A stretch of 64,000 nucleotides of DNA from positions 186,001 to 250,000 of IMG/VR virus record IMGVR_UViG_3300042566_001780; one strand, given 5' to 3'. Positions 1 to 64,000 of the stretch are shown here, piece after piece. The notes under the pieces are model-generated. The model saw nothing but the letters and a program-made list of their open reading frames with translations. It had not been told where the DNA came from and ran no database searches. How positions within the stretch are numbered: the first letter of the stretch is position 1; the number at the start of each line of letters is the position of its first letter. The translations under genes were made by a program, and so were the position numbers.

Positions 1-634
1 TGCTAATGTAGCACACATTCTTTTCTGTTACTGCTCTCACTTTTCTTCGATAGATTTCAAATTCAGAAATTTGGTCCAGCGGAATCCAGTATCCACGTTC
101 TTCTTGAGTCTTACGTATTTGTGCAGCTTTCTGTTTTGAGTTATTAGAAATCTTTTGTTTAACTTCTGCAGTATGCTTTTTCCCTTTCATTCCACCAACA
201 AAATCTGGGGCACTGCGAATTTTTTCCATTGCTATGCGATGTTTTTCTTTTTGTTCTGGAGTTATTTTTTGCCCTGTTACCTTTTTTCTTATTTTCTCTT
301 TCGTTTCTTCAGACAGTGTTTTGCCCTTCAAATGATTATCCCTAGCAGCAACTCGCTGACGTGCTTCATCTGACCATTCATTTTTGTATCCACTTTTGCC
401 AAAATTCCATGGAATTCTCTTAGTCAGCTTTTTTGATTTTTTTGCTTCCTTCCTCTCTCTTGCTGCTTCTGACATATCTTTTTTAGCAGCACTACGTTTT
501 GCAGCACTTTCTTCACTTTGCATAGGTGCATCTGGGAATTTCTCTAAATACTGGTCCCTTGTTAATCCATGATGCACCAAGTGACGCTTGGTGATAGCGT
601 GAAATTCTCTACCGCAAATTTTGCAAGTTATCAT
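1..634 (-). CDS. Zn-finger/NUMOD3 homing-endonuclease-like protein, truncated by the window edge; missed by the ORF track
   Basis: Manual translation from ATG at 634: MITCKICGREFHAITKRHLVHHG (C2H2-like), then NUMOD3-like LKGKTLSEETKEKI and MKGKKHTAEVKQKIS, then YRRKVRAVTEKN. Open to the edge; the catalytic domain would lie outside the window. Confidence 0.65.
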   Translation of the reverse strand, partial: MITCKICGREFHAITKRHLVHHGLTRDQYLEKFPDAPMQSEESAAKRSAAKKDMSEAARERKEAKKSKKLTKRIPWNFGKSGYKNEWSDEARQRVAARDNHLKGKTLSEETKEKIRKKVTGQKITPEQKEKHRIAMEKIRSAPDFVGGMKGKKHTAEVKQKISNNSKQKAAQIRKTQEERGYWIPLDQISEFEIYRRKVRAVTEKNVCYIS

Positions 635-698
635 TTTGTGTTAAGCAAAAATAGTTAATTAGCTATTTTAACAAATTGTTACAGATTCGTGCAAAAAC

Positions 699-721
699 AA
701 AGGGAGCTAATAGCTCCCTTT
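699..721. terminator. Intrinsic terminator hairpin after the tail tube gene
   Basis: AAAGGGAGCTA-a-TAGCTCCCTTT with A/T tracts on both sides. Confidence 0.8.
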
Positions 722-741
722 TTAATAAGCTTTTTAGCTTA

Positions 742-1338
742 TTAGGCGTTGAAACCGCCAAGTGCAGTACCAAGGCCTTCGCCACCTTCGCTGAGCGAAC
801 GAGCATGATCATAACGCAATGTCAATTGGATAGTAACAGCTTCAGAAGCAGAGTAATCAAGATCAGAGAAGTCGGCAGCTTGAATAAAGCAGCCTTCTAA
901 AATCCAGGTTTCAACCACAGTCTCATCACCATCTAATTGCTCAAGTTTCATGCCAAACTTGTAGTCAGAACCCGTAGCTGCAGTATTGAGCCAACGGCCG
1001 TCAAGATCAACACCAACTAAACGTTGTTGAGTCTCTAATTGACCCTTGACCACTTTAGTAGCTAAACCAGTAATGTCATCTTCAAGAGTAAGGTTAACTG
1101 GAGACCAGGTATGCTTGCCAGATACATATGCCACTGAGTTATAACGGTGGATTGGCACTTCCTCAAATTCGATCTGGGGACGTGTAATTGTCGTTGCTTG
1201 CATGGAAAGGTCTCTGGAATTGACACCAGACACTAGACGACCCATATCTTGGAACGTCACTCTCCACTTGTTTTTCATTTTTGGGTGATATATTCCAGAC
1301 CCAACGCCAGGAATTCCAAAACTTGATAATGTTGCCAT
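742..1338 (-). CDS. gp19: Tail tube protein, T4 gp19-like
   Basis: HPKMKNKWRVTF, RPQIEFEEV, KHTWSPVNLTLEDD, WILEGCFIQAADFSDLDYSASEAVTIQLTLRYD; 198 aa. Confidence 0.85.
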   Translation of the reverse strand: MATLSSFGIPGVGSGIYHPKMKNKWRVTFQDMGRLVSGVNSRDLSMQATTITRPQIEFEEVPIHRYNSVAYVSGKHTWSPVNLTLEDDITGLATKVVKGQLETQQRLVGVDLDGRWLNTAATGSDYKFGMKLEQLDGDETVVETWILEGCFIQAADFSDLDYSASEAVTIQLTLRYDHARSLSEGGEGLGTALGGFNA

Positions 1339-1393
1339 TTTTATTTTCTCCGAGAAATAAAAGCCGGTTGTCTTTCAACCTAATTCTTATAAG

Positions 1394-1400
1394 TATTTAG
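1394..1400 (-). promoter_or_regulatory. Late-promoter-like box CTAAATA for the tail tube gene
   Basis: Recurrent motif upstream of virion genes; resembles T4 late TATAAATA. Confidence 0.6.
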
Positions 1401-1569
1401 CAATTTTGACTTTTTTCTAACGATTTTTCAAAAAGCAATACTCCAGACATATGTATTGGCAATTATAGGAGTCACCCAGGGACACCCAGAGGTGATATCG
1501 CTCTATAAGATGATGGGCTCTAAAGCTAAGTGCCGAAAAATGCCCCCAGGTTCACTAAATGAAACCCAG

Positions 1570-1577
1570 CTAAATAG
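1570..1577 (+). promoter_or_regulatory. Late-promoter-like box CTAAATAG
   Basis: About 30 bp upstream of the 1607 start. Confidence 0.65.
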
Positions 1578-1606
1578 ATTATGACAATTCTCTTTTGGAA
1601 AATTAA

Positions 1607-2908
1607 ATGGCTGATATCTCAAGCTTACTTAAAACGAGCGGTTTAGATTTGGAAAGAACTGCAACTGACATATTTGGCACAGTTGTATCTGATTTTTCCA
1701 AAGGTACTTTAGAACCAGCATTACGCTCAATTACGGGTGTTCCTGCGCAGCCATTACCAGATAGAAATGCTGGCGGGTGGTATGCTACATCATATGCCCA
1801 TTCATTAGCAAATACTAATACTCGACCTAAGCTAAAATTCCTGTTTAAGGTGGAGTTCTTATTTCGTGCAGAGATAATAAATGCTTATCCATCTCTAAAG
1901 GACAATACTTTTGTGTTTTCTATTAAATCAGTTGATAGACCGAAGGTAGACTTTGAGTATGAAGAGGTTAATAGATACAACTTTAGAACAAAAGTGTTGA
2001 AACAAATTAAGCATCGTGAATTAACAATGTCATTTCATGATGATGTTGGTAATCAAGTCTATGAGTTTTTTAGAACTATGATGATGGTGCATTCGCCGAT
2101 CACTAGAAGATCTGCCACTGCTACCCATGATATAGCTTCACAGGCGGCTACATATTCAACCGGTCACGGTATGCTTTTTACTACAGACCCAACAGCCAAT
2201 ACTGATTTTGCTCATCGCGGCGTTATTAACACTGAAATTGGCAATGCAATTCAGGCTATCAAAATAACGCAAATCTTTTTGCAACCACAGAATAATTCAA
2301 TTCAAGATTCAACAAAAGAAGTTGCTTTTTTCTTTATGAATCCCAGAGTTGTATCTTTTGATTTAGATGATGTTTCACACGAATCGTCAGATGCAAACGT
2401 ATTCACTATGCAGTTTGATTACGATTTTATGGTGATGTCTGATGCCTCAGCTCTTAAGAAATTCGATGATTCGAAAAGTTTGGCTGCATTGCCGGGAGCG
2501 CCAAGTGAACCATCTCCAGCAATAGGTGCAAGTACCTCGTCCTCACCTGGTGGCGGATTGGGGAATAAAATAACCGGAATTTTATCTTCAGTTGGTGGAA
2601 GAGCTGTTCAAAAAATAACAAATGAGACTATAGGAAAAGCTTTGCGAAAAGTGCCTGGACTAGATGGATTAGCAAGTACAGTTAGCGGAATTGCTGGTTC
2701 ATTGGCTTCAGGTGGTATATCTTCAGTTAGCAGTTCTTTCCAAAGATTAGCATCATCGCCCACAGGTTTATTTGGATCAGCGAATACTCAATCACCGACA
2801 TCTCAAAGCATATTGACTGACTCTTCTACATTCGGTGATGATTTGGTTGGCTTAAATACATCTAATCAATCATTTCCAAGTGTACCGAGGTTCACTGATC
2901 TAGCTTAA
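1607..2908 (+). CDS. Tail-tube-fold baseplate/tube initiator protein (gp48/gp54-like) with a low-complexity Ser/Gly C-terminus
   Basis: RPKLKFLFKVEF, SVDRPKVDFEYEEVNRYN, LTMSFHDD, SFDLDDVSHE...FTMQFDYD parallel the gp19 motifs. Confidence 0.6.
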   Translation: MADISSLLKTSGLDLERTATDIFGTVVSDFSKGTLEPALRSITGVPAQPLPDRNAGGWYATSYAHSLANTNTRPKLKFLFKVEFLFRAEIINAYPSLKDNTFVFSIKSVDRPKVDFEYEEVNRYNFRTKVLKQIKHRELTMSFHDDVGNQVYEFFRTMMMVHSPITRRSATATHDIASQAATYSTGHGMLFTTDPTANTDFAHRGVINTEIGNAIQAIKITQIFLQPQNNSIQDSTKEVAFFFMNPRVVSFDLDDVSHESSDANVFTMQFDYDFMVMSDASALKKFDDSKSLAALPGAPSEPSPAIGASTSSSPGGGLGNKITGILSSVGGRAVQKITNETIGKALRKVPGLDGLASTVSGIAGSLASGGISSVSSSFQRLASSPTGLFGSANTQSPTSQSILTDSSTFGDDLVGLNTSNQSFPSVPRFTDLA

Positions 2909-2916
2909 GGAATTAC

Positions 2917-3363
2917 ATGAAAAAAGGACCAATGCGGGGTAGATTTATCCCCAAACACCCAGAAAAATATCTAGGTAATGCAGCCAAAATATTTGGGAGA
3001 TCTAGTTGGGAATTTATGCTATTCCGGTATCTTGATTCAACCCCAGCCGTTATTAATTGGGCTAGCGAAGAAATTGCAATTCCATACTTGTCTCCATTAG
3101 ATAATAGAGTCCATCAATATTATCCAGATGCATTTGTCATTTATCGAGACAAATATGGCAATATCAAAAAAGAGATAATTGAGATAAAGCCATACAAAGA
3201 AACTGTATTGACAGAAAAGTCATCAGATAGAGACAAAATAGCAATTGCAGTTAATCATGCAAAGTGGAAATATGCATCAGAGTTTGCAATTAAGCAGGGA
3301 ATGAATTTTCGCATAGTCACAGAAAAAACGCTTTTTAGACCGTTTGGCAAAACCGCTAAATAA
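2917..3363 (+). CDS. gp4: Head completion protein (T4 gp4-like, TnsA-N nuclease fold)
   Basis: GRFIPKHPEKYLG, RSSWE, WASEEIAIPY, YYPD, IEIKP, VNHAKWKYA. Confidence 0.85.
   Translation: MKKGPMRGRFIPKHPEKYLGNAAKIFGRSSWEFMLFRYLDSTPAVINWASEEIAIPYLSPLDNRVHQYYPDAFVIYRDKYGNIKKEIIEIKPYKETVLTEKSSDRDKIAIAVNHAKWKYASEFAIKQGMNFRIVTEKTLFRPFGKTAK
3356..3363 (+). promoter_or_regulatory. Late-promoter-like box CTAAATAA upstream of the GIY-YIG gene
   Basis: Overlaps the gp4 stop codon, about 25 bp before ATG 3388. Confidence 0.5.
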
Positions 3364-3387
3364 GAAATATTATTTCTTTAATCTACG

Positions 3388-4203
3388 ATGTCTAAAACTT
3401 ATACTAAAAAATTTCATATTATTTACAAAATAACCAGATTTGATGGAGCATTTTATATTGGGATGCACAGTACTGATAATTTGGATGATGGTTATTTTGG
3501 ATCAGGAAACAGAATTTCGCGATCTCTTAAATATCACGGCATTCACCAACATACTAAAGAAATTCTTGAATTTTTACCATCTAGAAAAGAATTAGTTGAA
3601 CGCGAAAAACAAATAGTTAATGAAACTCTCCTAGCAGATCCACTATGTCTAAATTTGTGTACTGGTGGTGGTTATGTTGCACGTGCTCCTGACCATCCAG
3701 ATGCTAATAAAAATAGAGCTGAAGGCGTAAGACGATTTTATGCCTCTGAAAAAAGCGTATTAGCAAGACAAAAAATATCTCAAGCAAATAAAGGACGAAA
3801 AGCCTCAGATGAGGCAAAACGAAATATGAGTGCTGCAGCTAAAAAACGAATGCAGGAGCAAAAAGAGTCAGGATTATGGGAAAAAGTTAAATTAAAAAAT
3901 GCAGAAGCGCACCGTGGAAAGCCGCAAAGCGATGAAACTAAGAAAAAACGAGTAGCATCACGAAAAGCAAATTTAAATGGTAGGAAAATAACTTTTTCGG
4001 CGCAAGCGCGCTTAAACATTTCAAAATCCCTTATAGGCAGTGCCAGAAATGTTAAAAAATGGAAAATAATATCTATTATTGATGGTTCTTTTTTCATCAT
4101 TGAAAATAGAGCAAAATGGTTGAGAGAAAATAATTTTGCGGGTCGAGTGAACACGATAAGGGATCAAACTGGAATAATAGTTTACAAAATTGAAAGAGCC
4201 TAA
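3388..4203 (+). CDS. Free-standing GIY-YIG homing endonuclease with NUMOD3 repeats (Seg-like)
   Basis: IIYKITRFDGAFYIGMH...YFGSG; NKGRKASDEAKRNMS and HRGKPQSDETKKK. Confidence 0.85.
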   Translation: MSKTYTKKFHIIYKITRFDGAFYIGMHSTDNLDDGYFGSGNRISRSLKYHGIHQHTKEILEFLPSRKELVEREKQIVNETLLADPLCLNLCTGGGYVARAPDHPDANKNRAEGVRRFYASEKSVLARQKISQANKGRKASDEAKRNMSAAAKKRMQEQKESGLWEKVKLKNAEAHRGKPQSDETKKKRVASRKANLNGRKITFSAQARLNISKSLIGSARNVKKWKIISIIDGSFFIIENRAKWLRENNFAGRVNTIRDQTGIIVYKIERA

Positions 4204-4205
4204 TT

Positions 4206-4664
4206 ATGCAAACACGATTTATTAATCCATTAGATGAATTATTCGAAATAGACCCTAGTTGCAGAAAAATAGAAGATACTACTGATCGTGATGATACTGA
4301 TTATGAAGTAGCTGAAGTCCAAAGTCAACCTGTTGAAGTAGTCAAAGATGAAGAAGATATTGACACTGATCAAAAAATAGATGCAGTATATGATGCAGCG
4401 CTCGAAGCTTACCAAAATCAAACTGCTATGGTTGAATTGCTTGAGCCACGATATGCTGCACGTAATGCAGAGGTGGCAGCTACTTATTTGAATATTGCTT
4501 TACAGGCAGTTACTTCAAAAGCTCGTGTAAAGAATGATAGAAAACGGGTTGGACAGTTTATCCCGGGGGCATCCAATAAAATCACGAATAATACTATTGT
4601 TGCATCCCGGGAAGAAATTCTTAGAATGATTTCAGTTGATGCTGAGACTAAGAAATTATCTTAG
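4206..4664 (+). CDS. Putative terminase small subunit (gp16-like)
   Basis: 152 aa, acidic N-terminus, helical core EPRYAARNAEVAATYL, C-terminal ITNNTIVASREEIL resembling the gp16 layout. Confidence 0.5.
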   Translation: MQTRFINPLDELFEIDPSCRKIEDTTDRDDTDYEVAEVQSQPVEVVKDEEDIDTDQKIDAVYDAALEAYQNQTAMVELLEPRYAARNAEVAATYLNIALQAVTSKARVKNDRKRVGQFIPGASNKITNNTIVASREEILRMISVDAETKKLS

Positions 4665-5842
4665 TAAGTTAGATTAATGTAACCTTCTACATCAATTCCA
4701 TTATTTTCTAATTCTGCTTTTATTTCTGCAGCGCTCTTACCAGCAACTGAGGAATCAAATGGATTTGAGGTTATCAAAACATTCCCGCCGATGTAAGAGG
4801 CAATGCCTGCAAGATTCTTCAACTTATTATTTCTTGCTGAGAAAGAAGCGCCAACATGTTTTGGGGAACCTTTAAGCGACGTTAATTGATTGTTGTCGCT
4901 GTTGAATTGTCTCCCAACAAATCTCGGTCCACCCTCAAGATTTTCTAATTTGTTGTTTTGACAACTGAAGTCTGAACCAACATCCTTCACACATCCTGCT
5001 AAGCTCGTTAGTTTATTTCCACTTAAATCTACAGAACCGCCAACTTCTCTAGGCATTTTTCCAAGTGACATTAGTTTGCAATTCATAGCTGCATAGTTTG
5101 CTCCTACGTACTGTGGGGCAAATTCTAAGGTCTTAAGATTATTTCTTGAGCAATTGAATGAACCTTCAACATGATAAGGACAACCTTCTAAAGAATCCAA
5201 GAATAGATTGCCTTGAATTCTAAAAGATCCACCTATTTTGCCAAATCTGACCGGAATTTTCTTAAGTTTCTTGAATGATAGATCGACGTCACTAGATACG
5301 TCAACAGTCAAATCGTCATTAACAGTGTAGTTGCTAATTTTGTACTTTTTCAATCGCGCAACAACTTCTTCCTTCGAATTAGGAAAATCATTATCATTTT
5401 CTGGCGTATACACCTTTGTGACTAACTTGCCTAATTGTTTGAAAGCAGCATCGTAGATATTGACCAAAATGTCAACTGGAGCGTCGCCCACAATAGAAGG
5501 CTTTGGACTCTTCATCTTGTATGGAGTATCAGATGAAGTACCACGAATTTGACCATTTGCGTAGACAATATAGAAGTCTTTCCATGGACCTAGCCCAAAA
5601 CCGGGTTTTGCAAAGTAAAAAGATCCTCTAACAGCAGCTAGAGGACCTGTCTTATCATAAGCAGAAATGGCTTTGTATGAATCTAAGTCTTTTGCTTTTT
5701 CAATAGCAGCTTTAACGTCAGCTTTTGAAGCACCTATATTCTTGAGCCAAACATTGGTTTTTCCTCGTAGATGCTTTGCTTTATCATCATACCGAATGAA
5801 TTGCTCTAGATCTTTATTTTCAAATAATTGTGCCAACTTCAT
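4661..5842 (-). CDS. Leucine-rich-repeat protein (~22-aa repeats) with an extra N-terminal domain and an MKLAQLFE leader
   Basis: Repeats such as GSFNCSRNNLKTLEFAPQYVG and SDFSCQNNKLENLEGGPRFVG. Confidence 0.7.
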   Translation of the reverse strand: MKLAQLFENKDLEQFIRYDDKAKHLRGKTNVWLKNIGASKADVKAAIEKAKDLDSYKAISAYDKTGPLAAVRGSFYFAKPGFGLGPWKDFYIVYANGQIRGTSSDTPYKMKSPKPSIVGDAPVDILVNIYDAAFKQLGKLVTKVYTPENDNDFPNSKEEVVARLKKYKISNYTVNDDLTVDVSSDVDLSFKKLKKIPVRFGKIGGSFRIQGNLFLDSLEGCPYHVEGSFNCSRNNLKTLEFAPQYVGANYAAMNCKLMSLGKMPREVGGSVDLSGNKLTSLAGCVKDVGSDFSCQNNKLENLEGGPRFVGRQFNSDNNQLTSLKGSPKHVGASFSARNNKLKNLAGIASYIGGNVLITSNPFDSSVAGKSAAEIKAELENNGIDVEGYINLTY

Positions 5843-5865
5843 AGATTTTCCTTTTGAATTTGAAT

Positions 5866-5873
5866 CTATTTAG
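5866..5873 (-). promoter_or_regulatory. Late-promoter-like box CTAAATAG
   Basis: About 24 bp upstream of the 5842 start. Confidence 0.65.
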
Positions 5874-6472
5874 ACGACTTCTTCAAAATTCTCGGCAATT
5901 TGTTTGATATACGAATGCGCTCTAGAGTTTGGTGGAATAAAGTTGCCCAAATACTCCGCTTGCACTGGAAGAATCTTACGCGTCTTCAAAATCAATGCTT
6001 CTGCTCTATTTGGGATATATGGAGCATATAGCAATTGCATACCGGCTTCTTCAAGAAACAAAGAATCCTTCTTGTTGTTATCATACTTGCACGCAGTTAC
6101 CACGTTCATCCAGGTATCTTTTCCACCACGAGACACGGGAATAATATGATCGCGAGACAACTTGTAAGACGGGAATGAATGGCCACAATAAGCGCAAGTA
6201 TAGTTGTCCCGAGCAAACAACTCTTTATTTGTCAGCAATGGGATTTTGTTGCGCTTATATGCATGCGATTCACCACGAATAGCAATAATCGGGGCTGTCT
6301 CAATTTTAGATTGAAGACCACTGATTCGGTTAAGACCACCACGAAAACGAACAAAGTCGGGCTCGCCGAGTTGCCATGCCACCAAGTCTTTAGCATGGTA
6401 GACAATAGCATCTTCATAAGTGCCCCAGTGCAATGGATTACCTTGTTGGTCTAGAATCAAAATCGTGTTCAT
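5870..6472 (-). CDS. HNH endonuclease (McrA/HNH_5-like)
   Basis: LFARDNYTCAYCG...DHIIPVSRGGKDTWMNVVTAC..NNKK. Confidence 0.85.
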   Translation of the reverse strand: MNTILILDQQGNPLHWGTYEDAIVYHAKDLVAWQLGEPDFVRFRGGLNRISGLQSKIETAPIIAIRGESHAYKRNKIPLLTNKELFARDNYTCAYCGHSFPSYKLSRDHIIPVSRGGKDTWMNVVTACKYDNNKKDSLFLEEAGMQLLYAPYIPNRAEALILKTRKILPVQAEYLGNFIPPNSRAHSYIKQIAENFEEVV

Positions 6473-6473
6473 T

Positions 6474-6932
6474 TCATTCTTCCTTAGTTTTGAGCAAATC
6501 TTCTAATTGTTTAACATATTTTTGATGATCTCTTCGACCATCTTTTAAAAACTCTTCACAACTCATCCAAACAGTGTATTCTGTTTCAGAACACCATTTA
6601 TCAAAATTCCATCTATCAATTATCCTAGCAGCATATACAGTCAAGTCATATGTGCCAGATCGCAAGACTACTCTTTCATGTGCCAGTAAAAACGGTGTCT
6701 CTGCAAGATTATATGCTACTAACCCAAGTTCTTCCTCAGCTTCTCTAACAGCGCACCCAAAAGCATCTTCATCTTCTTCAATTTTACCTTTGCTAAGCAT
6801 AGGGCGAGGACCACCCAACTTTGGGTTAGAACTCACCATCATCAGATACTTGTAAGATCCATCTTCATCCTTCAGATAAGGAATTAACCCTGCTCTAGCA
6901 CGCTTCTCATACTGTAATTCATCATGTTCCAT
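6474..6932 (-). CDS. Nudix hydrolase
   Basis: Nudix box GKIEEDEDAFGCAVREAEEELG. Confidence 0.85.
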   Translation of the reverse strand: MEHDELQYEKRARAGLIPYLKDEDGSYKYLMMVSSNPKLGGPRPMLSKGKIEEDEDAFGCAVREAEEELGLVAYNLAETPFLLAHERVVLRSGTYDLTVYAARIIDRWNFDKWCSETEYTVWMSCEEFLKDGRRDHQKYVKQLEDLLKTKEE

Positions 6933-6953
6933 TAAAAACCTCTCGTGACAAAA

Positions 6954-6981
6954 ATAATGGGCCCATAGTAGAGCCCATTAT
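6954..6981 (-). terminator. Terminator-like hairpin at the left junction of the TnpB element
   Basis: ATAATGGGC (6954-6962) / GCCCATTAT (6973-6981), followed by a T tract on the minus strand. Confidence 0.55.
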
Positions 6982-7059
6982 AACTCCTAGGCGAGAAAAA
7001 TGCACAATCTTTAGTTGTGCATATGAATCGCCAAATTTCAAATAAGCGCTCCATTTCTC

Positions 7060-7067
7060 TATAAATA
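7060..7067 (+). promoter_or_regulatory. Exact T4-type late promoter TATAAATA inside the IS left end
   Basis: About 35 bp upstream of the tnpB GTG. Confidence 0.6.
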
Positions 7068-7101
7068 GATTATCAACTTATTTCTATTTAGTATCTATTT
7101 A

Positions 7102-8325
7102 GTGTCTCAAGAATCTTTCATCCGTCAAAATTACCGTATCTATCCGACTAAGGAGCAAGCTGCTTACCTTAATCAAGATATGGGAAATCAACGTTTCATC
7201 TGGAATTACTTTCTAGCAAAGTCGATTGAGCTGTATGAGTTGGAAAAGAAGTTCTGCTTCTTTTTTGAGATGGCTAAGATCTTAACTGATCTAAAGAAAG
7301 ACGAGAACTTTGCATTCCTGAAACTTGGTAATAGTCAAGGTTTACAGATGACTTGTAGAACTTTAGATATCGCACTAAGAGGTTCATTCAAGTCGACAAA
7401 AAATAAGACTAGGAAGGGCTTCCCAAAATTCAAAAAGAAGACAGGAAGCGGATCAGTGACATATCCACAAGGTGTCAAATTGGCGGATGGCAAGTTGCGA
7501 ATTCCAAAATTAGATACTACCATCAAAATCAAAGATAATGGAATGTGTCTTCCTGAAGATTACAATTCAGTCACCATTACTAGATCTGCATCTGGTAAGT
7601 TCTATGCTTCGTTTGTAGTACCTTTTCAGATTCCAGACAAAGTTCAAATCAATGCTGATTCGAAAGCAGTTGGTATTGATTTGAACTCTCAACATATCAT
7701 GGTACTTGATGACGGGTCAGCAGTCGTTAATCCAAAACATCTCCTTGAAAAAGAAAAGAGATTGAAGAGATATCAGCGAGCTTTCTCAAGAAAGCAGAAG
7801 GGATCTGCTAATAAAAATAAAGCTCGTGTTAAACTTGCAAAGTTACATGAAAAAGTAGCAAATTCGCGTAAAGATTTTGATGAAAAACTCACATTGGATG
7901 TCATCAAAAATAACGATATTATCATCATTGAAGATCTTAATGTGAAATCTATGCAGAAGTGGAATGGGCGGATGGTACAATCTGCTCCATTTGGAGCAAT
8001 TCGTTCGAAATTAACTTGGAAAGCCAACAAGTTAGGTAAACATCTAGTTATAATAAACAGGTACACCCCAACCAGTAAGGTTTGTTCCGAATGTGGGCAG
8101 ATACATGAGTTGGATCTGAAGACTAGATGGCTAAGTTGTGATTGTGGAGCTCAGCTCCACAGAGACCATAATGCAGCTATTAACATCCTAAATGCAGGAT
8201 TAAGAAATATTGAGGCGGGGACCGCCTTTCAAGCTTGTGGAGAGACTAAGGTTCATGATCTCGGTAATGAGATTAGGTGGGTCTCGTTGAAGCAAGAAAA
8301 TACACGATCTTTAGTCGTGTATTAG
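7102..8325 (+). CDS. tnpB: RNA-guided endonuclease TnpB
   Basis: N-terminal YRIYPT HTH; RuvC-I VGIDLN, RuvC-II IIIEDLN, Zn ribbon CSECG..CDCG, RuvC-III HRDHNAAINI. Confidence 0.95.
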   Translation: MSQESFIRQNYRIYPTKEQAAYLNQDMGNQRFIWNYFLAKSIELYELEKKFCFFFEMAKILTDLKKDENFAFLKLGNSQGLQMTCRTLDIALRGSFKSTKNKTRKGFPKFKKKTGSGSVTYPQGVKLADGKLRIPKLDTTIKIKDNGMCLPEDYNSVTITRSASGKFYASFVVPFQIPDKVQINADSKAVGIDLNSQHIMVLDDGSAVVNPKHLLEKEKRLKRYQRAFSRKQKGSANKNKARVKLAKLHEKVANSRKDFDEKLTLDVIKNNDIIIIEDLNVKSMQKWNGRMVQSAPFGAIRSKLTWKANKLGKHLVIINRYTPTSKVCSECGQIHELDLKTRWLSCDCGAQLHRDHNAAINILNAGLRNIEAGTAFQACGETKVHDLGNEIRWVSLKQENTRSLVVY

Positions 8326-8350
8326 TTCATAATCAAAAACTACTAATCTA
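8200..8350 (+). ncRNA. Predicted omega/reRNA: scaffold overlaps the tnpB 3' end, guide derives from the flank starting at 8330 (TAATCAAAAACTACTAATCT)
   Basis: Standard TnpB architecture with the right-end hairpin and TTCA end; 5' boundary approximate. Confidence 0.55.
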
Positions 8351-8357
8351 TGTTAGA

Positions 8358-8365
8358 CTATTTAG
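8358..8365 (-). promoter_or_regulatory. Late-promoter-like box CTAAATAG pointing into the IS right end
   Basis: Motif match just after the stop of 8375..9034. Confidence 0.5.
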
Positions 8366-8374
8366 CTTTGAAAA

Positions 8375-9034
8375 TCAGTCAACATTTTTTGCAAAGATTG
8401 TATTCGCTAGTTTTATGCTTTCAAACTTTATATTTTCAACCTCTAATTCTGACATTTTTCTGCTTATCCCTAAAGTAACATATCCTTTAAATGAACCATA
8501 ATACGGCGGCAGCGCAACCCGACATATCACTGGTACCAACGATTTTCCTTCTGGGGAAAGCTTCATATTCAAAGTTTCTTCATACGGATGGCACGCAAAC
8601 TTGCTATTCATCAATTCAACAATTTGTTTATTTTCAATTTCACTAGATGTAAACAATAAATGAGACTTTCCATGTTCATTTACCGATTTCTCATAGAGAA
8701 TATTGCCCATGATTGAATCAGTATAAAAGAAAAAGGTTTCTCTTTGATTAATTGAAATGTTTGTATTAACGACAGCAGCAAATACAATAAGACTGTTTTT
8801 ATCAACCAGATTTTTAATAGCAGTTTTTAGTTCTTGATTTAGTTCAATCTCTTTAACATTTGGAATAGGCGTTTTTATTTTTGGGTCTACATCTAATAGA
8901 AAAGATCTTTGTTCAAATAATGTTATGGAAATTATGAGCGCAGCAGAGAATAGTGCTAATAACAAAACACGTGTAAACGATATCCATGTGAGAATTTTGC
9001 CCAATAATGGAAGGACTTTTTTGAGTAGGTCCAT
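8375..9034 (-). CDS. Holin-T-like membrane protein, paralog 2
   Basis: One N-terminal TM segment and a GAF-like C-domain with two Cys; CRVALPPYYGSFKGYVTLGISR. Start moved to ATG 9034 (AGGGAG RBS). Confidence 0.45.
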   Translation of the reverse strand: MDLLKKVLPLLGKILTWISFTRVLLLALFSAALIISITLFEQRSFLLDVDPKIKTPIPNVKEIELNQELKTAIKNLVDKNSLIVFAAVVNTNISINQRETFFFYTDSIMGNILYEKSVNEHGKSHLLFTSSEIENKQIVELMNSKFACHPYEETLNMKLSPEGKSLVPVICRVALPPYYGSFKGYVTLGISRKMSELEVENIKFESIKLANTIFAKNVD

Positions 9035-9056
9035 TGATTGCTCCCTTATTACCAAG

Positions 9057-9063
9057 TATTTAG
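9057..9063 (-). promoter_or_regulatory. Late-promoter-like box CTAAATA
   Basis: Upstream of ATG 9034. Confidence 0.6.
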
Positions 9064-9083
9064 AGAGCAGGTTGAAAACCGGG

Positions 9084-9734
9084 CTATTTTTGCTTCGTAA
9101 TGTCTCTTAAATAAATTTCCACCGCTAATCGAGAAGCTTCTAATTTAAGAGAATCTTTTTCCATGACATCTGGCATTCTAGATAATCCAAATGTCAAAAT
9201 ACCTACAAATCTTCCGTAAAATGGTGGTATTGCTAACTTGCAAATGACTGGGGTATTTTGAGAATATTTTTCGTAAATTGAATTTTTAGCAGAAGAGCAA
9301 ACAAATTCATTTCCAAGAACCGATACCATTTTATTGGTATTTTCTTGGTTAGCATCAAATACTTGATATGGTAATATTGATGCTGGGTCTGGTAACTGAA
9401 TATTGGTATCAATGTCAGCAAACCAGTATTTTATTTCTTGTCGGTTTAGTTGAAGATCAACTGAATTGACTGCTACTAATTTAACTAATTGGCTATTTGA
9501 AGATAGAGTAACAAGCTCAATAGCTGATTCTTCACTAACTTGCCAATTTGAACTTGCTGATTCTTTACTTCCATGCTGGACAATGTATTTGAAAATATCT
9601 TCACGATTTTCATATCCAACATAAAGTGTAGAAATAAAAATGCCAGAAAGCAGTGTAGCTAGAATTTTTTTGATAGTCAATTTATCTGAAATATCAAAAA
9701 TTATCTTGAGCCAATCAGTAGGTTTTGCAGCCAT
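9084..9734 (-). CDS. Holin-T-like membrane protein, paralog 1
   Basis: One TM segment and two Cys; CKLAIPPFYGRFVGILTFGLSR; paralog of 8375..9034. Confidence 0.45.
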   Translation of the reverse strand: MAAKPTDWLKIIFDISDKLTIKKILATLLSGIFISTLYVGYENREDIFKYIVQHGSKESASSNWQVSEESAIELVTLSSNSQLVKLVAVNSVDLQLNRQEIKYWFADIDTNIQLPDPASILPYQVFDANQENTNKMVSVLGNEFVCSSAKNSIYEKYSQNTPVICKLAIPPFYGRFVGILTFGLSRMPDVMEKDSLKLEASRLAVEIYLRDITKQK

Positions 9735-9763
9735 GATTAATTAAGAATAGAGAATTTGCTACA

Positions 9764-9771
9764 CTATTTAG
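9764..9771 (-). promoter_or_regulatory. Late-promoter-like box CTAAATAG
   Basis: About 30 bp upstream of 9734. Confidence 0.65.
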
Positions 9772-9804
9772 CTTAGACTTTTAGAAGTGAAGTAAAAATA
9801 TGAA

Positions 9805-10473
9805 TTAGTCAGAAAAAGGATCAATTATGACAGGAACATTACCCCGAAGCATGACATTTTCGGGATTAATGTCATTGCCTTGATGATTTAACATCAGATT
9901 AAAAACCAATTCAAAGAATTTTTCGTTTTTGATGATAGCATCCCTAATAGATTCCATAGCATCTTCATCATCTTTGTCAATGTCGCTAGTTGAGGGAATT
10001 GGCAAAGATAATACATAATCAGCTTTATCTTCAATTGATCCTAATAATAATTTGTCTTTGTCTAATTCCTCATTAGACATACCAATAATTTGAATGGCAT
10101 CTGAAAGACTAGAAATTCCATTAACATTTAGCGGCTTTAGCTTCTCTAACTTAACAAATTTGATAGTTGTGTCTTGCACTGGTTTTGCAAATTTTACTTT
10201 TTCTACTCTAACCTTGCTTAAAATTTTTGGAAAATGTTCATTGGGGTTATTTTGCACGAAATCTAAAAATCTTTCATACCCAGGATCTTTTTCCCAAACC
10301 CTCCAAACATAATTGTTTGATGGCTTAATGTCAAAAACCTTAGCATTCATACCGTCCTTAGCAGACACTTTTCTACTGGTTTCAGCATAACGAGAGACAA
10401 AATTAGCTAACTCAGTCTGGTATTTTATGTCTTCACCGCCACCTCTGAATAACAAAATTTCTAATAATTTCAT
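9805..10473 (-). CDS. Protein-kinase-like (PKL/APH fold) protein with an MKLLE leader
   Basis: DGMNAKVF (Gly loop), PNEHFPKI, catalytic DINPENVM, metal-binding IIDP. Confidence 0.65.
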   Translation of the reverse strand: MKLLEILLFRGGGEDIKYQTELANFVSRYAETSRKVSAKDGMNAKVFDIKPSNNYVWRVWEKDPGYERFLDFVQNNPNEHFPKILSKVRVEKVKFAKPVQDTTIKFVKLEKLKPLNVNGISSLSDAIQIIGMSNEELDKDKLLLGSIEDKADYVLSLPIPSTSDIDKDDEDAMESIRDAIIKNEKFFELVFNLMLNHQGNDINPENVMLRGNVPVIIDPFSD

Positions 10474-10943
10474 TTTAGATCCGAATAAATTCTGCCACCA
10501 ACATTGCCAATACCATCAAGAGATTCTAATTGATTGCGCCGACACCAAAAATCTTGGCCAACTTCTTTTGGCGCGCCATCTAAAGATTTTAAATTATTGT
10601 TACTGCAATCAAAACCACCATTAATCTCTCTAGGAGCACCCTTAAGAGAGGTTAATTGGTTGCTGAAGCACGTAAAATCGCGGCCAACTTCTCTAGGAGC
10701 AAATTTAAGAGAAGTCAATTGATTATCACTACAATAAAAGCTTCCACTAACTTCCCAAAATTTGACAGGGATGAAACTTAATCTTTTTCTGCTTAAATCA
10801 ACATCGCCATCAACATCTACCATAAGATTATCTCTTATGGTGTAGTTTCTGATATTCATTTTTTGCAACCATGCCTCAATTTCTTCTCTAGTCCGGAGAA
10901 ATTGATTACTGTCGTTTTCAAGTAGTTGTCTTAGTAGTTTCAT
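10470..10943 (-). CDS. Short leucine-rich-repeat protein with an MKLLRQLLE leader
   Basis: GSFYCSDNQLTSLKFAPREVG-type repeats; paralog of the C-terminal half of 4661..5842. Confidence 0.7.
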   Translation of the reverse strand: MKLLRQLLENDSNQFLRTREEIEAWLQKMNIRNYTIRDNLMVDVDGDVDLSRKRLSFIPVKFWEVSGSFYCSDNQLTSLKFAPREVGRDFTCFSNQLTSLKGAPREINGGFDCSNNNLKSLDGAPKEVGQDFWCRRNQLESLDGIGNVGGRIYSDLK

Positions 10944-10962
10944 TCTATAACCCAAAAATATG

Positions 10963-10989
10963 AAATGGGGAAGAATTTCTTCCCCATTT
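10963..10989. terminator. 13-bp inverted repeat, terminator-like
   Basis: AAATGGGGAAGAA-t-TTCTTCCCCATTT. Confidence 0.7.
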
Positions 10990-10994
10990 TCCTA

Positions 10995-12818
10995 TCACTT
11001 CAACTTCATAGATTCGTCTTCAATTGACATTTTGTTATCAGTCGATGGCCATGCATAGATGTAATTACCAGCATGATCTTGTACTAACAAGAAGGTGTAG
11101 TTAGCAAAAGTGTAAACCTTCATTTCAGCTTTATAGCCAGGAATACGCTCGCTAAACTCCATTGAGGCATCAGTACTCTTAGTACCAAATTTCACTAAGA
11201 AATTAGCAACTGCATTGATTTCCGCAGATGTATTTGGACCCATACCACCTAAACTTGCAATGACTTGAATATCTTCAATCTTAGTAGAGGTGAATGGAGA
11301 AAACACTTGACGACCAATAGCGCGAATACCAGCACTCATATAACCGGGTAGATTCTTAACCATGTGCCAATCAGGATTTTGCATGCCTGCTACTTTCAGC
11401 GCATTACCCATAATAGCAGGAAGATTTGCCGGTTTTGGCTTAGTCACATCATATTGTGGCACTGATACATCGGTAGACGGCTCAGGAATCTCATCAGTAA
11501 GACCACTCAAATCCATATTCATAAAGTAAAGAATAGATTGACGATCTAATTGAACACCCTTCATAGCATCATCAGTTTGACCTTTTGATGCTTGATTAAG
11601 CTTCATTGCTTTTTCTTGCCAACCATCCTTCTTATCAGCCTTTTCATCATCTTTGCGAAGGCCTGGCAACTTATCATTACGATCACCAAAGTTCATATTT
11701 GAAAATGATGACTTGAATGATTGTTTAGTCTTAGTTGGCTTCGGCTGATCATCTTCATCATCTACGACTTCAAAATTTTCATCAAGTTTTGCTTTGGATA
11801 AGTCCGGACTGTCCAAGCCAATAAAACGATAATCTGAAGAACCATATCCAGATGACACGAATTTCATCTTATTGTCTTTGATAAATTCGACAATCTTTTT
11901 ATGGAATTCTGGTTTAATAGGACCATTCTTTGGACCTTTTAATTGCTTGATGGTCTTTTCATCTGATGATAATTCAAATGTAGCTACCGGTAAACCTTCC
12001 TCATCTTGGACGGATAAAATAACAACAGACTTATTATTGACTTGGGAACCATAGGTAGCAACGCAATGCCCCATTGTCTTGCCTTCGCAATCAGTATAAG
12101 AAGAATTCAGCGCGCGAACAATTCTAGAGCCATCTGGGAATTTCTTAACGACTTCAAAATCAGTTCCTTCCTTAAGGCCACGATACATTTGCTTGGACTG
12201 TTCTTTTGAAAGTTTATCTTTTTGACGTTCTAAATACACGTGATAGGAATATGCATTTTCAATAGCATCCACAGGAGAAAGCTTCGTAAGATCACGAACA
12301 AAATAATTATCAGGCATCAACTGATAATTGCGCTCTTCTTGATTGATAGCAACAGCATTTAAATAGTCGATTAGTTCACCTGTGAGTTTTTGTGTGACTG
12401 ATGGTAAGCGAGTTAATCTGCGGCCACCGGCAAAAATCATAGCATTTTCTCTATCATTGCGTATGTATTCTGGGAAGGCAGCCACAATTTCTTCTTCTGA
12501 CATATCGTCAAATTCGTCTTGAAGATCTTCGAGAACCTCAGTGAACTTAGGATATAATGCACTACGGAACTTCTTTTCAGGTGTAAAGCTATTGTGATCA
12601 TCGTAGCCCTTTGCTTCATTCTTTAACCAATTTTTGAAGTTGCCATTGAACCAAGCTATGACTTTCTCTTGACTGGTGCGGGTCTTTACGCTCTTTGTAA
12701 GATATGCTTCGAAGATAGAATTAAAGCTAGCAAGATTTTCAATCACTCGCCCATCTTTATCTTTCAAGTTGATGTCTACGTTACCACCGTTTGCAAAGTT
12801 TGCTTCGAATAAATACAT
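10995..12818 (-). CDS. PcfJ-domain protein fused to a conserved phage C-terminal domain
   Basis: EGKTMGHCVATY...VATFEL...IKQLKGPKN (PcfJ-like); C-terminal PDWHMVKNLPGY domain. Start MYLFEA after a GGAG RBS. Confidence 0.6.
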   Translation of the reverse strand: MYLFEANFANGGNVDINLKDKDGRVIENLASFNSIFEAYLTKSVKTRTSQEKVIAWFNGNFKNWLKNEAKGYDDHNSFTPEKKFRSALYPKFTEVLEDLQDEFDDMSEEEIVAAFPEYIRNDRENAMIFAGGRRLTRLPSVTQKLTGELIDYLNAVAINQEERNYQLMPDNYFVRDLTKLSPVDAIENAYSYHVYLERQKDKLSKEQSKQMYRGLKEGTDFEVVKKFPDGSRIVRALNSSYTDCEGKTMGHCVATYGSQVNNKSVVILSVQDEEGLPVATFELSSDEKTIKQLKGPKNGPIKPEFHKKIVEFIKDNKMKFVSSGYGSSDYRFIGLDSPDLSKAKLDENFEVVDDEDDQPKPTKTKQSFKSSFSNMNFGDRNDKLPGLRKDDEKADKKDGWQEKAMKLNQASKGQTDDAMKGVQLDRQSILYFMNMDLSGLTDEIPEPSTDVSVPQYDVTKPKPANLPAIMGNALKVAGMQNPDWHMVKNLPGYMSAGIRAIGRQVFSPFTSTKIEDIQVIASLGGMGPNTSAEINAVANFLVKFGTKSTDASMEFSERIPGYKAEMKVYTFANYTFLLVQDHAGNYIYAWPSTDNKMSIEDESMKLK

Positions 12819-12848
12819 GTTTGGAATCTCCAATAAATTAAACTCAAT

Positions 12849-12856
12849 CTATTTAG
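12849..12856 (-). promoter_or_regulatory. Late-promoter-like box CTAAATAG
   Basis: About 30 bp upstream of 12818. Confidence 0.65.
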
Positions 12857-12866
12857 TGAAATCATC

Positions 12867-13340
12867 ATGAATATTAAAGATGCCGAGCAGTTTTCCAAGA
12901 TCATTTTCTATGGAACTATTGCAACTTCCTTAGTTCTGTCATTCTATTTTTGGCCAAATTTTCTTTATGTGATTCTCGTTTGGGTCCTAGCAGTACCAAG
13001 TGCTCTTGCTATTGCCTTCATCACTGGGATTATTTTGTCCATGATGGGTGAAGAAAAACTAGATGATCAAGACGAAGAAGATGAAGATCTGAGGGCTTAT
13101 GTCATAGCGCAAGAACAGTTGATCCTTTCAAAATCTGAAGTGATTCTTGGCACATTCAAAGATGAATCTATCTATGAGTGGATTGAAATTGAAAATCCAG
13201 AAACAAAGCAACCATTGAAACTTTGGTTTGATGGTACTTACAACATTGACAATGCTGATAACTTTGAGCCTCCTGAAAATATTTGGTGGGCACTGATTCA
13301 GCCAGGAATTCTTTATGTCGAAAAAGATGCTACCGCATAA
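12867..13340 (+). CDS. Hypothetical membrane protein (two TM segments, acidic C-domain)
   Basis: Hydrophobic aa 11-60. Confidence 0.6.
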   Translation: MNIKDAEQFSKIIFYGTIATSLVLSFYFWPNFLYVILVWVLAVPSALAIAFITGIILSMMGEEKLDDQDEEDEDLRAYVIAQEQLILSKSEVILGTFKDESIYEWIEIENPETKQPLKLWFDGTYNIDNADNFEPPENIWWALIQPGILYVEKDATA

Positions 13341-13542
13341 TCTAACAACTCTGCATCAACAACTCATTACCCTTCATGCTAAAGGCATGTTTGGGGATCC
13401 AAATGATCAACTTATTCTTGATGCCTTCGACGAATTTGTTGATCTTGTGGCCGAAAGTAGTGTACAATCAATCAACATCACGCCAATGCAAAAGATCATG
13501 GGTCAGATGTTCATCCAAATGATTGAAGAGAACTATTCATGA
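13315..13542 (+). CDS. Hypothetical protein
   Basis: 75-aa ORF coupled to its neighbours. Confidence 0.5.
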   Translation: MSKKMLPHNLTTLHQQLITLHAKGMFGDPNDQLILDAFDEFVDLVAESSVQSINITPMQKIMGQMFIQMIEENYS

Positions 13543-14174
13543 AACCGAATTTTGACAAGCTTTTGATTTCTGCACGTTACTGGATTTTGGGGATGGCTCA
13601 GAATGACGAGTCTTACTACAAAGTCTCAGAAGCTCTGGAATTTGCGCTCATCCACCACAACGGCAAACGAAATGGTGGTGATCACGAGTTCATTCACCAG
13701 CTTGGGATTTTTCATAATCTCCGCACTCTCCACCGGCACATTGAAAATCCAGTAAATGTCTACATTCTTGCTTTTCTTCATGATGTAGTTGAAGACAAGA
13801 ATGTACCACTTGAAGAAATCGCTCGTCGTTTTGGGACTGAAATTGCTCAAAAAGTTGATCTTCTGAGCAAGGAAGTTCTTGGCAAAAAGAAAGATAACTA
13901 TTCTTTGAATGCTGCATTTGCAGATGTCGACGCTTCGATTGTCAAAATTGCAGATCGTATCAACAATGTCTCGTCAATGGTTGGTGTCTTTAAACAAGCC
14001 CGGCTTCTCCGCTACTACAATGAAACAAATGAAATCTTCTTCCCGCTCATCAAAGAAGCCCGTCGCAACTTCCCGCACCAGGAAGCCATCTACGAAAACT
14101 TCAAGCTCCAACTGGTTAACCAACTCCTACTGGTCGGGCAGCTTCTCAACTTCATGCCCGATGAGCCAAAATAA
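13539..14174 (+). CDS. HD-domain (p)ppGpp-hydrolase-like protein (small alarmone hydrolase family)
   Basis: ALEFALIHHNGKRNGG..FIH, LHDVVED, IVKIADRINN. Confidence 0.75.
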   Translation: MKPNFDKLLISARYWILGMAQNDESYYKVSEALEFALIHHNGKRNGGDHEFIHQLGIFHNLRTLHRHIENPVNVYILAFLHDVVEDKNVPLEEIARRFGTEIAQKVDLLSKEVLGKKKDNYSLNAAFADVDASIVKIADRINNVSSMVGVFKQARLLRYYNETNEIFFPLIKEARRNFPHQEAIYENFKLQLVNQLLLVGQLLNFMPDEPK

Positions 14175-14231
14175 TCATCAATGGAAATTGCCTTATCTTG
14201 GGCCGATGGCCTGGGATAATGGGAGCAATGG

Positions 14232-14768
14232 ATGATCAGGGCCATTGTAGCAGTTGATGCATCTAACGCCATTGGATGGTCTAATGGCGATTTGCCTTGG
14301 AAGATTCCTTATGATCTGAAAAGATTCAAGGAATTGACTAGTGGCTCTACAATAGCCATGGGATCAAACACCTGGAAGTCCCTGAATCGCCCTGAAGGCC
14401 TTCCTAATAGACGCAATGTGGTTATTAGCTCCCAAGAACGAGAGTCTCTGAATGCTTCTGGTGACATCCAGATAATCAAATCTATTGAAGATCTTTCAGA
14501 GCAAAATGATTACTGGGTAATCGGCGGATCTCAAATCTATGGTAGCTTTTTGGCTCTAGATCTAATTGATGAAATGCACATTACATTTGTCCATGAAAGT
14601 TCAAATGCAGATGTCAAATTTCCAGTTGATTTGTACAATTGGAAATTATTCATGATCCAACAAAGATCAATTGGACGCCCCTGGCAACTAGATGATTTGG
14701 TTATCCCGCAGCTTGGGGTTGACGTACCAATACCAATTACAATTTTGACAGTAAGTAGACAACGCTGA
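14232..14768 (+). CDS. frd: Dihydrofolate reductase
   Basis: AIVAVD..NAIG..GDLPWKIPYDLKRFKELT, MGSNTW.SL, LPNRRNVVIS, VIGGSQIY. Confidence 0.95.
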   Translation: MIRAIVAVDASNAIGWSNGDLPWKIPYDLKRFKELTSGSTIAMGSNTWKSLNRPEGLPNRRNVVISSQERESLNASGDIQIIKSIEDLSEQNDYWVIGGSQIYGSFLALDLIDEMHITFVHESSNADVKFPVDLYNWKLFMIQQRSIGRPWQLDDLVIPQLGVDVPIPITILTVSRQR

Positions 14769-14793
14769 AAAGGGATCCAATTGGATCCCTTTT
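14768..14793. terminator. Perfect 26-bp palindrome, bidirectional terminator between convergent genes
   Basis: AAAAGGGATCCAATTGGATCCCTTTT. Confidence 0.8.
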
Positions 14794-14847
14794 TCATTTG
14801 TGCTTCATTTGTGCTTCATTTGTGCTTCATTTGTGCTTCATTTGTGT
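14793..14847. repeat. 11-bp tandem repeat, 5 copies (TTCATTTGTGC)
   Basis: Read directly; the last copy ends in T. Confidence 0.95.
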
Positions 14848-15555
14848 AAAGCTTAGAGGTTCTGCTCCAGACCCTCGGCAGAATCGGCCTTCATACAAAT
14901 AATACCAATCACCATAATCACCGTCTTCAACATCTGCTACTTCAAGTCTAATATCATATTCGCCCGGTACTGATTTGAGTGAAGTGACACCAATAGCGGC
15001 TAAAGCTTCTTTGACAGATTGGTAGGTGGTCTTATTATCATTTTGCTCTACAATCACGCCCATAATCTCAACAAGATCTGCACCTTGATTAGATGAGTTG
15101 TATGTAGCTAAAACAGTCATTCCGGCCTTCAGCCGTGAGGCCAGGACACTTCCAGCACTAGTGAATGTAGTACCATTAGGTAGCTCTAAATCTTCACCAC
15201 CCTTAGTCACTGAAGCCACTATATCTAAAGCGTTACGAGATTTAGTATAACCAGATCTCATATCAGAAAGTTTAGCTTCTTTGATAGGAGTTGCTCTCTT
15301 AGCAATAGATGAAAATTCATTTATTGAATCAGATAGCAATTGAAACTTTTTAGTCATGTCTTTTAATGACTTTTTCATTTCCATTAATTTTGGATCTTGT
15401 GAAATTGAATTTAATTCAGCTTCAGAAAATGCGTCTTTAAGCTGAAGCTTTGCATTTTCTAATTTATTAGCTAATTGAACTGCAGATGACTCAGCCACTT
15501 GAGTAACAGGCGGCTTAAACAACGCAGCTAATTGACGAAGATTATTAAATGACAT
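14827..15555 (-). CDS. Hypothetical late (probably internal virion) protein
   Basis: Start MSFNNLRQLAALF follows a late box; candidate x-x-E cleavage sites (VAE, IKE). Confidence 0.55.
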   Translation of the reverse strand: MSFNNLRQLAALFKPPVTQVAESSAVQLANKLENAKLQLKDAFSEAELNSISQDPKLMEMKKSLKDMTKKFQLLSDSINEFSSIAKRATPIKEAKLSDMRSGYTKSRNALDIVASVTKGGEDLELPNGTTFTSAGSVLASRLKAGMTVLATYNSSNQGADLVEIMGVIVEQNDNKTTYQSVKEALAAIGVTSLKSVPGEYDIRLEVADVEDGDYGDWYYLYEGRFCRGSGAEPLSFTQMKHK

Positions 15556-15584
15556 TTCGCAAAATCCTAGTAATGAAGACTTAT

Positions 15585-15591
15585 TATTTAG
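15585..15591 (-). promoter_or_regulatory. Late-promoter-like box CTAAATA
   Basis: About 30 bp upstream of ATG 15555. Confidence 0.6.
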
Positions 15592-15618
15592 TAAGTTAAG
15601 AAGACTTTCAACCAAAAA

Positions 15619-16128
15619 TCACTTCTTTAGTGCAATTAATCGCACATCATGCTCTTTGGTGATTAAAAGATCATCAGTGTACAGATAATCTAATGAACAC
15701 CAGATCTCATTGTCTTCAATAAAAACTTGTGATGATTGATCAGTTTTCAAATCGAAAGCATAGATGTCAAAGTTATTTTTTCGTATCAATTTAAACCAAA
15801 AAGCTCTGGCAAATTTTGTTTGTGATTTACCAGAGCTTAAGATTAGATGTTGATCAATTACTATTTGATAGAGCTTTTCTGTTATAGATTTTCCTCGAAA
15901 TCCTTTATCAACCCAAACATAATCAACTTCCCAATAGTAGGTATTTTTGGGATTTCGTAGAATCAAAAAACCAATTAATTTTGAATTTGAAAACTTGAAT
16001 GTGACTAAACGTCTTGGATTCAAATAATGAAAGCCATAACTATTCTTTAAATGCTGAATCTTTTTCAATAACCACTTTTTTGCATCTTCAGCATTTGAAA
16101 TAGTAATGGCTCTCTCAAGAATCAACAT
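15619..16128 (-). CDS. GNAT-fold acetyltransferase-like protein
   Basis: EVDYVWVDKGFRGKSITEKLY (motif A), SQTKFARAFW. Confidence 0.65.
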   Translation of the reverse strand: MLILERAITISNAEDAKKWLLKKIQHLKNSYGFHYLNPRRLVTFKFSNSKLIGFLILRNPKNTYYWEVDYVWVDKGFRGKSITEKLYQIVIDQHLILSSGKSQTKFARAFWFKLIRKNNFDIYAFDLKTDQSSQVFIEDNEIWCSLDYLYTDDLLITKEHDVRLIALKK

Positions 16129-16129
16129 C

Positions 16130-16546
16130 TTAGATTCTTCTACGCAATAATCCAGATTTCAGATCTTTCAGCATCTCTTCAGTCACTAGTTGATCACCGC
16201 CTTTGTTGTAGGCTGGAGCAACCATGAATTTCTTAGATTTTGCTTCAAGTTCACGCCTCAACATTTCCGGATCATCCTTAAATTGAATTTCGGGACGATC
16301 AACTGGTTTTGTAGCGGTACCAAATGATGTAGACTTTGGTGCTGTAGCAAGGCGCGATTCATCAATGAAAACAGTCTTTACGACTGGATCAATTTTCTTT
16401 GTTGTCTTTTTGGTTGGCTTCCCGTGACCAAGTGTCATAGAGTTAACACTAGTCAGCCATTTTTGGTAATCTTCTTGTTCTTTTTGCCAACCTGGCTTTT
16501 TCTTAGTCTTGGCTTTCTTAGAAAAGACTTTAATAATTTGCGTCAT
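16130..16546 (-). CDS. Conserved hypothetical basic protein of T4-like phages
   Basis: C-terminal VAPAYNKG motif. Confidence 0.55.
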   Translation of the reverse strand: MTQIIKVFSKKAKTKKKPGWQKEQEDYQKWLTSVNSMTLGHGKPTKKTTKKIDPVVKTVFIDESRLATAPKSTSFGTATKPVDRPEIQFKDDPEMLRRELEAKSKKFMVAPAYNKGGDQLVTEEMLKDLKSGLLRRRI

Positions 16547-16980
16547 TGATCAGACTCAGAAGTTTCGACAGTTGGCCAAATTATATCATATGGGAATCCT
16601 GGCTGAGCGGTGATATCGCGAAGAGCTTGACGATAAGTTGCCCATGCTACTCGATCAACTGGTGCATCTAATACCTGTGTCCAATCTGACTCTGATAAAA
16701 GTCTATTTCTAAAGTCTCGTGCAGACTGAGCCACTATCTGTTCTTCTAAAGCTAATTCTTCTTCAGTCTTTGAAACTATTGACCAAGTCAATGATACAGA
16801 ATCCCATTCTAGTTTTTCACTAGGAGAATTAACAATTGGTGGGTTTTCAACTAAAACATACCCGGCGTCTGCTAATTCTTCACTAGTGAATGTAGCCGGA
16901 TCTGTACGGGTAGTCCCATTAGATAAAGTAATTCTAAATGGAAGTTGACGTGGATATTGATTATTAAGTGAGTATAGCAT
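16543..16980 (-). CDS. Tail-fibre assembly chaperone
   Basis: RNRLLSESDWTQVLDAP...WATYRQALRDITAQPGFPYDIIWP. Confidence 0.85.
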   Translation of the reverse strand: MLYSLNNQYPRQLPFRITLSNGTTRTDPATFTSEELADAGYVLVENPPIVNSPSEKLEWDSVSLTWSIVSKTEEELALEEQIVAQSARDFRNRLLSESDWTQVLDAPVDRVAWATYRQALRDITAQPGFPYDIIWPTVETSESDQ

Positions 16981-16987
16981 AATTAGT

Positions 16988-17827
16988 TCATATGTAAAAT
17001 AGCGCGGCAACTAAAGTCATAGTTCCACTATTAACTCCGCCGCCTGCAGTAATAGAATATGTCGATAGCCCGGGGGTTATTTGATTAATGTCACCGTAAC
17101 TAGTCAAGTATGCATTGTTACTAGCTAAATTTCCAGATGATTGTGTTACCGCATTAGAATCTGTTAGGTTTTCAGAATTAACAGAAATGAAACCTGGCAA
17201 CGATGATCCACGTCTGGCAGAGGCTATGATAATGCCACGATTGACTGTTGCAGATGGTGTAATATTTGCACTTATTGATACAGGTGTTCCCGTTAATCCA
17301 TTGCTATTTGCGCTATGCTGTATTGAAGATTCTAAATTTATTGCAAATACATCAATGATACAATCTTGCCCGGTGCCAGAAAGAGTAACAACTATAGATG
17401 CTTCAGATATACTATTAGGAACATTCAAATAATGTATGGCTGAACCAACCGTAGTTCCAGGCCTCGCTACAGCGACTGTTGCTGCAATACCATCAATAGT
17501 TACACCACTTACCACAATAGAGGATGCAGAAATAAAACTGCTAACCACTACAACATATCTGTTCGCAAATGATTCGCCGATATTAACTTTCGTGAATGTA
17601 TAGGCGCTAGAATCAGTGTTGCTAATTCGTCTGTCGACTTGGGATATAGTTTGTATACTTTTAGGAAAAGAAGTAGTTGATCTTAAATTCCAAATACCCT
17701 GAGCTGTGGTATAATCAAAATTGGTTATTTGCGCAGGTTCAGGTGCTGTTGGTCTACTGGCTGTTTTTCTATCTTCCCAAACAGAAAATAATTTCCTAGT
17801 TCTAAAACCACCATATCTGTTAATCAT
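16988..17827 (-). CDS. Fibre/receptor-binding-type structural protein
   Basis: Ser/Thr-rich beta protein; GIWNL motif shared with 17824..19389; followed by a chaperone. Confidence 0.55.
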   Translation of the reverse strand: MINRYGGFRTRKLFSVWEDRKTASRPTAPEPAQITNFDYTTAQGIWNLRSTTSFPKSIQTISQVDRRISNTDSSAYTFTKVNIGESFANRYVVVVSSFISASSIVVSGVTIDGIAATVAVARPGTTVGSAIHYLNVPNSISEASIVVTLSGTGQDCIIDVFAINLESSIQHSANSNGLTGTPVSISANITPSATVNRGIIIASARRGSSLPGFISVNSENLTDSNAVTQSSGNLASNNAYLTSYGDINQITPGLSTYSITAGGGVNSGTMTLVAALFYI

Positions 17828-19389
17828 AATGGATTTGTTCCCCATTTAGCCTGAAGATATTTTCTGATGGTAAATCGTTGCTCTGCTGTTAAAATACCTT
17901 CATACACGAGGATTTCGCCAAAGGCGCCACCGGCAGTGTAGCGTGTATCTGAAGTACCTATAACCCGATATCCTAAGGTACTTGGGGATGCCCCTGAAGC
18001 AGAAGTTGGCGTCACTGTAACACCATCAATTGCAAATGAAGAGGTTGTTGTATTTGTATTGAATATCATTTCAACAATGCTAGCATCACCCTCCACAACT
18101 CCATTGCTGGCTGCATATGAATATGCCGTACTCGATGTAGCAATTTGTGGTAATCCATTTAGTCCAGTAGATGTAAACAAAACTGCATATGGGACACCGG
18201 TGGCGCTTTGCAATGCAGTAGTTGTGTCTGCTGATAAAATGCCGATACTTTTATATCCTGATACTGTATACCATGAGGCAACAAAAAATATTGTTTGCGG
18301 GGTACTAATAGTTGTTGGTGTTGCCGTTTTTAGATAGCTAACTGTAGCACTTGGGAAAGCCACAGCAGGTTTAATTAATCCATTAACGGTGGTGAGTGTG
18401 GGTATACTTGCAGATCCTGTAGTATAAACAACACCATTCTTCTTATCTTTCCAGGAAGAAATACTATTTCCCGAGCTAAATGTTAATGTGGCTGAATCAT
18501 TTGCGTCCATCCAAAGTTGCAAACCTGGTACGTTGTTTGGAATGTTCTTATTTGCAGCTTCAATTGCTGATTGCAATGACCATATTCCAGAATTCTTGTA
18601 ATTCCCATACACTGGAACTGTTGTTAATGCAGGCTTGAGTGCTAATGATACACCCGTCCAAGAATCATTTGTTGTAGATCCAGTAATTGAAAATGCAGTG
18701 GGTGTAAAGGTGCCAGATACCCATTCGTTATAACCAACGCCTAATGCGCCGTCATATGTGTCACTTCCAGAAGTCGATACAAATCCAGTCAAGTTGCCGC
18801 CGGCACTAAACGCGTAAACTGTACCAGAATATGCAGTTGCTCCTATGCTCATAATAATAGCATTTTCTGTTACTGGAGTTATTGGAGGGGGAACTGCTAA
18901 TCTACCATTTATCCCGCTAGATGTTTGCGTAGTGACATCGAGCGGGGTTGAGGCATCTGCACCACGCCAAACATACACTATCATCATCTGTGAATTTGAC
19001 GTCGACAACGCAGATGGGACAGGAAAAGTTGTATCGGGGGTACTTCCCATTACTTTATAGCTGACGTTCAATACTGAATCATATGTGTCATTAGCTGACA
19101 CTTGAGTGATTATTGTATAGCCTGAAGGTGTAGAAGGAAATGTAGTAAGGTTGGCACCTAATGCCATTGCCAGGATTACAATATCTCCTGCTTGCGGGGT
19201 ACTATTAATTCCGCCTGTTAACGCAAATGTAACATTAGTAGCAGAAGTTGATCCTGCGCGGTTATAAGTTTGACTCCCAACTAATATAGGTCGCAGATAT
19301 TGTTGGTTTTGCCCCACCACATATCTCTCTACGGATGTAAAATCTAGAGTAGCACCTATCATACCACCATTAAGAAATACACTTTCCAT
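17824..19389 (-). CDS. Two-domain adhesin-like structural protein with a C-terminal LamG/ConA-like domain
   Basis: LQLWMDANDS...ISSWKDKKNG...GEILVYEGILTAEQR..IRKYLQAKWG. Confidence 0.65.
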   Translation of the reverse strand: MESVFLNGGMIGATLDFTSVERYVVGQNQQYLRPILVGSQTYNRAGSTSATNVTFALTGGINSTPQAGDIVILAMALGANLTTFPSTPSGYTIITQVSANDTYDSVLNVSYKVMGSTPDTTFPVPSALSTSNSQMMIVYVWRGADASTPLDVTTQTSSGINGRLAVPPPITPVTENAIIMSIGATAYSGTVYAFSAGGNLTGFVSTSGSDTYDGALGVGYNEWVSGTFTPTAFSITGSTTNDSWTGVSLALKPALTTVPVYGNYKNSGIWSLQSAIEAANKNIPNNVPGLQLWMDANDSATLTFSSGNSISSWKDKKNGVVYTTGSASIPTLTTVNGLIKPAVAFPSATVSYLKTATPTTISTPQTIFFVASWYTVSGYKSIGILSADTTTALQSATGVPYAVLFTSTGLNGLPQIATSSTAYSYAASNGVVEGDASIVEMIFNTNTTTSSFAIDGVTVTPTSASGASPSTLGYRVIGTSDTRYTAGGAFGEILVYEGILTAEQRFTIRKYLQAKWGTNPL

Positions 19390-19748
19390 TAGCTAATTTC
19401 CTCATAACTGCATACTGCTTGTAAATCAGCATCAGCGCTTGCTAAACATCTAATCGCATCACCTTCCTCAAGATAAATTGCTGTGTCTTTTGAGACAACC
19501 ACTAACGTGGCATCAGCTGGAATCGTGATAGTGCTTGCTAATTTATAAGACGTAGATGATCTAAAAATATCAATGGTGATATCTGCAGAGTTAGTGCCAT
19601 CAATGTTAGATACGATCAGTGAATTAATCTTGAATATCTTTCCAGATGCAACTGAGTTCGTCACAATTGCCGTAAGAGTAGTCGTTACATCTAGTACCGA
19701 TGTTTTGCCTAGAATGTTGGTGACGTTTACTATGTTCGGGTTTGCCAT
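19389..19748 (-). CDS. Small virion structural protein
   Basis: MANPNIVNVTNILGKT...IPADATLVVV...YLEEGD. Confidence 0.6.
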   Translation of the reverse strand: MANPNIVNVTNILGKTSVLDVTTTLTAIVTNSVASGKIFKINSLIVSNIDGTNSADITIDIFRSSTSYKLASTITIPADATLVVVSKDTAIYLEEGDAIRCLASADADLQAVCSYEEIS

Positions 19749-19757
19749 TATTGTTCC

Positions 19758-20066
19758 TTAACCAAATACTATTGCCATTGCTATGGCCTTACCTGTTGTT
19801 ACATCTCCCGGTACTCCTTGAGATCCCGTATATCCTATTGCAGCATAAGCGCCTGAAGATCCAGTATACCCAGTATCTCCACGAGAACCTGTAAAACCTG
19901 CTCCCTGAGAACCCGTATAACCTAGTGATCCCGTATATCCTATTGGCGAGTTTGCATAATTTGTTACTATCCAACTATTTTTAGTGGATGAATATGTATA
20001 AAAAACCCCATTTAAGGTGTATGTTTGCCCATCAACGGGGCTTGACGGGAAGTTTAAAGCTGCCAT
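19758..20066 (-). CDS. Short collagen-like structural protein
   Basis: LNFPSSPVDGQTYT N-terminus, GYTGS repeats, TTGKAIAMAIVFG end. Confidence 0.7.
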   Translation of the reverse strand: MAALNFPSSPVDGQTYTLNGVFYTYSSTKNSWIVTNYANSPIGYTGSLGYTGSQGAGFTGSRGDTGYTGSSGAYAAIGYTGSQGVPGDVTTGKAIAMAIVFG

Positions 20067-20542
20067 TAATTATTCTCCGGTTTTAGTGGCCAAGTTATAT
20101 TAAATGGAAAACCGTCTTGACTAGGTAAATCCCTAAGCCCCTGTCTATAAATCTGCCATTTAGATGATACAGGCTCTTGAACATCTTTTAATTGTGTCCA
20201 ATCACTTTCTGCTAATAATTTATTCCGTCGTTCTCTAATATTTTGTGTAAATTCAAATAATTTTAAATTTTTCTCTTCATCCGAATATTCAATAATGTCA
20301 TATCCTAAAACCCACTGGTTGTTTAAATAAACTGGTTGCTCATGCCTTGTGCATTTATAATTAGTTGAATCATAAGACATGGCTTCTAATATTTCAACAG
20401 AAAAAATATTGTTTTCTTCTAAAATAGTTGAAGGTATTTTGGCAGGCAGAATAATATGCTTGAATTGATTTCTGAGTTCCTGCAAATCATATGGATATTT
20501 AATAGATCCATCACTATTTATTTTTACATATTGCATATTCAT
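20066..20542 (-). CDS. Tail-fibre assembly chaperone
   Basis: RRNKLLAESDWTQL...WQIYRQGLRDLPSQDGFPFNITWP. Confidence 0.85.
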   Translation of the reverse strand: MNMQYVKINSDGSIKYPYDLQELRNQFKHIILPAKIPSTILEENNIFSVEILEAMSYDSTNYKCTRHEQPVYLNNQWVLGYDIIEYSDEEKNLKLFEFTQNIRERRNKLLAESDWTQLKDVQEPVSSKWQIYRQGLRDLPSQDGFPFNITWPLKPENN

Positions 20543-20545
20543 TCC

Positions 20546-21364
20546 TTAAACATCAGCTGTATTGGTAGATGGGTATGCTCTACCAGGCCCCCACATAATT
20601 CTTATAGCGCCGCCGGTGCCTGCTCCACCAGCACTAGAAAATGTTATTGATCCCCATCCGCCAGCTCCTCCACCACCGTAATTACCCCCAGCTCCACCTG
20701 GCGTTGTGCTATCGCCATCACCACCATTTATACCTCCACTCCCACCAGCACTTGATACTGTCCCTGACGTACCCTCCCCCCTAGGGCCAACACCTCCTCC
20801 GCCGTCAGCGCGAACGCCGCTTTTACCGCTGCCACCTAAGCCGCTGTCACCATTAGCAGAATATCCGGCCGCCCCGCCACCCTGCCCGCCTGATGTTAAT
20901 GATCCACTAGAATCCCCACCATTAGCTCCGGAATATGCAGCATCGCCAATACACAAACTTGCTAATCCACCTAGCCCACCTGCCGGATTTGATCCCGATG
21001 CAGACGCTCCGCCAGTAGCGCCCGGCGCTGCAAATAGTAAGGTTTGAACATTACCCTGCCTCGAGAGTGTTGATCCTGCTGATGATATGAACACCCTAAT
21101 TCTCTCACCCGGAATAACAGGTATATTATTAGCATATGCAAGTGCTCCACCCCCACCCCCTGCGCCGCCACCATATATTGACCCAGCGCCTCCAGCCCCA
21201 CCGCTCCCTATAGCTACGGCGCATATTTTAGTAACTCCTAAAGGCACGGTAAAGATATTATTAACTGTTCCATTTCTCGTGGTGGTGGCATATATTATCT
21301 GCCCACTTTGACCAGAGTCTATTGTGTTTAGGGCATTTAAAAGGCCCTTCATAGCTTGTTTCAT
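20546..21364 (-). CDS. Glycine-rich fibre-tip protein
   Basis: FTVPLGVTKICAVAIGSGGAGG...GGGGGALAYANNIPVIPGE; GGAIRIMWG. Confidence 0.7.
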   Translation of the reverse strand: MKQAMKGLLNALNTIDSGQSGQIIYATTTRNGTVNNIFTVPLGVTKICAVAIGSGGAGGAGSIYGGGAGGGGGALAYANNIPVIPGERIRVFISSAGSTLSRQGNVQTLLFAAPGATGGASASGSNPAGGLGGLASLCIGDAAYSGANGGDSSGSLTSGGQGGGAAGYSANGDSGLGGSGKSGVRADGGGGVGPRGEGTSGTVSSAGGSGGINGGDGDSTTPGGAGGNYGGGGAGGWGSITFSSAGGAGTGGAIRIMWGPGRAYPSTNTADV

Positions 21365-23544
21365 TATGATACATTAACCATAGAAAGGACACCAAACCAA
21401 TTAACGCCACCATCATTTGTTAAAAACGTTAGCACATCAGTACCAGTTGCAGTTAATGATGGGGCAATTCCATTACTCCATTTTACAGAAGCTGGAAAAG
21501 TCATAGTAAATGATCCGCCATTTGTTATATAGATAACTATCTCATCAAATGTTAGCGGGTTAGTAAATGAAAAAGTTACATTACCATTAGCCGTAATCAC
21601 GAAAGATTCCGCAACGGTACAATCTAACGTTTTTGCCCCGCTAGTTGTTCCTAAATTAGATCCAGGTGTAGTATTATTTCCACTCGATCCTATAAAACCT
21701 TGGCTTCCTGTAAATCCCCTAGATCCAACGAAACCTGTGTTACCAAATGAGCCAGTAAATCCGGTAATTCCAATATCACCTTTTGACCCAGTATACCCTA
21801 TATCACCCCTAGATCCAGTATAACCTATTTGCGGTGTTGACGTTTCCACCCACTGATTACTGGTTCCATCATTGTAATAGACATAAAGTTTACCTAATTC
21901 AGAATCCCACCAAAGATCACCATCAACTGGTGTTAAAGGCGCAGTAGTAGATACAGTAACAGAAGCTCCGCCCCCGGAAATGCTAGTCCAAATAGTGTCA
22001 TAATCTGTGGCACTATTTTTAGTAAGCACTTGACCTGTAATACCACCTACTGCAATACCTGCACCAGCACTGCCAGTAAATCCACGTGATCCAGTAAATC
22101 CGGCAGTTCCTTGACTTCCGGTGTATCCTATGATACCTTGAGATCCAGTGAAACCAACATCTCCTTTAGAGCCAGTGAAACCTAAGTTTCCTTGAATTCC
22201 TTGGGATCCAGTAAATCCAATCAATCCCTGGCTACCAGTAAAACCAATGTCACCATTAGATCCAGTAAATCCTGCCGCGCCCGGGATGCCCTGCGATCCT
22301 GTAAAACCTGCGCCTTGGCTTCCTGTGTATCCTAACGAGCCAGCAGGACTAAATGTTAGATACAGGTTTTCTAAATATGTTGGCAATGAACCATAAATGT
22401 ATGATACATTTAAAGTGATATACTCAGTTTGTTCAGATAATGACAGAACATTGAATATGCCCCAAGAGCCATACGATGACGTGAATGATGATAAATGTAA
22501 TTGGCCTTTGCCCTGAGATACACCATCATCAAAGCTTAATAGCCACTGGGTGTAATCAGTAATCCCCAAAGCGCTAGTTTTAGCAAGATAAATTTCAGTT
22601 ACACTAGAAATCGTTGCGTTGTTATAGCGAACTGTGCCGGATATTGGACCAATACCAGGGGTAGTTGTAGTGTCAAAACTATATCGTATGCCCTCTCTAA
22701 GTCCCTGTGATCCTGTAAAACCCTGTGATCCTGTAAAACCAGTTGCGCCTCTAGACCCAGTAAAACCCTGAGATCCCGTATAGCCCTGTAAACCCTGCGC
22801 GCCGCGCGATCCAGTAAAACCAATTGCACCCTGGCTACCAGCAAAACCAATCACACCTGCGGATCCGGTGAAACCCACCCCTTGGGAGCCAGTGAAACCA
22901 ATTTCTCCATTTGATCCAGTGTATCCATAAGAACCAGTAAAACCAATTGCACCTTGGCTACCAGTGTATCCAATATTACCCTGACTACCAGTATAACCAA
23001 GTGGGCCCGCTTGCCAAGTACCATCACCTCTAAGCCAGGTTGTACTATTTGCAGTACCAGTTCCTAATCGTGCAGGTGAAGCTGTGCCAGTAGCATTACC
23101 TAAATCTAGATAATAACTGCCATGTTGCCCATCTAGTAGATCAGCATTTAGATTAGCGACTAGTGTAGTAGAAGTTATAGTTAATGGAGCTGTTCCTGTT
23201 GCTACAGAAGAAATAAATGCTAATGCTGAAACATTACCATTCACTTGAAGCTTATTTCCATTGTCTGTAGCAGAACCGAGTACTACATTCCCGCTATATT
23301 GAGCTATTTTGACTAAGCCAGTATCTAATATTTCTAACGATGGAATTCCTGAAATATCATTTACTGAGAAAATAGTGCCGGACATATTATCAGAAATACT
23401 GAATAATTGTCCATTTGTACCTTCTACTGATAGTGTAGAATCATTTGATAGCGAAATAGCAAGAGTTTTCGTCTCATCTAAAGAAACAAAATCAATATTC
23501 TGGGTTTGCAACCCATTTTTGGTAATAAATTTTTTAGTAGCCAT
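21364..23544 (-). CDS. Collagen-like fibre protein
   Basis: Three G(F/Y)TGS(Q/R/K) tracts; N-domain paralogous to 33995..37930. Confidence 0.8.
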   Translation of the reverse strand: MATKKFITKNGLQTQNIDFVSLDETKTLAISLSNDSTLSVEGTNGQLFSISDNMSGTIFSVNDISGIPSLEILDTGLVKIAQYSGNVVLGSATDNGNKLQVNGNVSALAFISSVATGTAPLTITSTTLVANLNADLLDGQHGSYYLDLGNATGTASPARLGTGTANSTTWLRGDGTWQAGPLGYTGSQGNIGYTGSQGAIGFTGSYGYTGSNGEIGFTGSQGVGFTGSAGVIGFAGSQGAIGFTGSRGAQGLQGYTGSQGFTGSRGATGFTGSQGFTGSQGLREGIRYSFDTTTTPGIGPISGTVRYNNATISSVTEIYLAKTSALGITDYTQWLLSFDDGVSQGKGQLHLSSFTSSYGSWGIFNVLSLSEQTEYITLNVSYIYGSLPTYLENLYLTFSPAGSLGYTGSQGAGFTGSQGIPGAAGFTGSNGDIGFTGSQGLIGFTGSQGIQGNLGFTGSKGDVGFTGSQGIIGYTGSQGTAGFTGSRGFTGSAGAGIAVGGITGQVLTKNSATDYDTIWTSISGGGASVTVSTTAPLTPVDGDLWWDSELGKLYVYYNDGTSNQWVETSTPQIGYTGSRGDIGYTGSKGDIGITGFTGSFGNTGFVGSRGFTGSQGFIGSSGNNTTPGSNLGTTSGAKTLDCTVAESFVITANGNVTFSFTNPLTFDEIVIYITNGGSFTMTFPASVKWSNGIAPSLTATGTDVLTFLTNDGGVNWFGVLSMVNVS
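21690..23005 (-). repeat. Gly-X-Y collagen-like tracts (GFTGSQ units), boundaries approximate
   Basis: Visible GATCCAGTAAAACC-type repeats on the plus strand. Confidence 0.8.
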
Positions 23545-23582
23545 TAATTCCCCTTGGTTCCACTATCCCCAAGCGTATATGT

Positions 23583-23590
23583 CTATTTAA
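23583..23590 (-). promoter_or_regulatory. Late-promoter-like box TTAAATAG
   Basis: About 40 bp upstream of 23544. Confidence 0.45.
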
Positions 23591-23838
23591 GCAATTATGG
23601 ATTCTGCACTCCACTCATTTGAAGAAAGAATAGTTATCATTTCTTCATGAGTGAATGGGCCCTGTTTTGAATTAAGAAGGGCAATGCAAGATGGTTCATC
23701 GCCATTCCATTTCACAAAAGTTTTAGATCTATCAACTGAACGACGAACTGTTTCTGCTGACGTTTCTAGTACTTGTGAAAAGTCAATTTTGTCAAGTTCT
23801 TCAGTTGAGAAGATAATGTAGTTTCTATTTTCGTACAT
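23587..23838 (-). CDS. Small conserved hypothetical protein associated with the LamG array
   Basis: IDFSQVLETSAETVRRSVD..KTFVKW. Confidence 0.6.
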   Translation of the reverse strand: MYENRNYIIFSTEELDKIDFSQVLETSAETVRRSVDRSKTFVKWNGDEPSCIALLNSKQGPFTHEEMITILSSNEWSAESIIA

Positions 23839-23840
23839 AA

Positions 23841-25058
23841 TTAGATTCCATAACGCGAACGTGTTGCTTCGAAGTTTTGAGAGATTTCTTCATTGGATAA
23901 CTCTCGATTGTATATTTTGAAAAATCCTAAGTCCATTGACATTCGATATTGAGTACTATTCATCCAACCTGAAATTCTTCCTAAACCTGTAGTGAATGTT
24001 CTAGCTGATGGATGTTGAATGCCGGCAGTTTGTGTTAATGCTTGATTTACACCATTCACATATATCTTATTGTTTGTATACGGATTTGTGTTGATAGATG
24101 TGGTATTAACCATTTTAAAACATAAATGTTTCCAATTATTGAAAATACCTAGATTGGTAGTTTGCGTTGGAGTTAGCCCATATCTATCAGAATTACCTGT
24201 ATTGAATCCAAGCTCTCCATTCCCACCAAAAACATTATAGGAAGTGAACCCAAATGGCATCAAGGCATTAGTGCTTTTTAATTTTACAAACATTTCAACA
24301 GTGATTACACTTCCTAAAGTCCCAGCAAAAAAATCAGAATAATTATTGACTCCATCAAATGTTAAAAAGGTATTTCCAAATGTGGGATTAGCAAAAAGTG
24401 CAGTATTTGCTTGCGGATAAAGACTGGCCCAATTAACTCTATTTTGATTATATTTTGGGTTATAGATAGAAATATTGGATGCCAATTCTACTTGGAGTCC
24501 GTCCCACCAAATAGTTGTGCCTGCGCCATTAGCATTTGGACCATCTAATCTTATTTGTATGAATGCAACTTCAGCATTACTGAATGTGATGAAATGATCA
24601 AATCTCTGCCATTCAGGCGTCACTGTTATGGTTTTTGCAGAAATTCCATACCATCCACCTCCAGCTATTGCCGCATTTCCTAAACTATTTGCTCCAAATA
24701 GGTACAGTTCGCAATTGTTTAAAGTGACTGATGATTTAGCATAAACACTAACTCGCCATGTCTGACCATTAGCTGCAGTTGAGATATTCCATTTAGCTTC
24801 ATTGTAGGATCCGATATGCGCGTCATTTCCAGTAACACTCATTTTCAGCGGAATTCCATTAGCAGGAGATTTGGAAGTTAATAAATCTCGATCTACTGTA
24901 CAACTATTTCCACTATTGTTTCCCCTAGTAGAAACATACCAATCATAAATGTCATTTCCTTTTGGAAATGTGTTTGGGCTAAAACTTCTTGGATTTGCTG
25001 CATCTAAATGAAGCACTAATCCAGTATTAGGAATTTCTGGTCCAGAAAATACTGCCAT
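23841..25058 (-). CDS. LamG/ConA-like lectin protein 5, with an inserted CBM-like domain
   Basis: GLVLHLDAANPRS...IYNRELSNEEISQNFEATRSRYGI. Confidence 0.8.
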   Translation of the reverse strand: MAVFSGPEIPNTGLVLHLDAANPRSFSPNTFPKGNDIYDWYVSTRGNNSGNSCTVDRDLLTSKSPANGIPLKMSVTGNDAHIGSYNEAKWNISTAANGQTWRVSVYAKSSVTLNNCELYLFGANSLGNAAIAGGGWYGISAKTITVTPEWQRFDHFITFSNAEVAFIQIRLDGPNANGAGTTIWWDGLQVELASNISIYNPKYNQNRVNWASLYPQANTALFANPTFGNTFLTFDGVNNYSDFFAGTLGSVITVEMFVKLKSTNALMPFGFTSYNVFGGNGELGFNTGNSDRYGLTPTQTTNLGIFNNWKHLCFKMVNTTSINTNPYTNNKIYVNGVNQALTQTAGIQHPSARTFTTGLGRISGWMNSTQYRMSMDLGFFKIYNRELSNEEISQNFEATRSRYGI

Positions 25059-25060
25059 AA

Positions 25061-25738
25061 TTAGATTCCGTAACGACCACGAAGGGCCTCAAAGTTTTGC
25101 TTTATTTCTGAATCAGCAAGTGTTCTATTGTAAAGCAAAACAAATCCCATATTCACTACGTGGTTTCCAGATGGTGACAAATCTAACCTATTCAAATTAC
25201 CATATCCAGTAAGATCTTGAGTAATAGTGTCAGTATATAAAAGATCTCCATTTTTATAATTTTTTATTTGCGTGCCATTCAACGAACATGCATAAATTTT
25301 CCATGGAAAATTTGCATAATCTGTTAATGACAACATCTGCCTGGTCCACCATGAGTTTAAATTAAAATCTTTAATATAGTGTAAAACATTTGGAGTCGCA
25401 ATTTCACGAGTATCACTAAAGAAAAATGAATTTCCACTGACATCACGAATTCTTAAAATTCCTCGGTAATTAGAAATAGGGGTACCAGTTGGGCGGGCTG
25501 AATAAATAATAGTCCAATTATTCTTTGATATTTCTGGAAATGTTATTGTCGAAGCAGATGATGCATTGAAATCAATATAAGAATTGATGATAGACAATTG
25601 ACTAAATGAAGCTGTTGGCGACGTTTTACTTAAATCATTCATTATTAGCCCAGCACCAGGATATGACTTCACATTAGCTGCATCTAATTGAAGAATTAAT
25701 CCACTATCACTAATTGTTACACCATGCCCTAGACTCAT
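25061..25738 (-). CDS. LamG/ConA-like lectin protein 4
   Basis: GLILQLDAANVKSY...LYNRTLADSEIKQNFEALRGRYGI. Confidence 0.8.
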   Translation of the reverse strand: MSLGHGVTISDSGLILQLDAANVKSYPGAGLIMNDLSKTSPTASFSQLSIINSYIDFNASSASTITFPEISKNNWTIIYSARPTGTPISNYRGILRIRDVSGNSFFFSDTREIATPNVLHYIKDFNLNSWWTRQMLSLTDYANFPWKIYACSLNGTQIKNYKNGDLLYTDTITQDLTGYGNLNRLDLSPSGNHVVNMGFVLLYNRTLADSEIKQNFEALRGRYGI

Positions 25739-26955
25739 AAACCATATCTCCTACGGCATGCATTAAAATTTTCACGAATTTCTATTTCAGAAAGCTCTCT
25801 ATCATATATTGATAGTTGTCCTATCTTTCCCGAGAAATATTCTGATGAGGCATTATGAGCTCGTCTAGCAATAGTAAATTGCGGAGCTGTATTATTAGTT
25901 ATAGTTTGAGTAATACTTCCAGTATTTACACCATTAATGTATCCTTTAGAACCAGTTGGATTAGAAGTGATAACTAAGTGATACCAAATATTTGGCAAAA
26001 TAGAATTTGCCGGGGTAACTGCATAATCACTATTACTATTTCTAAACTGTAACTGATTATTTGTAATAACCATACCGTATGCAAAACTTAAACCAGATTG
26101 GCCTAATGTAAAAATAGTTCTTTTAGCAACTGGATCTGTTACATTTATCATTGCAATAATAGTAACCGCAGTCTGATTAACGTAACTCCCAAATGTTCCA
26201 TATAGATAGTCATTAGTTCCATCAAATGTTAAACACCTAGTTGGGTCATTAGTATGCGATGGCTGATTAATGTAATCAAAATTTATCGAAGAATTTATTA
26301 GATTTTTTGATTTTACAAAGGCATTTGGGTTTGGTTGAAATTCTGATGGCTGATTTCTAAATTCAAATTGTGGTGCAGAAATATAAAAATACTCTCCAGC
26401 ATTTGGATAATATGGAACAGTTCCGGCCCCAGCATCTGCATTACCAGTATAATTAGTCATATAAAGTGCAAAACACTTTAATGAATAAGTATCATTTACC
26501 CTAATTCTGGAAATTCTAATCCACCCGTCATCTAACATGTCAATTTTAAAATTTTCATATGTAGTTGAATAGGGTTTTCTAATGACAACTCCTGTTTCTA
26601 AATCTACTGTCACACCGTCAGCATTAGATGCAATAGATGGAGACAATCTGGCATACTTATAGGTACCGGCTTTGACATATATTGAAGAGCACCACGTCAA
26701 TTGAGCTTGGAATCTTTGATAACCCTGAACCAGGTATGAAGATCCAACACCGCTAGATGTTAACTTATATACTTTTTCGCGTGTAGGAGAAACTATAGAT
26801 ATATCTTCTTCTAGGGTTAATCCAGATTTAACCCATGTTGATTGTGCTAGATCATCAGTTCTGTATATTGCATTAACAAAAGATTTAGAATTTCCATCAT
26901 CTAAACATAATATCAACCCATTAGTAGCTATTTTTGCTCCATGCCCTAAACTCAT
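25735..26955 (-). CDS. LamG/ConA-like lectin protein 3, with an inserted domain
   Basis: GLILCLDDGNSKSF...IYDRELSEIEIRENFNACRRRYGL. Confidence 0.8.
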   Translation of the reverse strand: MSLGHGAKIATNGLILCLDDGNSKSFVNAIYRTDDLAQSTWVKSGLTLEEDISIVSPTREKVYKLTSSGVGSSYLVQGYQRFQAQLTWCSSIYVKAGTYKYARLSPSIASNADGVTVDLETGVVIRKPYSTTYENFKIDMLDDGWIRISRIRVNDTYSLKCFALYMTNYTGNADAGAGTVPYYPNAGEYFYISAPQFEFRNQPSEFQPNPNAFVKSKNLINSSINFDYINQPSHTNDPTRCLTFDGTNDYLYGTFGSYVNQTAVTIIAMINVTDPVAKRTIFTLGQSGLSFAYGMVITNNQLQFRNSNSDYAVTPANSILPNIWYHLVITSNPTGSKGYINGVNTGSITQTITNNTAPQFTIARRAHNASSEYFSGKIGQLSIYDRELSEIEIRENFNACRRRYGL

Positions 26956-27665
26956 AATCCATATCTCCTACGAGTAGCTTCGAAGTTTTGTTTGATTTCT
27001 TGTGAGGAGAGCGCGCGGCTATATTCTTTTACAGATGAAATTTGTCCTCCAAATATATCTGTAGCATTAGCATCTAATCTAATACCTATGTATCCTTGGT
27101 TAACAATAGTAGCTTTAGCCGCTTTACCTGTTTTTTCTATTGATAGATTGCCGTTAATATATATTTTTGATATGCTGTTATCTAATGTAGCGGATACGTT
27201 GAACCATTTGTTTGCGGATATTAAACCATTAGCTGTAGCTAAAGTTTCATTTCCATTGTCGGTAGTGAAATACTGAAAATGTATTAGATCTCCTGCTATG
27301 TGAATACCGTGTCTTTGCTGATAGGTGTAAACTGCTAAAGTCGGCGGATTTTGTTGTTGTGTATACAGATATTGTCTAATAGCAATATTAGTTGATACTG
27401 ATGTGGTGTTAAACCACACATCTAAGGTGGTAGATGTACCTCGATTTATTGGTACTACAGAACAGTAATCATTTACTTTATCAAATGTGAAACTACCTTT
27501 GTTATTTGTGTTATACACGGCACCGTTGATCAACGTTCCATCATTTCCACTTTCAGATAAATCTGTCCATAAAGTTCCGTTGCCTGGATAACTTCTTATA
27601 TTCCCTGCATCTAAACAAAGAACTAATCCATCTTCTACAATATTAGGTCCACAATGAGCGCTCAT
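26952..27665 (-). CDS. LamG/ConA-like lectin protein 2
   Basis: DGLVLCLDAGNIRSYPGNG...YSRALSSQEIKQNFEATRRRYGL. Confidence 0.85.
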   Translation of the reverse strand: MSAHCGPNIVEDGLVLCLDAGNIRSYPGNGTLWTDLSESGNDGTLINGAVYNTNNKGSFTFDKVNDYCSVVPINRGTSTTLDVWFNTTSVSTNIAIRQYLYTQQQNPPTLAVYTYQQRHGIHIAGDLIHFQYFTTDNGNETLATANGLISANKWFNVSATLDNSISKIYINGNLSIEKTGKAAKATIVNQGYIGIRLDANATDIFGGQISSVKEYSRALSSQEIKQNFEATRRRYGL

Positions 27666-28351
27666 ATGCCGTATCTTCCCTTAGTCGCTTCAAAGTTTTG
27701 GCGAATTTCTTGGGCAGAAAGCGCACGATTGTAAATTTGAGCTAAAGAAATTTTTCCCGAAAATGTACGATCAATAGCATTAGATCTATTGCCTAGCCGC
27801 AATTCATATAACGTCGTAATAGCACTTGGCAATCCAGTAGTCCCAGTGCTATTAACTACACCGTTTATGTAGATTATTGCACTGCCAGTACTAATAACCG
27901 ATACTGAAACATTAGTCCATTTTGTATATGGCACGGAATTAGCTGTTGAATTAACTGCTGCACCATTGTTTACAGTAATTGTCACATTTGGACTATTGGA
28001 GAAGTAAAAAGATATTCCACCCGCAGACCCAGTGTTATTATTAGTTTTATCAAAAATTCGACCATATCCACCCCCTCCAGCAGAAGCTGGATTAACCCAG
28101 GCAGATAACGTAAAACCATTTGACAAGTAAGAATTATCGGTAAATGTGTGGCAATAATCATCAACACCATCAAAAGTCAAACTACCTTTATTATCACTGC
28201 TATATCCAACACCATTCATTAATGTCCCATTATTTCCATTTCCACTCAAATCTGTCCATACTGTCCCAGATCCGGGGTATGACTTTACATTAGCTGCATC
28301 TAAATGCAGCACTAATCCATCTCTAACAATTGAAGGGTTATAAGCTATCAT
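27662..28351 (-). CDS. LamG/ConA-like lectin protein 1
   Basis: DGLVLHLDAANVKSYPGSG...IYNRALSAQEIRQNFEATKGRYGI. Confidence 0.85.
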   Translation of the reverse strand: MIAYNPSIVRDGLVLHLDAANVKSYPGSGTVWTDLSGNGNNGTLMNGVGYSSDNKGSLTFDGVDDYCHTFTDNSYLSNGFTLSAWVNPASAGGGGYGRIFDKTNNNTGSAGGISFYFSNSPNVTITVNNGAAVNSTANSVPYTKWTNVSVSVISTGSAIIYINGVVNSTGTTGLPSAITTLYELRLGNRSNAIDRTFSGKISLAQIYNRALSAQEIRQNFEATKGRYGI

Positions 28352-28524
28352 TTGATGTATTGCTTTACGTAACTTTCAGCGGCTTTTCCCATTACAAATT
28401 GGATGTAATCAGAATCAGTCTCAATTATTTCTGAATCAATTGGCAAATTTTCATTGTATGCTTGTCTAGCTAATGAAATTGCAGCCAATTGTTGCTCATC
28501 ATTTATCTCTATTGTGAAAATCAT
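28348..28524 (-). CDS. 58-aa hypothetical protein missed by the ORF track
   Basis: MIFTIEINDEQQLAAISLARQAYNEN...YVKQYIK; AGGA RBS; ATGA overlap with the next gene. Confidence 0.65.
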   Translation of the reverse strand: MIFTIEINDEQQLAAISLARQAYNENLPIDSEIIETDSDYIQFVMGKAAESYVKQYIK

Positions 28525-28532
28525 AATCTTCC

Positions 28533-30602
28533 TTAAGCTGAAATAAGAGTTTCAGAAACTTTATATTGTGTAGAATTTGCAGTAGCTCGAGTAGCTAATA
28601 GTCTAACATTGCCAGTATTAATATCGACATCAAATGTGGCTAGTGCAGAGGCACCAGTAAAAACAACGCCATATTCTGTTACAAATGCAGCAGTTCCATT
28701 ATGCGCCACTAACAATTCCGAAATTTGAACTTCACTTGTTACTGAATCAAATGCTTGTACTATTAATTTAGCAGATCTAAATGATGCTGCGGTGAATGAT
28801 GCTACTTGAGTTTGAGTAGTGGAAGCTACGGTAGTAGCTTCAATTGATAAAGTCAGCGCATTTGAAAGACGAACTGCACCGGTGTATGACACATTAAAAA
28901 CATTAGTCTCATCAGACTGACGACATTGGAAAATATTTGTTGCAGTGGCTGGGGCCAAAATATCAACAATGCTACCACTAGAGCCCGAAGAAGTGCCCCC
29001 ATTGGAATCGGTGCTAAATCTATGAATACCCTGCCCGCTAACCCCAACACCAGCATGAGCATATCCGAGTGCTTTATTTGCTGTATAAAATGCAGTTATT
29101 CGAGTATTATCTTGCTGATTACCTATAGCAAGTGCACCTAATAAAATACCACCAGTTCCTGCGCCAACATTTACTATTTTTAAAGCAGGAATATTGGTTC
29201 TAGAGGCTCCATCAATTGTCGTTGTGTAATTTAATCGGAGTTCTCTGCGTGTTCCTGTTCCTGCCGACTCAGTCCCCAATGTTAATGTATTTGCATTAGA
29301 AACCCAGTCAAAAATACCACGTTCATAATTAGACGCATCGGTATAGGTGTTATATACTCTCAGTGTCTGTGGATTTACGCCATTTCTTTGAGCAAGAATA
29401 TTAGCTGCATCACGGTACAGATATAAATCTGGGCTATATAAGCTAGCCCCAAAAGCCATGTTTTGTAAAAACGTAGCTCCTGCACCTGTTGATATGTTTA
29501 ATTTTTCTTGACCGGCAGTTGCAAATAGTAAGTTATTTCCGTTTCTATAAAATCCGCTGTATGATGTGCTTAATCCAACTGCTATTCTTCCAGATTCAGT
29601 GTTAATGCTTCCAGTTTTCGTGATTTGCACTTTACTAACGCCGCCAACTTGCAAATCCATCAATAATGAAGAGGCGCTACTTGCAGTATCCGTTACATTC
29701 AACTTTATTGCTGTTGGAATTCCAGTAGTGTTCCAGGTCTGTGCTAAGTTGATTAGTGATCCAGCTAATGACCCAGAACCCGCTAATGCTGTATCAAGAA
29801 TGTCTAGTTTAGCTATCGGCGATGCTACGTTTATTCCCAATGACCCAATTACTGTTAGGAAATTATTCGTCTTATCCCAAGTAAGATCAGAATCACCAGC
29901 AGTTACACCAGAGTCGTTAAAAAGCACCTGGGTGTTTGCCCCGCCTATCGGGCCAACTGATCCTGTATAGCCTATATCACCCTTAGATCCGGTGTAACCG
30001 GTGACACCCTGGATGCCTTGGGAGCCTGTATACCCAGTTAATCCGATATCTCCTTTAGATCCGGTAAAACCTGCTGTGCCTTGTGAGCCAGTATATCCAC
30101 GAGAACCGGTAAAACCTATTGCACCTTGAGATCCAGTAAAACCGATTTCTCCTTGGCTACCAGTGTATCCAGTTAATCCTTGAAAACCTTGGGATCCTTG
30201 ACTACCAGTGTATCCAATTACACCCTGCGATCCAGTAAAACCAATATCACCTTTTGACCCCGTGAATCCTTGACTACCCGTAAAGCCGGCGGCTCCAGCA
30301 ACACCTTGGCTACCAGTGTATCCAATAACACCTTGCACGCCTTGAACACCTTGGCTACCAGTAAATCCTGTAGCTCCACGTGATCCAGTGTATCCTGCCG
30401 ATCCAGTATACCCCTGTGAACCAGTGTATCCAAACTTACCAATTGTTGTGATCGACTCGGTTCCACCAGTGCTCGTTGTATCTTGCTTAATATACAATAC
30501 GCCGTCGTAGGTGTTTATTGCTAATTCGCCTAATACTAGATCACTTGTTAGTGGAATCTTTCCAGGTACAGCACTTCTTTTAATACGAATAGTATTAGCC
30601 AT
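28533..30602 (-). CDS. Collagen-like fibre protein with an Mtd-N-like N-terminus
   Basis: MANTIRIKRS...LGELAINTYDG.LY; about 165 aa of uninterrupted Gly-X-Y; C-domain paralogous to 37998..38915. Confidence 0.8.
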   Translation of the reverse strand: MANTIRIKRSAVPGKIPLTSDLVLGELAINTYDGVLYIKQDTTSTGGTESITTIGKFGYTGSQGYTGSAGYTGSRGATGFTGSQGVQGVQGVIGYTGSQGVAGAAGFTGSQGFTGSKGDIGFTGSQGVIGYTGSQGSQGFQGLTGYTGSQGEIGFTGSQGAIGFTGSRGYTGSQGTAGFTGSKGDIGLTGYTGSQGIQGVTGYTGSKGDIGYTGSVGPIGGANTQVLFNDSGVTAGDSDLTWDKTNNFLTVIGSLGINVASPIAKLDILDTALAGSGSLAGSLINLAQTWNTTGIPTAIKLNVTDTASSASSLLMDLQVGGVSKVQITKTGSINTESGRIAVGLSTSYSGFYRNGNNLLFATAGQEKLNISTGAGATFLQNMAFGASLYSPDLYLYRDAANILAQRNGVNPQTLRVYNTYTDASNYERGIFDWVSNANTLTLGTESAGTGTRRELRLNYTTTIDGASRTNIPALKIVNVGAGTGGILLGALAIGNQQDNTRITAFYTANKALGYAHAGVGVSGQGIHRFSTDSNGGTSSGSSGSIVDILAPATATNIFQCRQSDETNVFNVSYTGAVRLSNALTLSIEATTVASTTQTQVASFTAASFRSAKLIVQAFDSVTSEVQISELLVAHNGTAAFVTEYGVVFTGASALATFDVDINTGNVRLLATRATANSTQYKVSETLISA
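29941..30440 (-). repeat. Uninterrupted Gly-X-Y tract dominated by G(F/Y)TGS(Q/K/R)
   Basis: Read from the translation; boundaries approximate. Confidence 0.85.
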
Positions 30603-30664
30603 GTGGCTTTATTTCCTATGAAATTGTCTAATGTTAGACTAGGTCGCTAAAAAGCATCAATATC

Positions 30665-30672
30665 CTATTTAG
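30665..30672 (-). promoter_or_regulatory. Late-promoter-like box CTAAATAG
   Basis: In the 78-bp divergent spacer, pointing to the collagen gene. Confidence 0.6.
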
Positions 30673-30680
30673 AAAAACCA

Positions 30681-33600
30681 ATGAAACCAACTATAGCAAT
30701 TATTGACATTATTGGGTTAACATATGATGGAAATACTCTTAACTTGCGAGGATTAGGTGGATCAGAATCTGCGGTGATTCTGCTTTCAAAAGAGCTATCT
30801 TTATGCGGGTTTGATGTTACAGTGTTCAATAATTGCATTGATAAACATGCGAGTCCTGGTGTTTATGCCGGTGTCAAATATGTTGATATATCCAAAATAG
30901 ATTCTGTTGAGAAAAATTTTGATATTGTCATCTCTTCGAGGACAGTAATACCTTTTATTACAGAAGATTTGCATCCATATTTCTTCCAGTTCGACCCAGC
31001 GAGATTCAAGCAATTAGCGCAAACAGCCAAATTTAAAGCTGTTTGGATGCATGACACTTTTTGTAAAGGTGATGAATTTCTAGAAAGGCTTCTACTTAAC
31101 GGGTCAATTGACGAGATTTTTACTCTGTCCGATTTCCACACTACATATGTCAGTACCGCAGACCATGGGCATCGCAGAATGCCCGAGGTTCTCAAAAACA
31201 AAATATTTATGACTCGAAATGGAGCCGTAAACTATTTTCCAGAAGTCAACATTTCTAAAAAAGACAGAAACTTATTTGTCTACAATGCATCAGTAACAAA
31301 AGGTATGCTGCCATTGGTCAAAAACATTTGGCCCCTCTTCAAATCGTTAAGACCAAATGCTCGATTAAAAGTGATCGGTGGATATTACCGATTTAGAGAA
31401 AACGCTGCACCTGATGAACAAGAAAAAACCTGGCGAGAACTTGTCAATGATCCGATCTACAAAACTTTGGATGTAGAGTTCACCGGAATTTTGAGGCAAC
31501 AAGAAATAGCAGAAATATTATCATCTGCTTCATTTATGGTTTATCCTGGCGCATTCCCAGAAACCTTTGGTATTTCTACTCTTGAATCTTTACTATACAA
31601 TACTCCACTGATTACGACCCGATTTGGTGCATTAGAAGAAACTGCAATTGATTCTGCATGCTATAAGATTGATTATTGTATTGAGCCTAATGGTTTATTT
31701 CCAAATATTTCTTTAGATGACCAATCTAAGAAGTTTGTTCAATTAATGTTGTCTGCGTATGATAATACATATTTGCACCAACAAAAAATGTATGCTTGCA
31801 ATGCAGTCAAAACTATAGCAGGCTGGGATAGTGTGGCATTGCAATGGAAGCAACATCTTTTTAAGAAGCTTGGTCTGTATTTGCCAGCATCAGATTACCA
31901 AAAAATAACTTCTATTAATGCTGAAGTTAAAGAAGTTTTTGGCAGAAGATTTAGCAATCCAGAAGAAAATTATCTTCCGCGAAATACCCAGCAGCATATA
32001 ACAGTCATTACCCCAGTATTCAACGCCGAGAAATACATAGAGCAATGTGTCCAATCTGTTATTACACAAGATTATGATAATTGGGACATGTACATTATTG
32101 ATGATTGCTCTACTGATTGTACTTCTAAAATTCTAGATGAATTGTCGGAATTAGATTCTCGCATCCATATCATTCATCAAACCTATAATGCCGGTGCGGT
32201 CAAAAATCAGGTAGTTACTATTAAAAAGATATGTTCGCCAGATGACATTATTCTGTTGTTAGATGGCGATGATGCACTTGTGAATGACAATCAAATTTTC
32301 CATTTTTACAACAATCTTTATACTAATGACCAAACTGAATTTACATATGGTTCGTGCTTCTCATTAGTTGATAAAATTCCATTAGTTGCTCAGCCATATC
32401 CAGAAGAAATTAAGAAATCTAAAAGATATCGAGATCATAAGTTCAACTGGAATATGCCATATACACATCTGAGAACCTTTAGAGCAAGATTAATGCTGAA
32501 TATCCCAGATGATAAATTTAAAGATGCGAATGGAAATTGGTATAAAGCTGGTGGTGACAATGCTACTTTTTATGAAGTAATTGAGCGCGCTGATCCAAAT
32601 AAAGTAAAAGCTATTTCTAGGATTAACTATCTCTACAATGACCTAAATCCAATCAATGATTGGAAAGTTAATGGACACGAACAAACAGCTAATGCAAAGT
32701 TTATCGGTAAATCAAATCTCAAATCTATGAAAACTATCTTAATCGCTATCCCAACTGCCAAGTACATTGAACCAGAAACCTTTAAGTCAATTTATGACTT
32801 AGAAGTTCCTGAAGGTTATAGGACTGAGTTTCAGTATTTTTTTGGGTACGCCCTGGAACAGGTACGCAATTTAATATCTGATTGGGCTCAGCGTTACGAT
32901 TATCTTTTTGCTGTAGACTCTGATATGAGCTTCAAACCGGATACATTGAAGCGATTATTGTCTCATGACAAAGATGTTGTCAGTGGGCTATACATCCAGC
33001 GGAAACCAGGTGAGCATATCTTGGAACTTTACCGCAATGGGCATAATATTCCATATGGTGATATTAAAAATCTGGGTCTAGTTGAAATTGATGCATGTGG
33101 ATTTGGTTGTGTATTAGTCAAGTCTAAAGTATTTTCTACCATTGGATATCCACAATTTGTATACAAATCAGCTTTAGATCATAAAGATACCGTATCAGAA
33201 GATGTGTACTTCTGCATGAAAGCAAAGCAATTTGGTTTCTCAATTTATGCAGATACGAATGTCATTTGCGATCATATTGGATCAACGAAATTTGTTGTAG
33301 ATCAAACTATTACTAAAAAGCAATCTGCATTTGATAGGCTTCTTGAATTGAGCAATACACGTTTGCTTCCAAGCAAACATGTTGAATATCTCTATGATAT
33401 GTCAAAGTCCCAGAATATCAAACCAAAAGTCATTTTTGATATAGGAGCATGTGTCCTGCACTGGACTCGAGAAGCGGTGAATGTTTGGCCGGATGCTAAG
33501 TTTTTTGCTTTTGAAGCTATGCAAGAATCAGAGCTTATTTTCAAACATTTTGGTGTCCCGCACTTTATTGGTGTATTAAGCGATCAAGACAATAAGGAAG

Positions 33601-33998
33601 TGAGCTTCTACAAAAATGTCACACACCCAGGCGGAAATTCATATTACCGAGAGAATGACGAGATAGTAAAAAATGCGTCCGCTTATTTCAATGAAGGAAA
33701 CAAAGAAATTCGCAAAACAGTCACTCTTGATACGCTAATGAAATCTGCTAATTTGCCACAACCAGATTTAATCAAGATGGATGTTCAAGGTGCAGAGCTA
33801 GATATTTTGAAAGGCGGTTTGTCTACTTTAACTAAATGTCAAGATGTTATTCTTGAATTGCAAAAAATTGAGTATAACAAAGGAGCTCCATTGAAAGACG
33901 AAGTCATCCAATTTATGCTTGAGCGGGGATTTAAATTAATATCTGGTCCATTCTGTGATAACGGACCAGACGGTGATTATCATTTTTCTAGAATTTAG
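30681..33998 (+). CDS. Four-domain enzyme: GT4 (GT-B) + GT2 + GT2-like + FkbM methyltransferase
   Basis: GLGGSESA and YPGAFPETFGISTLES (GT4); VITPVFNAEKYIEQC and LLDGDD (GT2); YLFAVDSD, GFGCVLVK, SEDVYFC (GT-A); IFDIGA and IKMDVQGAELDILKG (FkbM). Confidence 0.9.
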   Translation: MKPTIAIIDIIGLTYDGNTLNLRGLGGSESAVILLSKELSLCGFDVTVFNNCIDKHASPGVYAGVKYVDISKIDSVEKNFDIVISSRTVIPFITEDLHPYFFQFDPARFKQLAQTAKFKAVWMHDTFCKGDEFLERLLLNGSIDEIFTLSDFHTTYVSTADHGHRRMPEVLKNKIFMTRNGAVNYFPEVNISKKDRNLFVYNASVTKGMLPLVKNIWPLFKSLRPNARLKVIGGYYRFRENAAPDEQEKTWRELVNDPIYKTLDVEFTGILRQQEIAEILSSASFMVYPGAFPETFGISTLESLLYNTPLITTRFGALEETAIDSACYKIDYCIEPNGLFPNISLDDQSKKFVQLMLSAYDNTYLHQQKMYACNAVKTIAGWDSVALQWKQHLFKKLGLYLPASDYQKITSINAEVKEVFGRRFSNPEENYLPRNTQQHITVITPVFNAEKYIEQCVQSVITQDYDNWDMYIIDDCSTDCTSKILDELSELDSRIHIIHQTYNAGAVKNQVVTIKKICSPDDIILLLDGDDALVNDNQIFHFYNNLYTNDQTEFTYGSCFSLVDKIPLVAQPYPEEIKKSKRYRDHKFNWNMPYTHLRTFRARLMLNIPDDKFKDANGNWYKAGGDNATFYEVIERADPNKVKAISRINYLYNDLNPINDWKVNGHEQTANAKFIGKSNLKSMKTILIAIPTAKYIEPETFKSIYDLEVPEGYRTEFQYFFGYALEQVRNLISDWAQRYDYLFAVDSDMSFKPDTLKRLLSHDKDVVSGLYIQRKPGEHILELYRNGHNIPYGDIKNLGLVEIDACGFGCVLVKSKVFSTIGYPQFVYKSALDHKDTVSEDVYFCMKAKQFGFSIYADTNVICDHIGSTKFVVDQTITKKQSAFDRLLELSNTRLLPSKHVEYLYDMSKSQNIKPKVIFDIGACVLHWTREAVNVWPDAKFFAFEAMQESELIFKHFGVPHFIGVLSDQDNKEVSFYKNVTHPGGNSYYRENDEIVKNASAYFNEGNKEIRKTVTLDTLMKSANLPQPDLIKMDVQGAELDILKGGLSTLTKCQDVILELQKIEYNKGAPLKDEVIQFMLERGFKLISGPFCDNGPDGDYHFSRI

Positions 33999-36900
33999 AA
34001 AGTGCCGCCATCAATTTCGCCCCAAACCGGAAGACCTTGATCATTTGCTTGCAGAATTTGCCCATTCGTTCCAATTGGCAATTTTGCAACTGTATTGGTG
34101 GCGCTAGCATACAACATATCCCCTTTAGTATATGAAGATACGCCAGTGCCACCATGATCAAATGAAAGTATTCCAGTTATATTGGCATGACCAACGTCAA
34201 CTGCAGTTACTGGGATAGTAATATTTGCAGATCCATTAAAGCTCGTAGCAGTGCCTGTCACTGGCCCGCTAATAGCAATAGTTCTGGAAGTCTGCAGGGT
34301 GCTAGCAGTTGTTGCATTTCCGGAGAATGATGTAGCAGTTATTGTGCCAGGTACAGTCAGATTTGCTACACCCTGGGAAATAACATCTAATTCCATTGCG
34401 CTGAATACTGTACCACCGGATGGCGTAAATCTCCATCTCCAAGTATCAGTCTGCGATGAATCGTCTGCTAAATTGAAGTCAAAAAATGTATTAGATCCAG
34501 AAACTGAAGTAGAGATAGATGCATTATCTGTTGCCTCTGCAGCAAATGCAATTGACGTTACTCCAGTCAACGTTGTATGATTGTGACTATTGTCGACGAC
34601 TTGCGCAGTTAATGTGCCTGACGTCAATCCGGTTAAGGTAACAGAACCAGTCAAATCTCCAGCTAGTGTAATAACTGGGCTAGGCTTATTTTGTATTTCA
34701 GACCAGTCTATACTAGTGTCATTTGCGCTAATAGTGATTGTAGCAGAATCATTCCTGGTAATAGATACGTTTGTACCTGCAACCAGTGTAACTGTATCAG
34801 ATAGCGCATTTGACCCTGTCAGTTTTATACCTGCACCAGAAGCCGATGTTTCAGCAGATAACACATATGTCGTATTGGTATCAACAACAGTTTCAGTTGC
34901 AGTAGAAACTGCAGTGACGTGTCCGAATGTGTCAAATGTTAATCCAGTGACGTAGGTTCTGGCAGTTGCTGATAGATTTGCTACGCTTGATGTATCGGCA
35001 TGGCTAAACTGCGTGCCTACTAAAGTTAATCCAGAACCAGCAGTATAGGTGGTATTGACTGAACTAATGCTAATAGTATTAGCGTCAACATAAGCTACTG
35101 TTACGTTACTGCCTGATGAGAGCTTAATTGTGTCAGTACCTGATCCAGATCCACCGGCATTTAGGTTAAAGTTTGCTCCGCCTGTAGTTGCCTCTGCACT
35201 AATATTGTAGGTTGTATTTGTGTCTACAATATTGACAGTTGGCAATGTTAAAGTAACTGAACCTTTTGCCGTGACGTGGCCCTGAGCATCATATGTGACA
35301 CTCGGCACTGAGAATGAATCACCAAAAGCAAGATTTCTAGTAACTCCGCCTTCTGAAGCAGTTCCAGCAACCACCACATTTGAGTGATTAAATGTAGTCC
35401 CAGAAAGCGATAATCCAGTACCTGCAGAGTATGTAGTATTAGTGTCAACTACAGTTTCGGTGCCTGTTGAATATCCAGTCACATGGCCAAAAGTGTCAAA
35501 GGTTAATCCTGTGACATAGGTTCTACCATTAGCAGCCAAATTACTTACACTTGATGTATCAGTATGACTAAATTGAGTGCCAGTTAAGGTTAATCCACCT
35601 CCCGCTGTATATGTGCCAACACCTGAAAATTGTGTCCAATTTATAGCGGTAGTGCCTACAGTCATTGGTAATGTTGGAACTACTGCTACCCATCCTGTAT
35701 TTGCCTGTGTTGTCCCTTCCTGCACAAACACATAACCAGAAGGTATTTCAGATGCTTCATCGCAATACCCACAACGGGTTAATACCCATGGCGTAGAAGC
35801 AGAGCCTAAGTCTGATATGTAATAACGACCGTTATGCGCAGCATTTGTTTGGTTCTTAACTAAAATACCAGTTAATGTAGTTGTAAAAGTAACACCATCA
35901 ATATCTGGAATAACACCATTTACTGTAGCTGTAAGGGTTGCACCTACTCCTAAAGTCCCATTATTGTATGTTGCTGATAAGTTTCCTGTGGTAGCAGCTT
36001 TTACTGCAGGCTTTGCAGCAATGCCTTGAGCTACCTCGTCGACATACTGCTTAGTGGCAGCATGCAGAGCTTGAGATGGGCCACTGTGTAATGTTAAGAA
36101 ACCTGTTAACGTATCACCGCTAACATTAACAAATAAATTATCGACTTCTGATTTCTGATAATAGCGTGTGTCCAGATCTATTGAGCCTGTAGTAATAGCA
36201 GTGACGTGCCCAAAAGTATCAAATGTAACTGAGATGTCCTGGAGCACATTAGCGCCAGAATTATCTATTGCCAGATTAGTGACAGATGAAGTATCTGTGT
36301 GGGAAATAGTTGGGGTCCAACCTTCACCAGCAGTTCCTGTAATTGTTATTCCTGATCCAGCTGTGATACCTGCTACGTAATTTCCAGTAGTGTCAGTTCC
36401 AAGTGCAACAGAATTTGCAGCAATAGTCGTGGTAATAGACACATTACCTAAGTTAGTCATTGTAGCAGAACCGGTGACATCACCAGTCAAGGTAATAGTT
36501 GGATCAGCTACATCAAAATTAAGTTTACCGGTTGCATCATCATACGTGACTGAAATTCCAGATTCAGTATTTGAAGATACCATATTTCCGACAGTATCCT
36601 GAATTGATTCCACATTTATAGAAACTGCTCCAGCCGTTACTGTAAAATCTGTTGCACTAAATGAAGCAATACCTTTTGTAGAAGCGGATGCATCTGCAAT
36701 AGAAATTGATACGGTATTGTTAGTGATTGCTGTATTGACAGGGTCGGTACCAACAAATGAAAGGGTATCAGTTAGTAATGATACGCTATCTGTACCTGAA
36801 TCTCCAGAAATGTTCAGGGAAGATGATACAGGTGAATTTTGCCATCTTGAGTTTGCAGCACTCCAAGATAATACCTGGCCGTCTGTTACCCCATTTATTC

Positions 36901-37930
36901 TAACATCATGAAGATCATATAGATGATACCCGAAGTCAGGTCTAACAAGCAAAATACCGTTTTGCGCAGAAGGCGATGTAGATTGGCGTAGAACCGCAGC
37001 TACTACTATTTTTGGATTGGGTGATGTAGGCTCAACTGAAGTAAAACCACCAGGAACAGTGGGATTTAGATAGAGTATCGTACCAGCCGGATAATCATAT
37101 AAAAGCAGATCCCGAACTTTACCTAATGTTGTTACATATCCCCATTCATTATTCAGAATGTTTTGGGTGGCAATACCTATAACCCAACGTGGTTGGAATC
37201 CAATGGCAGTAACATCAGCTTTCGTGAATAATGCTTGGTCACCTTGCGCACCAGCAAACATCACTACTTCACCGTTTAGAATGTCACCAACTGCTCTTCC
37301 ATAAAAATGCTGTTCTTGAAAAATTTGACCGGTGACCCCATTCATTAATGAAAAGTCGTAGGTCTTATCGGTTTCATTCCATTTAAGAACATCTAGCGGA
37401 GTATATCCAACTTCATTGGTTGTTATTCTTAACCCGGATACAGATACTAAATTATTACTATCTCGTACTGGTACAGTTGACGGCGCATTTGAAGTAGATG
37501 ATTGATAACCGTCAAGTAAATCTGCATTGAGGTTAGTGACAACGGTGGCAGATGCTACTTGAAGTGGTGCAGTGCCTACAGGAATAGTTGATTTAAGTAC
37601 TGTTGCACTCAAACTTCCGCTGATTTGCAATTTGTCAACACCGTTGTCTATACTCGTGCCAATAAGCACGTTACCAAACAACTCGGCTAACTGGATTTTA
37701 CCAGTATCATAAATCTCTATGCTTGGGACACCAGAAATGTCATTGACGGCAAAAATGAGGCCAGTTAGACTATCAGTGATTGAAAATAATTGACCACTAT
37801 TTCCTGTGACAGAAAGCGTATCAGAATCGAGCATACTAATTTGAATAGTATGCGTAGTCGAATCAGAAACAAAACTAATATTCTGTGTTTCTAATCCATT
37901 TTCAACTACAAATCTTTTGTTATTTGCCAT
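33995..37930 (-). CDS. Large modular fibre protein
   Basis: Thr/Ser/Gly-rich; repeated HTDTSSV...FDTFGHVT modules; N-domain shared with 21364..23544. Confidence 0.8.
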   Translation of the reverse strand: MANNKRFVVENGLETQNISFVSDSTTHTIQISMLDSDTLSVTGNSGQLFSITDSLTGLIFAVNDISGVPSIEIYDTGKIQLAELFGNVLIGTSIDNGVDKLQISGSLSATVLKSTIPVGTAPLQVASATVVTNLNADLLDGYQSSTSNAPSTVPVRDSNNLVSVSGLRITTNEVGYTPLDVLKWNETDKTYDFSLMNGVTGQIFQEQHFYGRAVGDILNGEVVMFAGAQGDQALFTKADVTAIGFQPRWVIGIATQNILNNEWGYVTTLGKVRDLLLYDYPAGTILYLNPTVPGGFTSVEPTSPNPKIVVAAVLRQSTSPSAQNGILLVRPDFGYHLYDLHDVRINGVTDGQVLSWSAANSRWQNSPVSSSLNISGDSGTDSVSLLTDTLSFVGTDPVNTAITNNTVSISIADASASTKGIASFSATDFTVTAGAVSINVESIQDTVGNMVSSNTESGISVTYDDATGKLNFDVADPTITLTGDVTGSATMTNLGNVSITTTIAANSVALGTDTTGNYVAGITAGSGITITGTAGEGWTPTISHTDTSSVTNLAIDNSGANVLQDISVTFDTFGHVTAITTGSIDLDTRYYQKSEVDNLFVNVSGDTLTGFLTLHSGPSQALHAATKQYVDEVAQGIAAKPAVKAATTGNLSATYNNGTLGVGATLTATVNGVIPDIDGVTFTTTLTGILVKNQTNAAHNGRYYISDLGSASTPWVLTRCGYCDEASEIPSGYVFVQEGTTQANTGWVAVVPTLPMTVGTTAINWTQFSGVGTYTAGGGLTLTGTQFSHTDTSSVSNLAANGRTYVTGLTFDTFGHVTGYSTGTETVVDTNTTYSAGTGLSLSGTTFNHSNVVVAGTASEGGVTRNLAFGDSFSVPSVTYDAQGHVTAKGSVTLTLPTVNIVDTNTTYNISAEATTGGANFNLNAGGSGSGTDTIKLSSGSNVTVAYVDANTISISSVNTTYTAGSGLTLVGTQFSHADTSSVANLSATARTYVTGLTFDTFGHVTAVSTATETVVDTNTTYVLSAETSASGAGIKLTGSNALSDTVTLVAGTNVSITRNDSATITISANDTSIDWSEIQNKPSPVITLAGDLTGSVTLTGLTSGTLTAQVVDNSHNHTTLTGVTSIAFAAEATDNASISTSVSGSNTFFDFNLADDSSQTDTWRWRFTPSGGTVFSAMELDVISQGVANLTVPGTITATSFSGNATTASTLQTSRTIAISGPVTGTATSFNGSANITIPVTAVDVGHANITGILSFDHGGTGVSSYTKGDMLYASATNTVAKLPIGTNGQILQANDQGLPVWGEIDGGTF

Positions 37931-37956
37931 AATTCAGGTTCCATCGCACGTATAAC

Positions 37957-37964
37957 CTATTTAT
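37957..37964 (-). promoter_or_regulatory. Late-promoter-like box ATAAATAG
   Basis: About 27 bp upstream of 37930. Confidence 0.6.
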
Positions 37965-37997
37965 GGACGATGTCTAGAACGGAGAATAATTGCCAAA

Positions 37998-38915
37998 TTA
38001 CGCAGACATTAGTGTATACAAAGTTTTATATACGGTCGAAACTGATGATAATGGAGTCAGTATTACGCGAACAGAAGAACTGAGAATATCTACTTCAACC
38101 GTGAATAATCGATTTCCAGTTATTAGCACAGCATATTCAGTAGCAATTGCTGTCACCGTATCATGAACAACTAGAATTTTGGTGATTTGGCGAGAGGTAC
38201 CTTGTGTACCCTGAATAACAAATTCCCCACTGCCAATAGTAGCTGTAGCAAATGTGGTTAGAACAATAGGCGTTGTACTGGTGGATGTGACTGATGCTGA
38301 ATCGATGTTAGCATTTGCATCTACGTTAATCGACGTAGTATTAATCGTACCAGTGAATGTAGTGCCTGCTACGTTTGCTGGAGTGTATCCGAGTGATGCA
38401 ATAATGTCAGCTGATCCCACAACCGAAGAAGCAGTTACTAATCCCTTGCCGTTCACCGTAATTTTTCTAAATGAATCAGACACTGGTGAAGCGTTTACTG
38501 TTGTTAATGTTAGCACGGCTGTTACGTTAGCTGATCCATTAAATGATACCGTCCATGAAGCATCTCCAGTAGCAGAGATGCTTCTAAAAGTTGTCAGAGT
38601 TGGTGCTGATCCCGTTATACTTATTGGCCAGGTACCGGTAGCATTACCCCCAGTCAAAGCTGCCGCACCAATAGTATTGTATGAAATAACCCTTTGTGTA
38701 GATCCATCAAATGATGTACCAACTGCATCACCAGTACCTGAATTGGTAAATGACAATGTATTAGCAACTTTATCTGCTGTGCCATCCAAATTGCCAATAA
38801 ATGTTGTAGCCGTTACATTTCCGGTAACAATTACGCTAGTATCAATATCTAAAGTGGCAGCTGCAGACTTTAATGTAACATTTGCTAGCCCAGTGTGGTC
38901 TAAATTTATTGCCAT
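37998..38915 (-). CDS. Short fibre/adaptor protein
   Basis: RSISATGDASW..FNGSAN module; C-domain shared with 28533..30602. Confidence 0.7.
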   Translation of the reverse strand: MAINLDHTGLANVTLKSAAATLDIDTSVIVTGNVTATTFIGNLDGTADKVANTLSFTNSGTGDAVGTSFDGSTQRVISYNTIGAAALTGGNATGTWPISITGSAPTLTTFRSISATGDASWTVSFNGSANVTAVLTLTTVNASPVSDSFRKITVNGKGLVTASSVVGSADIIASLGYTPANVAGTTFTGTINTTSINVDANANIDSASVTSTSTTPIVLTTFATATIGSGEFVIQGTQGTSRQITKILVVHDTVTAIATEYAVLITGNRLFTVEVDILSSSVRVILTPLSSVSTVYKTLYTLMSA

Positions 38916-38921
38916 TTTGAA

Positions 38922-41900
38922 TTATCCCTTGACTTCAACTAAGTTAATCTTTGCTACCCACCGAATATTTTTACCATTTTCGCCAGTAACTAATATTCGT
39001 AATGAACCTGCAGTAGTATCTATTGCAACGACTGCTTGCCATGCAGATGTATCTCTTGCTATTATCTGGACATTTGGCGATCCAACAAAAGCAGTACTGC
39101 TGGCCAAGGCATTTCTATCTGCACAACCACTTATTTTCCAAGCAGCAGATTCATTGTCGATATCAGTTCGACGAGCTACTAGATCGATATCGAAAAATAC
39201 TGTGGAGTCAGAGTCAATAGTCACAGTATTTTGAGATGTGATAGCAGATCCGTCAAAAGTTAATTCTGTTTGGACATTTGTTGTAGTAATAGCTCGCGCG
39301 ATGCATAGCATAGATTGAGCATCACCCTGGGAAGAGAAACTTCCAGATGCATAAGCAAAAGCCCCAGTCTTGTTTTTGGTAGTGGATGAATTGCCCAGAG
39401 CAGTAGAATAATTTCCAGATGCAGTGTTATTGAATCCAGCAGAAATTGCATGAGTACCACTTGAAGTATTATTTTCACCACCCAAAATTATTGATTTAGA
39501 TCCAGATGCCACCATAGTAGCCGAAGATCTTGCTACTTGCAAATCAACTGCATTTGCACCACGCTTATTTCCACCAGCACTTGTCGCATCAGCTATGTCA
39601 GTTGCAAAAGAACCTGCACCCTTCGGTCCAATAACTACATCGACATCAGCAAATGCTGTATATGTTGAAGTCAAAGCAGCAATTGGCACTGAAGCGTTGA
39701 TTCCAGTTTCACTTATAGTCTCTTCAAAATAATATAAGTCACTCCCGCCCACATCAATGTCTACCATAGTGGCAGCAGTTATACGGCCTTTAGCATCTAC
39801 AGTAAAAGTTGGTATTTGGGTTGAAGAACCATACGTGCCAATATTGGAGTTGACAGAGGTTAAAGTTAGTGACGATGTTGCATTTGCAGATCCATCAAAT
39901 GTGACTGACCATGAAGCGTCGCCAGTAGCAGATATTGATCTAACAGTCTCTAATTTTGTTGCAGTGGATGCATTACCTGTGAGTGCGCCTGAAATTAATG
40001 GGATAGAAACGACACCGGTAGCACGATCTGCTGATAGCACTGGTCCAATCAATAACCCAGCATTATCATAACGATTGATAACAAAATGATCTGTTATGGC
40101 CGCAGATGAAATATCCCAAACAGATAAGTTGTTTGTTGCTAATATAATCTGGGATTTATTCCCTTCAACGTTAGCTTTATGAATAATTAGATTGGAATTT
40201 CCAGATGCAGTAGAAATCTCTAAACTGCCAGACATCGTATCGCCAGCTTTGTTCACTGGCGTAAATCCTAATGCAGTAGTGATATCAGATGATAAAACTG
40301 TTGAGAGACCAGTCACTAATCCTTTGCCATTTACAGTTATTCTCTTAAATGCATTTGATTCAGGAGAAGAATTCACCGTAGCTAATGTTAGCGCCGCAGA
40401 TACGTTTGCAGTGCCATTAAAATCGACTGTCCACGAAGCATCACCAGTGGCAGTAATTGACCTAGAGGTTTCTAGCTGTGCTGCTTTTGATACAGTACTA
40501 TCAAGATAAGCAATTGTTTTTGTTGTCCATGAAGTTGCTGCAGGTGCAGCATACTTATGATAAATGAGCTGCGATGCTTTACTAAAATAAAGTGAATTCA
40601 TTGATCCGCCAGATGAATCAGTCCATGTAGACAAATCAATCACATCTGCGTATGGGGCATTGTTGTTATCTTCTAATGCCGAGAATCGAACTCGTGCGCC
40701 TTTAGTAAATCCAATTCCTGTACTTGGATTGGACAAATTTCTAACGTCATCAGCTCGTATTGAACCAACTGAAGTACCAGTCAAAAAGTTTGTTTGCGCA
40801 CGTTGTGTAGCATCAGTTAATCCATAACCTGCTATTGTAGTTGGGTTGGTACCACTCGTGACTCTGCCATAAGCATCAGTAGTAACTGAGCGGTAGGAAC
40901 CAGCAGTACCCGCAGTGGCTAAGTCAATAGCATCTGCATTAACCACTATTCTGCCAGAAGTACCAACTGCATCTATTTGGTTGCCAGTTTTTGTTAGACC
41001 TGATCCAGCAATAACTTGTCCAAGGCCATTGAATTGTGTGAAGTTTAATGCTGTGGTACCAATTGCAATTGGATCAGAAGTGGTTAATACCCATCCGCTA
41101 TTTGCATTTTGAGTTCCACCAGTCACAAAAGTATAAAGGCCTGCAGTAACTTCAGCCGAAGCATTTGCATCCAGAGAACGTGTCCATAATCCAGAAGCTA
41201 CTATGTAAATTCCATTCTCAGATGCTGTAGTCTGATTTTTTACCAAGACTCTGTCGCCGGCAACTAATAATATTCCATCTACAGTCTGAATGCCAGACAA
41301 AGTAATATTTGCTGTAGTGGCAACACGCACTGATTGTTTTGTATCTAATCCAGTAATTGCATTGTCAATCGATTGATCAACATATTGCTTGGTAGTAGCA
41401 TGACTAGCAGTTAAAGGTTCAGCAACTGTAACCGGAGAATTAAATTGCCATGAGCCAGTAACACTTGCGGTTGAAGAAACAAATGCTAAATTACCAGCAA
41501 CGGTATTCGTAGAATCAGTTACTGAAAATTCCCATGAATTAATTGAAGGCGTTTTAACTTGTAATTTAGTTATAGAGCCAGCATAATCTGATGGTTGCAA
41601 CTTCAAATAAGGAGTATTTGAAGAAGATGCTCCACTTGTAATAGATTCGGAACCTAATATGGAAATGGTATTACCTTGTAATACCAAAGTACCATTTCCT
41701 GCAGTTGAAGTACCGCCAGTTGCATAGATTTTTGAATCATTACTAACAGAATTTCCACTTGAATGAAAATTGATAGTCGGAGTTCCAATTACTGATAATG
41801 AACCTATGTCAATAGTTGAATCATTATCTGATAATGACATATTGCCAGATAGAGAAATATCGGTTGCACTGAAACTCCCAGTGGCATCTCGTAATACTAT

Positions 41901-43553
41901 TGTATTAGCCGTATTTGTAGATGTAGCATTTGACCCAAGCGTAATTGTATTTGCCGTATCATTATAGGTAGCAGTAATTCCGCCCCCATTCACAAAAACC
42001 GCCCCAACAACATCTTGAACAGATTCAGTAAAATTACTTACTTGGGATGACGTGATGGAAATTGGTGAAGTAGATATTGCAGTCACTAAACCTTTGGCAT
42101 TCACGGTAACAGTCAGGCTGTTTGCCACTCCGCCAAAAGATCCAGTATTTGAGTTGACTGTAGCTAAAGTAATTGGCGAACTCACATTGGCTGATCCGTC
42201 AACTGAAAGTGAAGCTGTTGCATCTCCAGTTAAACTTAGTGTTCTTGCTGTAGACCATTTATCTGCAGTTGCAACATTTCCGGTAGTAGTAGCAATATTG
42301 ACACCGTTGATAGTTGGGGTGAATTTGAAATCAACAATATTGGTAGTTCTTGGAATCGATAATACTAAAGTTTCTGTAGTGCCATTATCTGCCACAGAAA
42401 TTAAATTGAAATTAGAACCAGCATTTGCGCCAGATTCGGCAATGTTATTGACACGCAACACCCATCGTGACAATGTATTTGTGTCAAAAGTAATTTGTCT
42501 ATTTGTTGAAGTAGCTCCGCGAATTCTAAGTTGATTATTAGCCCCGCTTAATGTAGTTACATCACTTGCAGATAATGTCGTAAAAGCACCAGATGAAGCA
42601 GTAGTTGCACCAATTGGCGAATTGTTTATGGTCAATCCAGTAGCAGATCCCCCGGTAATTGTTACAGCATTAGCATCTTGAAATGCCATTGAACCCAAAT
42701 TGACTGTCGTAATAGATGTAGTTCTTCCCTTTGCATCTATAGTGATATTAGGAAAAGATGTTGAGGTGCCATATGTTCCAGCAGTGGCTACAGTAGACAG
42801 TGTCAATATTCCTGCAGCATTTGCAGAACCATCAAAACTAGTTGACCAGGTGGCGTCTCCTGATACGGAAATCGTTCTAGCTGTAGCTAATTTTGTAGCA
42901 GTTGCGGCATTACCAGTAACACTGATCCCATAAGTACCAGTTAATCTTGCAGATGGTACTGTTCCTGATGAGAGATTATCTGCATTCAACGCAGTTACTG
43001 GAATAGTGATGTTGGCAGAACCATTGAAACTTGTAGCCGTGCCAGTAGCAGCTCCAGATAGCGCTATTGTTCTTGCAGTTGCCAGTGTTGCAGCAGTAGT
43101 AGCTGCAATGGATGCGCTATTTGAAACTGCAGTAATTCTACCTTTTGCATCTACAGTAAGAATAGGGATGGCAGATGTAGATCCAAAAGAACCAACATTA
43201 GAATTGACCGTAGCTAATGTGGTAGTAATTGCTGTGGATCCAGAACCAGAAATATCACCGCTAAGTGTAATGTTTTGATTGGCAGTTAAGTAGACATTAG
43301 TGTCTAATACCCAAGTATTAGCACCAGATTTCTTTAAGAATCCAGAAGTACCAGCTAATGCAGCTATAGCATTAAGGTCGGCATCGTATTCCTGAAGCTG
43401 CACCCATCCGCCGTTATAAATAAATAAAGCAGTGAGATCAGTTCTGTAGAATAATTCTCCAAAGCTTGGGATGCTTGGAAAATCTACTCCACCCGCCACA
43501 ACGGCGTTAATAATGCTAGAGCCTTCAATGAGCTTTAAACCATCTGAAAACAT
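38922..43553 (-). CDS. Very large modular fibre protein (1543 aa)
   Basis: Five ARTI..GDA.W..FDGSAN modules; KQSVRVATTANITLSG..DG..LVAGDRVLVKNQ domain. Confidence 0.8.
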   Translation of the reverse strand: MFSDGLKLIEGSSIINAVVAGGVDFPSIPSFGELFYRTDLTALFIYNGGWVQLQEYDADLNAIAALAGTSGFLKKSGANTWVLDTNVYLTANQNITLSGDISGSGSTAITTTLATVNSNVGSFGSTSAIPILTVDAKGRITAVSNSASIAATTAATLATARTIALSGAATGTATSFNGSANITIPVTALNADNLSSGTVPSARLTGTYGISVTGNAATATKLATARTISVSGDATWSTSFDGSANAAGILTLSTVATAGTYGTSTSFPNITIDAKGRTTSITTVNLGSMAFQDANAVTITGGSATGLTINNSPIGATTASSGAFTTLSASDVTTLSGANNQLRIRGATSTNRQITFDTNTLSRWVLRVNNIAESGANAGSNFNLISVADNGTTETLVLSIPRTTNIVDFKFTPTINGVNIATTTGNVATADKWSTARTLSLTGDATASLSVDGSANVSSPITLATVNSNTGSFGGVANSLTVTVNAKGLVTAISTSPISITSSQVSNFTESVQDVVGAVFVNGGGITATYNDTANTITLGSNATSTNTANTIVLRDATGSFSATDISLSGNMSLSDNDSTIDIGSLSVIGTPTINFHSSGNSVSNDSKIYATGGTSTAGNGTLVLQGNTISILGSESITSGASSSNTPYLKLQPSDYAGSITKLQVKTPSINSWEFSVTDSTNTVAGNLAFVSSTASVTGSWQFNSPVTVAEPLTASHATTKQYVDQSIDNAITGLDTKQSVRVATTANITLSGIQTVDGILLVAGDRVLVKNQTTASENGIYIVASGLWTRSLDANASAEVTAGLYTFVTGGTQNANSGWVLTTSDPIAIGTTALNFTQFNGLGQVIAGSGLTKTGNQIDAVGTSGRIVVNADAIDLATAGTAGSYRSVTTDAYGRVTSGTNPTTIAGYGLTDATQRAQTNFLTGTSVGSIRADDVRNLSNPSTGIGFTKGARVRFSALEDNNNAPYADVIDLSTWTDSSGGSMNSLYFSKASQLIYHKYAAPAATSWTTKTIAYLDSTVSKAAQLETSRSITATGDASWTVDFNGTANVSAALTLATVNSSPESNAFKRITVNGKGLVTGLSTVLSSDITTALGFTPVNKAGDTMSGSLEISTASGNSNLIIHKANVEGNKSQIILATNNLSVWDISSAAITDHFVINRYDNAGLLIGPVLSADRATGVVSIPLISGALTGNASTATKLETVRSISATGDASWSVTFDGSANATSSLTLTSVNSNIGTYGSSTQIPTFTVDAKGRITAATMVDIDVGGSDLYYFEETISETGINASVPIAALTSTYTAFADVDVVIGPKGAGSFATDIADATSAGGNKRGANAVDLQVARSSATMVASGSKSIILGGENNTSSGTHAISAGFNNTASGNYSTALGNSSTTKNKTGAFAYASGSFSSQGDAQSMLCIARAITTTNVQTELTFDGSAITSQNTVTIDSDSTVFFDIDLVARRTDIDNESAAWKISGCADRNALASSTAFVGSPNVQIIARDTSAWQAVVAIDTTAGSLRILVTGENGKNIRWVAKINLVEVKG

Positions 43554-43580
43554 ATTGCTAATTCCTTCATCAATCAGTAC

Positions 43581-43588
43581 CTATTTAG
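43581..43588 (-). promoter_or_regulatory. Late-promoter-like box CTAAATAG
   Basis: About 28 bp upstream of 43553. Confidence 0.65.
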
Positions 43589-43601
43589 AAGAAACGTCGT
43601 C

Positions 43602-44486
43602 ATGAAACTTACACTTAAACAATTTCTAACTGAAGGCGGTAAAGCTACTGCTCATTTAGGTACGTCTCGAGCTTCGCAATCTGATATTCAGGAAGCTCTT
43701 AAAGTATTGGCTCCAATAATGGATACAACACCAGATAAGTTGAAAGAGCACATTCTTGGCTCTGGTCGATTGACTTTGGTGGGAAAGCAAAAAGATTCTG
43801 GGGATCTTGATATTGCAGTCATATCTAAAGACCCGGAATCTTTAGTGAGTGACATCTCAAAAGTGGTGAAGTCTGAACCACGAAAGATAGGTTCATCTAC
43901 TTATTCTTTTGCCGTACCTGTACTTGGTTCAAAAAAGATTCAAGTAGACATTATGTTTGTACCAAGTCTTGATTGGGCAGCATTTTCTCACTATGCCTCA
44001 GAAGATTCAAAGCATAAAAGTGGGGTTCGAAATGAACTATTGCATGCTACATTGAAGCATTCTGCAGAACCCGGAAAAGACTTGATATTACGAGATAAAG
44101 ATGGCAACTTGATCGTTCGAGTTAGCCGATCTTACGATTTGATCAATGGTGTCAAACGTGTTTTTAAAATTGCCAAGAAACGTAAAGACGGTAAAGGTCG
44201 CGTCAAAGGACTTGACCACGTAAGCCCTGAAGAAGTTGAGAGCACGCTGAAAGAACTTGGAATAGTTGATCAATTCAGCAAAGAAGCTGACATAATTCTT
44301 GATCCAAAGAGATTTGCAGAAATGTTATTTGGACGCAATACTCAAATAGCAGATCTTGGAAGCACAGAGAGTTTGATAAAACTAATATCTGCCAGAAAAG
44401 ATAAAAATGAAATCTTTAAGGATGCAGTATCTGGAATAAAAGATCGGGGATTTGTTGTCCCCGATGAGTTAAAACAATTTAGTTAA
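43602..44486 (+). CDS. Pol-beta-superfamily nucleotidyltransferase with an MKLTLKQFLTE leader
   Basis: ILGSG...SGDLDIAV and third-carboxylate strand IQVDIMF. Confidence 0.7.
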   Translation: MKLTLKQFLTEGGKATAHLGTSRASQSDIQEALKVLAPIMDTTPDKLKEHILGSGRLTLVGKQKDSGDLDIAVISKDPESLVSDISKVVKSEPRKIGSSTYSFAVPVLGSKKIQVDIMFVPSLDWAAFSHYASEDSKHKSGVRNELLHATLKHSAEPGKDLILRDKDGNLIVRVSRSYDLINGVKRVFKIAKKRKDGKGRVKGLDHVSPEEVESTLKELGIVDQFSKEADIILDPKRFAEMLFGRNTQIADLGSTESLIKLISARKDKNEIFKDAVSGIKDRGFVVPDELKQFS

Positions 44487-44800
44487 GCTGGATCAGGATA
44501 TCGTTCTTTAATTTCCTGAATTTTATCTAACCACTCTTGCATTGTGGCTTCACCTCTTTGTGCCTTAAAAAATAAGGGATCGGCTTCTTTTTTATAAGCA
44601 TGAAATCTTAATGCGTCTATTTGTTCTGACGTTTTAACAGGCGCATAATATACCCAAGAGCTATTTTCCCACTCATATCCTTCACCCGGTTTTAGCGGGA
44701 CTTCAATATATCCACTTGGATATGATGCTAATATTTCAGCAGAAGGTTGATTTGTCGTCTGCCAATAGCCTATACTAGGATGATAAAAACCTTTTTCCAT
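44483..44800 (-). CDS. Tail-fibre assembly chaperone
   Basis: IEVPLKPG...W.W; AYKKEADPLFFKAQRGE...WLDKIQEIKERYP. Confidence 0.75.
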   Translation of the reverse strand: MEKGFYHPSIGYWQTTNQPSAEILASYPSGYIEVPLKPGEGYEWENSSWVYYAPVKTSEQIDALRFHAYKKEADPLFFKAQRGEATMQEWLDKIQEIKERYPDPA

Positions 44801-44818
44801 TAATTGCCTCTTTTAAAA

Positions 44819-46735
44819 TTACCGTAATTCGTGCCAAGCTCTAATTGGGCCATCTGGCAAATTATACCAGTGGTTAGGTGGAACCACGGTAGTAATATGT
44901 TCCCATTCTCCAGAATCACCGTCTGCCTGGTACATGTTAACATAGGTGGTTGTTGAAACCCCGACATAAATATTACCCGATCCACCAACATCAATCCAAA
45001 TATTTAAAGCAATAGTTCTTCCCGTAGTATTCTGATACCACGTTCCTGCAGATCTAGTCACAGCTTGCCAAGTTTGTCCAACCCCCAATGCATTAGCCGC
45101 TGTTCCTGCAGTTAGCGCGTTACCTGCATTAGTGGCATATGTGGCATTTGCACTGTTGCCAGTAATATCTATATCCCAGGTGCCACTTGCTCCGGTGCCG
45201 GTAAGACTAGGAGCACCAATAGTGTTGTAGCTGACTGTTCTTGCAGTATTTCCATTAAAGGTAGTACCACTTGCTACACCAGCTCCGCTATTATTAAATG
45301 TTAACGCTGCACTAGTTTGCGCGGTTATTGTTATGTTAGCACTTCCATTAAAACTTACACCATTAATGGTTCTAGCGTTAGCTAACACGTTTGCAGTATT
45401 AGCGGCGATTGATGTCTGCGTAGATACTGCAGTAATTCTGCCTTTACCGTCAACTGTAATCACCGGGATTGCAGACGCAGATCCAAAAGTCCCATTATTT
45501 GCATTGACTGTTGTCAATGTCAACGTGCCGCTAACGTTTGCTGCCCCGTTAAAGCTGACTGACCAAGCTGCATCACCGGTGGCAGCTATGGTTCTTGCGG
45601 TTGTTAGCTGATTTGCAGTATCGGCAATAGCAGCCGTTGAAATAGGAACTTGTACAACACCAGTTACCCGACCTTTATTGTCGACAGTGAGTTGCGGTAT
45701 CAGCGTAGACGATCCGAAAGTACCAGCATTAGCATTTACGGTGTTCAATACCAAGTCAGAGCTGACATTTTCAGATCCATTAAAATTAACAGACCAAGCA
45801 GCATCACCAGTAGCAGCTATGTTTCTAGCTGTTGCGAGTGAATTTGCTGTAGCTGCAGTGACGGAAGTAGTAGAAACACCGGTAACTCTACCTTTACTAT
45901 CGAGCGTAATGACTGGTATTAAGGATGAAGAACCATATGTACCAGCAGTTGCTACTTCAGCTAGTGTGAGAGCTGAAGAGGCATTTGCTGAGCCGTCGAA
46001 TGTAGTAGACCAAGTACCGTCGCCTGTTATTGAAATCGTTCTTGCTGTAGCAAGTTTAGTGGCATTCGTGGCATTTGTTGCTGTTGATGCAGATGTTGCT
46101 GAACCTACTGCCAGAGTTGATTGAGATGCCCAGGTTGGGGCTCCAGTGCCACCAGATAACAGAACCTGTCCTGATGCTCCGACACCGCTAATTGCATATG
46201 TAGATGCTGCGCTATATACAATTGCTCCTGCAGCAACCGAAGTAGAACCGGTACCGCCCTTTGCAACTGACAGGGTACCACCAATATTAGAAAGATTTAA
46301 GTTCGCCTCAACTACATCTAGAATCGGGTTACCAGAAACACCAGATGGATTCGTAATACTAAGACGAGAAGAACCAGATACCAGGGTTCTAGATGCTGAA
46401 GTACCGACACCGGTTTTGACATAAAAACCAGTTACTGCTTGATTGATTAATGCTGATAATTCTGCATTGACCTGTTGGTAGGCTGAAGCTGGTAATCCAC
46501 CTAGAGTGTCGGCGCCAATTTGGGAGCTGATTGATCTAACCCATCCCAAAGCAGGTTGATCACCAAATCCAGCATTAGCGTCTGGCAGCAAACCAAAGAA
46601 ATACAGACCTGCCGATCCTTCTACCGAGTCTACAGTTTTATAGAACAGTGATCCATCGAAAGTTAAAGCGGGTTCTGGCAGTACAGATCCGTATGGTATA
46701 ATCGCGCCGCCGTTAAAGGTTTTATTTGTCGTCAT
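44819..46735 (-). CDS. Tail fibre / receptor-binding protein
   Basis: Four ARTI-type modules; tip LGVGQTWQAVTRSAGTWYQNTTGRTI...VVPPNHWY; followed by a chaperone. Confidence 0.8.
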   Translation of the reverse strand: MTTNKTFNGGAIIPYGSVLPEPALTFDGSLFYKTVDSVEGSAGLYFFGLLPDANAGFGDQPALGWVRSISSQIGADTLGGLPASAYQQVNAELSALINQAVTGFYVKTGVGTSASRTLVSGSSRLSITNPSGVSGNPILDVVEANLNLSNIGGTLSVAKGGTGSTSVAAGAIVYSAASTYAISGVGASGQVLLSGGTGAPTWASQSTLAVGSATSASTATNATNATKLATARTISITGDGTWSTTFDGSANASSALTLAEVATAGTYGSSSLIPVITLDSKGRVTGVSTTSVTAATANSLATARNIAATGDAAWSVNFNGSENVSSDLVLNTVNANAGTFGSSTLIPQLTVDNKGRVTGVVQVPISTAAIADTANQLTTARTIAATGDAAWSVSFNGAANVSGTLTLTTVNANNGTFGSASAIPVITVDGKGRITAVSTQTSIAANTANVLANARTINGVSFNGSANITITAQTSAALTFNNSGAGVASGTTFNGNTARTVSYNTIGAPSLTGTGASGTWDIDITGNSANATYATNAGNALTAGTAANALGVGQTWQAVTRSAGTWYQNTTGRTIALNIWIDVGGSGNIYVGVSTTTYVNMYQADGDSGEWEHITTVVPPNHWYNLPDGPIRAWHELR

Positions 46736-46779
46736 AGGTCAATCTGCCCTGGTAAGCATTCTAATCGAGGTGTTTCATT

Positions 46780-46787
46780 CTATTTAG
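46780..46787 (-). promoter_or_regulatory. Late-promoter-like box CTAAATAG
   Basis: Head of the minus-strand fibre operon. Confidence 0.65.
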
Positions 46788-46864
46788 CAATTTTTGAAAG
46801 AAAAACCCTAAAGCTAGACATTGTGGTCTGCTCCTAAAATGAAGAACTTCTAGGTATCTGTGCA

Positions 46865-46873
46865 TGTTAAAAT
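46865..46873 (+). promoter_or_regulatory. Extended -10 element TGTTAAAAT
   Basis: Upstream of the AGGAG RBS and ATG 46901. Confidence 0.5.
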
Positions 46874-46900
46874 TGCTTTTTGCACTTACAAGGAGAACCT

Positions 46901-47881
46901 ATGACAGTGAATGCACAAGCTATCAACCCAACCTTCGAGCTCAACGCAGATTACCAAAAAGCCATATCTGATCTCATGAATCATGGCTACGAATCTGCTC
47001 CCCGCGGCCAAAAGACCAAAGAAATCATCAACTATTCATTCTCGCTGGTCAACCCACGCAATCGAATTGTTCATTTTCCAGATCGTAAAACTAGTCTAAA
47101 GTACCTACTTGGTGAGTTTATCTGGTACATTTCCGGCAGTGCAGACCCAAAGGGTATTCTTCCCTATGCAAAATTCTGGGACTCTATTCGCAATCCCGAT
47201 GGTACAGTAAATTCCAACTATGGTACTCGATTGTTTGGTCATCATCAAGACAGTCTGGTGACACGCGATGGACAAAAGATGTCTCAATGGCAAGCTGTCA
47301 TTAATATCCTCACTAAGGATAACGATAGCCGTCAAGCTATCGTGAATATTCATATGCCCAGCGATCGCTGGGATGGGAATAAAGATGTTCCATGCACCAT
47401 CTCGCTGCAATTCCTAATTCGTGATTGGCGTCTGCATATGATCGTCACTATGCGAAGTAATGATGTCATTATGGGTACTTCAAATGACATCTTCCAGTTT
47501 ACTATGCTGCAGGAAGCTTTGGCATTGGAGCTTCGTAAAACTATGCCTGCTTTGGAACTCGGTTATTACTACCATAACGCTGGGTCTCTCCATATCTACG
47601 AGCGTCACTTTGAAATGGCCAAAGGAATCATGGAAGATAATCGAAAGCTTGAGCTTTCAATGCGGCCAATGGATTCATTCTCGGATAATGTGCTGACCGG
47701 ATTGGTTGGTGTTGAAGCAGCTTGGCAACATGCTGGAGCACCCAAAGATTTTGACTTTGCTAAAGTTGGAGCATGGCAATTGCTAACTCCATACTGGCAA
47801 GATCTCGTTTTGATGTGTTTTGCTGATGATCATTCTGCAATGCATCGAGTTTTTGCTATTCCGGAAGACGAGGAACATTGA
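46901..47881 (+). CDS. Thymidylate-synthase-fold enzyme of the dCMP-modifying type (gp42-like)
   Basis: KDVPCT, QFLIRD, MRSNDVIMGTSND (Asp where ThyA has Asn), GSLHIYERH. Confidence 0.75.
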   Translation: MTVNAQAINPTFELNADYQKAISDLMNHGYESAPRGQKTKEIINYSFSLVNPRNRIVHFPDRKTSLKYLLGEFIWYISGSADPKGILPYAKFWDSIRNPDGTVNSNYGTRLFGHHQDSLVTRDGQKMSQWQAVINILTKDNDSRQAIVNIHMPSDRWDGNKDVPCTISLQFLIRDWRLHMIVTMRSNDVIMGTSNDIFQFTMLQEALALELRKTMPALELGYYYHNAGSLHIYERHFEMAKGIMEDNRKLELSMRPMDSFSDNVLTGLVGVEAAWQHAGAPKDFDFAKVGAWQLLTPYWQDLVLMCFADDHSAMHRVFAIPEDEEH

Positions 47882-47882
47882 A

Positions 47883-48149
47883 ATGTCAGGTGGATCCTTT
47901 GACTATGCTTATTACAAAATTTCAGATTTTGGTGATAGTCTTGAAGCTAAACTTCTTGCTTATGATCCAGATGATTGGAACACAGAATTTGTCAAGTCAC
48001 TGGATCCATCTACTGTAGCACTTTTGAAACAGATTGCTAAAGAAGCCCAAACGCTTGGACCAAAGGCAAGAGCAGTCGAATGGCTATTTTCCGGTGACTA
48101 TGGAGAGCAAACTTTTCTTGATGTCATTAGCAAAATTGAACAAAAATGA
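47883..48149 (+). CDS. Conserved phage hypothetical protein (MSGGSFDY)
   Basis: Typical N-terminus and VEWLFSGDYGE. Confidence 0.65.
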   Translation: MSGGSFDYAYYKISDFGDSLEAKLLAYDPDDWNTEFVKSLDPSTVALLKQIAKEAQTLGPKARAVEWLFSGDYGEQTFLDVISKIEQK

Positions 48150-49885
48150 ATTACGAAAAACAAATTCTTGAAGCTTATGATTTTCTAGGCTTCAAACCTC
48201 GGGGAAATCAGGTTGACAACATCAGTGAAATTGTAACAGCATTTCGAGATGATGGGTTTAGCTCTGTTACGTTATCCGCCCCAACTGGTACTGGTAAATC
48301 CATTATTGGTGCAGTAACAGCTGAAGTTTTGCATAAGCTCGAAAGTCCTGACCTCCATGTTGGTGCTAGCTTTCTGTTGTCACCAACCAATATTCTTAGC
48401 GAGCAATATTTCAAGACCTTCCAAGAAGGCCGTGACCCTCTTGATACTCGATTTCGAATGATTAAAGGCGCAGCTAATTTCCCGTGCGCTGCACTTTCTA
48501 CAGATACTGAGCCACAAACTGCAGAGATGTGCGCGCTTCGATTGTTCCAAAAGTCTGGTGAACAATCAATGATTGACACCTTTTGCAATGGATGTGAATA
48601 TGCATTGCAGAAACGACTGCGCGATCGTTCTCGCCACTTGATCACAAATTATGCATACTATTTCATTGATAGAATGTATACACAGATGATGGCTAAAAGA
48701 ACTGTTTGCGTATATGATGAAGCACATTTGATCAATGATCTTTTTACTGAGCACAATGCCATTTATGTCAGTGACTCTCGGTTAAAGAAGATGTCGGAAG
48801 AAATTCTTGCAAATCTTTCTATTAGCGATGTTGGTGTATTCAAAAAGATCAAAGATGTCACTAACCTCGTCAAAGAAGGTAAGGTGGCAAAATCCAATTA
48901 CAAAGATGTGCTGCTAACTCTTGCAGAAGTTTATGGCATCGTAACTGAACTTGCTCAGAATGCTGCAGATGCAGCAGGAAATGATCATAAGCGCTATATT
49001 GCCATGTCAAAGTTGTCCAAGAAATACTTTGGACTCGGTTGTAAAATTGGCGATTTGTTTGAATACAACTACGATCATGCATTTGATTTCAAACCGGCCA
49101 ATCCAAAATATAATCAATCTGAAAATGAGCTGAGTGTAAAGCCTATCTTTGTAGCTGACATGTTTGGGGTGCTGAATAATGCAAAGTACAATTTGTTGAT
49201 GTCTGGCACACTTGGCGAAGTTTATGCTAATCGTACTCTGACTCTAGAAAATAACAAACACATTCGCTTGGCACCAACTTTTCCAACTGAGAATAAGAAG
49301 GTCGTATTCTACAAACCACAGGCATTAAGCAAAGATTCTCTGCAGTTGAATCAGGTAGCAACTAAACTAAAAGCTGCGTGCCAAGAGATTGTCAAATATC
49401 ATACTGACAAAAAAGAGCGAGGTATTATTTTGACTCCGTCATTTGCGTTGTCTGAAATGATTGCCGATATGATTTCAAAAGCAAATCTTCCAGTTAGAAT
49501 TTTTGAACATCATAAAGGCGATAAACTTAGCCTTGCGCTGAACAGATTTAAAGATTATTCTGGTGGTCCAGCTGTTATGATCACTGCTTCTGGCTTTGAA
49601 GGCATGGACCTGCCTGGTGATTTGAGCCGCTATCAGATTTTAGTGAAAGCTCCGTATGCATCATTAGGAGAAGCACGTGTTAAATTGATCTTGGAAAAAT
49701 ACCCAGATCTTTATAAGCTGCTTTGTCTAATGAAGATGGTGCAAGGTGCAGGTCGTAGTGTGCGTTCGCCGACTGACTATGCTACTACGTACATCCTTGA
49801 TTCAAATGCCCAGCGCATTTGGACTGATAAGATCAACGAGTGGCGTGATGAATTCTCTATCAGCTTCACCTCCATCCTAGAATGA
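48146..49885 (+). CDS. DinG/Rad3-like SF2 helicase with probable Fe-S Cys residues
   Basis: APTGTGKS, DEAH, LMSGTL, EGMDLPGD, QGAGRSVRS. Confidence 0.9.
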   Translation: MNYEKQILEAYDFLGFKPRGNQVDNISEIVTAFRDDGFSSVTLSAPTGTGKSIIGAVTAEVLHKLESPDLHVGASFLLSPTNILSEQYFKTFQEGRDPLDTRFRMIKGAANFPCAALSTDTEPQTAEMCALRLFQKSGEQSMIDTFCNGCEYALQKRLRDRSRHLITNYAYYFIDRMYTQMMAKRTVCVYDEAHLINDLFTEHNAIYVSDSRLKKMSEEILANLSISDVGVFKKIKDVTNLVKEGKVAKSNYKDVLLTLAEVYGIVTELAQNAADAAGNDHKRYIAMSKLSKKYFGLGCKIGDLFEYNYDHAFDFKPANPKYNQSENELSVKPIFVADMFGVLNNAKYNLLMSGTLGEVYANRTLTLENNKHIRLAPTFPTENKKVVFYKPQALSKDSLQLNQVATKLKAACQEIVKYHTDKKERGIILTPSFALSEMIADMISKANLPVRIFEHHKGDKLSLALNRFKDYSGGPAVMITASGFEGMDLPGDLSRYQILVKAPYASLGEARVKLILEKYPDLYKLLCLMKMVQGAGRSVRSPTDYATTYILDSNAQRIWTDKINEWRDEFSISFTSILE

Positions 49886-49901
49886 TCTCGGTTCATTCTT
49901 C

Positions 49902-49917
49902 AAAGCAGTGTACAATT
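49902..49917 (+). promoter_or_regulatory. Early-promoter-like motif AAAGCAGTGTACAATT
   Basis: Shared with sites at about 56941 and 60731. Confidence 0.6.
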
Positions 49918-49941
49918 TCATTTTGAAATTAATGGAAACCT

Positions 49942-51117
49942 ATGTCGGAAGATATTGATGATTTTATAAGTGGGCTTTTGTCTTCTTCAAGACCATCAAA
50001 AAGCCAAAGATCTGGCATTCGAGGTATTCGTTCTGCAGATGAGCGAGCAGTTAAAACGCGAAGATATCGAACTGCGGGAATGTCAAAAATTGGTTTACCG
50101 ACTGCGTTAGACGACCCACAATTTTTTAAGGCTGGTATGGAAAACAAAGACTCTGTTATTTTTGGTGCGTATGGTGTAGATGATTGGCTAAGCAGCACAT
50201 TCCTGCAACAAAGCATTCGAGATGGTATTACGACCATCATGAAGTCCGGCACCTGGATTATTCCAGCTAACTGGGATTTTGTTACATGGTGCGCTACTAT
50301 TTCTCCACGGTACAACTTCATTAGCGCCAATCGTGCAATGATCTTTACAAATTGGGGCCAAATTGAAGTTGGTCTCGGCCGCCAAAAGATTGAAGTCGAG
50401 ATCAACGGTAAAATCAAAGAAGTCAATCAGTTTATTGACTTGCTGCATACTCAGTTCAAGCAGGCAGAAAACCTAATTGAATGGGTCTATGGCCAACGCG
50501 GTGAAAGCATCAGCGTGCCACTGAATTACCGTCCTGCTATTAATGAGGCGTACCCTTGGATCAATGGTGGGCTCGACGCCTATATTGATGCCTACATGAA
50601 TTCTGATGCCAGTGTTCTTATTCTTATTGGGGCACCGGGAACTGGTAAGACAACGTTTGTTAAAAACCTTATCCATCGCTCTGGTGCAGATGCAAAGGTT
50701 ACCTATGATGTCAACGTCATGCAGAGTGATGGCATCTTTGCGTCTTTCATTGAAGGTCGTGAAAAATTCATGATCATGGAAGATGCTGATGCCTTCCTCA
50801 AGAGTCGGGCTGATGGCAATACTATGATGCACCGTTTCCTGAACGTGTCAGATGGTCTCATCTCTGCATCAAATAAGAAGCTGGTGTTTAGCACGAATCT
50901 TCCATCGGTGCGTGATATTGATGATGCTCTTATGCGTCCAGGCCGGTGCTTTGATGTGATGGAGTTCCGACCTCTTACTCGAGATGAGGCTATTGCAGTG
51001 TGTGACAAGACTGGCCGTCCCCATCCAGGTGATGGTTCCAGTTTCACTCTTGCATCTCTCTTTGGGGATTCTCCAAATACTTCTAAAGTTAAAACGAAGA
51101 AAGTTGGTTTTGTGTAA
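49942..51117 (+). CDS. AAA+ ATPase (BCS1-like, conserved in large phages)
   Basis: GAPGTGKT, IMEDAD, FLNVSDG, STN, DALMRPGRCF. Confidence 0.9.
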   Translation: MSEDIDDFISGLLSSSRPSKSQRSGIRGIRSADERAVKTRRYRTAGMSKIGLPTALDDPQFFKAGMENKDSVIFGAYGVDDWLSSTFLQQSIRDGITTIMKSGTWIIPANWDFVTWCATISPRYNFISANRAMIFTNWGQIEVGLGRQKIEVEINGKIKEVNQFIDLLHTQFKQAENLIEWVYGQRGESISVPLNYRPAINEAYPWINGGLDAYIDAYMNSDASVLILIGAPGTGKTTFVKNLIHRSGADAKVTYDVNVMQSDGIFASFIEGREKFMIMEDADAFLKSRADGNTMMHRFLNVSDGLISASNKKLVFSTNLPSVRDIDDALMRPGRCFDVMEFRPLTRDEAIAVCDKTGRPHPGDGSSFTLASLFGDSPNTSKVKTKKVGFV

Positions 51118-51674
51118 TGAAGAACTTTATTATTGAAGGTCTCGATAGACTTGGTAAAGATACGCTGATTAAAAATATCCAGCACAAAACTGGATATAAG
51201 ATGGTGTGTCATCGATCTAAGCCTCTTGCCCTTGATTATTATCGCAAAGAAAATAATAGTCTGCTTCGATTCCAACAAGAGTGTTTTGCAAATGATATGC
51301 GTCTTCTTTGGATGTCTGAAGATACATCGGCATTTGACGGTGTTATCTTCAATCGTTCGTGGTTAGGCGAATTTGTATATGCGCCCATGTATCGGGGGTA
51401 TTCTGCGGAATACATTTTCGATTATGAAAATGTATATTCTCTTGAGAAGCTCAAACAAACTACGCTCGTGCTTTTGACTGAAGATTTTTCTAAGTCAAAG
51501 CATTTTATTGATGATGGGTTGAGCTTCGATATTTCAAAGCGCGTAGAAGAACAAAATAGCTTTGAACTTGCATTTGAGCGTTCGCGAATTCCTTGTAAGA
51601 AAAAGATTAGTGTTACTGCAGATAATGGCAGTTTCAAAGATCCACTTTCTATTTTGTCTGAAGTTTTTGTTTGA
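51117..51674 (+). CDS. dNMP/thymidylate-kinase-like P-loop kinase
   Basis: IIEGLDRLGKDT; FNRSWLGEFVYAPMYRG. Confidence 0.75.
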   Translation: MKNFIIEGLDRLGKDTLIKNIQHKTGYKMVCHRSKPLALDYYRKENNSLLRFQQECFANDMRLLWMSEDTSAFDGVIFNRSWLGEFVYAPMYRGYSAEYIFDYENVYSLEKLKQTTLVLLTEDFSKSKHFIDDGLSFDISKRVEEQNSFELAFERSRIPCKKKISVTADNGSFKDPLSILSEVFV

Positions 51675-51685
51675 AGGAAAATGTC

Positions 51686-52129
51686 ATGTTGATTAATCAA
51701 ATCAAAAAAGATCAAGTTGAAGCTCGCAAAAACAAAGATTCTGTGAAAGCCAATCTACTCACTACGCTAATTGGTGAAGCTGAAATGGTTGGCAAAAACA
51801 ATGGCAACCGTGCTCCATCAGATGCTGAAGTACAAGTAGTAGTTAAGAAGTTCATTAAGGGAATTGATGAAATTCTGACTCTGACTTTTGACAAAGACAT
51901 TCAGAATTTCTTGACTGAGCTAGAAATCCTCAAGTCATATTTGCCAGAACAGCTGAGCCAAGAGCAACTTGCATTTGAGATTAGCAAAATCATCGGCTCT
52001 CTTACTGTTGCAAATCCTTCTCAGGCAATTGGTGTTGTGATGAAGGAGCTTAATGCAAAGTTCTCTGGGAAATTTGATTCCAAACAAGCTTCCATTTTGA
52101 TCAAAGAAAATCTGGTACCCCAATCATGA
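51686..52129 (+). CDS. GatB/YqeY-domain protein
   Basis: IKKDQVEARK...LLTTL; ELEILKSYLPEQLSQE; IGVVMKEL. Confidence 0.85.
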   Translation: MLINQIKKDQVEARKNKDSVKANLLTTLIGEAEMVGKNNGNRAPSDAEVQVVVKKFIKGIDEILTLTFDKDIQNFLTELEILKSYLPEQLSQEQLAFEISKIIGSLTVANPSQAIGVVMKELNAKFSGKFDSKQASILIKENLVPQS

Positions 52130-52764
52130 TCGTCTTTGGTCAACCCACGTTGATCACGTTAACCAGCCCATCTTGCGGTGGAAAAAGCTGGTTAATGGAG
52201 CATCTGATTGCTGAATGGAATTTTCAAAGAATCATCAGCACTACTGATAGAGCTCCACGAGTTGGAGAAGTCGACAAGGTGCATTATTTCTTTATGACTA
52301 CTGAAGAATCTAAGGAGCTAGAGAAGCAAAAGAAATTTGCTGAGCTAGTCACTTATAATGGCGTTCGTTATGGTGTTACTCATGACGAAATGGTTCGCAA
52401 AGTAGCAAAGCCAAATAGCGCTCCTCCTATTGTTATTCTTGAACCTTCTGGATTGAAGGAATACGAGAAGTATTGCAAGAAAAACAATTGGAGAATGTTC
52501 AAGATCTTTGTTGACACTCCAGAAGAAATTCGCATTCTTAGACTCGCAGATCGCACAACAAAAGACATCATTGCTAAACCAAATGCTTCTTATGAAGAGG
52601 TCAAGCAATGCATAGTGTCAAACAATAGTCGGTTGCAGGCAATAATTGAAAAAGAGCGTTCTTGGTATAAGAAAAGTAACTGGGATTTGATTGTACCAGG
52701 CACTTCACTAAGCGATGCAAAACATCTTATTCTAGACGCAGCAAAAAGGTTTAACAATGATTGA
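52126..52764 (+). CDS. Guanylate-kinase-like protein
   Basis: SPSCGGKS, STTDRAPRVGEVDKVHYFF, YNGVRYG. Confidence 0.85.
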   Translation: MIVFGQPTLITLTSPSCGGKSWLMEHLIAEWNFQRIISTTDRAPRVGEVDKVHYFFMTTEESKELEKQKKFAELVTYNGVRYGVTHDEMVRKVAKPNSAPPIVILEPSGLKEYEKYCKKNNWRMFKIFVDTPEEIRILRLADRTTKDIIAKPNASYEEVKQCIVSNNSRLQAIIEKERSWYKKSNWDLIVPGTSLSDAKHLILDAAKRFNND

Positions 52765-53269
52765 AGTTCAAGCGCCAAATAAGTTCAAAGTTAAGATGGC
52801 ACACTGGACCGTTTTTCTTGCTGGGTCCATTGAAATGGGTGCTGCTGTTAAATGGCAAAATGAAGCTGTTGAGCAACTTAAACCATACAATGATGAGTTG
52901 GTGTTGTTCAATCCTAGACGAGATGATTGGGATTCTTCTTGGGTTCAATCGATTGATAATCCCCAATTTGCTGAGCAAGTGAATTGGGAAATTGAACACA
53001 TCACTAAATCAGACATTGTGTTCTTCTATTTTGCTGGTGACACAAAATCTCCAATCACTCTAATGGAGCTCGGCATTATTGCGGGAATGCATATGCGATA
53101 TGCGACATCAGATGTCATTGTTGTTTGTGAACCAAATTTTTGGCGAAAAGGAAATGTCGACATTCTCTGTGATACAATCAATGTACCGCTTTATGATAAT
53201 CTAAAAGATGGTCTAAGTCATCTTGAAAATTATCTTGTCACTAATGGTGGGTTCATTCCTGGAGCGTGA
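52757..53269 (+). CDS. Nucleoside 2-deoxyribosyltransferase-like protein
   Basis: VFLAGSIEMG..WQ, FNPRRDDWD, QVNWE, SPITLMELG. Confidence 0.85.
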   Translation: MIEVQAPNKFKVKMAHWTVFLAGSIEMGAAVKWQNEAVEQLKPYNDELVLFNPRRDDWDSSWVQSIDNPQFAEQVNWEIEHITKSDIVFFYFAGDTKSPITLMELGIIAGMHMRYATSDVIVVCEPNFWRKGNVDILCDTINVPLYDNLKDGLSHLENYLVTNGGFIPGA

Positions 53270-53270
53270 A

Positions 53271-53408
53271 ATGGAAAAAGACGTCAATGATAATCAAGGT
53301 AGAAATCCTGATCGACCAGCAAATGTAAAAACAGATTTGATTTCACTTGGTGTAGTTGCAGTGCTGATGGCTCTTTCTTACGGCATTATCAAATTTTTTG
53401 AACTATGA
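53271..53408 (+). CDS. Small membrane protein
   Basis: C-terminal hydrophobic segment. Confidence 0.5.
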   Translation: MEKDVNDNQGRNPDRPANVKTDLISLGVVAVLMALSYGIIKFFEL

Positions 53409-53749
53409 GTGACTGTGACTTTCGAATCAAAGCTGAACATATTTGTGAAGATTGCGGACATGTTCAGATGGTTCATGGACTAGTAACGTCTGACAATGGC
53501 GTCTATTTTGGCAGTGCCCATAATTGGTGTGATGTTTGTGATACGGGATTGCCGAAGTTTAGTTGGAAGATTGTTGTTCCCGCAGGGAACATTGACATCA
53601 CCTTCTTCATGAAAGGTCTTCCGAAAAAGATGGCATTTCAAATCGGCAATCAAATTTTCACCTTGGACTATGAACCTGAAGAACCATCTGAGTTTTTCTT
53701 TATGGCCAAAATGTTGACAAATGCTATGAAAAAGATTGGCGTAAACTAA
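53405..53749 (+). CDS. Hypothetical protein with a CxxC...CxxC Zn site
   Basis: CEDCGH and CDVC. Confidence 0.55.
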   Translation: MSDCDFRIKAEHICEDCGHVQMVHGLVTSDNGVYFGSAHNWCDVCDTGLPKFSWKIVVPAGNIDITFFMKGLPKKMAFQIGNQIFTLDYEPEEPSEFFFMAKMLTNAMKKIGVN

Positions 53750-54582
53750 TGGGACGTCTTACTGATAATGACAAACGGTTTTGGATTTTTACATATGGAA
53801 AATCCAACTACAATCCTTGGAGAATGATTCTTTCAAGTGGCGGGGGCTATGATGAACCAGCAAAAACTAATCTGACTTGCTACGGATTTGGTTATGTTTT
53901 TCGTGTTCATTTTCCAAATTTCATAAAACCTTTCCGTGAATGGCACGAATTTCGATTTGAGAAACTTGCAGATGGTAGAAAAGGTTATTGGGAAGAGCAT
54001 CCTCGAGAATTTGGTTTTTCTCTTGATGAAGGTTTCTTAACTTTCTATCATGGGCCACAAACTCATGACAGTATAACGACAAAATCAACTAGCTTCTTTC
54101 TTCCGTGGACACAGTGGTTCTTCAATCGCTATAGCGTCTATGGTTTGAATGGCGAACATTTGAAAAGCTGGATTTCTGAACGAAGTTTGTTCAAGAAAAA
54201 GAAGCCGTTTAATGAGTATGAAGAACAACGACAGTTCAAAGATCAGCAGGTACCAAAAGCCAAGTTTTTGATTCACGATGCTGATGGTACTGCGGTTATT
54301 GCAACAACTTATATCCAAGAACGTGAATGGACGTTTGGAGAAGGCTGGTTTCAATGGCTTCGATTCTTCAAAAAGAATCTGGTACAACGTACACTTGACA
54401 TTGAATTTTCCCAAGAAGTCGGTCATGACAAAGGTTCATGGAAGGGCGGGTTGATGGGTACCTCGATTGAGATGAATCCAAATGACCTTCATGAATCTGC
54501 ATTTAAGCGATTCTGCGACCAAGAACATCGTTCAAAGAATGGCAAGTTCAAGATAAAATTCATAAAACAAATCGAGGAGTAA
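53749..54582 (+). CDS. Hypothetical aromatic-rich protein
   Basis: 277-aa ORF in the operon. Confidence 0.7.
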   Translation: MGRLTDNDKRFWIFTYGKSNYNPWRMILSSGGGYDEPAKTNLTCYGFGYVFRVHFPNFIKPFREWHEFRFEKLADGRKGYWEEHPREFGFSLDEGFLTFYHGPQTHDSITTKSTSFFLPWTQWFFNRYSVYGLNGEHLKSWISERSLFKKKKPFNEYEEQRQFKDQQVPKAKFLIHDADGTAVIATTYIQEREWTFGEGWFQWLRFFKKNLVQRTLDIEFSQEVGHDKGSWKGGLMGTSIEMNPNDLHESAFKRFCDQEHRSKNGKFKIKFIKQIEE

Positions 54583-54585
54583 GCA

Positions 54586-54810
54586 ATGCTAGTAGAAAAA
54601 TTCAACGAAGTCAATAGTCACATTATCAATCTGCTTCTTCGTCACCGTGAAGAACGCGTCGACATCACCTATCAAGATGTTTTTGACATTCAACAACGGT
54701 TGGACAAATTGATTGTTGATGTTGCTGCGGCAGAAATTGTCATCAATGAGCTGGATGTGGCACCAAAGAAATCTTGTGGTGGCAACTGCTCTGAGTGTGC
54801 ATGTCATTAA
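54586..54810 (+). CDS. Hypothetical protein with a Cys-rich tail (CGGNCSECACH)
   Basis: RBS and operon position. Confidence 0.55.
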   Translation: MLVEKFNEVNSHIINLLLRHREERVDITYQDVFDIQQRLDKLIVDVAAAEIVINELDVAPKKSCGGNCSECACH

Positions 54811-55028
54811 TGAAATTCCCAGGCATTTTCATCAGTCATCATGGTTCAGCCGATATTGACGCGTTAAGCAAAGAAACCCATGAATGGGAAGTTCGAGCTT
54901 CTAAAGGTGAATGTGCCTGGATTTGTTCAGATTGTTGTGTCACTTTCCCAGATGGAATGCCTGCAAAATGCGAACATGGTCATGAAGGCTGTACCAAAAT
55001 CATTGAAAGTTTCCGAAATGAAAAGTGA
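54810..55028 (+). CDS. Small Cys/His-rich hypothetical protein
   Basis: CAWICSDC...CEHGHEGC. Confidence 0.5.
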   Translation: MKFPGIFISHHGSADIDALSKETHEWEVRASKGECAWICSDCCVTFPDGMPAKCEHGHEGCTKIIESFRNEK

Positions 55029-55332
55029 TGCCCAAATTAGCTATGATTTAGCTTTAGCCATCGGTTGGACTAAAGCAGATTTGGTTATTGCAGAAAACAA
55101 AGTTTTTGTTTGGCGCGGAAATAATTGGCGTGAATTCTCTTACACTGATCCCACAGTCATCTGGCCTATTGCTGTTCGCTTTAGAAAAATGCCAAGTGAA
55201 GTTTGGTACAGAGCTGCACCTAAGAAAGAATGGTATGTCGCAATGCCAGATGGTCCAGGTACTTGGTGTATGTATGCCGATTCCCCTGAAAAAGCAGTAG
55301 CTCTTGGGGTTATCTCAGAGGTCGCAGAATGA
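55018..55332 (+). CDS. NinX/DUF2591-like phage protein
   Basis: LALAIGW...FSYTDPTVIWPIA...DSPEKAVAL. Confidence 0.5.
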   Translation: MKSDAQISYDLALAIGWTKADLVIAENKVFVWRGNNWREFSYTDPTVIWPIAVRFRKMPSEVWYRAAPKKEWYVAMPDGPGTWCMYADSPEKAVALGVISEVAE

Positions 55333-55805
55333 ATTTGCCCAAACCAAAAGTCTTTGTGAAAAGTTCCGAGTGGAATGATGCTCTTCTCAAGAGATGTTCA
55401 TTCAATGGATGGCGTCATGATTATGGTGATTGCGACATGCGGCTCTACACTGAAGAGCAATTGCATGAATTTGCAAAATCGCAAATTGAAGAAGTGCTAG
55501 GTTTAGTGTTCACTAATTTGGTCAACATTGCAAAAACCAAAGAATTGGCGAAAGACATAGACCAAACATGGTGCGCTGCAGCACAAGGCATGCATCGTTT
55601 GGCAAATGAAGCTTTGAAAAAAGTTGATCATCTTGAGCCAACTGAAAAAGCTTCTCCTGAAAAATTAGAAGAAGCTCTGGAAGAAGCTTATTGGATCTTC
55701 GATGCCAAACGAAAAGGTTATTCCATGTGGCACGACCCAATGTCTGAGCGTGATGCATTCAAAACCACTATTCGAAAATTGTTGAAAGATTCAAATGGCG
55801 ACTAG
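55329..55805 (+). CDS. Hypothetical protein
   Basis: LYTEEQLHEFA; EEAYWIFDAKRKG...SERDAFK. Confidence 0.6.
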   Translation: MNLPKPKVFVKSSEWNDALLKRCSFNGWRHDYGDCDMRLYTEEQLHEFAKSQIEEVLGLVFTNLVNIAKTKELAKDIDQTWCAAAQGMHRLANEALKKVDHLEPTEKASPEKLEEALEEAYWIFDAKRKGYSMWHDPMSERDAFKTTIRKLLKDSNGD

Positions 55806-56019
55806 AACTCGTGAAGTTGTTGTATCTAACAAAGCACAATGCAAATTGTGCAATGATGTTATTGAATCAAAATCTGGCCATGACTTCAAGTACTGTAGTT
55901 GTGGCGAAATTTTTGTAGATGGCGGAAACGAATATCTTCGTCGCGGTGCAAAGAACTTCGACAATTTCATTGAGCTAAGTGAGATTGAGGAGATTGTTGA
56001 GGATAGCGCGAATGAATAA
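55795..56019 (+). CDS. Small conserved Zn-binding protein
   Basis: CKLCNDVIESKSGHDFKYCSCGEIFVDGG..YLRR. Confidence 0.7.
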   Translation: MATRTREVVVSNKAQCKLCNDVIESKSGHDFKYCSCGEIFVDGGNEYLRRGAKNFDNFIELSEIEEIVEDSANE

Positions 56020-56617
56020 CCTGATGATTCGGTGGCTCACGCTTGTGAATGGGCATATCAATGATGGCTGGAAATTCCTTTGGAGTTGTTATGGCAACAA
56101 TGCCAGGAGCCTCGAGGGTGTCATTTGGGACAATGGAATCCAAGAGATGACTAGCACTATTTGCTATGACACCAAGACTTTTGAGGTTTACAACATCAGC
56201 GTTCACTGCTTTGATTCTAATAGTTTAGACAATAGTCGGAGCAAAGCTGCTATTTTCTTCACAGATGAAAAGCATAAGAAAGTCTACGTCGAAGAATCTA
56301 ATAAGCATGATGCTGCATGGGATCAAGCATGGTCGGGTGTCCTCTATGAAGAGGTGAAGTCATTTGATGATCTGGTGAAATTCATTCATGATTCTCATTA
56401 CCAGAAACTTGATGATCCTGAAGAGTTTGACGTAGTTGTTGACACCCTGAAAAAGCATCATGACAAGCTTTGGCAAATGACTCAACGAAACATGAATTCT
56501 GAATTTGTTGGAATGAACATTATGGATGACATTCGCATTGAACAGATGAGTGAATTGAAGCAAGCTATGCAACTGTGGAAAGATTTCAAAAATGGAAAAG
56601 CTTTTAGGCAAAATTGA
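56012..56617 (+). CDS. Hypothetical protein
   Basis: ORF coupled to its neighbours. Confidence 0.6.
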   Translation: MNNLMIRWLTLVNGHINDGWKFLWSCYGNNARSLEGVIWDNGIQEMTSTICYDTKTFEVYNISVHCFDSNSLDNSRSKAAIFFTDEKHKKVYVEESNKHDAAWDQAWSGVLYEEVKSFDDLVKFIHDSHYQKLDDPEEFDVVVDTLKKHHDKLWQMTQRNMNSEFVGMNIMDDIRIEQMSELKQAMQLWKDFKNGKAFRQN

Positions 56618-56930
56618 ATCGGTGAAATTTGGCTATGTTGGCTACCAAGACATGCAATTTGGTCTGCAGGTGTCATTCACCGGAAAAGACGGCTGGGGAG
56701 TTTCGGCCACCATCGCAAATGCTTGGTCTTTGGACATGGAATGCCCGTATAATCATGCATGGACTGAAGACGACCGGGATTCTGGTTTCGCAAAGACTAT
56801 GCGCAAAATCAACCAAGTTATGAATGATGCTAAGGTGACTGACATCTATCAACTGAAGGGTGTTCCAGTTGAAGTGATCTTCGAAGGAAGCGTGTTGAAG
56901 GATTGGAGAATTTTGACTGAAGTTTTGTGA
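56592..56930 (+). CDS. Conserved phage hypothetical protein
   Basis: LGKIESVKFGYVGYQDMQFGL...GVPVEVIFEG..LKDWRILTEVL. Confidence 0.65.
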   Translation: MEKLLGKIESVKFGYVGYQDMQFGLQVSFTGKDGWGVSATIANAWSLDMECPYNHAWTEDDRDSGFAKTMRKINQVMNDAKVTDIYQLKGVPVEVIFEGSVLKDWRILTEVL

Positions 56931-56940
56931 AAAGCTCCAA

Positions 56941-56955
56941 AAACAGTGTACAATT
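56941..56955 (+). promoter_or_regulatory. Early-promoter-like motif AAACAGTGTACAATT
   Basis: Motif shared with 49902 and 60731. Confidence 0.6.
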
Positions 56956-56956
56956 G

Positions 56957-56997
56957 AACCTAAGATGAAAACATAAGCAGATCATCTTAGGTTTTTT
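56957..56997 (+). terminator. 12-bp hairpin plus T tract immediately after the promoter
   Basis: AACCTAAGATGA / TCATCTTAGGTT, then TTTT. Confidence 0.6.
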
Positions 56998-57002
56998 ACT
57001 AT

Positions 57003-57222
57003 TTGGAACTTTGATCATGACTCGGCATTTTAATAACCAGGACTTTTTCAAAGGGTTTAGCGCTGTGAAGCCAAGCATGGTTGATGATCTACTCATTTTG
57101 CCTAGCAAATTATCACAGGATGATTGCGGTGAGCAAAAAATACAAGTGAAAATCCTGAAAGCTAGATCTGCTGACAATCAACGCGTTTCTTTTCAACTTA
57201 CTTGGAACTTTGATCATGACTC
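57003..57222 (+). repeat. 21-bp direct repeat TTGGAACTTTGATCATGACTC at 57003-57023 and 57202-57222
   Basis: Exact match; each copy holds an RBS-like GGA and an ATG. Confidence 0.9.
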
Positions 57223-57226
57223 TTGA
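57017..57226 (+). CDS. Hypothetical protein between the direct repeats
   Basis: ATG in the first repeat; stop just after the second. Confidence 0.4.
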   Translation: MTRHFNNQDFFKGFSAVKPSMVDDLLILPSKLSQDDCGEQKIQVKILKARSADNQRVSFQLTWNFDHDS

Positions 57227-57455
57227 AACTATTCGTACCAATCTCATCAAGACCATTGAGGGCAAACAGCTCTATCTTGATGAAGTCATCAAAGCTCGGC
57301 AACAAGCAAATGGCACTCTTGATGCAGTGTTTTTTGCTCAAGAAGAATTCCTGAAGATCAATATTGCCGAGCTCAATGCCATCCTTGATGATGTTGAAAA
57401 GCTCATTCAACCGACAGCTCCATTTACTGGTGAAATCTTTCATCATCCGGTGTAA
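57216..57455 (+). CDS. Hypothetical coiled-coil protein
   Basis: ATG in the second repeat. Confidence 0.6.
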   Translation: MTLETIRTNLIKTIEGKQLYLDEVIKARQQANGTLDAVFFAQEEFLKINIAELNAILDDVEKLIQPTAPFTGEIFHHPV

Positions 57456-57457
57456 TC

Positions 57458-57691
57458 ATGGTTGAATGGGGCAAAATGTTCTTGCAACTCGTGGTGCAAG
57501 AGAAAAGTAGCAATGATTATCGTGCTTTCTTGACCTGGCGCGATGTCGATAGTGATGGCATTTTTGAATTGCGGGGCTATGGCAAAGATGGTGCCTTGGC
57601 TGCAGCCGATGCATGGCACAAATTTGTGACTGATGCCGAATTTCATAGCTACTGGTCAGGTCATTATTTGGAGCAGAAATCTCATGGTTGA
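57458..57691 (+). CDS. Hypothetical protein
   Basis: Operon position. Confidence 0.55.
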   Translation: MVEWGKMFLQLVVQEKSSNDYRAFLTWRDVDSDGIFELRGYGKDGALAAADAWHKFVTDAEFHSYWSGHYLEQKSHG

Positions 57692-57896
57692 TCATTTGAC
57701 AGTCATTCTCTATTTGTGGACCTCTGTTGTTGCAGCTGGGACCGCTTCTTCACTCAAAGTCGAGAAAGACTGGCGCCCAATTGGCGAGTATCATTCGTGG
57801 CAACGTGGTGGTCCTAGTGGAATGACACTATGTGAAAACGCGGCAAAGCAACTTGGTCTTGAGAAGACGCGTTATCGTTGCGTTATTTCAAAATGA
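57684..57896 (+). CDS. Small exported or membrane protein
   Basis: Hydrophobic N-terminus; C..AA..LG motif. Confidence 0.5.
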   Translation: MVDHLTVILYLWTSVVAAGTASSLKVEKDWRPIGEYHSWQRGGPSGMTLCENAAKQLGLEKTRYRCVISK

Positions 57897-58150
57897 TTTC
57901 GAAAACTACTCGCCTTACTATTGCAAACATCTGCTATGCAAATGTGGCAGGTCAATTTGCATTGTTCAGCAACCCAAAGTTCCGTGGACCAAACTTCACA
58001 TGGAAAGAATTTCCAGCCATGTGTGAGAAGCAAGCGGATATTTGGATGATCCTCAACAGTGTACGTGGTAACAAAGAAGAAATCAATAGTGTTGCTCGTC
58101 AAGTGGCAAAAGAAATTGCTACTACTTTGGTGTGGCATTTGGAGAAATGA
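57893..58150 (+). CDS. Hypothetical protein
   Basis: ATGA coupling. Confidence 0.5.
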   Translation: MISKTTRLTIANICYANVAGQFALFSNPKFRGPNFTWKEFPAMCEKQADIWMILNSVRGNKEEINSVARQVAKEIATTLVWHLEK

Positions 58151-58515
58151 AAATGGTACGAAAAGTGAAGCTCATTGATAGAAACACGATGCTGGACTAC
58201 AATGATGTAGACTACCATCATGATATGTTTATGGCTCTAGAGCGAGCCTCAAAACTGGGATGGACCTTTTCATGTCGTGATAATCATGTTCGAATTGACA
58301 GGCATGACGGCGCTAGGAAAACGGAAATACCATGGAGCCTTGCATATGCAGTCTCGATCTATGGAGAAAATGATTTCGATGCTCCTATTGAAGATCTCGA
58401 GCGTGCTATTGATTTCTGCGAACATGAGCGTCAAGAGGCAATCATTAAGACGCAAAAAATTAATGCTGCTTTGGCCAAATTGACTGATGAAGAAAAGAAA
58501 CTTTTAAAATTGTGA
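58147..58515 (+). CDS. Hypothetical protein
   Basis: GGAG RBS; C-terminal ALAKLTDEEKKLL. Confidence 0.6.
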   Translation: MKMVRKVKLIDRNTMLDYNDVDYHHDMFMALERASKLGWTFSCRDNHVRIDRHDGARKTEIPWSLAYAVSIYGENDFDAPIEDLERAIDFCEHERQEAIIKTQKINAALAKLTDEEKKLLKL

Positions 58516-58523
58516 AGGAAATT

Positions 58524-58964
58524 ATGTCTAAGAAAATTGCATTCTATGTGAATTTTGCTGTTAAGCAATCTGTGCTTAACTACATTGCCGAAAGCATGAT
58601 TGAAACTCTTCTTGACGAAATTGACGATTTCTATGATGAAGACTTCTTAAAATTTGCCAACATAGATCTAGATGAGCTCGCAACCTCAATTGCTAATTTT
58701 GAACCGTTTCAAACGGCCTTCAAAAAAGAAATTGAAGATCTTGGAACGTGGGCTGTTGATGATCCCCATTGGATTTGGGGCCACAAAATTCTCAAACATC
58801 CTGAATGGAAAAAGATTGTAAGCCATATCAAATTTATGGATAAAATCTATCAGGATATCGAGAAATCAGAAAATAGCAAAAACGAAAAGCAGAAAGCCGT
58901 TGATTCTGCTATTGATCTTTTGCAAAAATCTGGGTACACTGTTCTTAAGCAACCTAATTTTTGA
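58524..58964 (+). CDS. Hypothetical acidic protein
   Basis: AGGA RBS. Confidence 0.6.
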   Translation: MSKKIAFYVNFAVKQSVLNYIAESMIETLLDEIDDFYDEDFLKFANIDLDELATSIANFEPFQTAFKKEIEDLGTWAVDDPHWIWGHKILKHPEWKKIVSHIKFMDKIYQDIEKSENSKNEKQKAVDSAIDLLQKSGYTVLKQPNF

Positions 58965-58966
58965 AA

Positions 58967-59167
58967 ATGAGCTGGAACAACGTAATCCCATGGTTCATCT
59001 ATGAAATGCGTCGAGAGAAAGATGAAGCTATGATGTTAGGCGCAACTGCCGAAGAACTTAACTCTGGTTGGGTTCGAAGTTGTCCAAAGCAATTCATTCA
59101 AATGGATCTTAGTTTCAGCCGAAGAGAAGATCGAAAGCTCTATAGTTTGGGCGTGCAAATTTTTTGA
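58967..59167 (+). CDS. Hypothetical protein
   Basis: Operon position. Confidence 0.45.
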   Translation: MSWNNVIPWFIYEMRREKDEAMMLGATAEELNSGWVRSCPKQFIQMDLSFSRREDRKLYSLGVQIF

Positions 59168-59198
59168 TGGCATTGTGGTTTTCATGATGATTTTAGGT

Positions 59199-59204
59199 TA
59201 GAAT
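59199..59204 (+). promoter_or_regulatory. -10-like TAGAAT enclosed by TGATGA/TCATCA
   Basis: Intergenic, upstream of 59235. Confidence 0.45.
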
Positions 59205-59234
59205 AGCTTCATCACCAAAACAAACTTAAACATC

Positions 59235-59843
59235 ATGAACCACTTTGCAAAATTTGAAAAAGCCCATCAAGAAGCTCTGGCGATGATCCAGTCTTGTCTT
59301 GACAATGTTGATGAACCTGAGCTGCAGGCAATCACTAAGTACTTGCTTGAGACTGATGCAAATCCGTATAGCTTCTTGCCTGATGGTTGGGCGGGTTGTA
59401 TGACGACGTCTACCGGTTTCCAAAGTCTTCTTCATATGATTCATCATGCACTGTATGATGACGGTGACATTAGCTTTCCGATCGTTAACGGCGAACCTCG
59501 TATGTCCTTCGTTTGGAAAAATGAAGAGAACTATGCAAATGAGGTTCTTAATTCGACTGAAAAAGATTTTCAAAAACGGCGAGGAAATGTCTATGAAGTT
59601 GAGCAATGCAAAGACATTTTTGACTTCATTGAAAAGCACAAAGAATACCATCGAAAAGACGTGAAGCGCTTTTTCATTATGGACGCAGTTATGCATGGTT
59701 GGGAATATTCTGTTGAACACAATTCCAAATACGCCAACTTCGATCCTGACTGGGAATTTGATGAAGAAGTGATTGCTGAAGTTGAGAAGAAGAAAGCATT
59801 GCGTGAAAAGATGGGTCTTGCTCTGAAAGGCCATTCCAAATGA
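59235..59843 (+). CDS. Hypothetical protein
   Basis: 202-aa ORF. Confidence 0.65.
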   Translation: MNHFAKFEKAHQEALAMIQSCLDNVDEPELQAITKYLLETDANPYSFLPDGWAGCMTTSTGFQSLLHMIHHALYDDGDISFPIVNGEPRMSFVWKNEENYANEVLNSTEKDFQKRRGNVYEVEQCKDIFDFIEKHKEYHRKDVKRFFIMDAVMHGWEYSVEHNSKYANFDPDWEFDEEVIAEVEKKKALREKMGLALKGHSK

Positions 59844-59983
59844 TGACACTTCAGTTGGTTTTGCTAGTACTCAACTCAATTGTCAGCTACAAGTGTTTTG
59901 TGAATGAATCTAGCTTTTGGGGTTGGGCAAATCTCGTAGCAAGTGCAAACATGTTTGCAAACATCATGGCCAAATTGGTCTGA
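59840..59983 (+). CDS. 47-aa membrane peptide missed by the ORF track
   Basis: MMTLQLVLLVLNSIVSYKC...; ATGA coupling. Confidence 0.5.
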   Translation: MMTLQLVLLVLNSIVSYKCFVNESSFWGWANLVASANMFANIMAKLV

Positions 59984-59987
59984 AATC

Positions 59988-60557
59988 ATGCCAAAAATTC
60001 AAAACATTTCGAAGGCTGCAGCAAAATCCGGCAGCCATTTTTTCACTGGTGATAATTCCATACTGATCCAGATTGTGGATCCGGCCACCGAGTTTCCAGT
60101 TCCTGCCCAAAAATTTCAAGAGATTCATCAATTTGAATTTCTGGATGTTGAAGATGACGGGGTCACAAACTTTGGTGATGGGCGTATGGTGGACATGAGT
60201 GAGTTTGCCATTACCAAAGATCAAGCAAAACAGCTCGTGCAGATTTTGCAAAGTGCAAAAGAACGAGACATGAATGTCGTCGTTCATTGTCATGCCGGGA
60301 TTTGTCGTAGCGGGGCTGTGGTTGAAGTTGGCGTCATGATGGGTTTTGACGATCCAAAAGTATTTCGCAGCCCTAATCTGCTTGTCAAGCATGAGATGAT
60401 GCGGGCACTTGGCTGGACTTATGATAGTGATGAACCTCATACCATCAACGGGCAACCTATTGCCATGGAGTGGAATTCATTTGTTGACAAAGTTTGGTTT
60501 TTGAGAGAAGCGCGTAGGCATCACAATGAATCTCAAGAACGTGAAGGAGATGTTTGA
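59988..60557 (+). CDS. CX5R protein-tyrosine/dual-specificity phosphatase-like protein
   Basis: VVVHCHAGICRSGAV; FEFLD general-acid loop. Confidence 0.8.
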   Translation: MPKIQNISKAAAKSGSHFFTGDNSILIQIVDPATEFPVPAQKFQEIHQFEFLDVEDDGVTNFGDGRMVDMSEFAITKDQAKQLVQILQSAKERDMNVVVHCHAGICRSGAVVEVGVMMGFDDPKVFRSPNLLVKHEMMRALGWTYDSDEPHTINGQPIAMEWNSFVDKVWFLREARRHHNESQEREGDV

Positions 60558-60713
60558 ATGGAACTGAAATGGCTTTTCATTTTTGCCGGAGTTGTCATCA
60601 CCGCAGGTGTTTCGGGTGAAGCTTTCATGCAATGGCAGGAACAGAAGTGCGTTGTTGAAGCTACCAAAAATTCTTCCTTTTCAGCAGATGAAATTATGAA
60701 AATGTGCAAGTGA
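60558..60713 (+). CDS. 51-aa membrane peptide missed by the ORF track
   Basis: MELKWLFIFAGVVITAG...C...C K. Confidence 0.55.
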   Translation: MELKWLFIFAGVVITAGVSGEAFMQWQEQKCVVEATKNSSFSADEIMKMCK

Positions 60714-60730
60714 TTTTGGGTTGAGTGCAA

Positions 60731-60746
60731 AAAGCAGTGTATAATT
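60731..60746 (+). promoter_or_regulatory. Early-promoter-like motif AAAGCAGTGTATAATT within a 10-bp inverted repeat
   Basis: Arms GGTTGAGTGC (60719-60728) and GCACTCAACC (60755-60764). Confidence 0.65.
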
Positions 60747-60777
60747 CATTTAACGCACTCAACCTTGGATCTAAATC

Positions 60778-61128
60778 ATGAGCATGAACATTCTGATTAC
60801 TGCTAGTCGCAAGATCACCTTCAAAAAGAAGGACGGAAAACGTAGCGGTAGTGTTCAAAACATCAAGTTTGATGAGATTCAAACCCCAACAGTAATCACT
60901 CGTCAAATCCTGGCCAGCAAAGATCCGGTTAAAGCCTACAAGGATTATGTTGCTACTTTGAGTCATGTCGAAAAAGTTGCGGTCTATGAAAAAGATGATC
61001 TTTTTGAAGAAGGCCCGGTCCTCTTCTATGAAGATTTTGATTGGACAAAAGATCATCTTGAAAAATTTGATCTGTGGATTGAGTTCTGCAATCAAGAAGG
61101 ATTCACTGTCAAATTTGAAGAAATGTGA
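60778..61128 (+). CDS. Hypothetical protein
   Basis: QTPTVIT..IL...DP..AY motif. Confidence 0.6.
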   Translation: MSMNILITASRKITFKKKDGKRSGSVQNIKFDEIQTPTVITRQILASKDPVKAYKDYVATLSHVEKVAVYEKDDLFEEGPVLFYEDFDWTKDHLEKFDLWIEFCNQEGFTVKFEEM

Positions 61129-61136
61129 GAACCAAA

Positions 61137-61325
61137 ATGGACATTATTGAAGCATTCATTGAGACTATCATTGCCATTATGTGGCTTGCATTCGGGATTG
61201 GATTTGCAGGATGTATGCTTTTTGCAATCTTCTGTTTCACTCAGGGCAGTTTGCTGTACGGGTTTTCTTCACTGGTTGCCTCGGTTATTTTTGGCACTTT
61301 CTCAACTTACCTTTTTCACAAATGA
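61137..61325 (+). CDS. Small two-TM membrane protein
   Basis: Hydrophobic throughout. Confidence 0.55.
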   Translation: MDIIEAFIETIIAIMWLAFGIGFAGCMLFAIFCFTQGSLLYGFSSLVASVIFGTFSTYLFHK

Positions 61326-61564
61326 GCACTTATCAAGAATGCCTTTTTGCAGGCAAAGAAGTTATCGTTGTATCGATGGTCAGCAAAGGAAATCGCATCC
61401 ATTCCTCTGTGAAGCCGTACATTGGGCATGTTGGAATCGTTGAACGAGAAGCAAAGAATGGCATGCTTCTCGTCAAGTTCACCTATTCTTGGTGTCATTA
61501 CGATCATTACCGTGCTATCCCTGCAGGATGTGTTAAAATTCTCGAAACTGTGAAATTTGCTTAA
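61322..61564 (+). CDS. Small SH3/KOW-like hypothetical protein
   Basis: YIGHVGIV...LLVKF...AIP..CV. Confidence 0.5.
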   Translation: MSTYQECLFAGKEVIVVSMVSKGNRIHSSVKPYIGHVGIVEREAKNGMLLVKFTYSWCHYDHYRAIPAGCVKILETVKFA

Positions 61565-61581
61565 CTTTAGGATTTTCAAAA

Positions 61582-62343
61582 ATGGAACAAGACCAAATCG
61601 ACCAACAAATTTCTGAAACTGCTCGCGGCAGTCTTCCCAAGTGGCCGCAAATGATTGTGAGTGGTGAGAAGGTTACTGAAGAACAAGCATTTGAAATCAT
61701 CTTTCGTACTGATGAATTTTTGACCTCTGCTCATAGTTACAGTGGTGGCAACAATCGCCAATTCAATGAGTGGTACCGTGAGGCCGCTGATTTGAACAAA
61801 CTTCAAGTCACCCGGAAGTACCCAGAGGGACATGAATACAAAGACGTTGATTGGCACCTTCAAGAAAAGCTTCGTGAAGCCCTGAAGGTCATTTCGACTG
61901 AGTATGTCCATAACACTTGGGCCAGCAGTTCTTTCATCTTTGGTCCTCATGGTTGGTGTCATCCTGATGGTGCTATTAGCTACACTGACAATGTTGGGAA
62001 ATGGCCATCTATTCGCGAAGTCTACAACGACTGGGAAAAGCTGGCAAAAGCGTTTCCATTTCTTGATGTTCATGTGACTCTCATGAGTGGTGAGCAATCT
62101 GAAGATGTGAGTCAAGCAGTCATTAATTTCCACGTTCATGATGGTGTGGCTGACATCTGCTCCCCAGATGAAAGTGTCCACAATGTAGCATCTCGGGATT
62201 TTTCTGATTCTGGGCTGATGTCTTCTTTTCTGACACGAAGTGAACAAGGTCTTCCTTTCTCTTGGTGTGGTCGTGCAGCAGATCTGGTCAAAGACCAGGT
62301 TCAAAAAATTTTGGAAAATCATGTCGAAGAAATCGCTGATTGA
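61582..62343 (+). CDS. Conserved-looking hypothetical protein
   Basis: LPKWPQMIV.G..V; GPHGWCHPDG; NVGKWPS. Confidence 0.65.
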   Translation: MEQDQIDQQISETARGSLPKWPQMIVSGEKVTEEQAFEIIFRTDEFLTSAHSYSGGNNRQFNEWYREAADLNKLQVTRKYPEGHEYKDVDWHLQEKLREALKVISTEYVHNTWASSSFIFGPHGWCHPDGAISYTDNVGKWPSIREVYNDWEKLAKAFPFLDVHVTLMSGEQSEDVSQAVINFHVHDGVADICSPDESVHNVASRDFSDSGLMSSFLTRSEQGLPFSWCGRAADLVKDQVQKILENHVEEIAD

Positions 62344-62860
62344 AAAACTGGAGTGGTTCTTGGAAAGAACAAGAACCACTCCTATTATGTCCATCTTCAC
62401 GTCTCCGGAGATGATTGCTCTTCTGGAAGAAACGATTGGGCATTTAAAGAGGACACCTAGTGTAGAAATTGAGTTGCCTGAAGGTGATGAGAGACTAGCT
62501 AAGGTTCGCTTCACTAAATGGGATGTAGACACTAAGCATCTTCATGTTTGTCTTTCAGTTTCTGAAATTGCATCTAGATTGAATGACTCATTGGACGTAG
62601 AGCCCTCGGCTTGGGCGTGCTGGTCTGATCAACAAGACCCAACCAAAGACAAACCTGGAATCACGTCTTTTGAGCCAATGGCGTATGCAAAAAGGCTGCC
62701 ACTTTTTTCTTTTGCGCAAATTGGAAAAATTGAACTTTCTATGGTACAATTCATCCAAGATGTTGCACAGCAGAAACCAGAAAAGCCAGATTATTGGTCA
62801 GCTTGTGGTCAATGCGAAAGAAACATCTCACGCGCTGAAGATCTAATTCAAGGAAAATGA
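62321..62860 (+). CDS. Hypothetical protein
   Basis: Ends with PDYWSACGQC (Zn-ribbon-like). Confidence 0.55.
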   Translation: MSKKSLIEKLEWFLERTRTTPIMSIFTSPEMIALLEETIGHLKRTPSVEIELPEGDERLAKVRFTKWDVDTKHLHVCLSVSEIASRLNDSLDVEPSAWACWSDQQDPTKDKPGITSFEPMAYAKRLPLFSFAQIGKIELSMVQFIQDVAQQKPEKPDYWSACGQCERNISRAEDLIQGK

Positions 62861-63150
62861 AAATGGCTGTTTCTACCAAAGTTCTGATTGATCTCGTCCA
62901 TCATTTTGACGACGATAGTCGTACTGTGTTCATTGATGGTGAAGACACCGGCATCAAATTTGACAGTTCTCTTGGTGTTCATCTTCATGGAATAATGATT
63001 GGACATTTGAGCAGCCGTGATAAAACTTGGGTCTTTGAATCGCTGGATGCTGAAAAGTTTGATAGCGGAATTTTGGTGAATGATTACCATTGGAAGAATT
63101 TGGAATTTGCTGAAATGAAGGTGGCAGAATTCATCCATGCGAAAGGTTGA
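62857..63150 (+). CDS. Hypothetical protein
   Basis: AGGA RBS; ATGA coupling. Confidence 0.55.
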   Translation: MKMAVSTKVLIDLVHHFDDDSRTVFIDGEDTGIKFDSSLGVHLHGIMIGHLSSRDKTWVFESLDAEKFDSGILVNDYHWKNLEFAEMKVAEFIHAKG

Positions 63151-63155
63151 AAATC

Positions 63156-63341
63156 ATGATTGAAACCAATTTGAAAGTGTTGCTGTCCTATTTTGTTGAT
63201 GGCACTGAGTTGTCTCAGGATCAGATGCAAATGCTAGTTGATGCCCAATTTGTGACATTTTGCCCTGAGGTCATTAAGGGGAAGAAATTCAACGGTTTTG
63301 AATTGACTCAAGCTGGTCGAATTGCATTGGTGTCAAAATGA
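63156..63341 (+). CDS. Small winged-helix-like hypothetical protein
   Basis: GFELTQAGRIAL. Confidence 0.45.
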   Translation: MIETNLKVLLSYFVDGTELSQDQMQMLVDAQFVTFCPEVIKGKKFNGFELTQAGRIALVSK

Positions 63342-64000
63342 GTCAACCTAGAGCTTTGCAACTTGCAAATTGGCTTCAGCATCGAGCCATGGGTGGAATT
63401 ACACCAAAAGATATTGAAGCATCTGAAGAACTGCGCCGACAGCATGCTGAAATCGAGAGGCTGAATCAGTTGCTCTCAATTGAGCAAGGTAAAACGCATC
63501 AGTGGAAAGTGCTAGCTGAGTCGCAAAATGCTCAAATTAGCATGAAGACGCCAGATGCTTGTCGCGAATGGTTGAAAGAGCATCAATGGTCCAGCGGCAA
63601 TTACAATCAAGAAGGAGATTGGGAAAGTGATTGCCCAGAATGTGGTGGTTGGAAAAGCCAGGGCCATACCAAAGAGTGTAAGATTACTGCTATGCTTTCA
63701 GAAGAACCACAGACTGTCACTGGCATAATGTCTTTGCAACATCGCGTTAGAGTGCATCTAGCTAATCGGTATTCTTACTCCCACCGAGAGTTTTGTGAAA
63801 AGCTTGAAGAAATCTTGCATGAGAATGTTTCAATGAACCAGTTGCAGCTGCCAATTGCTGCTTCACCTACCGTAATACACCAATGGCGAAAGCCGCATTG
63901 CTTTGACTGGCATGATGGACACCCAGATATCACTGACGGGGGAGGACCATATGAGACCCGGGTTTTGTTCACGAGCCCAGTTTACGTCGCAGAGTTGTTA
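63338..64000 (+). CDS. Hypothetical protein, truncated at the window edge; missed by the ORF track
   Basis: MSQPRALQLANWL...EELRRQHAEIERL...CPECGG; open to the end. Confidence 0.6.
   Translation, partial: MSQPRALQLANWLQHRAMGGITPKDIEASEELRRQHAEIERLNQLLSIEQGKTHQWKVLAESQNAQISMKTPDACREWLKEHQWSSGNYNQEGDWESDCPECGGWKSQGHTKECKITAMLSEEPQTVTGIMSLQHRVRVHLANRYSYSHREFCEKLEEILHENVSMNQLQLPIAASPTVIHQWRKPHCFDWHDGHPDITDGGGPYETRVLFTSPVYVAELL

What the first reader, a model, noticed from the sequence alone, without database searches (positions are those of the whole stretch)
46901..47881. Thymidylate-synthase homolog with the dCMP-specifying Asp suggests a modified-cytosine genome
Seen: MRSNDVIMGTSND, QFLIRD and GSLHIYERH. 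Established: ThyA has Asn (PFN) at this position and T4 dCMP hydroxymethylase has Asp (GFRND); the Asn-to-Asp change switches TS toward dCMP. Inference: the enzyme makes hm5-, m5- or hydroxy-dCMP. The DHFR at 14232 would be needed if it is a methylase that oxidises folate, but that gene could equally serve a canonical ThyA outside this window.
Basis: partly seen in the sequence, partly recalled or inferred. Interest (0 to 1): 0.62.

Follow-up and report, generated by a model that had tools for sequence, protein, structure and literature searches.

The report
Jumbo-phage dCMP hydroxymethylase gene
An uncultured freshwater jumbo phage carries, besides an ordinary thymidylate synthase, a second copy with every residue known to make phage T4's enzyme turn dCMP into 5-hydroxymethyl-dCMP. 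The phage therefore very probably replaces cytosine in its DNA with hydroxymethylcytosine, probably sugar-coated, which is a known anti-restriction strategy seen here in a new lineage.

Summary
Window 46901-47881 (+) encodes a 326-aa thymidylate-synthase homolog with Asp at the E. coli ThyA Asn177 position.

**What the enzyme is.** Its residues match T4 gp42, the dCMP hydroxymethylase:
- Asp three residues before the catalytic Cys.
- The NSNYG motif.
- Thr after the Cys.
- Asp169 retained.
- The deoxy-type Ser167 and Arg126.

These exclude the 5-hydroxy-dCMP synthase type (Asn169). They also argue against the Xp12 methylase type and the CMP-specific MilA type, although the fold with its extra C-terminal helical domain is MilA-like. 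All 119 closest relatives keep this signature.

**Genome context.** The 292-kb phage record also has a canonical ThyA 28.6 kb beyond the window's end, which accounts for the DHFR. It has a dCMP deaminase and a MazG-like pyrophosphohydrolase as well. Two NMP-kinase-like genes lie in the same gene block. All ten related jumbo-phage records checked carry both TS paralogs.

**Likely decoration.** A GT-B glycosyltransferase plus a UDP-galactopyranose mutase lies inside this block in sister phages. In 63 of 80 other phage loci it sits next to a TS homolog, 61 of them reading the gp42-type signature. I therefore predict glycosylated, possibly galactofuranosyl, hmC.

This is a new member of a known kind. 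No chemical evidence exists.

The parts
46901..47881 (+). TS-family gene predicted to encode dCMP 5-hydroxymethylase (326 aa). Key codons: Ser105 47213, Asp162 47384, Cys165 47393, Thr166 47396, Ser186 47456, Asp188 47462, Asp196 47486.
   Evidence: Pfam PF00303 at E 9.6e-29. Best solved relatives by sequence are MilA at 8e-32 and T4 gp42 at 5e-19. The residue signature is identical to T4 gp42. AF2 model has pLDDT 92.3, and the best fold match is MilA over the full length.
47883..48149 (+). Small conserved ORF (88 aa) of unknown function. It starts two bases after the TS stop codon.
   Evidence: Weak match to phrog_6724. Homologs sit at the same position in relatives L007 (66% identity) and L021 (39%).
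48146..49885 (+). XPD/DinG-like helicase. It is the invariable downstream neighbour of the TS homolog; a role in base modification is not implied.
   Evidence: Pfam Helicase_C_2 at 7e-18, plus DEAD and ResIII. It is syntenic in every related locus long enough to show it.
49942..51117 (+). AAA ATPase, a conserved member of the block.
   Evidence: Pfam AAA at 1.9e-9; synteny.
51117..51674 (+). Thymidylate-kinase-like P-loop kinase (185 aa). It is a candidate kinase for 5hm-dCMP.
   Evidence: phrog_761 'thymidylate kinase' at 1.9e-11. The relative's ortholog hits Pfam Thymidylate_kin weakly. It is conserved in 21 of 23 related loci. A Tmk-like 'nucleotide kinase' also flanks the TS homologs of RB69, DLP3 and RL38J1 (PMC13326640).
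51671..52129 (+). YqeY-like protein in the same block. Its role is unknown.
   Evidence: Pfam YqeY at 6e-17.
52126..52764 (+). Guanylate-kinase-like NMP kinase (212 aa), a second candidate (d)NMP kinase.
   Evidence: Pfam Guanylate_kin at 1.1e-14; phrog_1815 at 4e-30; guanylate kinases in the PDB at 1e-10. In sister phages the GT and GLF genes lie between the Tmk-like gene and this gene.
52757..53269 (+). Nucleoside 2-deoxyribosyltransferase-like protein (PF15891). Its role is unknown, and it is not MilB-like by sequence.
   Evidence: Pfam Nuc_deoxyri_tr2 at 7.7e-30. The only PDB relative is an uncharacterised protein, 4mcj.
14232..14768 (+). Dihydrofolate reductase. It most simply partners the canonical ThyA encoded outside the window.
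   Evidence: Pfam DHFR_1 at 1.9e-33. Canonical ThyA lies at genome 278605-279435. Hydroxymethylases release THF, not DHF (PMC6400193).

Best explanation
**The enzyme.** The gene encodes a folate-dependent dCMP 5-hydroxymethylase, the functional equivalent of T4 gp42. It is built on the longer MilA-type scaffold.

**Proposed mechanism, by homology.**
1. Cys165 attacks C6 of dCMP, whose cytosine is read by Asp196.
2. The methylene of 5,10-methylene-THF is transferred to C5.
3. A water molecule activated by Asp162 (with Ser105) then adds to the exocyclic methylene, in place of the hydride transfer seen in thymidylate synthase. The products are 5hm-dCMP and THF.

**Proposed pathway (inferred).**
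1. The NMP-kinase-like proteins in the same block, plus a host NDP kinase, raise 5hm-dCMP to the triphosphate.
2. The MazG-like pyrophosphohydrolase lowers the dCTP pool.
3. The dCMP deaminase, canonical ThyA and DHFR supply dTMP separately.
4. The phage polymerase builds hmC-DNA.
5. A GT-B glycosyltransferase (344 aa, genome 264232-265266) glycosylates the DNA, probably with galactofuranose supplied by the adjacent UDP-galactopyranose mutase.

**Purpose.** Protection from host restriction and other nucleic-acid-targeting defences.

**Shown versus inferred.** Shown here: homology, residues, fold, paralogy and gene linkage. Inferred: activity, degree of C replacement, and the identity of the sugar.
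For: **Family and fold.**
- The protein belongs to the TS family.
- The best solved relatives are the cytosine hydroxymethylases MilA and T4 gp42, ahead of any ThyA.
- The AF2 model (pLDDT 92.3) matches MilA over 324 columns, including the C-terminal helical domain.

**Residue signature at E. coli positions 143/147/169/177.**
- Query and T4 gp42: D-T-D-D.
- Canonical ThyA: L-H-D-N.
- RB69 5hoC synthase: E-T-N-D.
- Xp12 methylase: N-P-D-D.
- A dUMP hydroxymethylase: D-N-D-N.
- The query also shares the NSNYG motif with T4, and has Ile at the E. coli Trp83 / T4 Val85 position.

**Published basis for these residues.**
- Asp145 and Ser94 of T4dCH activate the water, and D145N makes no 5hm-dCMP (PMC6400193).
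- D169N marks 5hodCMP synthases (PMC13326640).
- Ser167 and Arg126 versus Ala and Lys set deoxy versus ribo preference (PMC5175136).

**Conservation.** The signature is invariant in 119 relatives.

**Paralogy and companion genes.**
- 10 of 10 related 150-350 kb records hold both the canonical ThyA and this homolog.
- The MazG-like gene and the dCMP deaminase are present in 4 of 4 records that are at least 90% complete.
- Two NMP-kinase-like genes lie in the same co-directional block.

**Glycosyltransferase linkage.**
- In 8 of 23 related loci (L009, L023, L027, L028, L030, L036, L037, L040) a GLF homolog lies between the Tmk-like and Gmk-like genes of this block. In 7 of them the GT344 homolog precedes it.
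- The GT model's best PDB match is T4 beta-glucosyltransferase: Z 17.4, 297 residues aligned.
- In 63 of 80 IMG/VR loci holding a GT344 homolog, a TS homolog lies in the flanks. In 61 it reads D-T-N-D-D, the gp42 type, and none has Asn169. 60 of the 80 also hold GLF (example L069).

**Experimental precedent in related enzymes.** Enterococcus phages VPE25 and VFW have a TS homolog that matches the query at 34% identity. Their DNA was shown by experiment to be glycosylated at cytosines (PMC4999554).
Against: - There is no chemical or enzymatic datum for this phage or any member of its lineage. Only assembled contigs of the runs are held, so reads give no modification signal.
- The residue rules rest on a few characterised enzymes.
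- Deep branches of the family tree are unresolved, so orthology with gp42 is not shown.
- Arg127 is Gln throughout the family, and the effect of this change is untested.
- The MazG-like protein has no detectable pairwise similarity to T4 gp56. Its nearest solved relative is DR2231, annotated only as a MazG-like NTP pyrophosphohydrolase.
- The GT's lead over generic GT-B enzymes is only about 1 Z unit, and hhalign against T4 BGT is weak at probability 17%.
- GLF is present in only 4 of 10 related records. The record itself holds no epimerase and is only 82% complete.
Confidence: 0.75

Rival explanations
1. It is an Xp12-type dCMP methyltransferase. The phage would carry 5-methylcytosine, and the DHFR would recycle the dihydrofolate this enzyme produces.
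For: - Asp at position 177 alone is enough to make E. coli TS methylate dCMP (literature cited in PMC8670742).
- A DHFR is present.
- Xp12-group phages also combine DHFR, a dCMP deaminase, a TS homolog and a pyrophosphohydrolase (PMC9206674).
Against: - The query has Asp three residues before the Cys, where Xp12 has Asn. The T4 D145N mutant loses hydroxymethylation.
- Position 147 is Thr as in T4, not Pro as in Xp12.
- Xp12 TS groups with canonical ThyA at 98/98 support, apart from this family.
- A separate canonical ThyA is conserved in 10 of 10 relatives. The preprint 10.1101/2024.12.05.627091 proposes that Xp12-type phages make dTTP by deaminating 5mdCTP, bypassing a second thymidylate synthase.
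- A glycosyltransferase linked to the block needs a hydroxyl acceptor.
Confidence: 0.07
2. It is a flavin-dependent 5-hydroxy-dCMP synthase of the RB69 gp48 / DLP3 gp80 type. It would feed ether-linked glycosyl-5-hydroxycytosine.
For: - The characterised 5hodCMP synthases also have Asp177, an acidic residue at 143 and MilA as best structural match (PMC13326640).
- RL38J1, which makes glycosyl-5hoC, encodes a UDP-galactopyranose mutase.
Against: - The diagnostic D169N change is absent: Asp188 is invariant in 119 relatives.
- RB69 gp48 also differs at positions 80, 173 and 209, where the query keeps the TS/T4 residues.
- None of the TS genes adjacent to GT344 has Asn169.
Confidence: 0.04
3. It is a MilA/BcmA-like CMP hydroxymethylase. 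It would make hmCMP for a free base or small molecule (perhaps with the nearby deoxyribosyltransferase-like protein as N-glycosidase) or for RNA, and not for DNA.
For: - MilA is the best sequence and fold match, and shares the extra C-terminal helical domain.
- A PF15891 protein lies 5 kb downstream in the same block.
Against: - The two residues that give MilA its ribo preference (Ala176, Lys133) are Ser186 and Arg144 here, as in T4 and TS. MilA A176S/K133R loses CMP activity (PMC5175136).
- The PF15891 protein shows no MilB match in the PDB.
- The context is a lytic jumbo phage with a dCMP deaminase, ThyA and a MazG-like gene, together with a GT whose top fold match is T4 BGT.
Confidence: 0.04
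4. 5hm-dCMP is made but is only an intermediate. For example, it could be deaminated to 5hm-dUMP for a thymidine-type hypermodification, or cytosine could be replaced only in part.
For: - A dCMP deaminase is present.
- Some phage deaminases act on C5-modified cytidylates (10.1101/2024.12.05.627091).
- No proven dCTPase is present.
Against: - The deaminase gene lies 120 kb from the TS homolog.
- A canonical ThyA supplies dTMP.
- The linked GT family sits beside gp42-type genes, as beta-gt does in T4.
Confidence: 0.07

Closest known systems
Phage T4 gp42, dCMP hydroxymethylase (PDB 1B5E, 6A9A)
   Same: - Same superfamily.
- Identical catalytic and specificity residues: Asp three residues before the Cys, the Cys-Thr pair, the NSNYG motif, MRSND, Asp at position 177, and His and Tyr at positions 207 and 209.
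- Same genomic logic: a separate ThyA, DHFR, dCMP deaminase, an NTP pyrophosphohydrolase, a kinase and a GT-B transferase.
   Different: - Only about 27% identity.
- The query is 80 residues longer, with a C-terminal helical domain that T4 lacks.
- Arg127 is Gln.
- The candidate dCTPase and kinases are not orthologs of gp56 and gp1.
- The candidate sugar donor is UDP-Galf rather than UDP-Glc.
MilA, CMP 5-hydroxymethylase of Streptomyces rimofaciens (PDB 5B6D, 5JNH)
   Same: - It is the best sequence match (E 8e-32) and the best fold match (324 columns, TMq 0.77).
- It shares the five-helix C-terminal extension described for MilA (PMC5175136).
- It has Asp at positions 143 and 177.
   Different: - MilA's ribo-specifying Ala176 and Lys133 are Ser and Arg here.
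- MilA works in antibiotic biosynthesis in a bacterium, not in a phage nucleotide pathway.
RB69 gp48 / DLP3 gp80 / RL38J1 gp216, 5-hydroxy-dCMP synthases (PMC13326640)
   Same: - They are phage TS homologs with Asp177 and an acidic residue at 143.
- They are flanked by a Tmk-like kinase, glycosyltransferases and sugar-nucleotide enzymes.
- RL38J1 also encodes a UDP-galactopyranose mutase.
   Different: - They have Asn169 and use a flavin and O2.
- The query keeps Asp169 and the folate-type residues.
Xanthomonas phage Xp12 TS homolog, dCMP methyltransferase
   Same: Asp at position 177 and dCMP as substrate. The genome also holds a DHFR and a dCMP deaminase.
   Different: - It has Asn at position 143 and Pro at 147.
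- It clusters with canonical ThyA.
- No second TS-family gene is annotated in the 50 of 63.8 kb of Xp12 read.
Bacillus phage G gp319, Ralstonia phage RsoM2USA gp10, Enterococcus phages VPE25/VFW
   Same: - They are the closest homologs in isolated phages, at 34-36% identity.
- gp319 and gp10 have the same D-T-D-D signature; the VPE25/VFW genes were not aligned.
- Phage G gp319 is flanked by an annotated alpha-glucosyltransferase, a Tmk and a dCMP deaminase.
- VPE25/VFW DNA is glycosylated at cytosine by experiment (PMC4999554).
   Different: They come from different phage lineages and hosts. No activity data were found for gp319 or gp10.

Membership tests
Thymidylate synthase / pyrimidine hydroxymethylase superfamily (PF00303) | Significant profile match and the TS fold | tested here: met
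   PF00303 scores 100.8 bits against a cut-off of 24.3. The AF2 model has pLDDT 92.3, and Foldseek gives E 1e-16 to 1e-23 against TS, dCH and MilA.
Thymidylate synthase / pyrimidine hydroxymethylase superfamily (PF00303) | Catalytic Cys146, Glu58, Tyr94, Arg21, Arg166, His207 and Tyr209 | tested here: met
   All are present and invariant in 119 relatives.
T4 gp42-type dCMP hydroxymethylase | Asp at E. coli position 177 (T4 Asp179), which specifies cytosine | tested here: met
   Asp196, invariant in the family.
T4 gp42-type dCMP hydroxymethylase | Asp or Glu three residues before the catalytic Cys (T4 Asp145), which activates the water | tested here: met
   Asp162 in the sequence KDVPC, invariant in the family. 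The rule is from PMC6400193.
T4 gp42-type dCMP hydroxymethylase | Ser or Thr equivalent to T4 Ser94 (NSNYG motif) | tested here: met
   The NSNYG motif is identical to T4's. Ser105 is invariant in 61 of 61 aligned sequences.
T4 gp42-type dCMP hydroxymethylase | Deoxyribose-type residues Ser167 and Arg126' | tested here: met
   Ser186 and Arg144. The rule is from PMC5175136.
T4 gp42-type dCMP hydroxymethylase | Converts dCMP plus methylene-THF to 5hm-dCMP plus THF | not testable with these tools
   This needs an enzyme assay or the in vivo plasmid-DNA LC-MS assay.
5-hydroxy-dCMP synthase (RB69 gp48 type) | Asn at position 169 (D169N) | tested here: not met
   Asp188 is invariant, whereas RB69 gp48 shows Asn in the same column.
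Xp12-type dCMP methyltransferase | A non-acidic residue at position 143 and kinship with canonical ThyA | tested here: not met
   The query has Asp where Xp12 has Asn. Xp12 groups with ThyA at 98/98 support, with the query family outside that group.
MilA/BcmA-type CMP hydroxymethylase | Extra C-terminal helical domain | tested here: met
   The model aligns to MilA over 324 of 326 residues, with helices at 262-317.
MilA/BcmA-type CMP hydroxymethylase | Ala176 and Lys133', which give the ribo preference | tested here: not met
   Ser186 and Arg144 instead.
Canonical thymidylate synthase ThyA | Asn177, His147 and Leu143 | tested here: not met
   The query has Asp, Thr and Asp at these positions. 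The genome's real ThyA (genome 278605-279435) has Asn, His and Leu.
T4-type DNA hmC glycosyltransferase (for the linked 344-aa protein, outside the window) | GT-B fold resembling T4 BGT or AGT, and linkage to a dCMP hydroxymethylase gene | tested here: inconclusive
   - The top PDB match is T4 BGT (Z 17.4), but generic GT-B enzymes follow at Z 16.5.
- hhalign gives probability 17%, and there is no PF09198 match.
- The linkage is strong: 63 of 80 loci hold a TS homolog, 61 reading the gp42-type signature.

The most novel reading that the evidence does not exclude
A widespread, uncharacterised cassette pairs a 344-aa GT-B transferase with a UDP-galactopyranose mutase. An epimerase or a cytidylyltransferase-like gene often accompanies them. 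The proposal is that this cassette makes 5-(galactofuranosyl-oxymethyl)cytosine, a DNA hypermodification I found no report of in two full-text searches.

The cassette occurs in freshwater jumbo phages such as this one and in many T4-like environmental phages, always in the company of a gp42-type dCMP hydroxymethylase. The jumbo-phage enzyme would be a third structural solution for hmC synthesis: a MilA scaffold with deoxy-type specificity residues.
Probability: 0.3. Interest if true: 0.65.

Novelty: new member of a known kind. Interest (0 to 1): 0.42.

Why it matters
Base replacement decides which restriction, CRISPR and other defences a phage escapes. It also decides which laboratory enzymes and sequencing chemistries work on its DNA.

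- **New lineage.** The finding places the hmC strategy in an uncultured freshwater jumbo-phage lineage of roughly 290-370 kb. The family has at least 792 members in metagenomes.
- **Residue rules.** It shows that published residue rules can sort TS homologs into hydroxymethyl, hydroxy and methyl types from sequence alone.
- **Candidate transferase.** It points to a concrete, very common candidate DNA glycosyltransferase, coupled to a mutase and of unknown sugar specificity, that could be tested directly.

The enzyme class itself is textbook, so the gene alone is not surprising.

Tried and rejected
**Searches that found no close relative**
- Nucleotide search of 4 kb against 50,697 phage records gave no match.
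- The helicase neighbour finds only about 26%-identical isolated phages, so there is no cultured relative to borrow chemistry from.

**Tree**
- The tree of 24 TS-family sequences left the deep nodes unresolved because of long branches.
- It supports only the separation from the Xp12 plus ThyA group. It does not support orthology with gp42.

**Families searched for in the record and not found**
- dUTPase (PF00692) and MazG (PF03819). Only a PRA-PH/MazG-like protein was found.
- Carbamoyltransferase (PF02543).
- T4 beta-GT (PF09198). The controls did not ring either, so this result is uninformative.
- Epimerase (PF01370).
- C5 DNA methyltransferase (PF00145).
- The record is 82% complete, so these absences are weak evidence.

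**Pairwise comparisons**
- The candidate dCTPase shows no pairwise similarity to T4 gp56.
- The Tmk-like protein shows none to RB69 p045.
- hhalign of the GT family against T4 BGT gave probability 17% over 55 columns only.

**MilA/MilB-like pairing**
- I considered a pairing with the PF15891 protein and set it aside. There is no MilB match, and the TS homolog has deoxy-type residues.

**Sequencing runs**
- The stretch is held by lake, freshwater and aquatic metagenomes, with smaller shares in wastewater, soil and faecal runs. All are kept as assembled contigs only.
- Read laying could therefore show neither modification nor expression, and I did not run it.

**Not used**
- Only genetic code 11 was used.
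- The large representative-protein search and the complex predictor were not needed.

**Promoter and terminator scan**
- The scan around the gene found nothing above the shuffled expectation.
Full report
**1. The observation**

Window 46901-47881 (+) is an intact ORF of 326 codons. It has an ATG start and an AAGGAG ribosome-binding site five bases upstream.

The protein matches Pfam Thymidylat_synt at E 9.6e-29 and PHROG thymidylate-synthase families at E 8e-48. It scores far below the cut-offs of every NCBIfam ThyA equivalog, for example 67.7 bits against 327. It is therefore a true but divergent family member.

By sequence, the best solved relatives are the two cytosine hydroxymethylases. 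MilA scores E 8e-32 and T4 gp42 scores 5e-19, both ahead of all thymidylate synthases.

**2. Where it sits**

The window is bases 186001-250000 of a 291,687-bp virus record. CheckV puts its completeness at 82%, and it comes from a metagenome assembly. The stretch is found in lake, freshwater and aquatic metagenomes from several studies. No isolated phage is close:
- The nucleotide search found nothing.
- The best TS-homolog matches in isolates are Ralstonia jumbo phage RsoM2USA and Bacillus phage G, at 34-36% identity.
- The neighbouring helicase finds only about 26% identity.

In metagenomes the family is large, with at least 792 proteins at E <= 1e-10. Many lie on 150-370 kb contigs. This is an uncultured jumbo-phage lineage.

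**3. Which reaction**

I aligned the protein with enzymes of known product, using E. coli ThyA numbering.

| Enzyme | 143 | 147 | 169 | 177 |
|---|---|---|---|---|
| E. coli ThyA and the phage's own ThyA | L | H | D | N |
| T4 gp42 (5hm-dCMP) | D | T | D | D |
| RB69 gp48 (5-hydroxy-dCMP) | E | T | N | D |
| Xp12 TS homolog (5-methyl-dCMP) | N | P | D | D |
| Kuttervirus dUMP hydroxymethylase | D | N | D | N |
| This protein | D | T | D | D |

The protein also shares T4's NSNYG motif exactly. It has Ile where E. coli has Trp83 and T4 has Val85. It keeps Ser167 and Arg126.

The literature gives each of these positions a meaning:
- **Position 177.** Asn versus Asp switches the substrate from dUMP to dCMP (PMC8670742).
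- **Position 143 and Ser94.** In T4dCH, Asp145 (three residues before the Cys) together with Ser94 positions and activates the water that replaces hydride transfer. The D145N mutant makes no 5hm-dCMP (PMC6400193).
- **Position 169.** D169N is the signature of the flavin-dependent 5-hydroxy-dCMP synthases (PMC13326640).
- **Positions 167 and 126.** Ser167 and Arg126' versus Ala and Lys decide deoxy versus ribo preference, and MilA A176S/K133R loses CMP activity (PMC5175136).

Every one of these positions is invariant across the 119 closest relatives and the 61 sequences of alignment A1. The one consistent departure is Arg127 to Gln. Phage G gp319 and the Kuttervirus enzyme share it.

The AlphaFold model has pLDDT 92.3 and pTM 0.90. 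It superposes on MilA over 324 of 326 residues (TMq 0.77), including the C-terminal helical domain. T4 gp42 and ThyA lack that domain and cover only about 250 residues.

A maximum-likelihood tree leaves the deep nodes unresolved. It does place the Xp12 enzyme with canonical ThyA at 98/98 support, apart from this family.

I conclude that the enzyme is a folate-dependent dCMP 5-hydroxymethylase, with T4-type chemistry on a MilA-type scaffold.

**4. The rest of the pathway**

Window 14232-14768 is a DHFR (E 1.9e-33). The record has a canonical ThyA at genome 278605-279435, scoring 335 bits, 28.6 kb beyond the window's end. Hydroxymethylases release THF and do not need a DHFR.

The record also encodes:
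- A dCMP deaminase at genome 113154-113486.
- A 169-aa PRA-PH/MazG-like nucleotide pyrophosphohydrolase at genome 173604-174113. Its nearest solved relative is the MazG-like NTP pyrophosphohydrolase DR2231. I take it as the candidate dCTPase, although it shows no pairwise similarity to T4 gp56.

Downstream of the TS homolog there is no terminator-like site within the 1.8 kb scanned. The starts and stops of successive genes touch or overlap. The co-directional block is, in order:
1. A small ORF.
2. An XPD-like helicase.
3. An AAA ATPase.
4. A thymidylate-kinase-like protein.
5. A YqeY-like protein.
6. A guanylate-kinase-like protein.
7. A deoxyribosyltransferase-like protein.

This order is conserved in related contigs.

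Across ten related records of 150-350 kb:
- All ten hold both the canonical ThyA (297-335 bits) and the divergent homolog (76-101 bits). Two paralogs kept side by side throughout a lineage argue for two functions.
- All four records that are at least 90% complete hold the MazG-like gene and the deaminase.

This is the T4 logic, carried out with partly non-orthologous parts.

**5. A linked glycosyltransferase**

In 8 of 23 related loci (L009, L023, L027, L028, L030, L036, L037, L040) a UDP-galactopyranose mutase homolog lies between the Tmk-like and Gmk-like genes of this same block. In seven of these, a 340-390-aa protein precedes it.

In the present genome the same cassette lies 32 kb downstream, at genome 263575-267014, outside the window. 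It comprises an unknown protein, a 344-aa protein, GLF (Pfam 2e-54) and a cytidylyltransferase-like protein.

The 344-aa protein has no Pfam match, but other evidence points to a GT-B transferase:
- The ESM Atlas places it among viral GT-B/GT4-like clusters, including one where 40% of members carry the T4 glucosyltransferase family.
- My model (pLDDT 83) has T4 beta-glucosyltransferase as its best PDB match in both Foldseek (E 2e-6) and VIA-align (Z 17.4, 297 residues, rmsd 4.0). T4 AGT scores Z 15.5. Generic GT-B enzymes follow within about 1 Z unit.
- The profile comparison with T4 BGT is weak.

The genomic linkage is stronger than the fold evidence. Its closest homologs (65-77% identity, at least 693 in all) sit on contigs of T4-like phages. 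On one 150-kb contig the order is PRA-PH, then a gp42 ortholog, dCMP deaminase, epimerase, this GT and GLF. This cluster lies among clamp, clamp-loader, RegA and DNA-polymerase genes, which is where T4 keeps gene 42 and beta-gt.

Counts for the 80 IMG/VR loci that hold a homolog of this GT:

| Feature | Loci |
|---|---|
| TS homolog in the flanks, usually 1-2.5 kb upstream | 63 |
| of those, reading D-T-N-D-D at positions 143/147/168/169/177 (the gp42 type) | 61 |
| TS homolog with Asn169 | 0 |
| GLF also present | 60 |

These loci are not phylogenetically independent, so the counts show recurrence and are not a statistical test.

The cassette here is closer to the T4-like versions than to those of sister jumbo phages (42-48% identity). 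Together with its displaced position, this suggests exchange between phage groups.

I therefore predict that the hmC is O-glycosylated. Where GLF is present, galactofuranose is the likely sugar. This step is inferred. GLF occurs in only 4 of 10 relatives, so the decoration probably varies between phages.

**6. Comparison with what is known, and novelty**

Phage dCMP hydroxymethylases and glycosyl-hmC are classical, with T4 as the model. Several precedents bear on this case:
- TS homologs with Asp177 are already known to mark cytosine-modified contigs in metaviromes (PMC8670742).
- VPE25 and VFW, whose homolog is 34% identical to this one, have glycosylated cytosine by experiment (PMC4999554).
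- Phage G's homolog sits among an annotated alpha-glucosyltransferase, a Tmk and a deaminase.

The gene is thus a new member of a known kind. Three things are less ordinary:
- The MilA-type architecture combined with deoxy-type residues.
- The invariant Gln127.
- The GT plus mutase cassette. Two searches of the paper library found no report of it acting on hmC.

The only phage-encoded UDP-galactopyranose mutase discussed in those papers belongs to RL38J1, which modifies 5-hydroxycytosine.

**7. Limits**

- Nothing here is chemistry.
- The public runs holding this DNA are kept only as assembled contigs. I did not lay reads, and neither expression nor modification could be examined.
- The absences of families were searched in an 82%-complete record.

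**Confidence**
- About 0.75 that the enzyme makes 5hm-dCMP for incorporation into phage DNA.
- About 0.5 that the DNA is then glycosylated by the 344-aa protein.
- About 0.3 that the sugar is galactofuranose.

Noticed in passing
window 53749-54582 (+): A 277-aa protein matches Pfam Acb3 (CBASS inhibitor) over its full length at E 5.9e-56, and phrog_7203. It is a candidate anti-CBASS gene a few genes downstream of the nucleotide-metabolism block.
   Followed up: no
window 7102-8325 (+): A TnpB-like gene (OrfB_IS605 at 3.9e-24, Cas12f1-like TNB domain, HTH_OrfB_IS605) lies inside the phage genome. It is an IS605/IS200-family element or an RNA-guided nuclease relic.
   Followed up: no
genome 263575-267014 (outside the window; L012:13575-17014): The cassette is: unknown 214-aa protein, GT-B transferase (344 aa), UDP-galactopyranose mutase, a 95-aa ORF, and a cytidylyltransferase-like protein. 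The GT is 65-77% identical to versions in T4-like phage contigs but only 42-48% identical to those of sister jumbo phages. This suggests lateral exchange of the cassette.
   Followed up: partly
L009:18777-19028 and neighbours (related 339-kb contig): In this relative a PP-binding (carrier-protein) gene and an epimerase sit with the GT and GLF genes. A cytidylyltransferase-like gene follows. This hints at a more elaborate decoration than a single sugar.
   Followed up: no
genome 155393-157264 (outside the window) versus L007:1426-3297: A resolvase gene (99% identity) and the adjacent 417-aa gene (95% identity) are nearly identical between this genome and a relative whose other genes are only 59-82% identical. 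This is probably a recently shared mobile element.
   Followed up: no
L007:13003-14713 (relative) versus window 49942-51117: The AAA ATPase that is one gene here is called as two genes in the 76%-identical relative. The second carries a faint intein-splicing hit, so it may be an intein-interrupted allele.
   Followed up: no
window 44819-46735 (-) and 38922-43553 (-): Large tail-fibre-like proteins lie on the minus strand and contain internal repeats of about 45-50 residues (ARTIAATGDAAWSV.FNG...). They form the end of the structural module and meet the TS gene head to head at 46736-46900.
   Followed up: no
window 13539-14174 (+): An HD-domain protein (HD_4 at 6e-9) lies just upstream of the DHFR gene. 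It may be a nucleotide phosphohydrolase belonging to nucleotide metabolism.
   Followed up: no
window 52757-53269 (+): A PF15891 nucleoside 2-deoxyribosyltransferase-like protein is conserved at the end of the block in many relatives. Its only solved relative is uncharacterised (4mcj). Its role beside the kinases is unexplained.
   Followed up: partly
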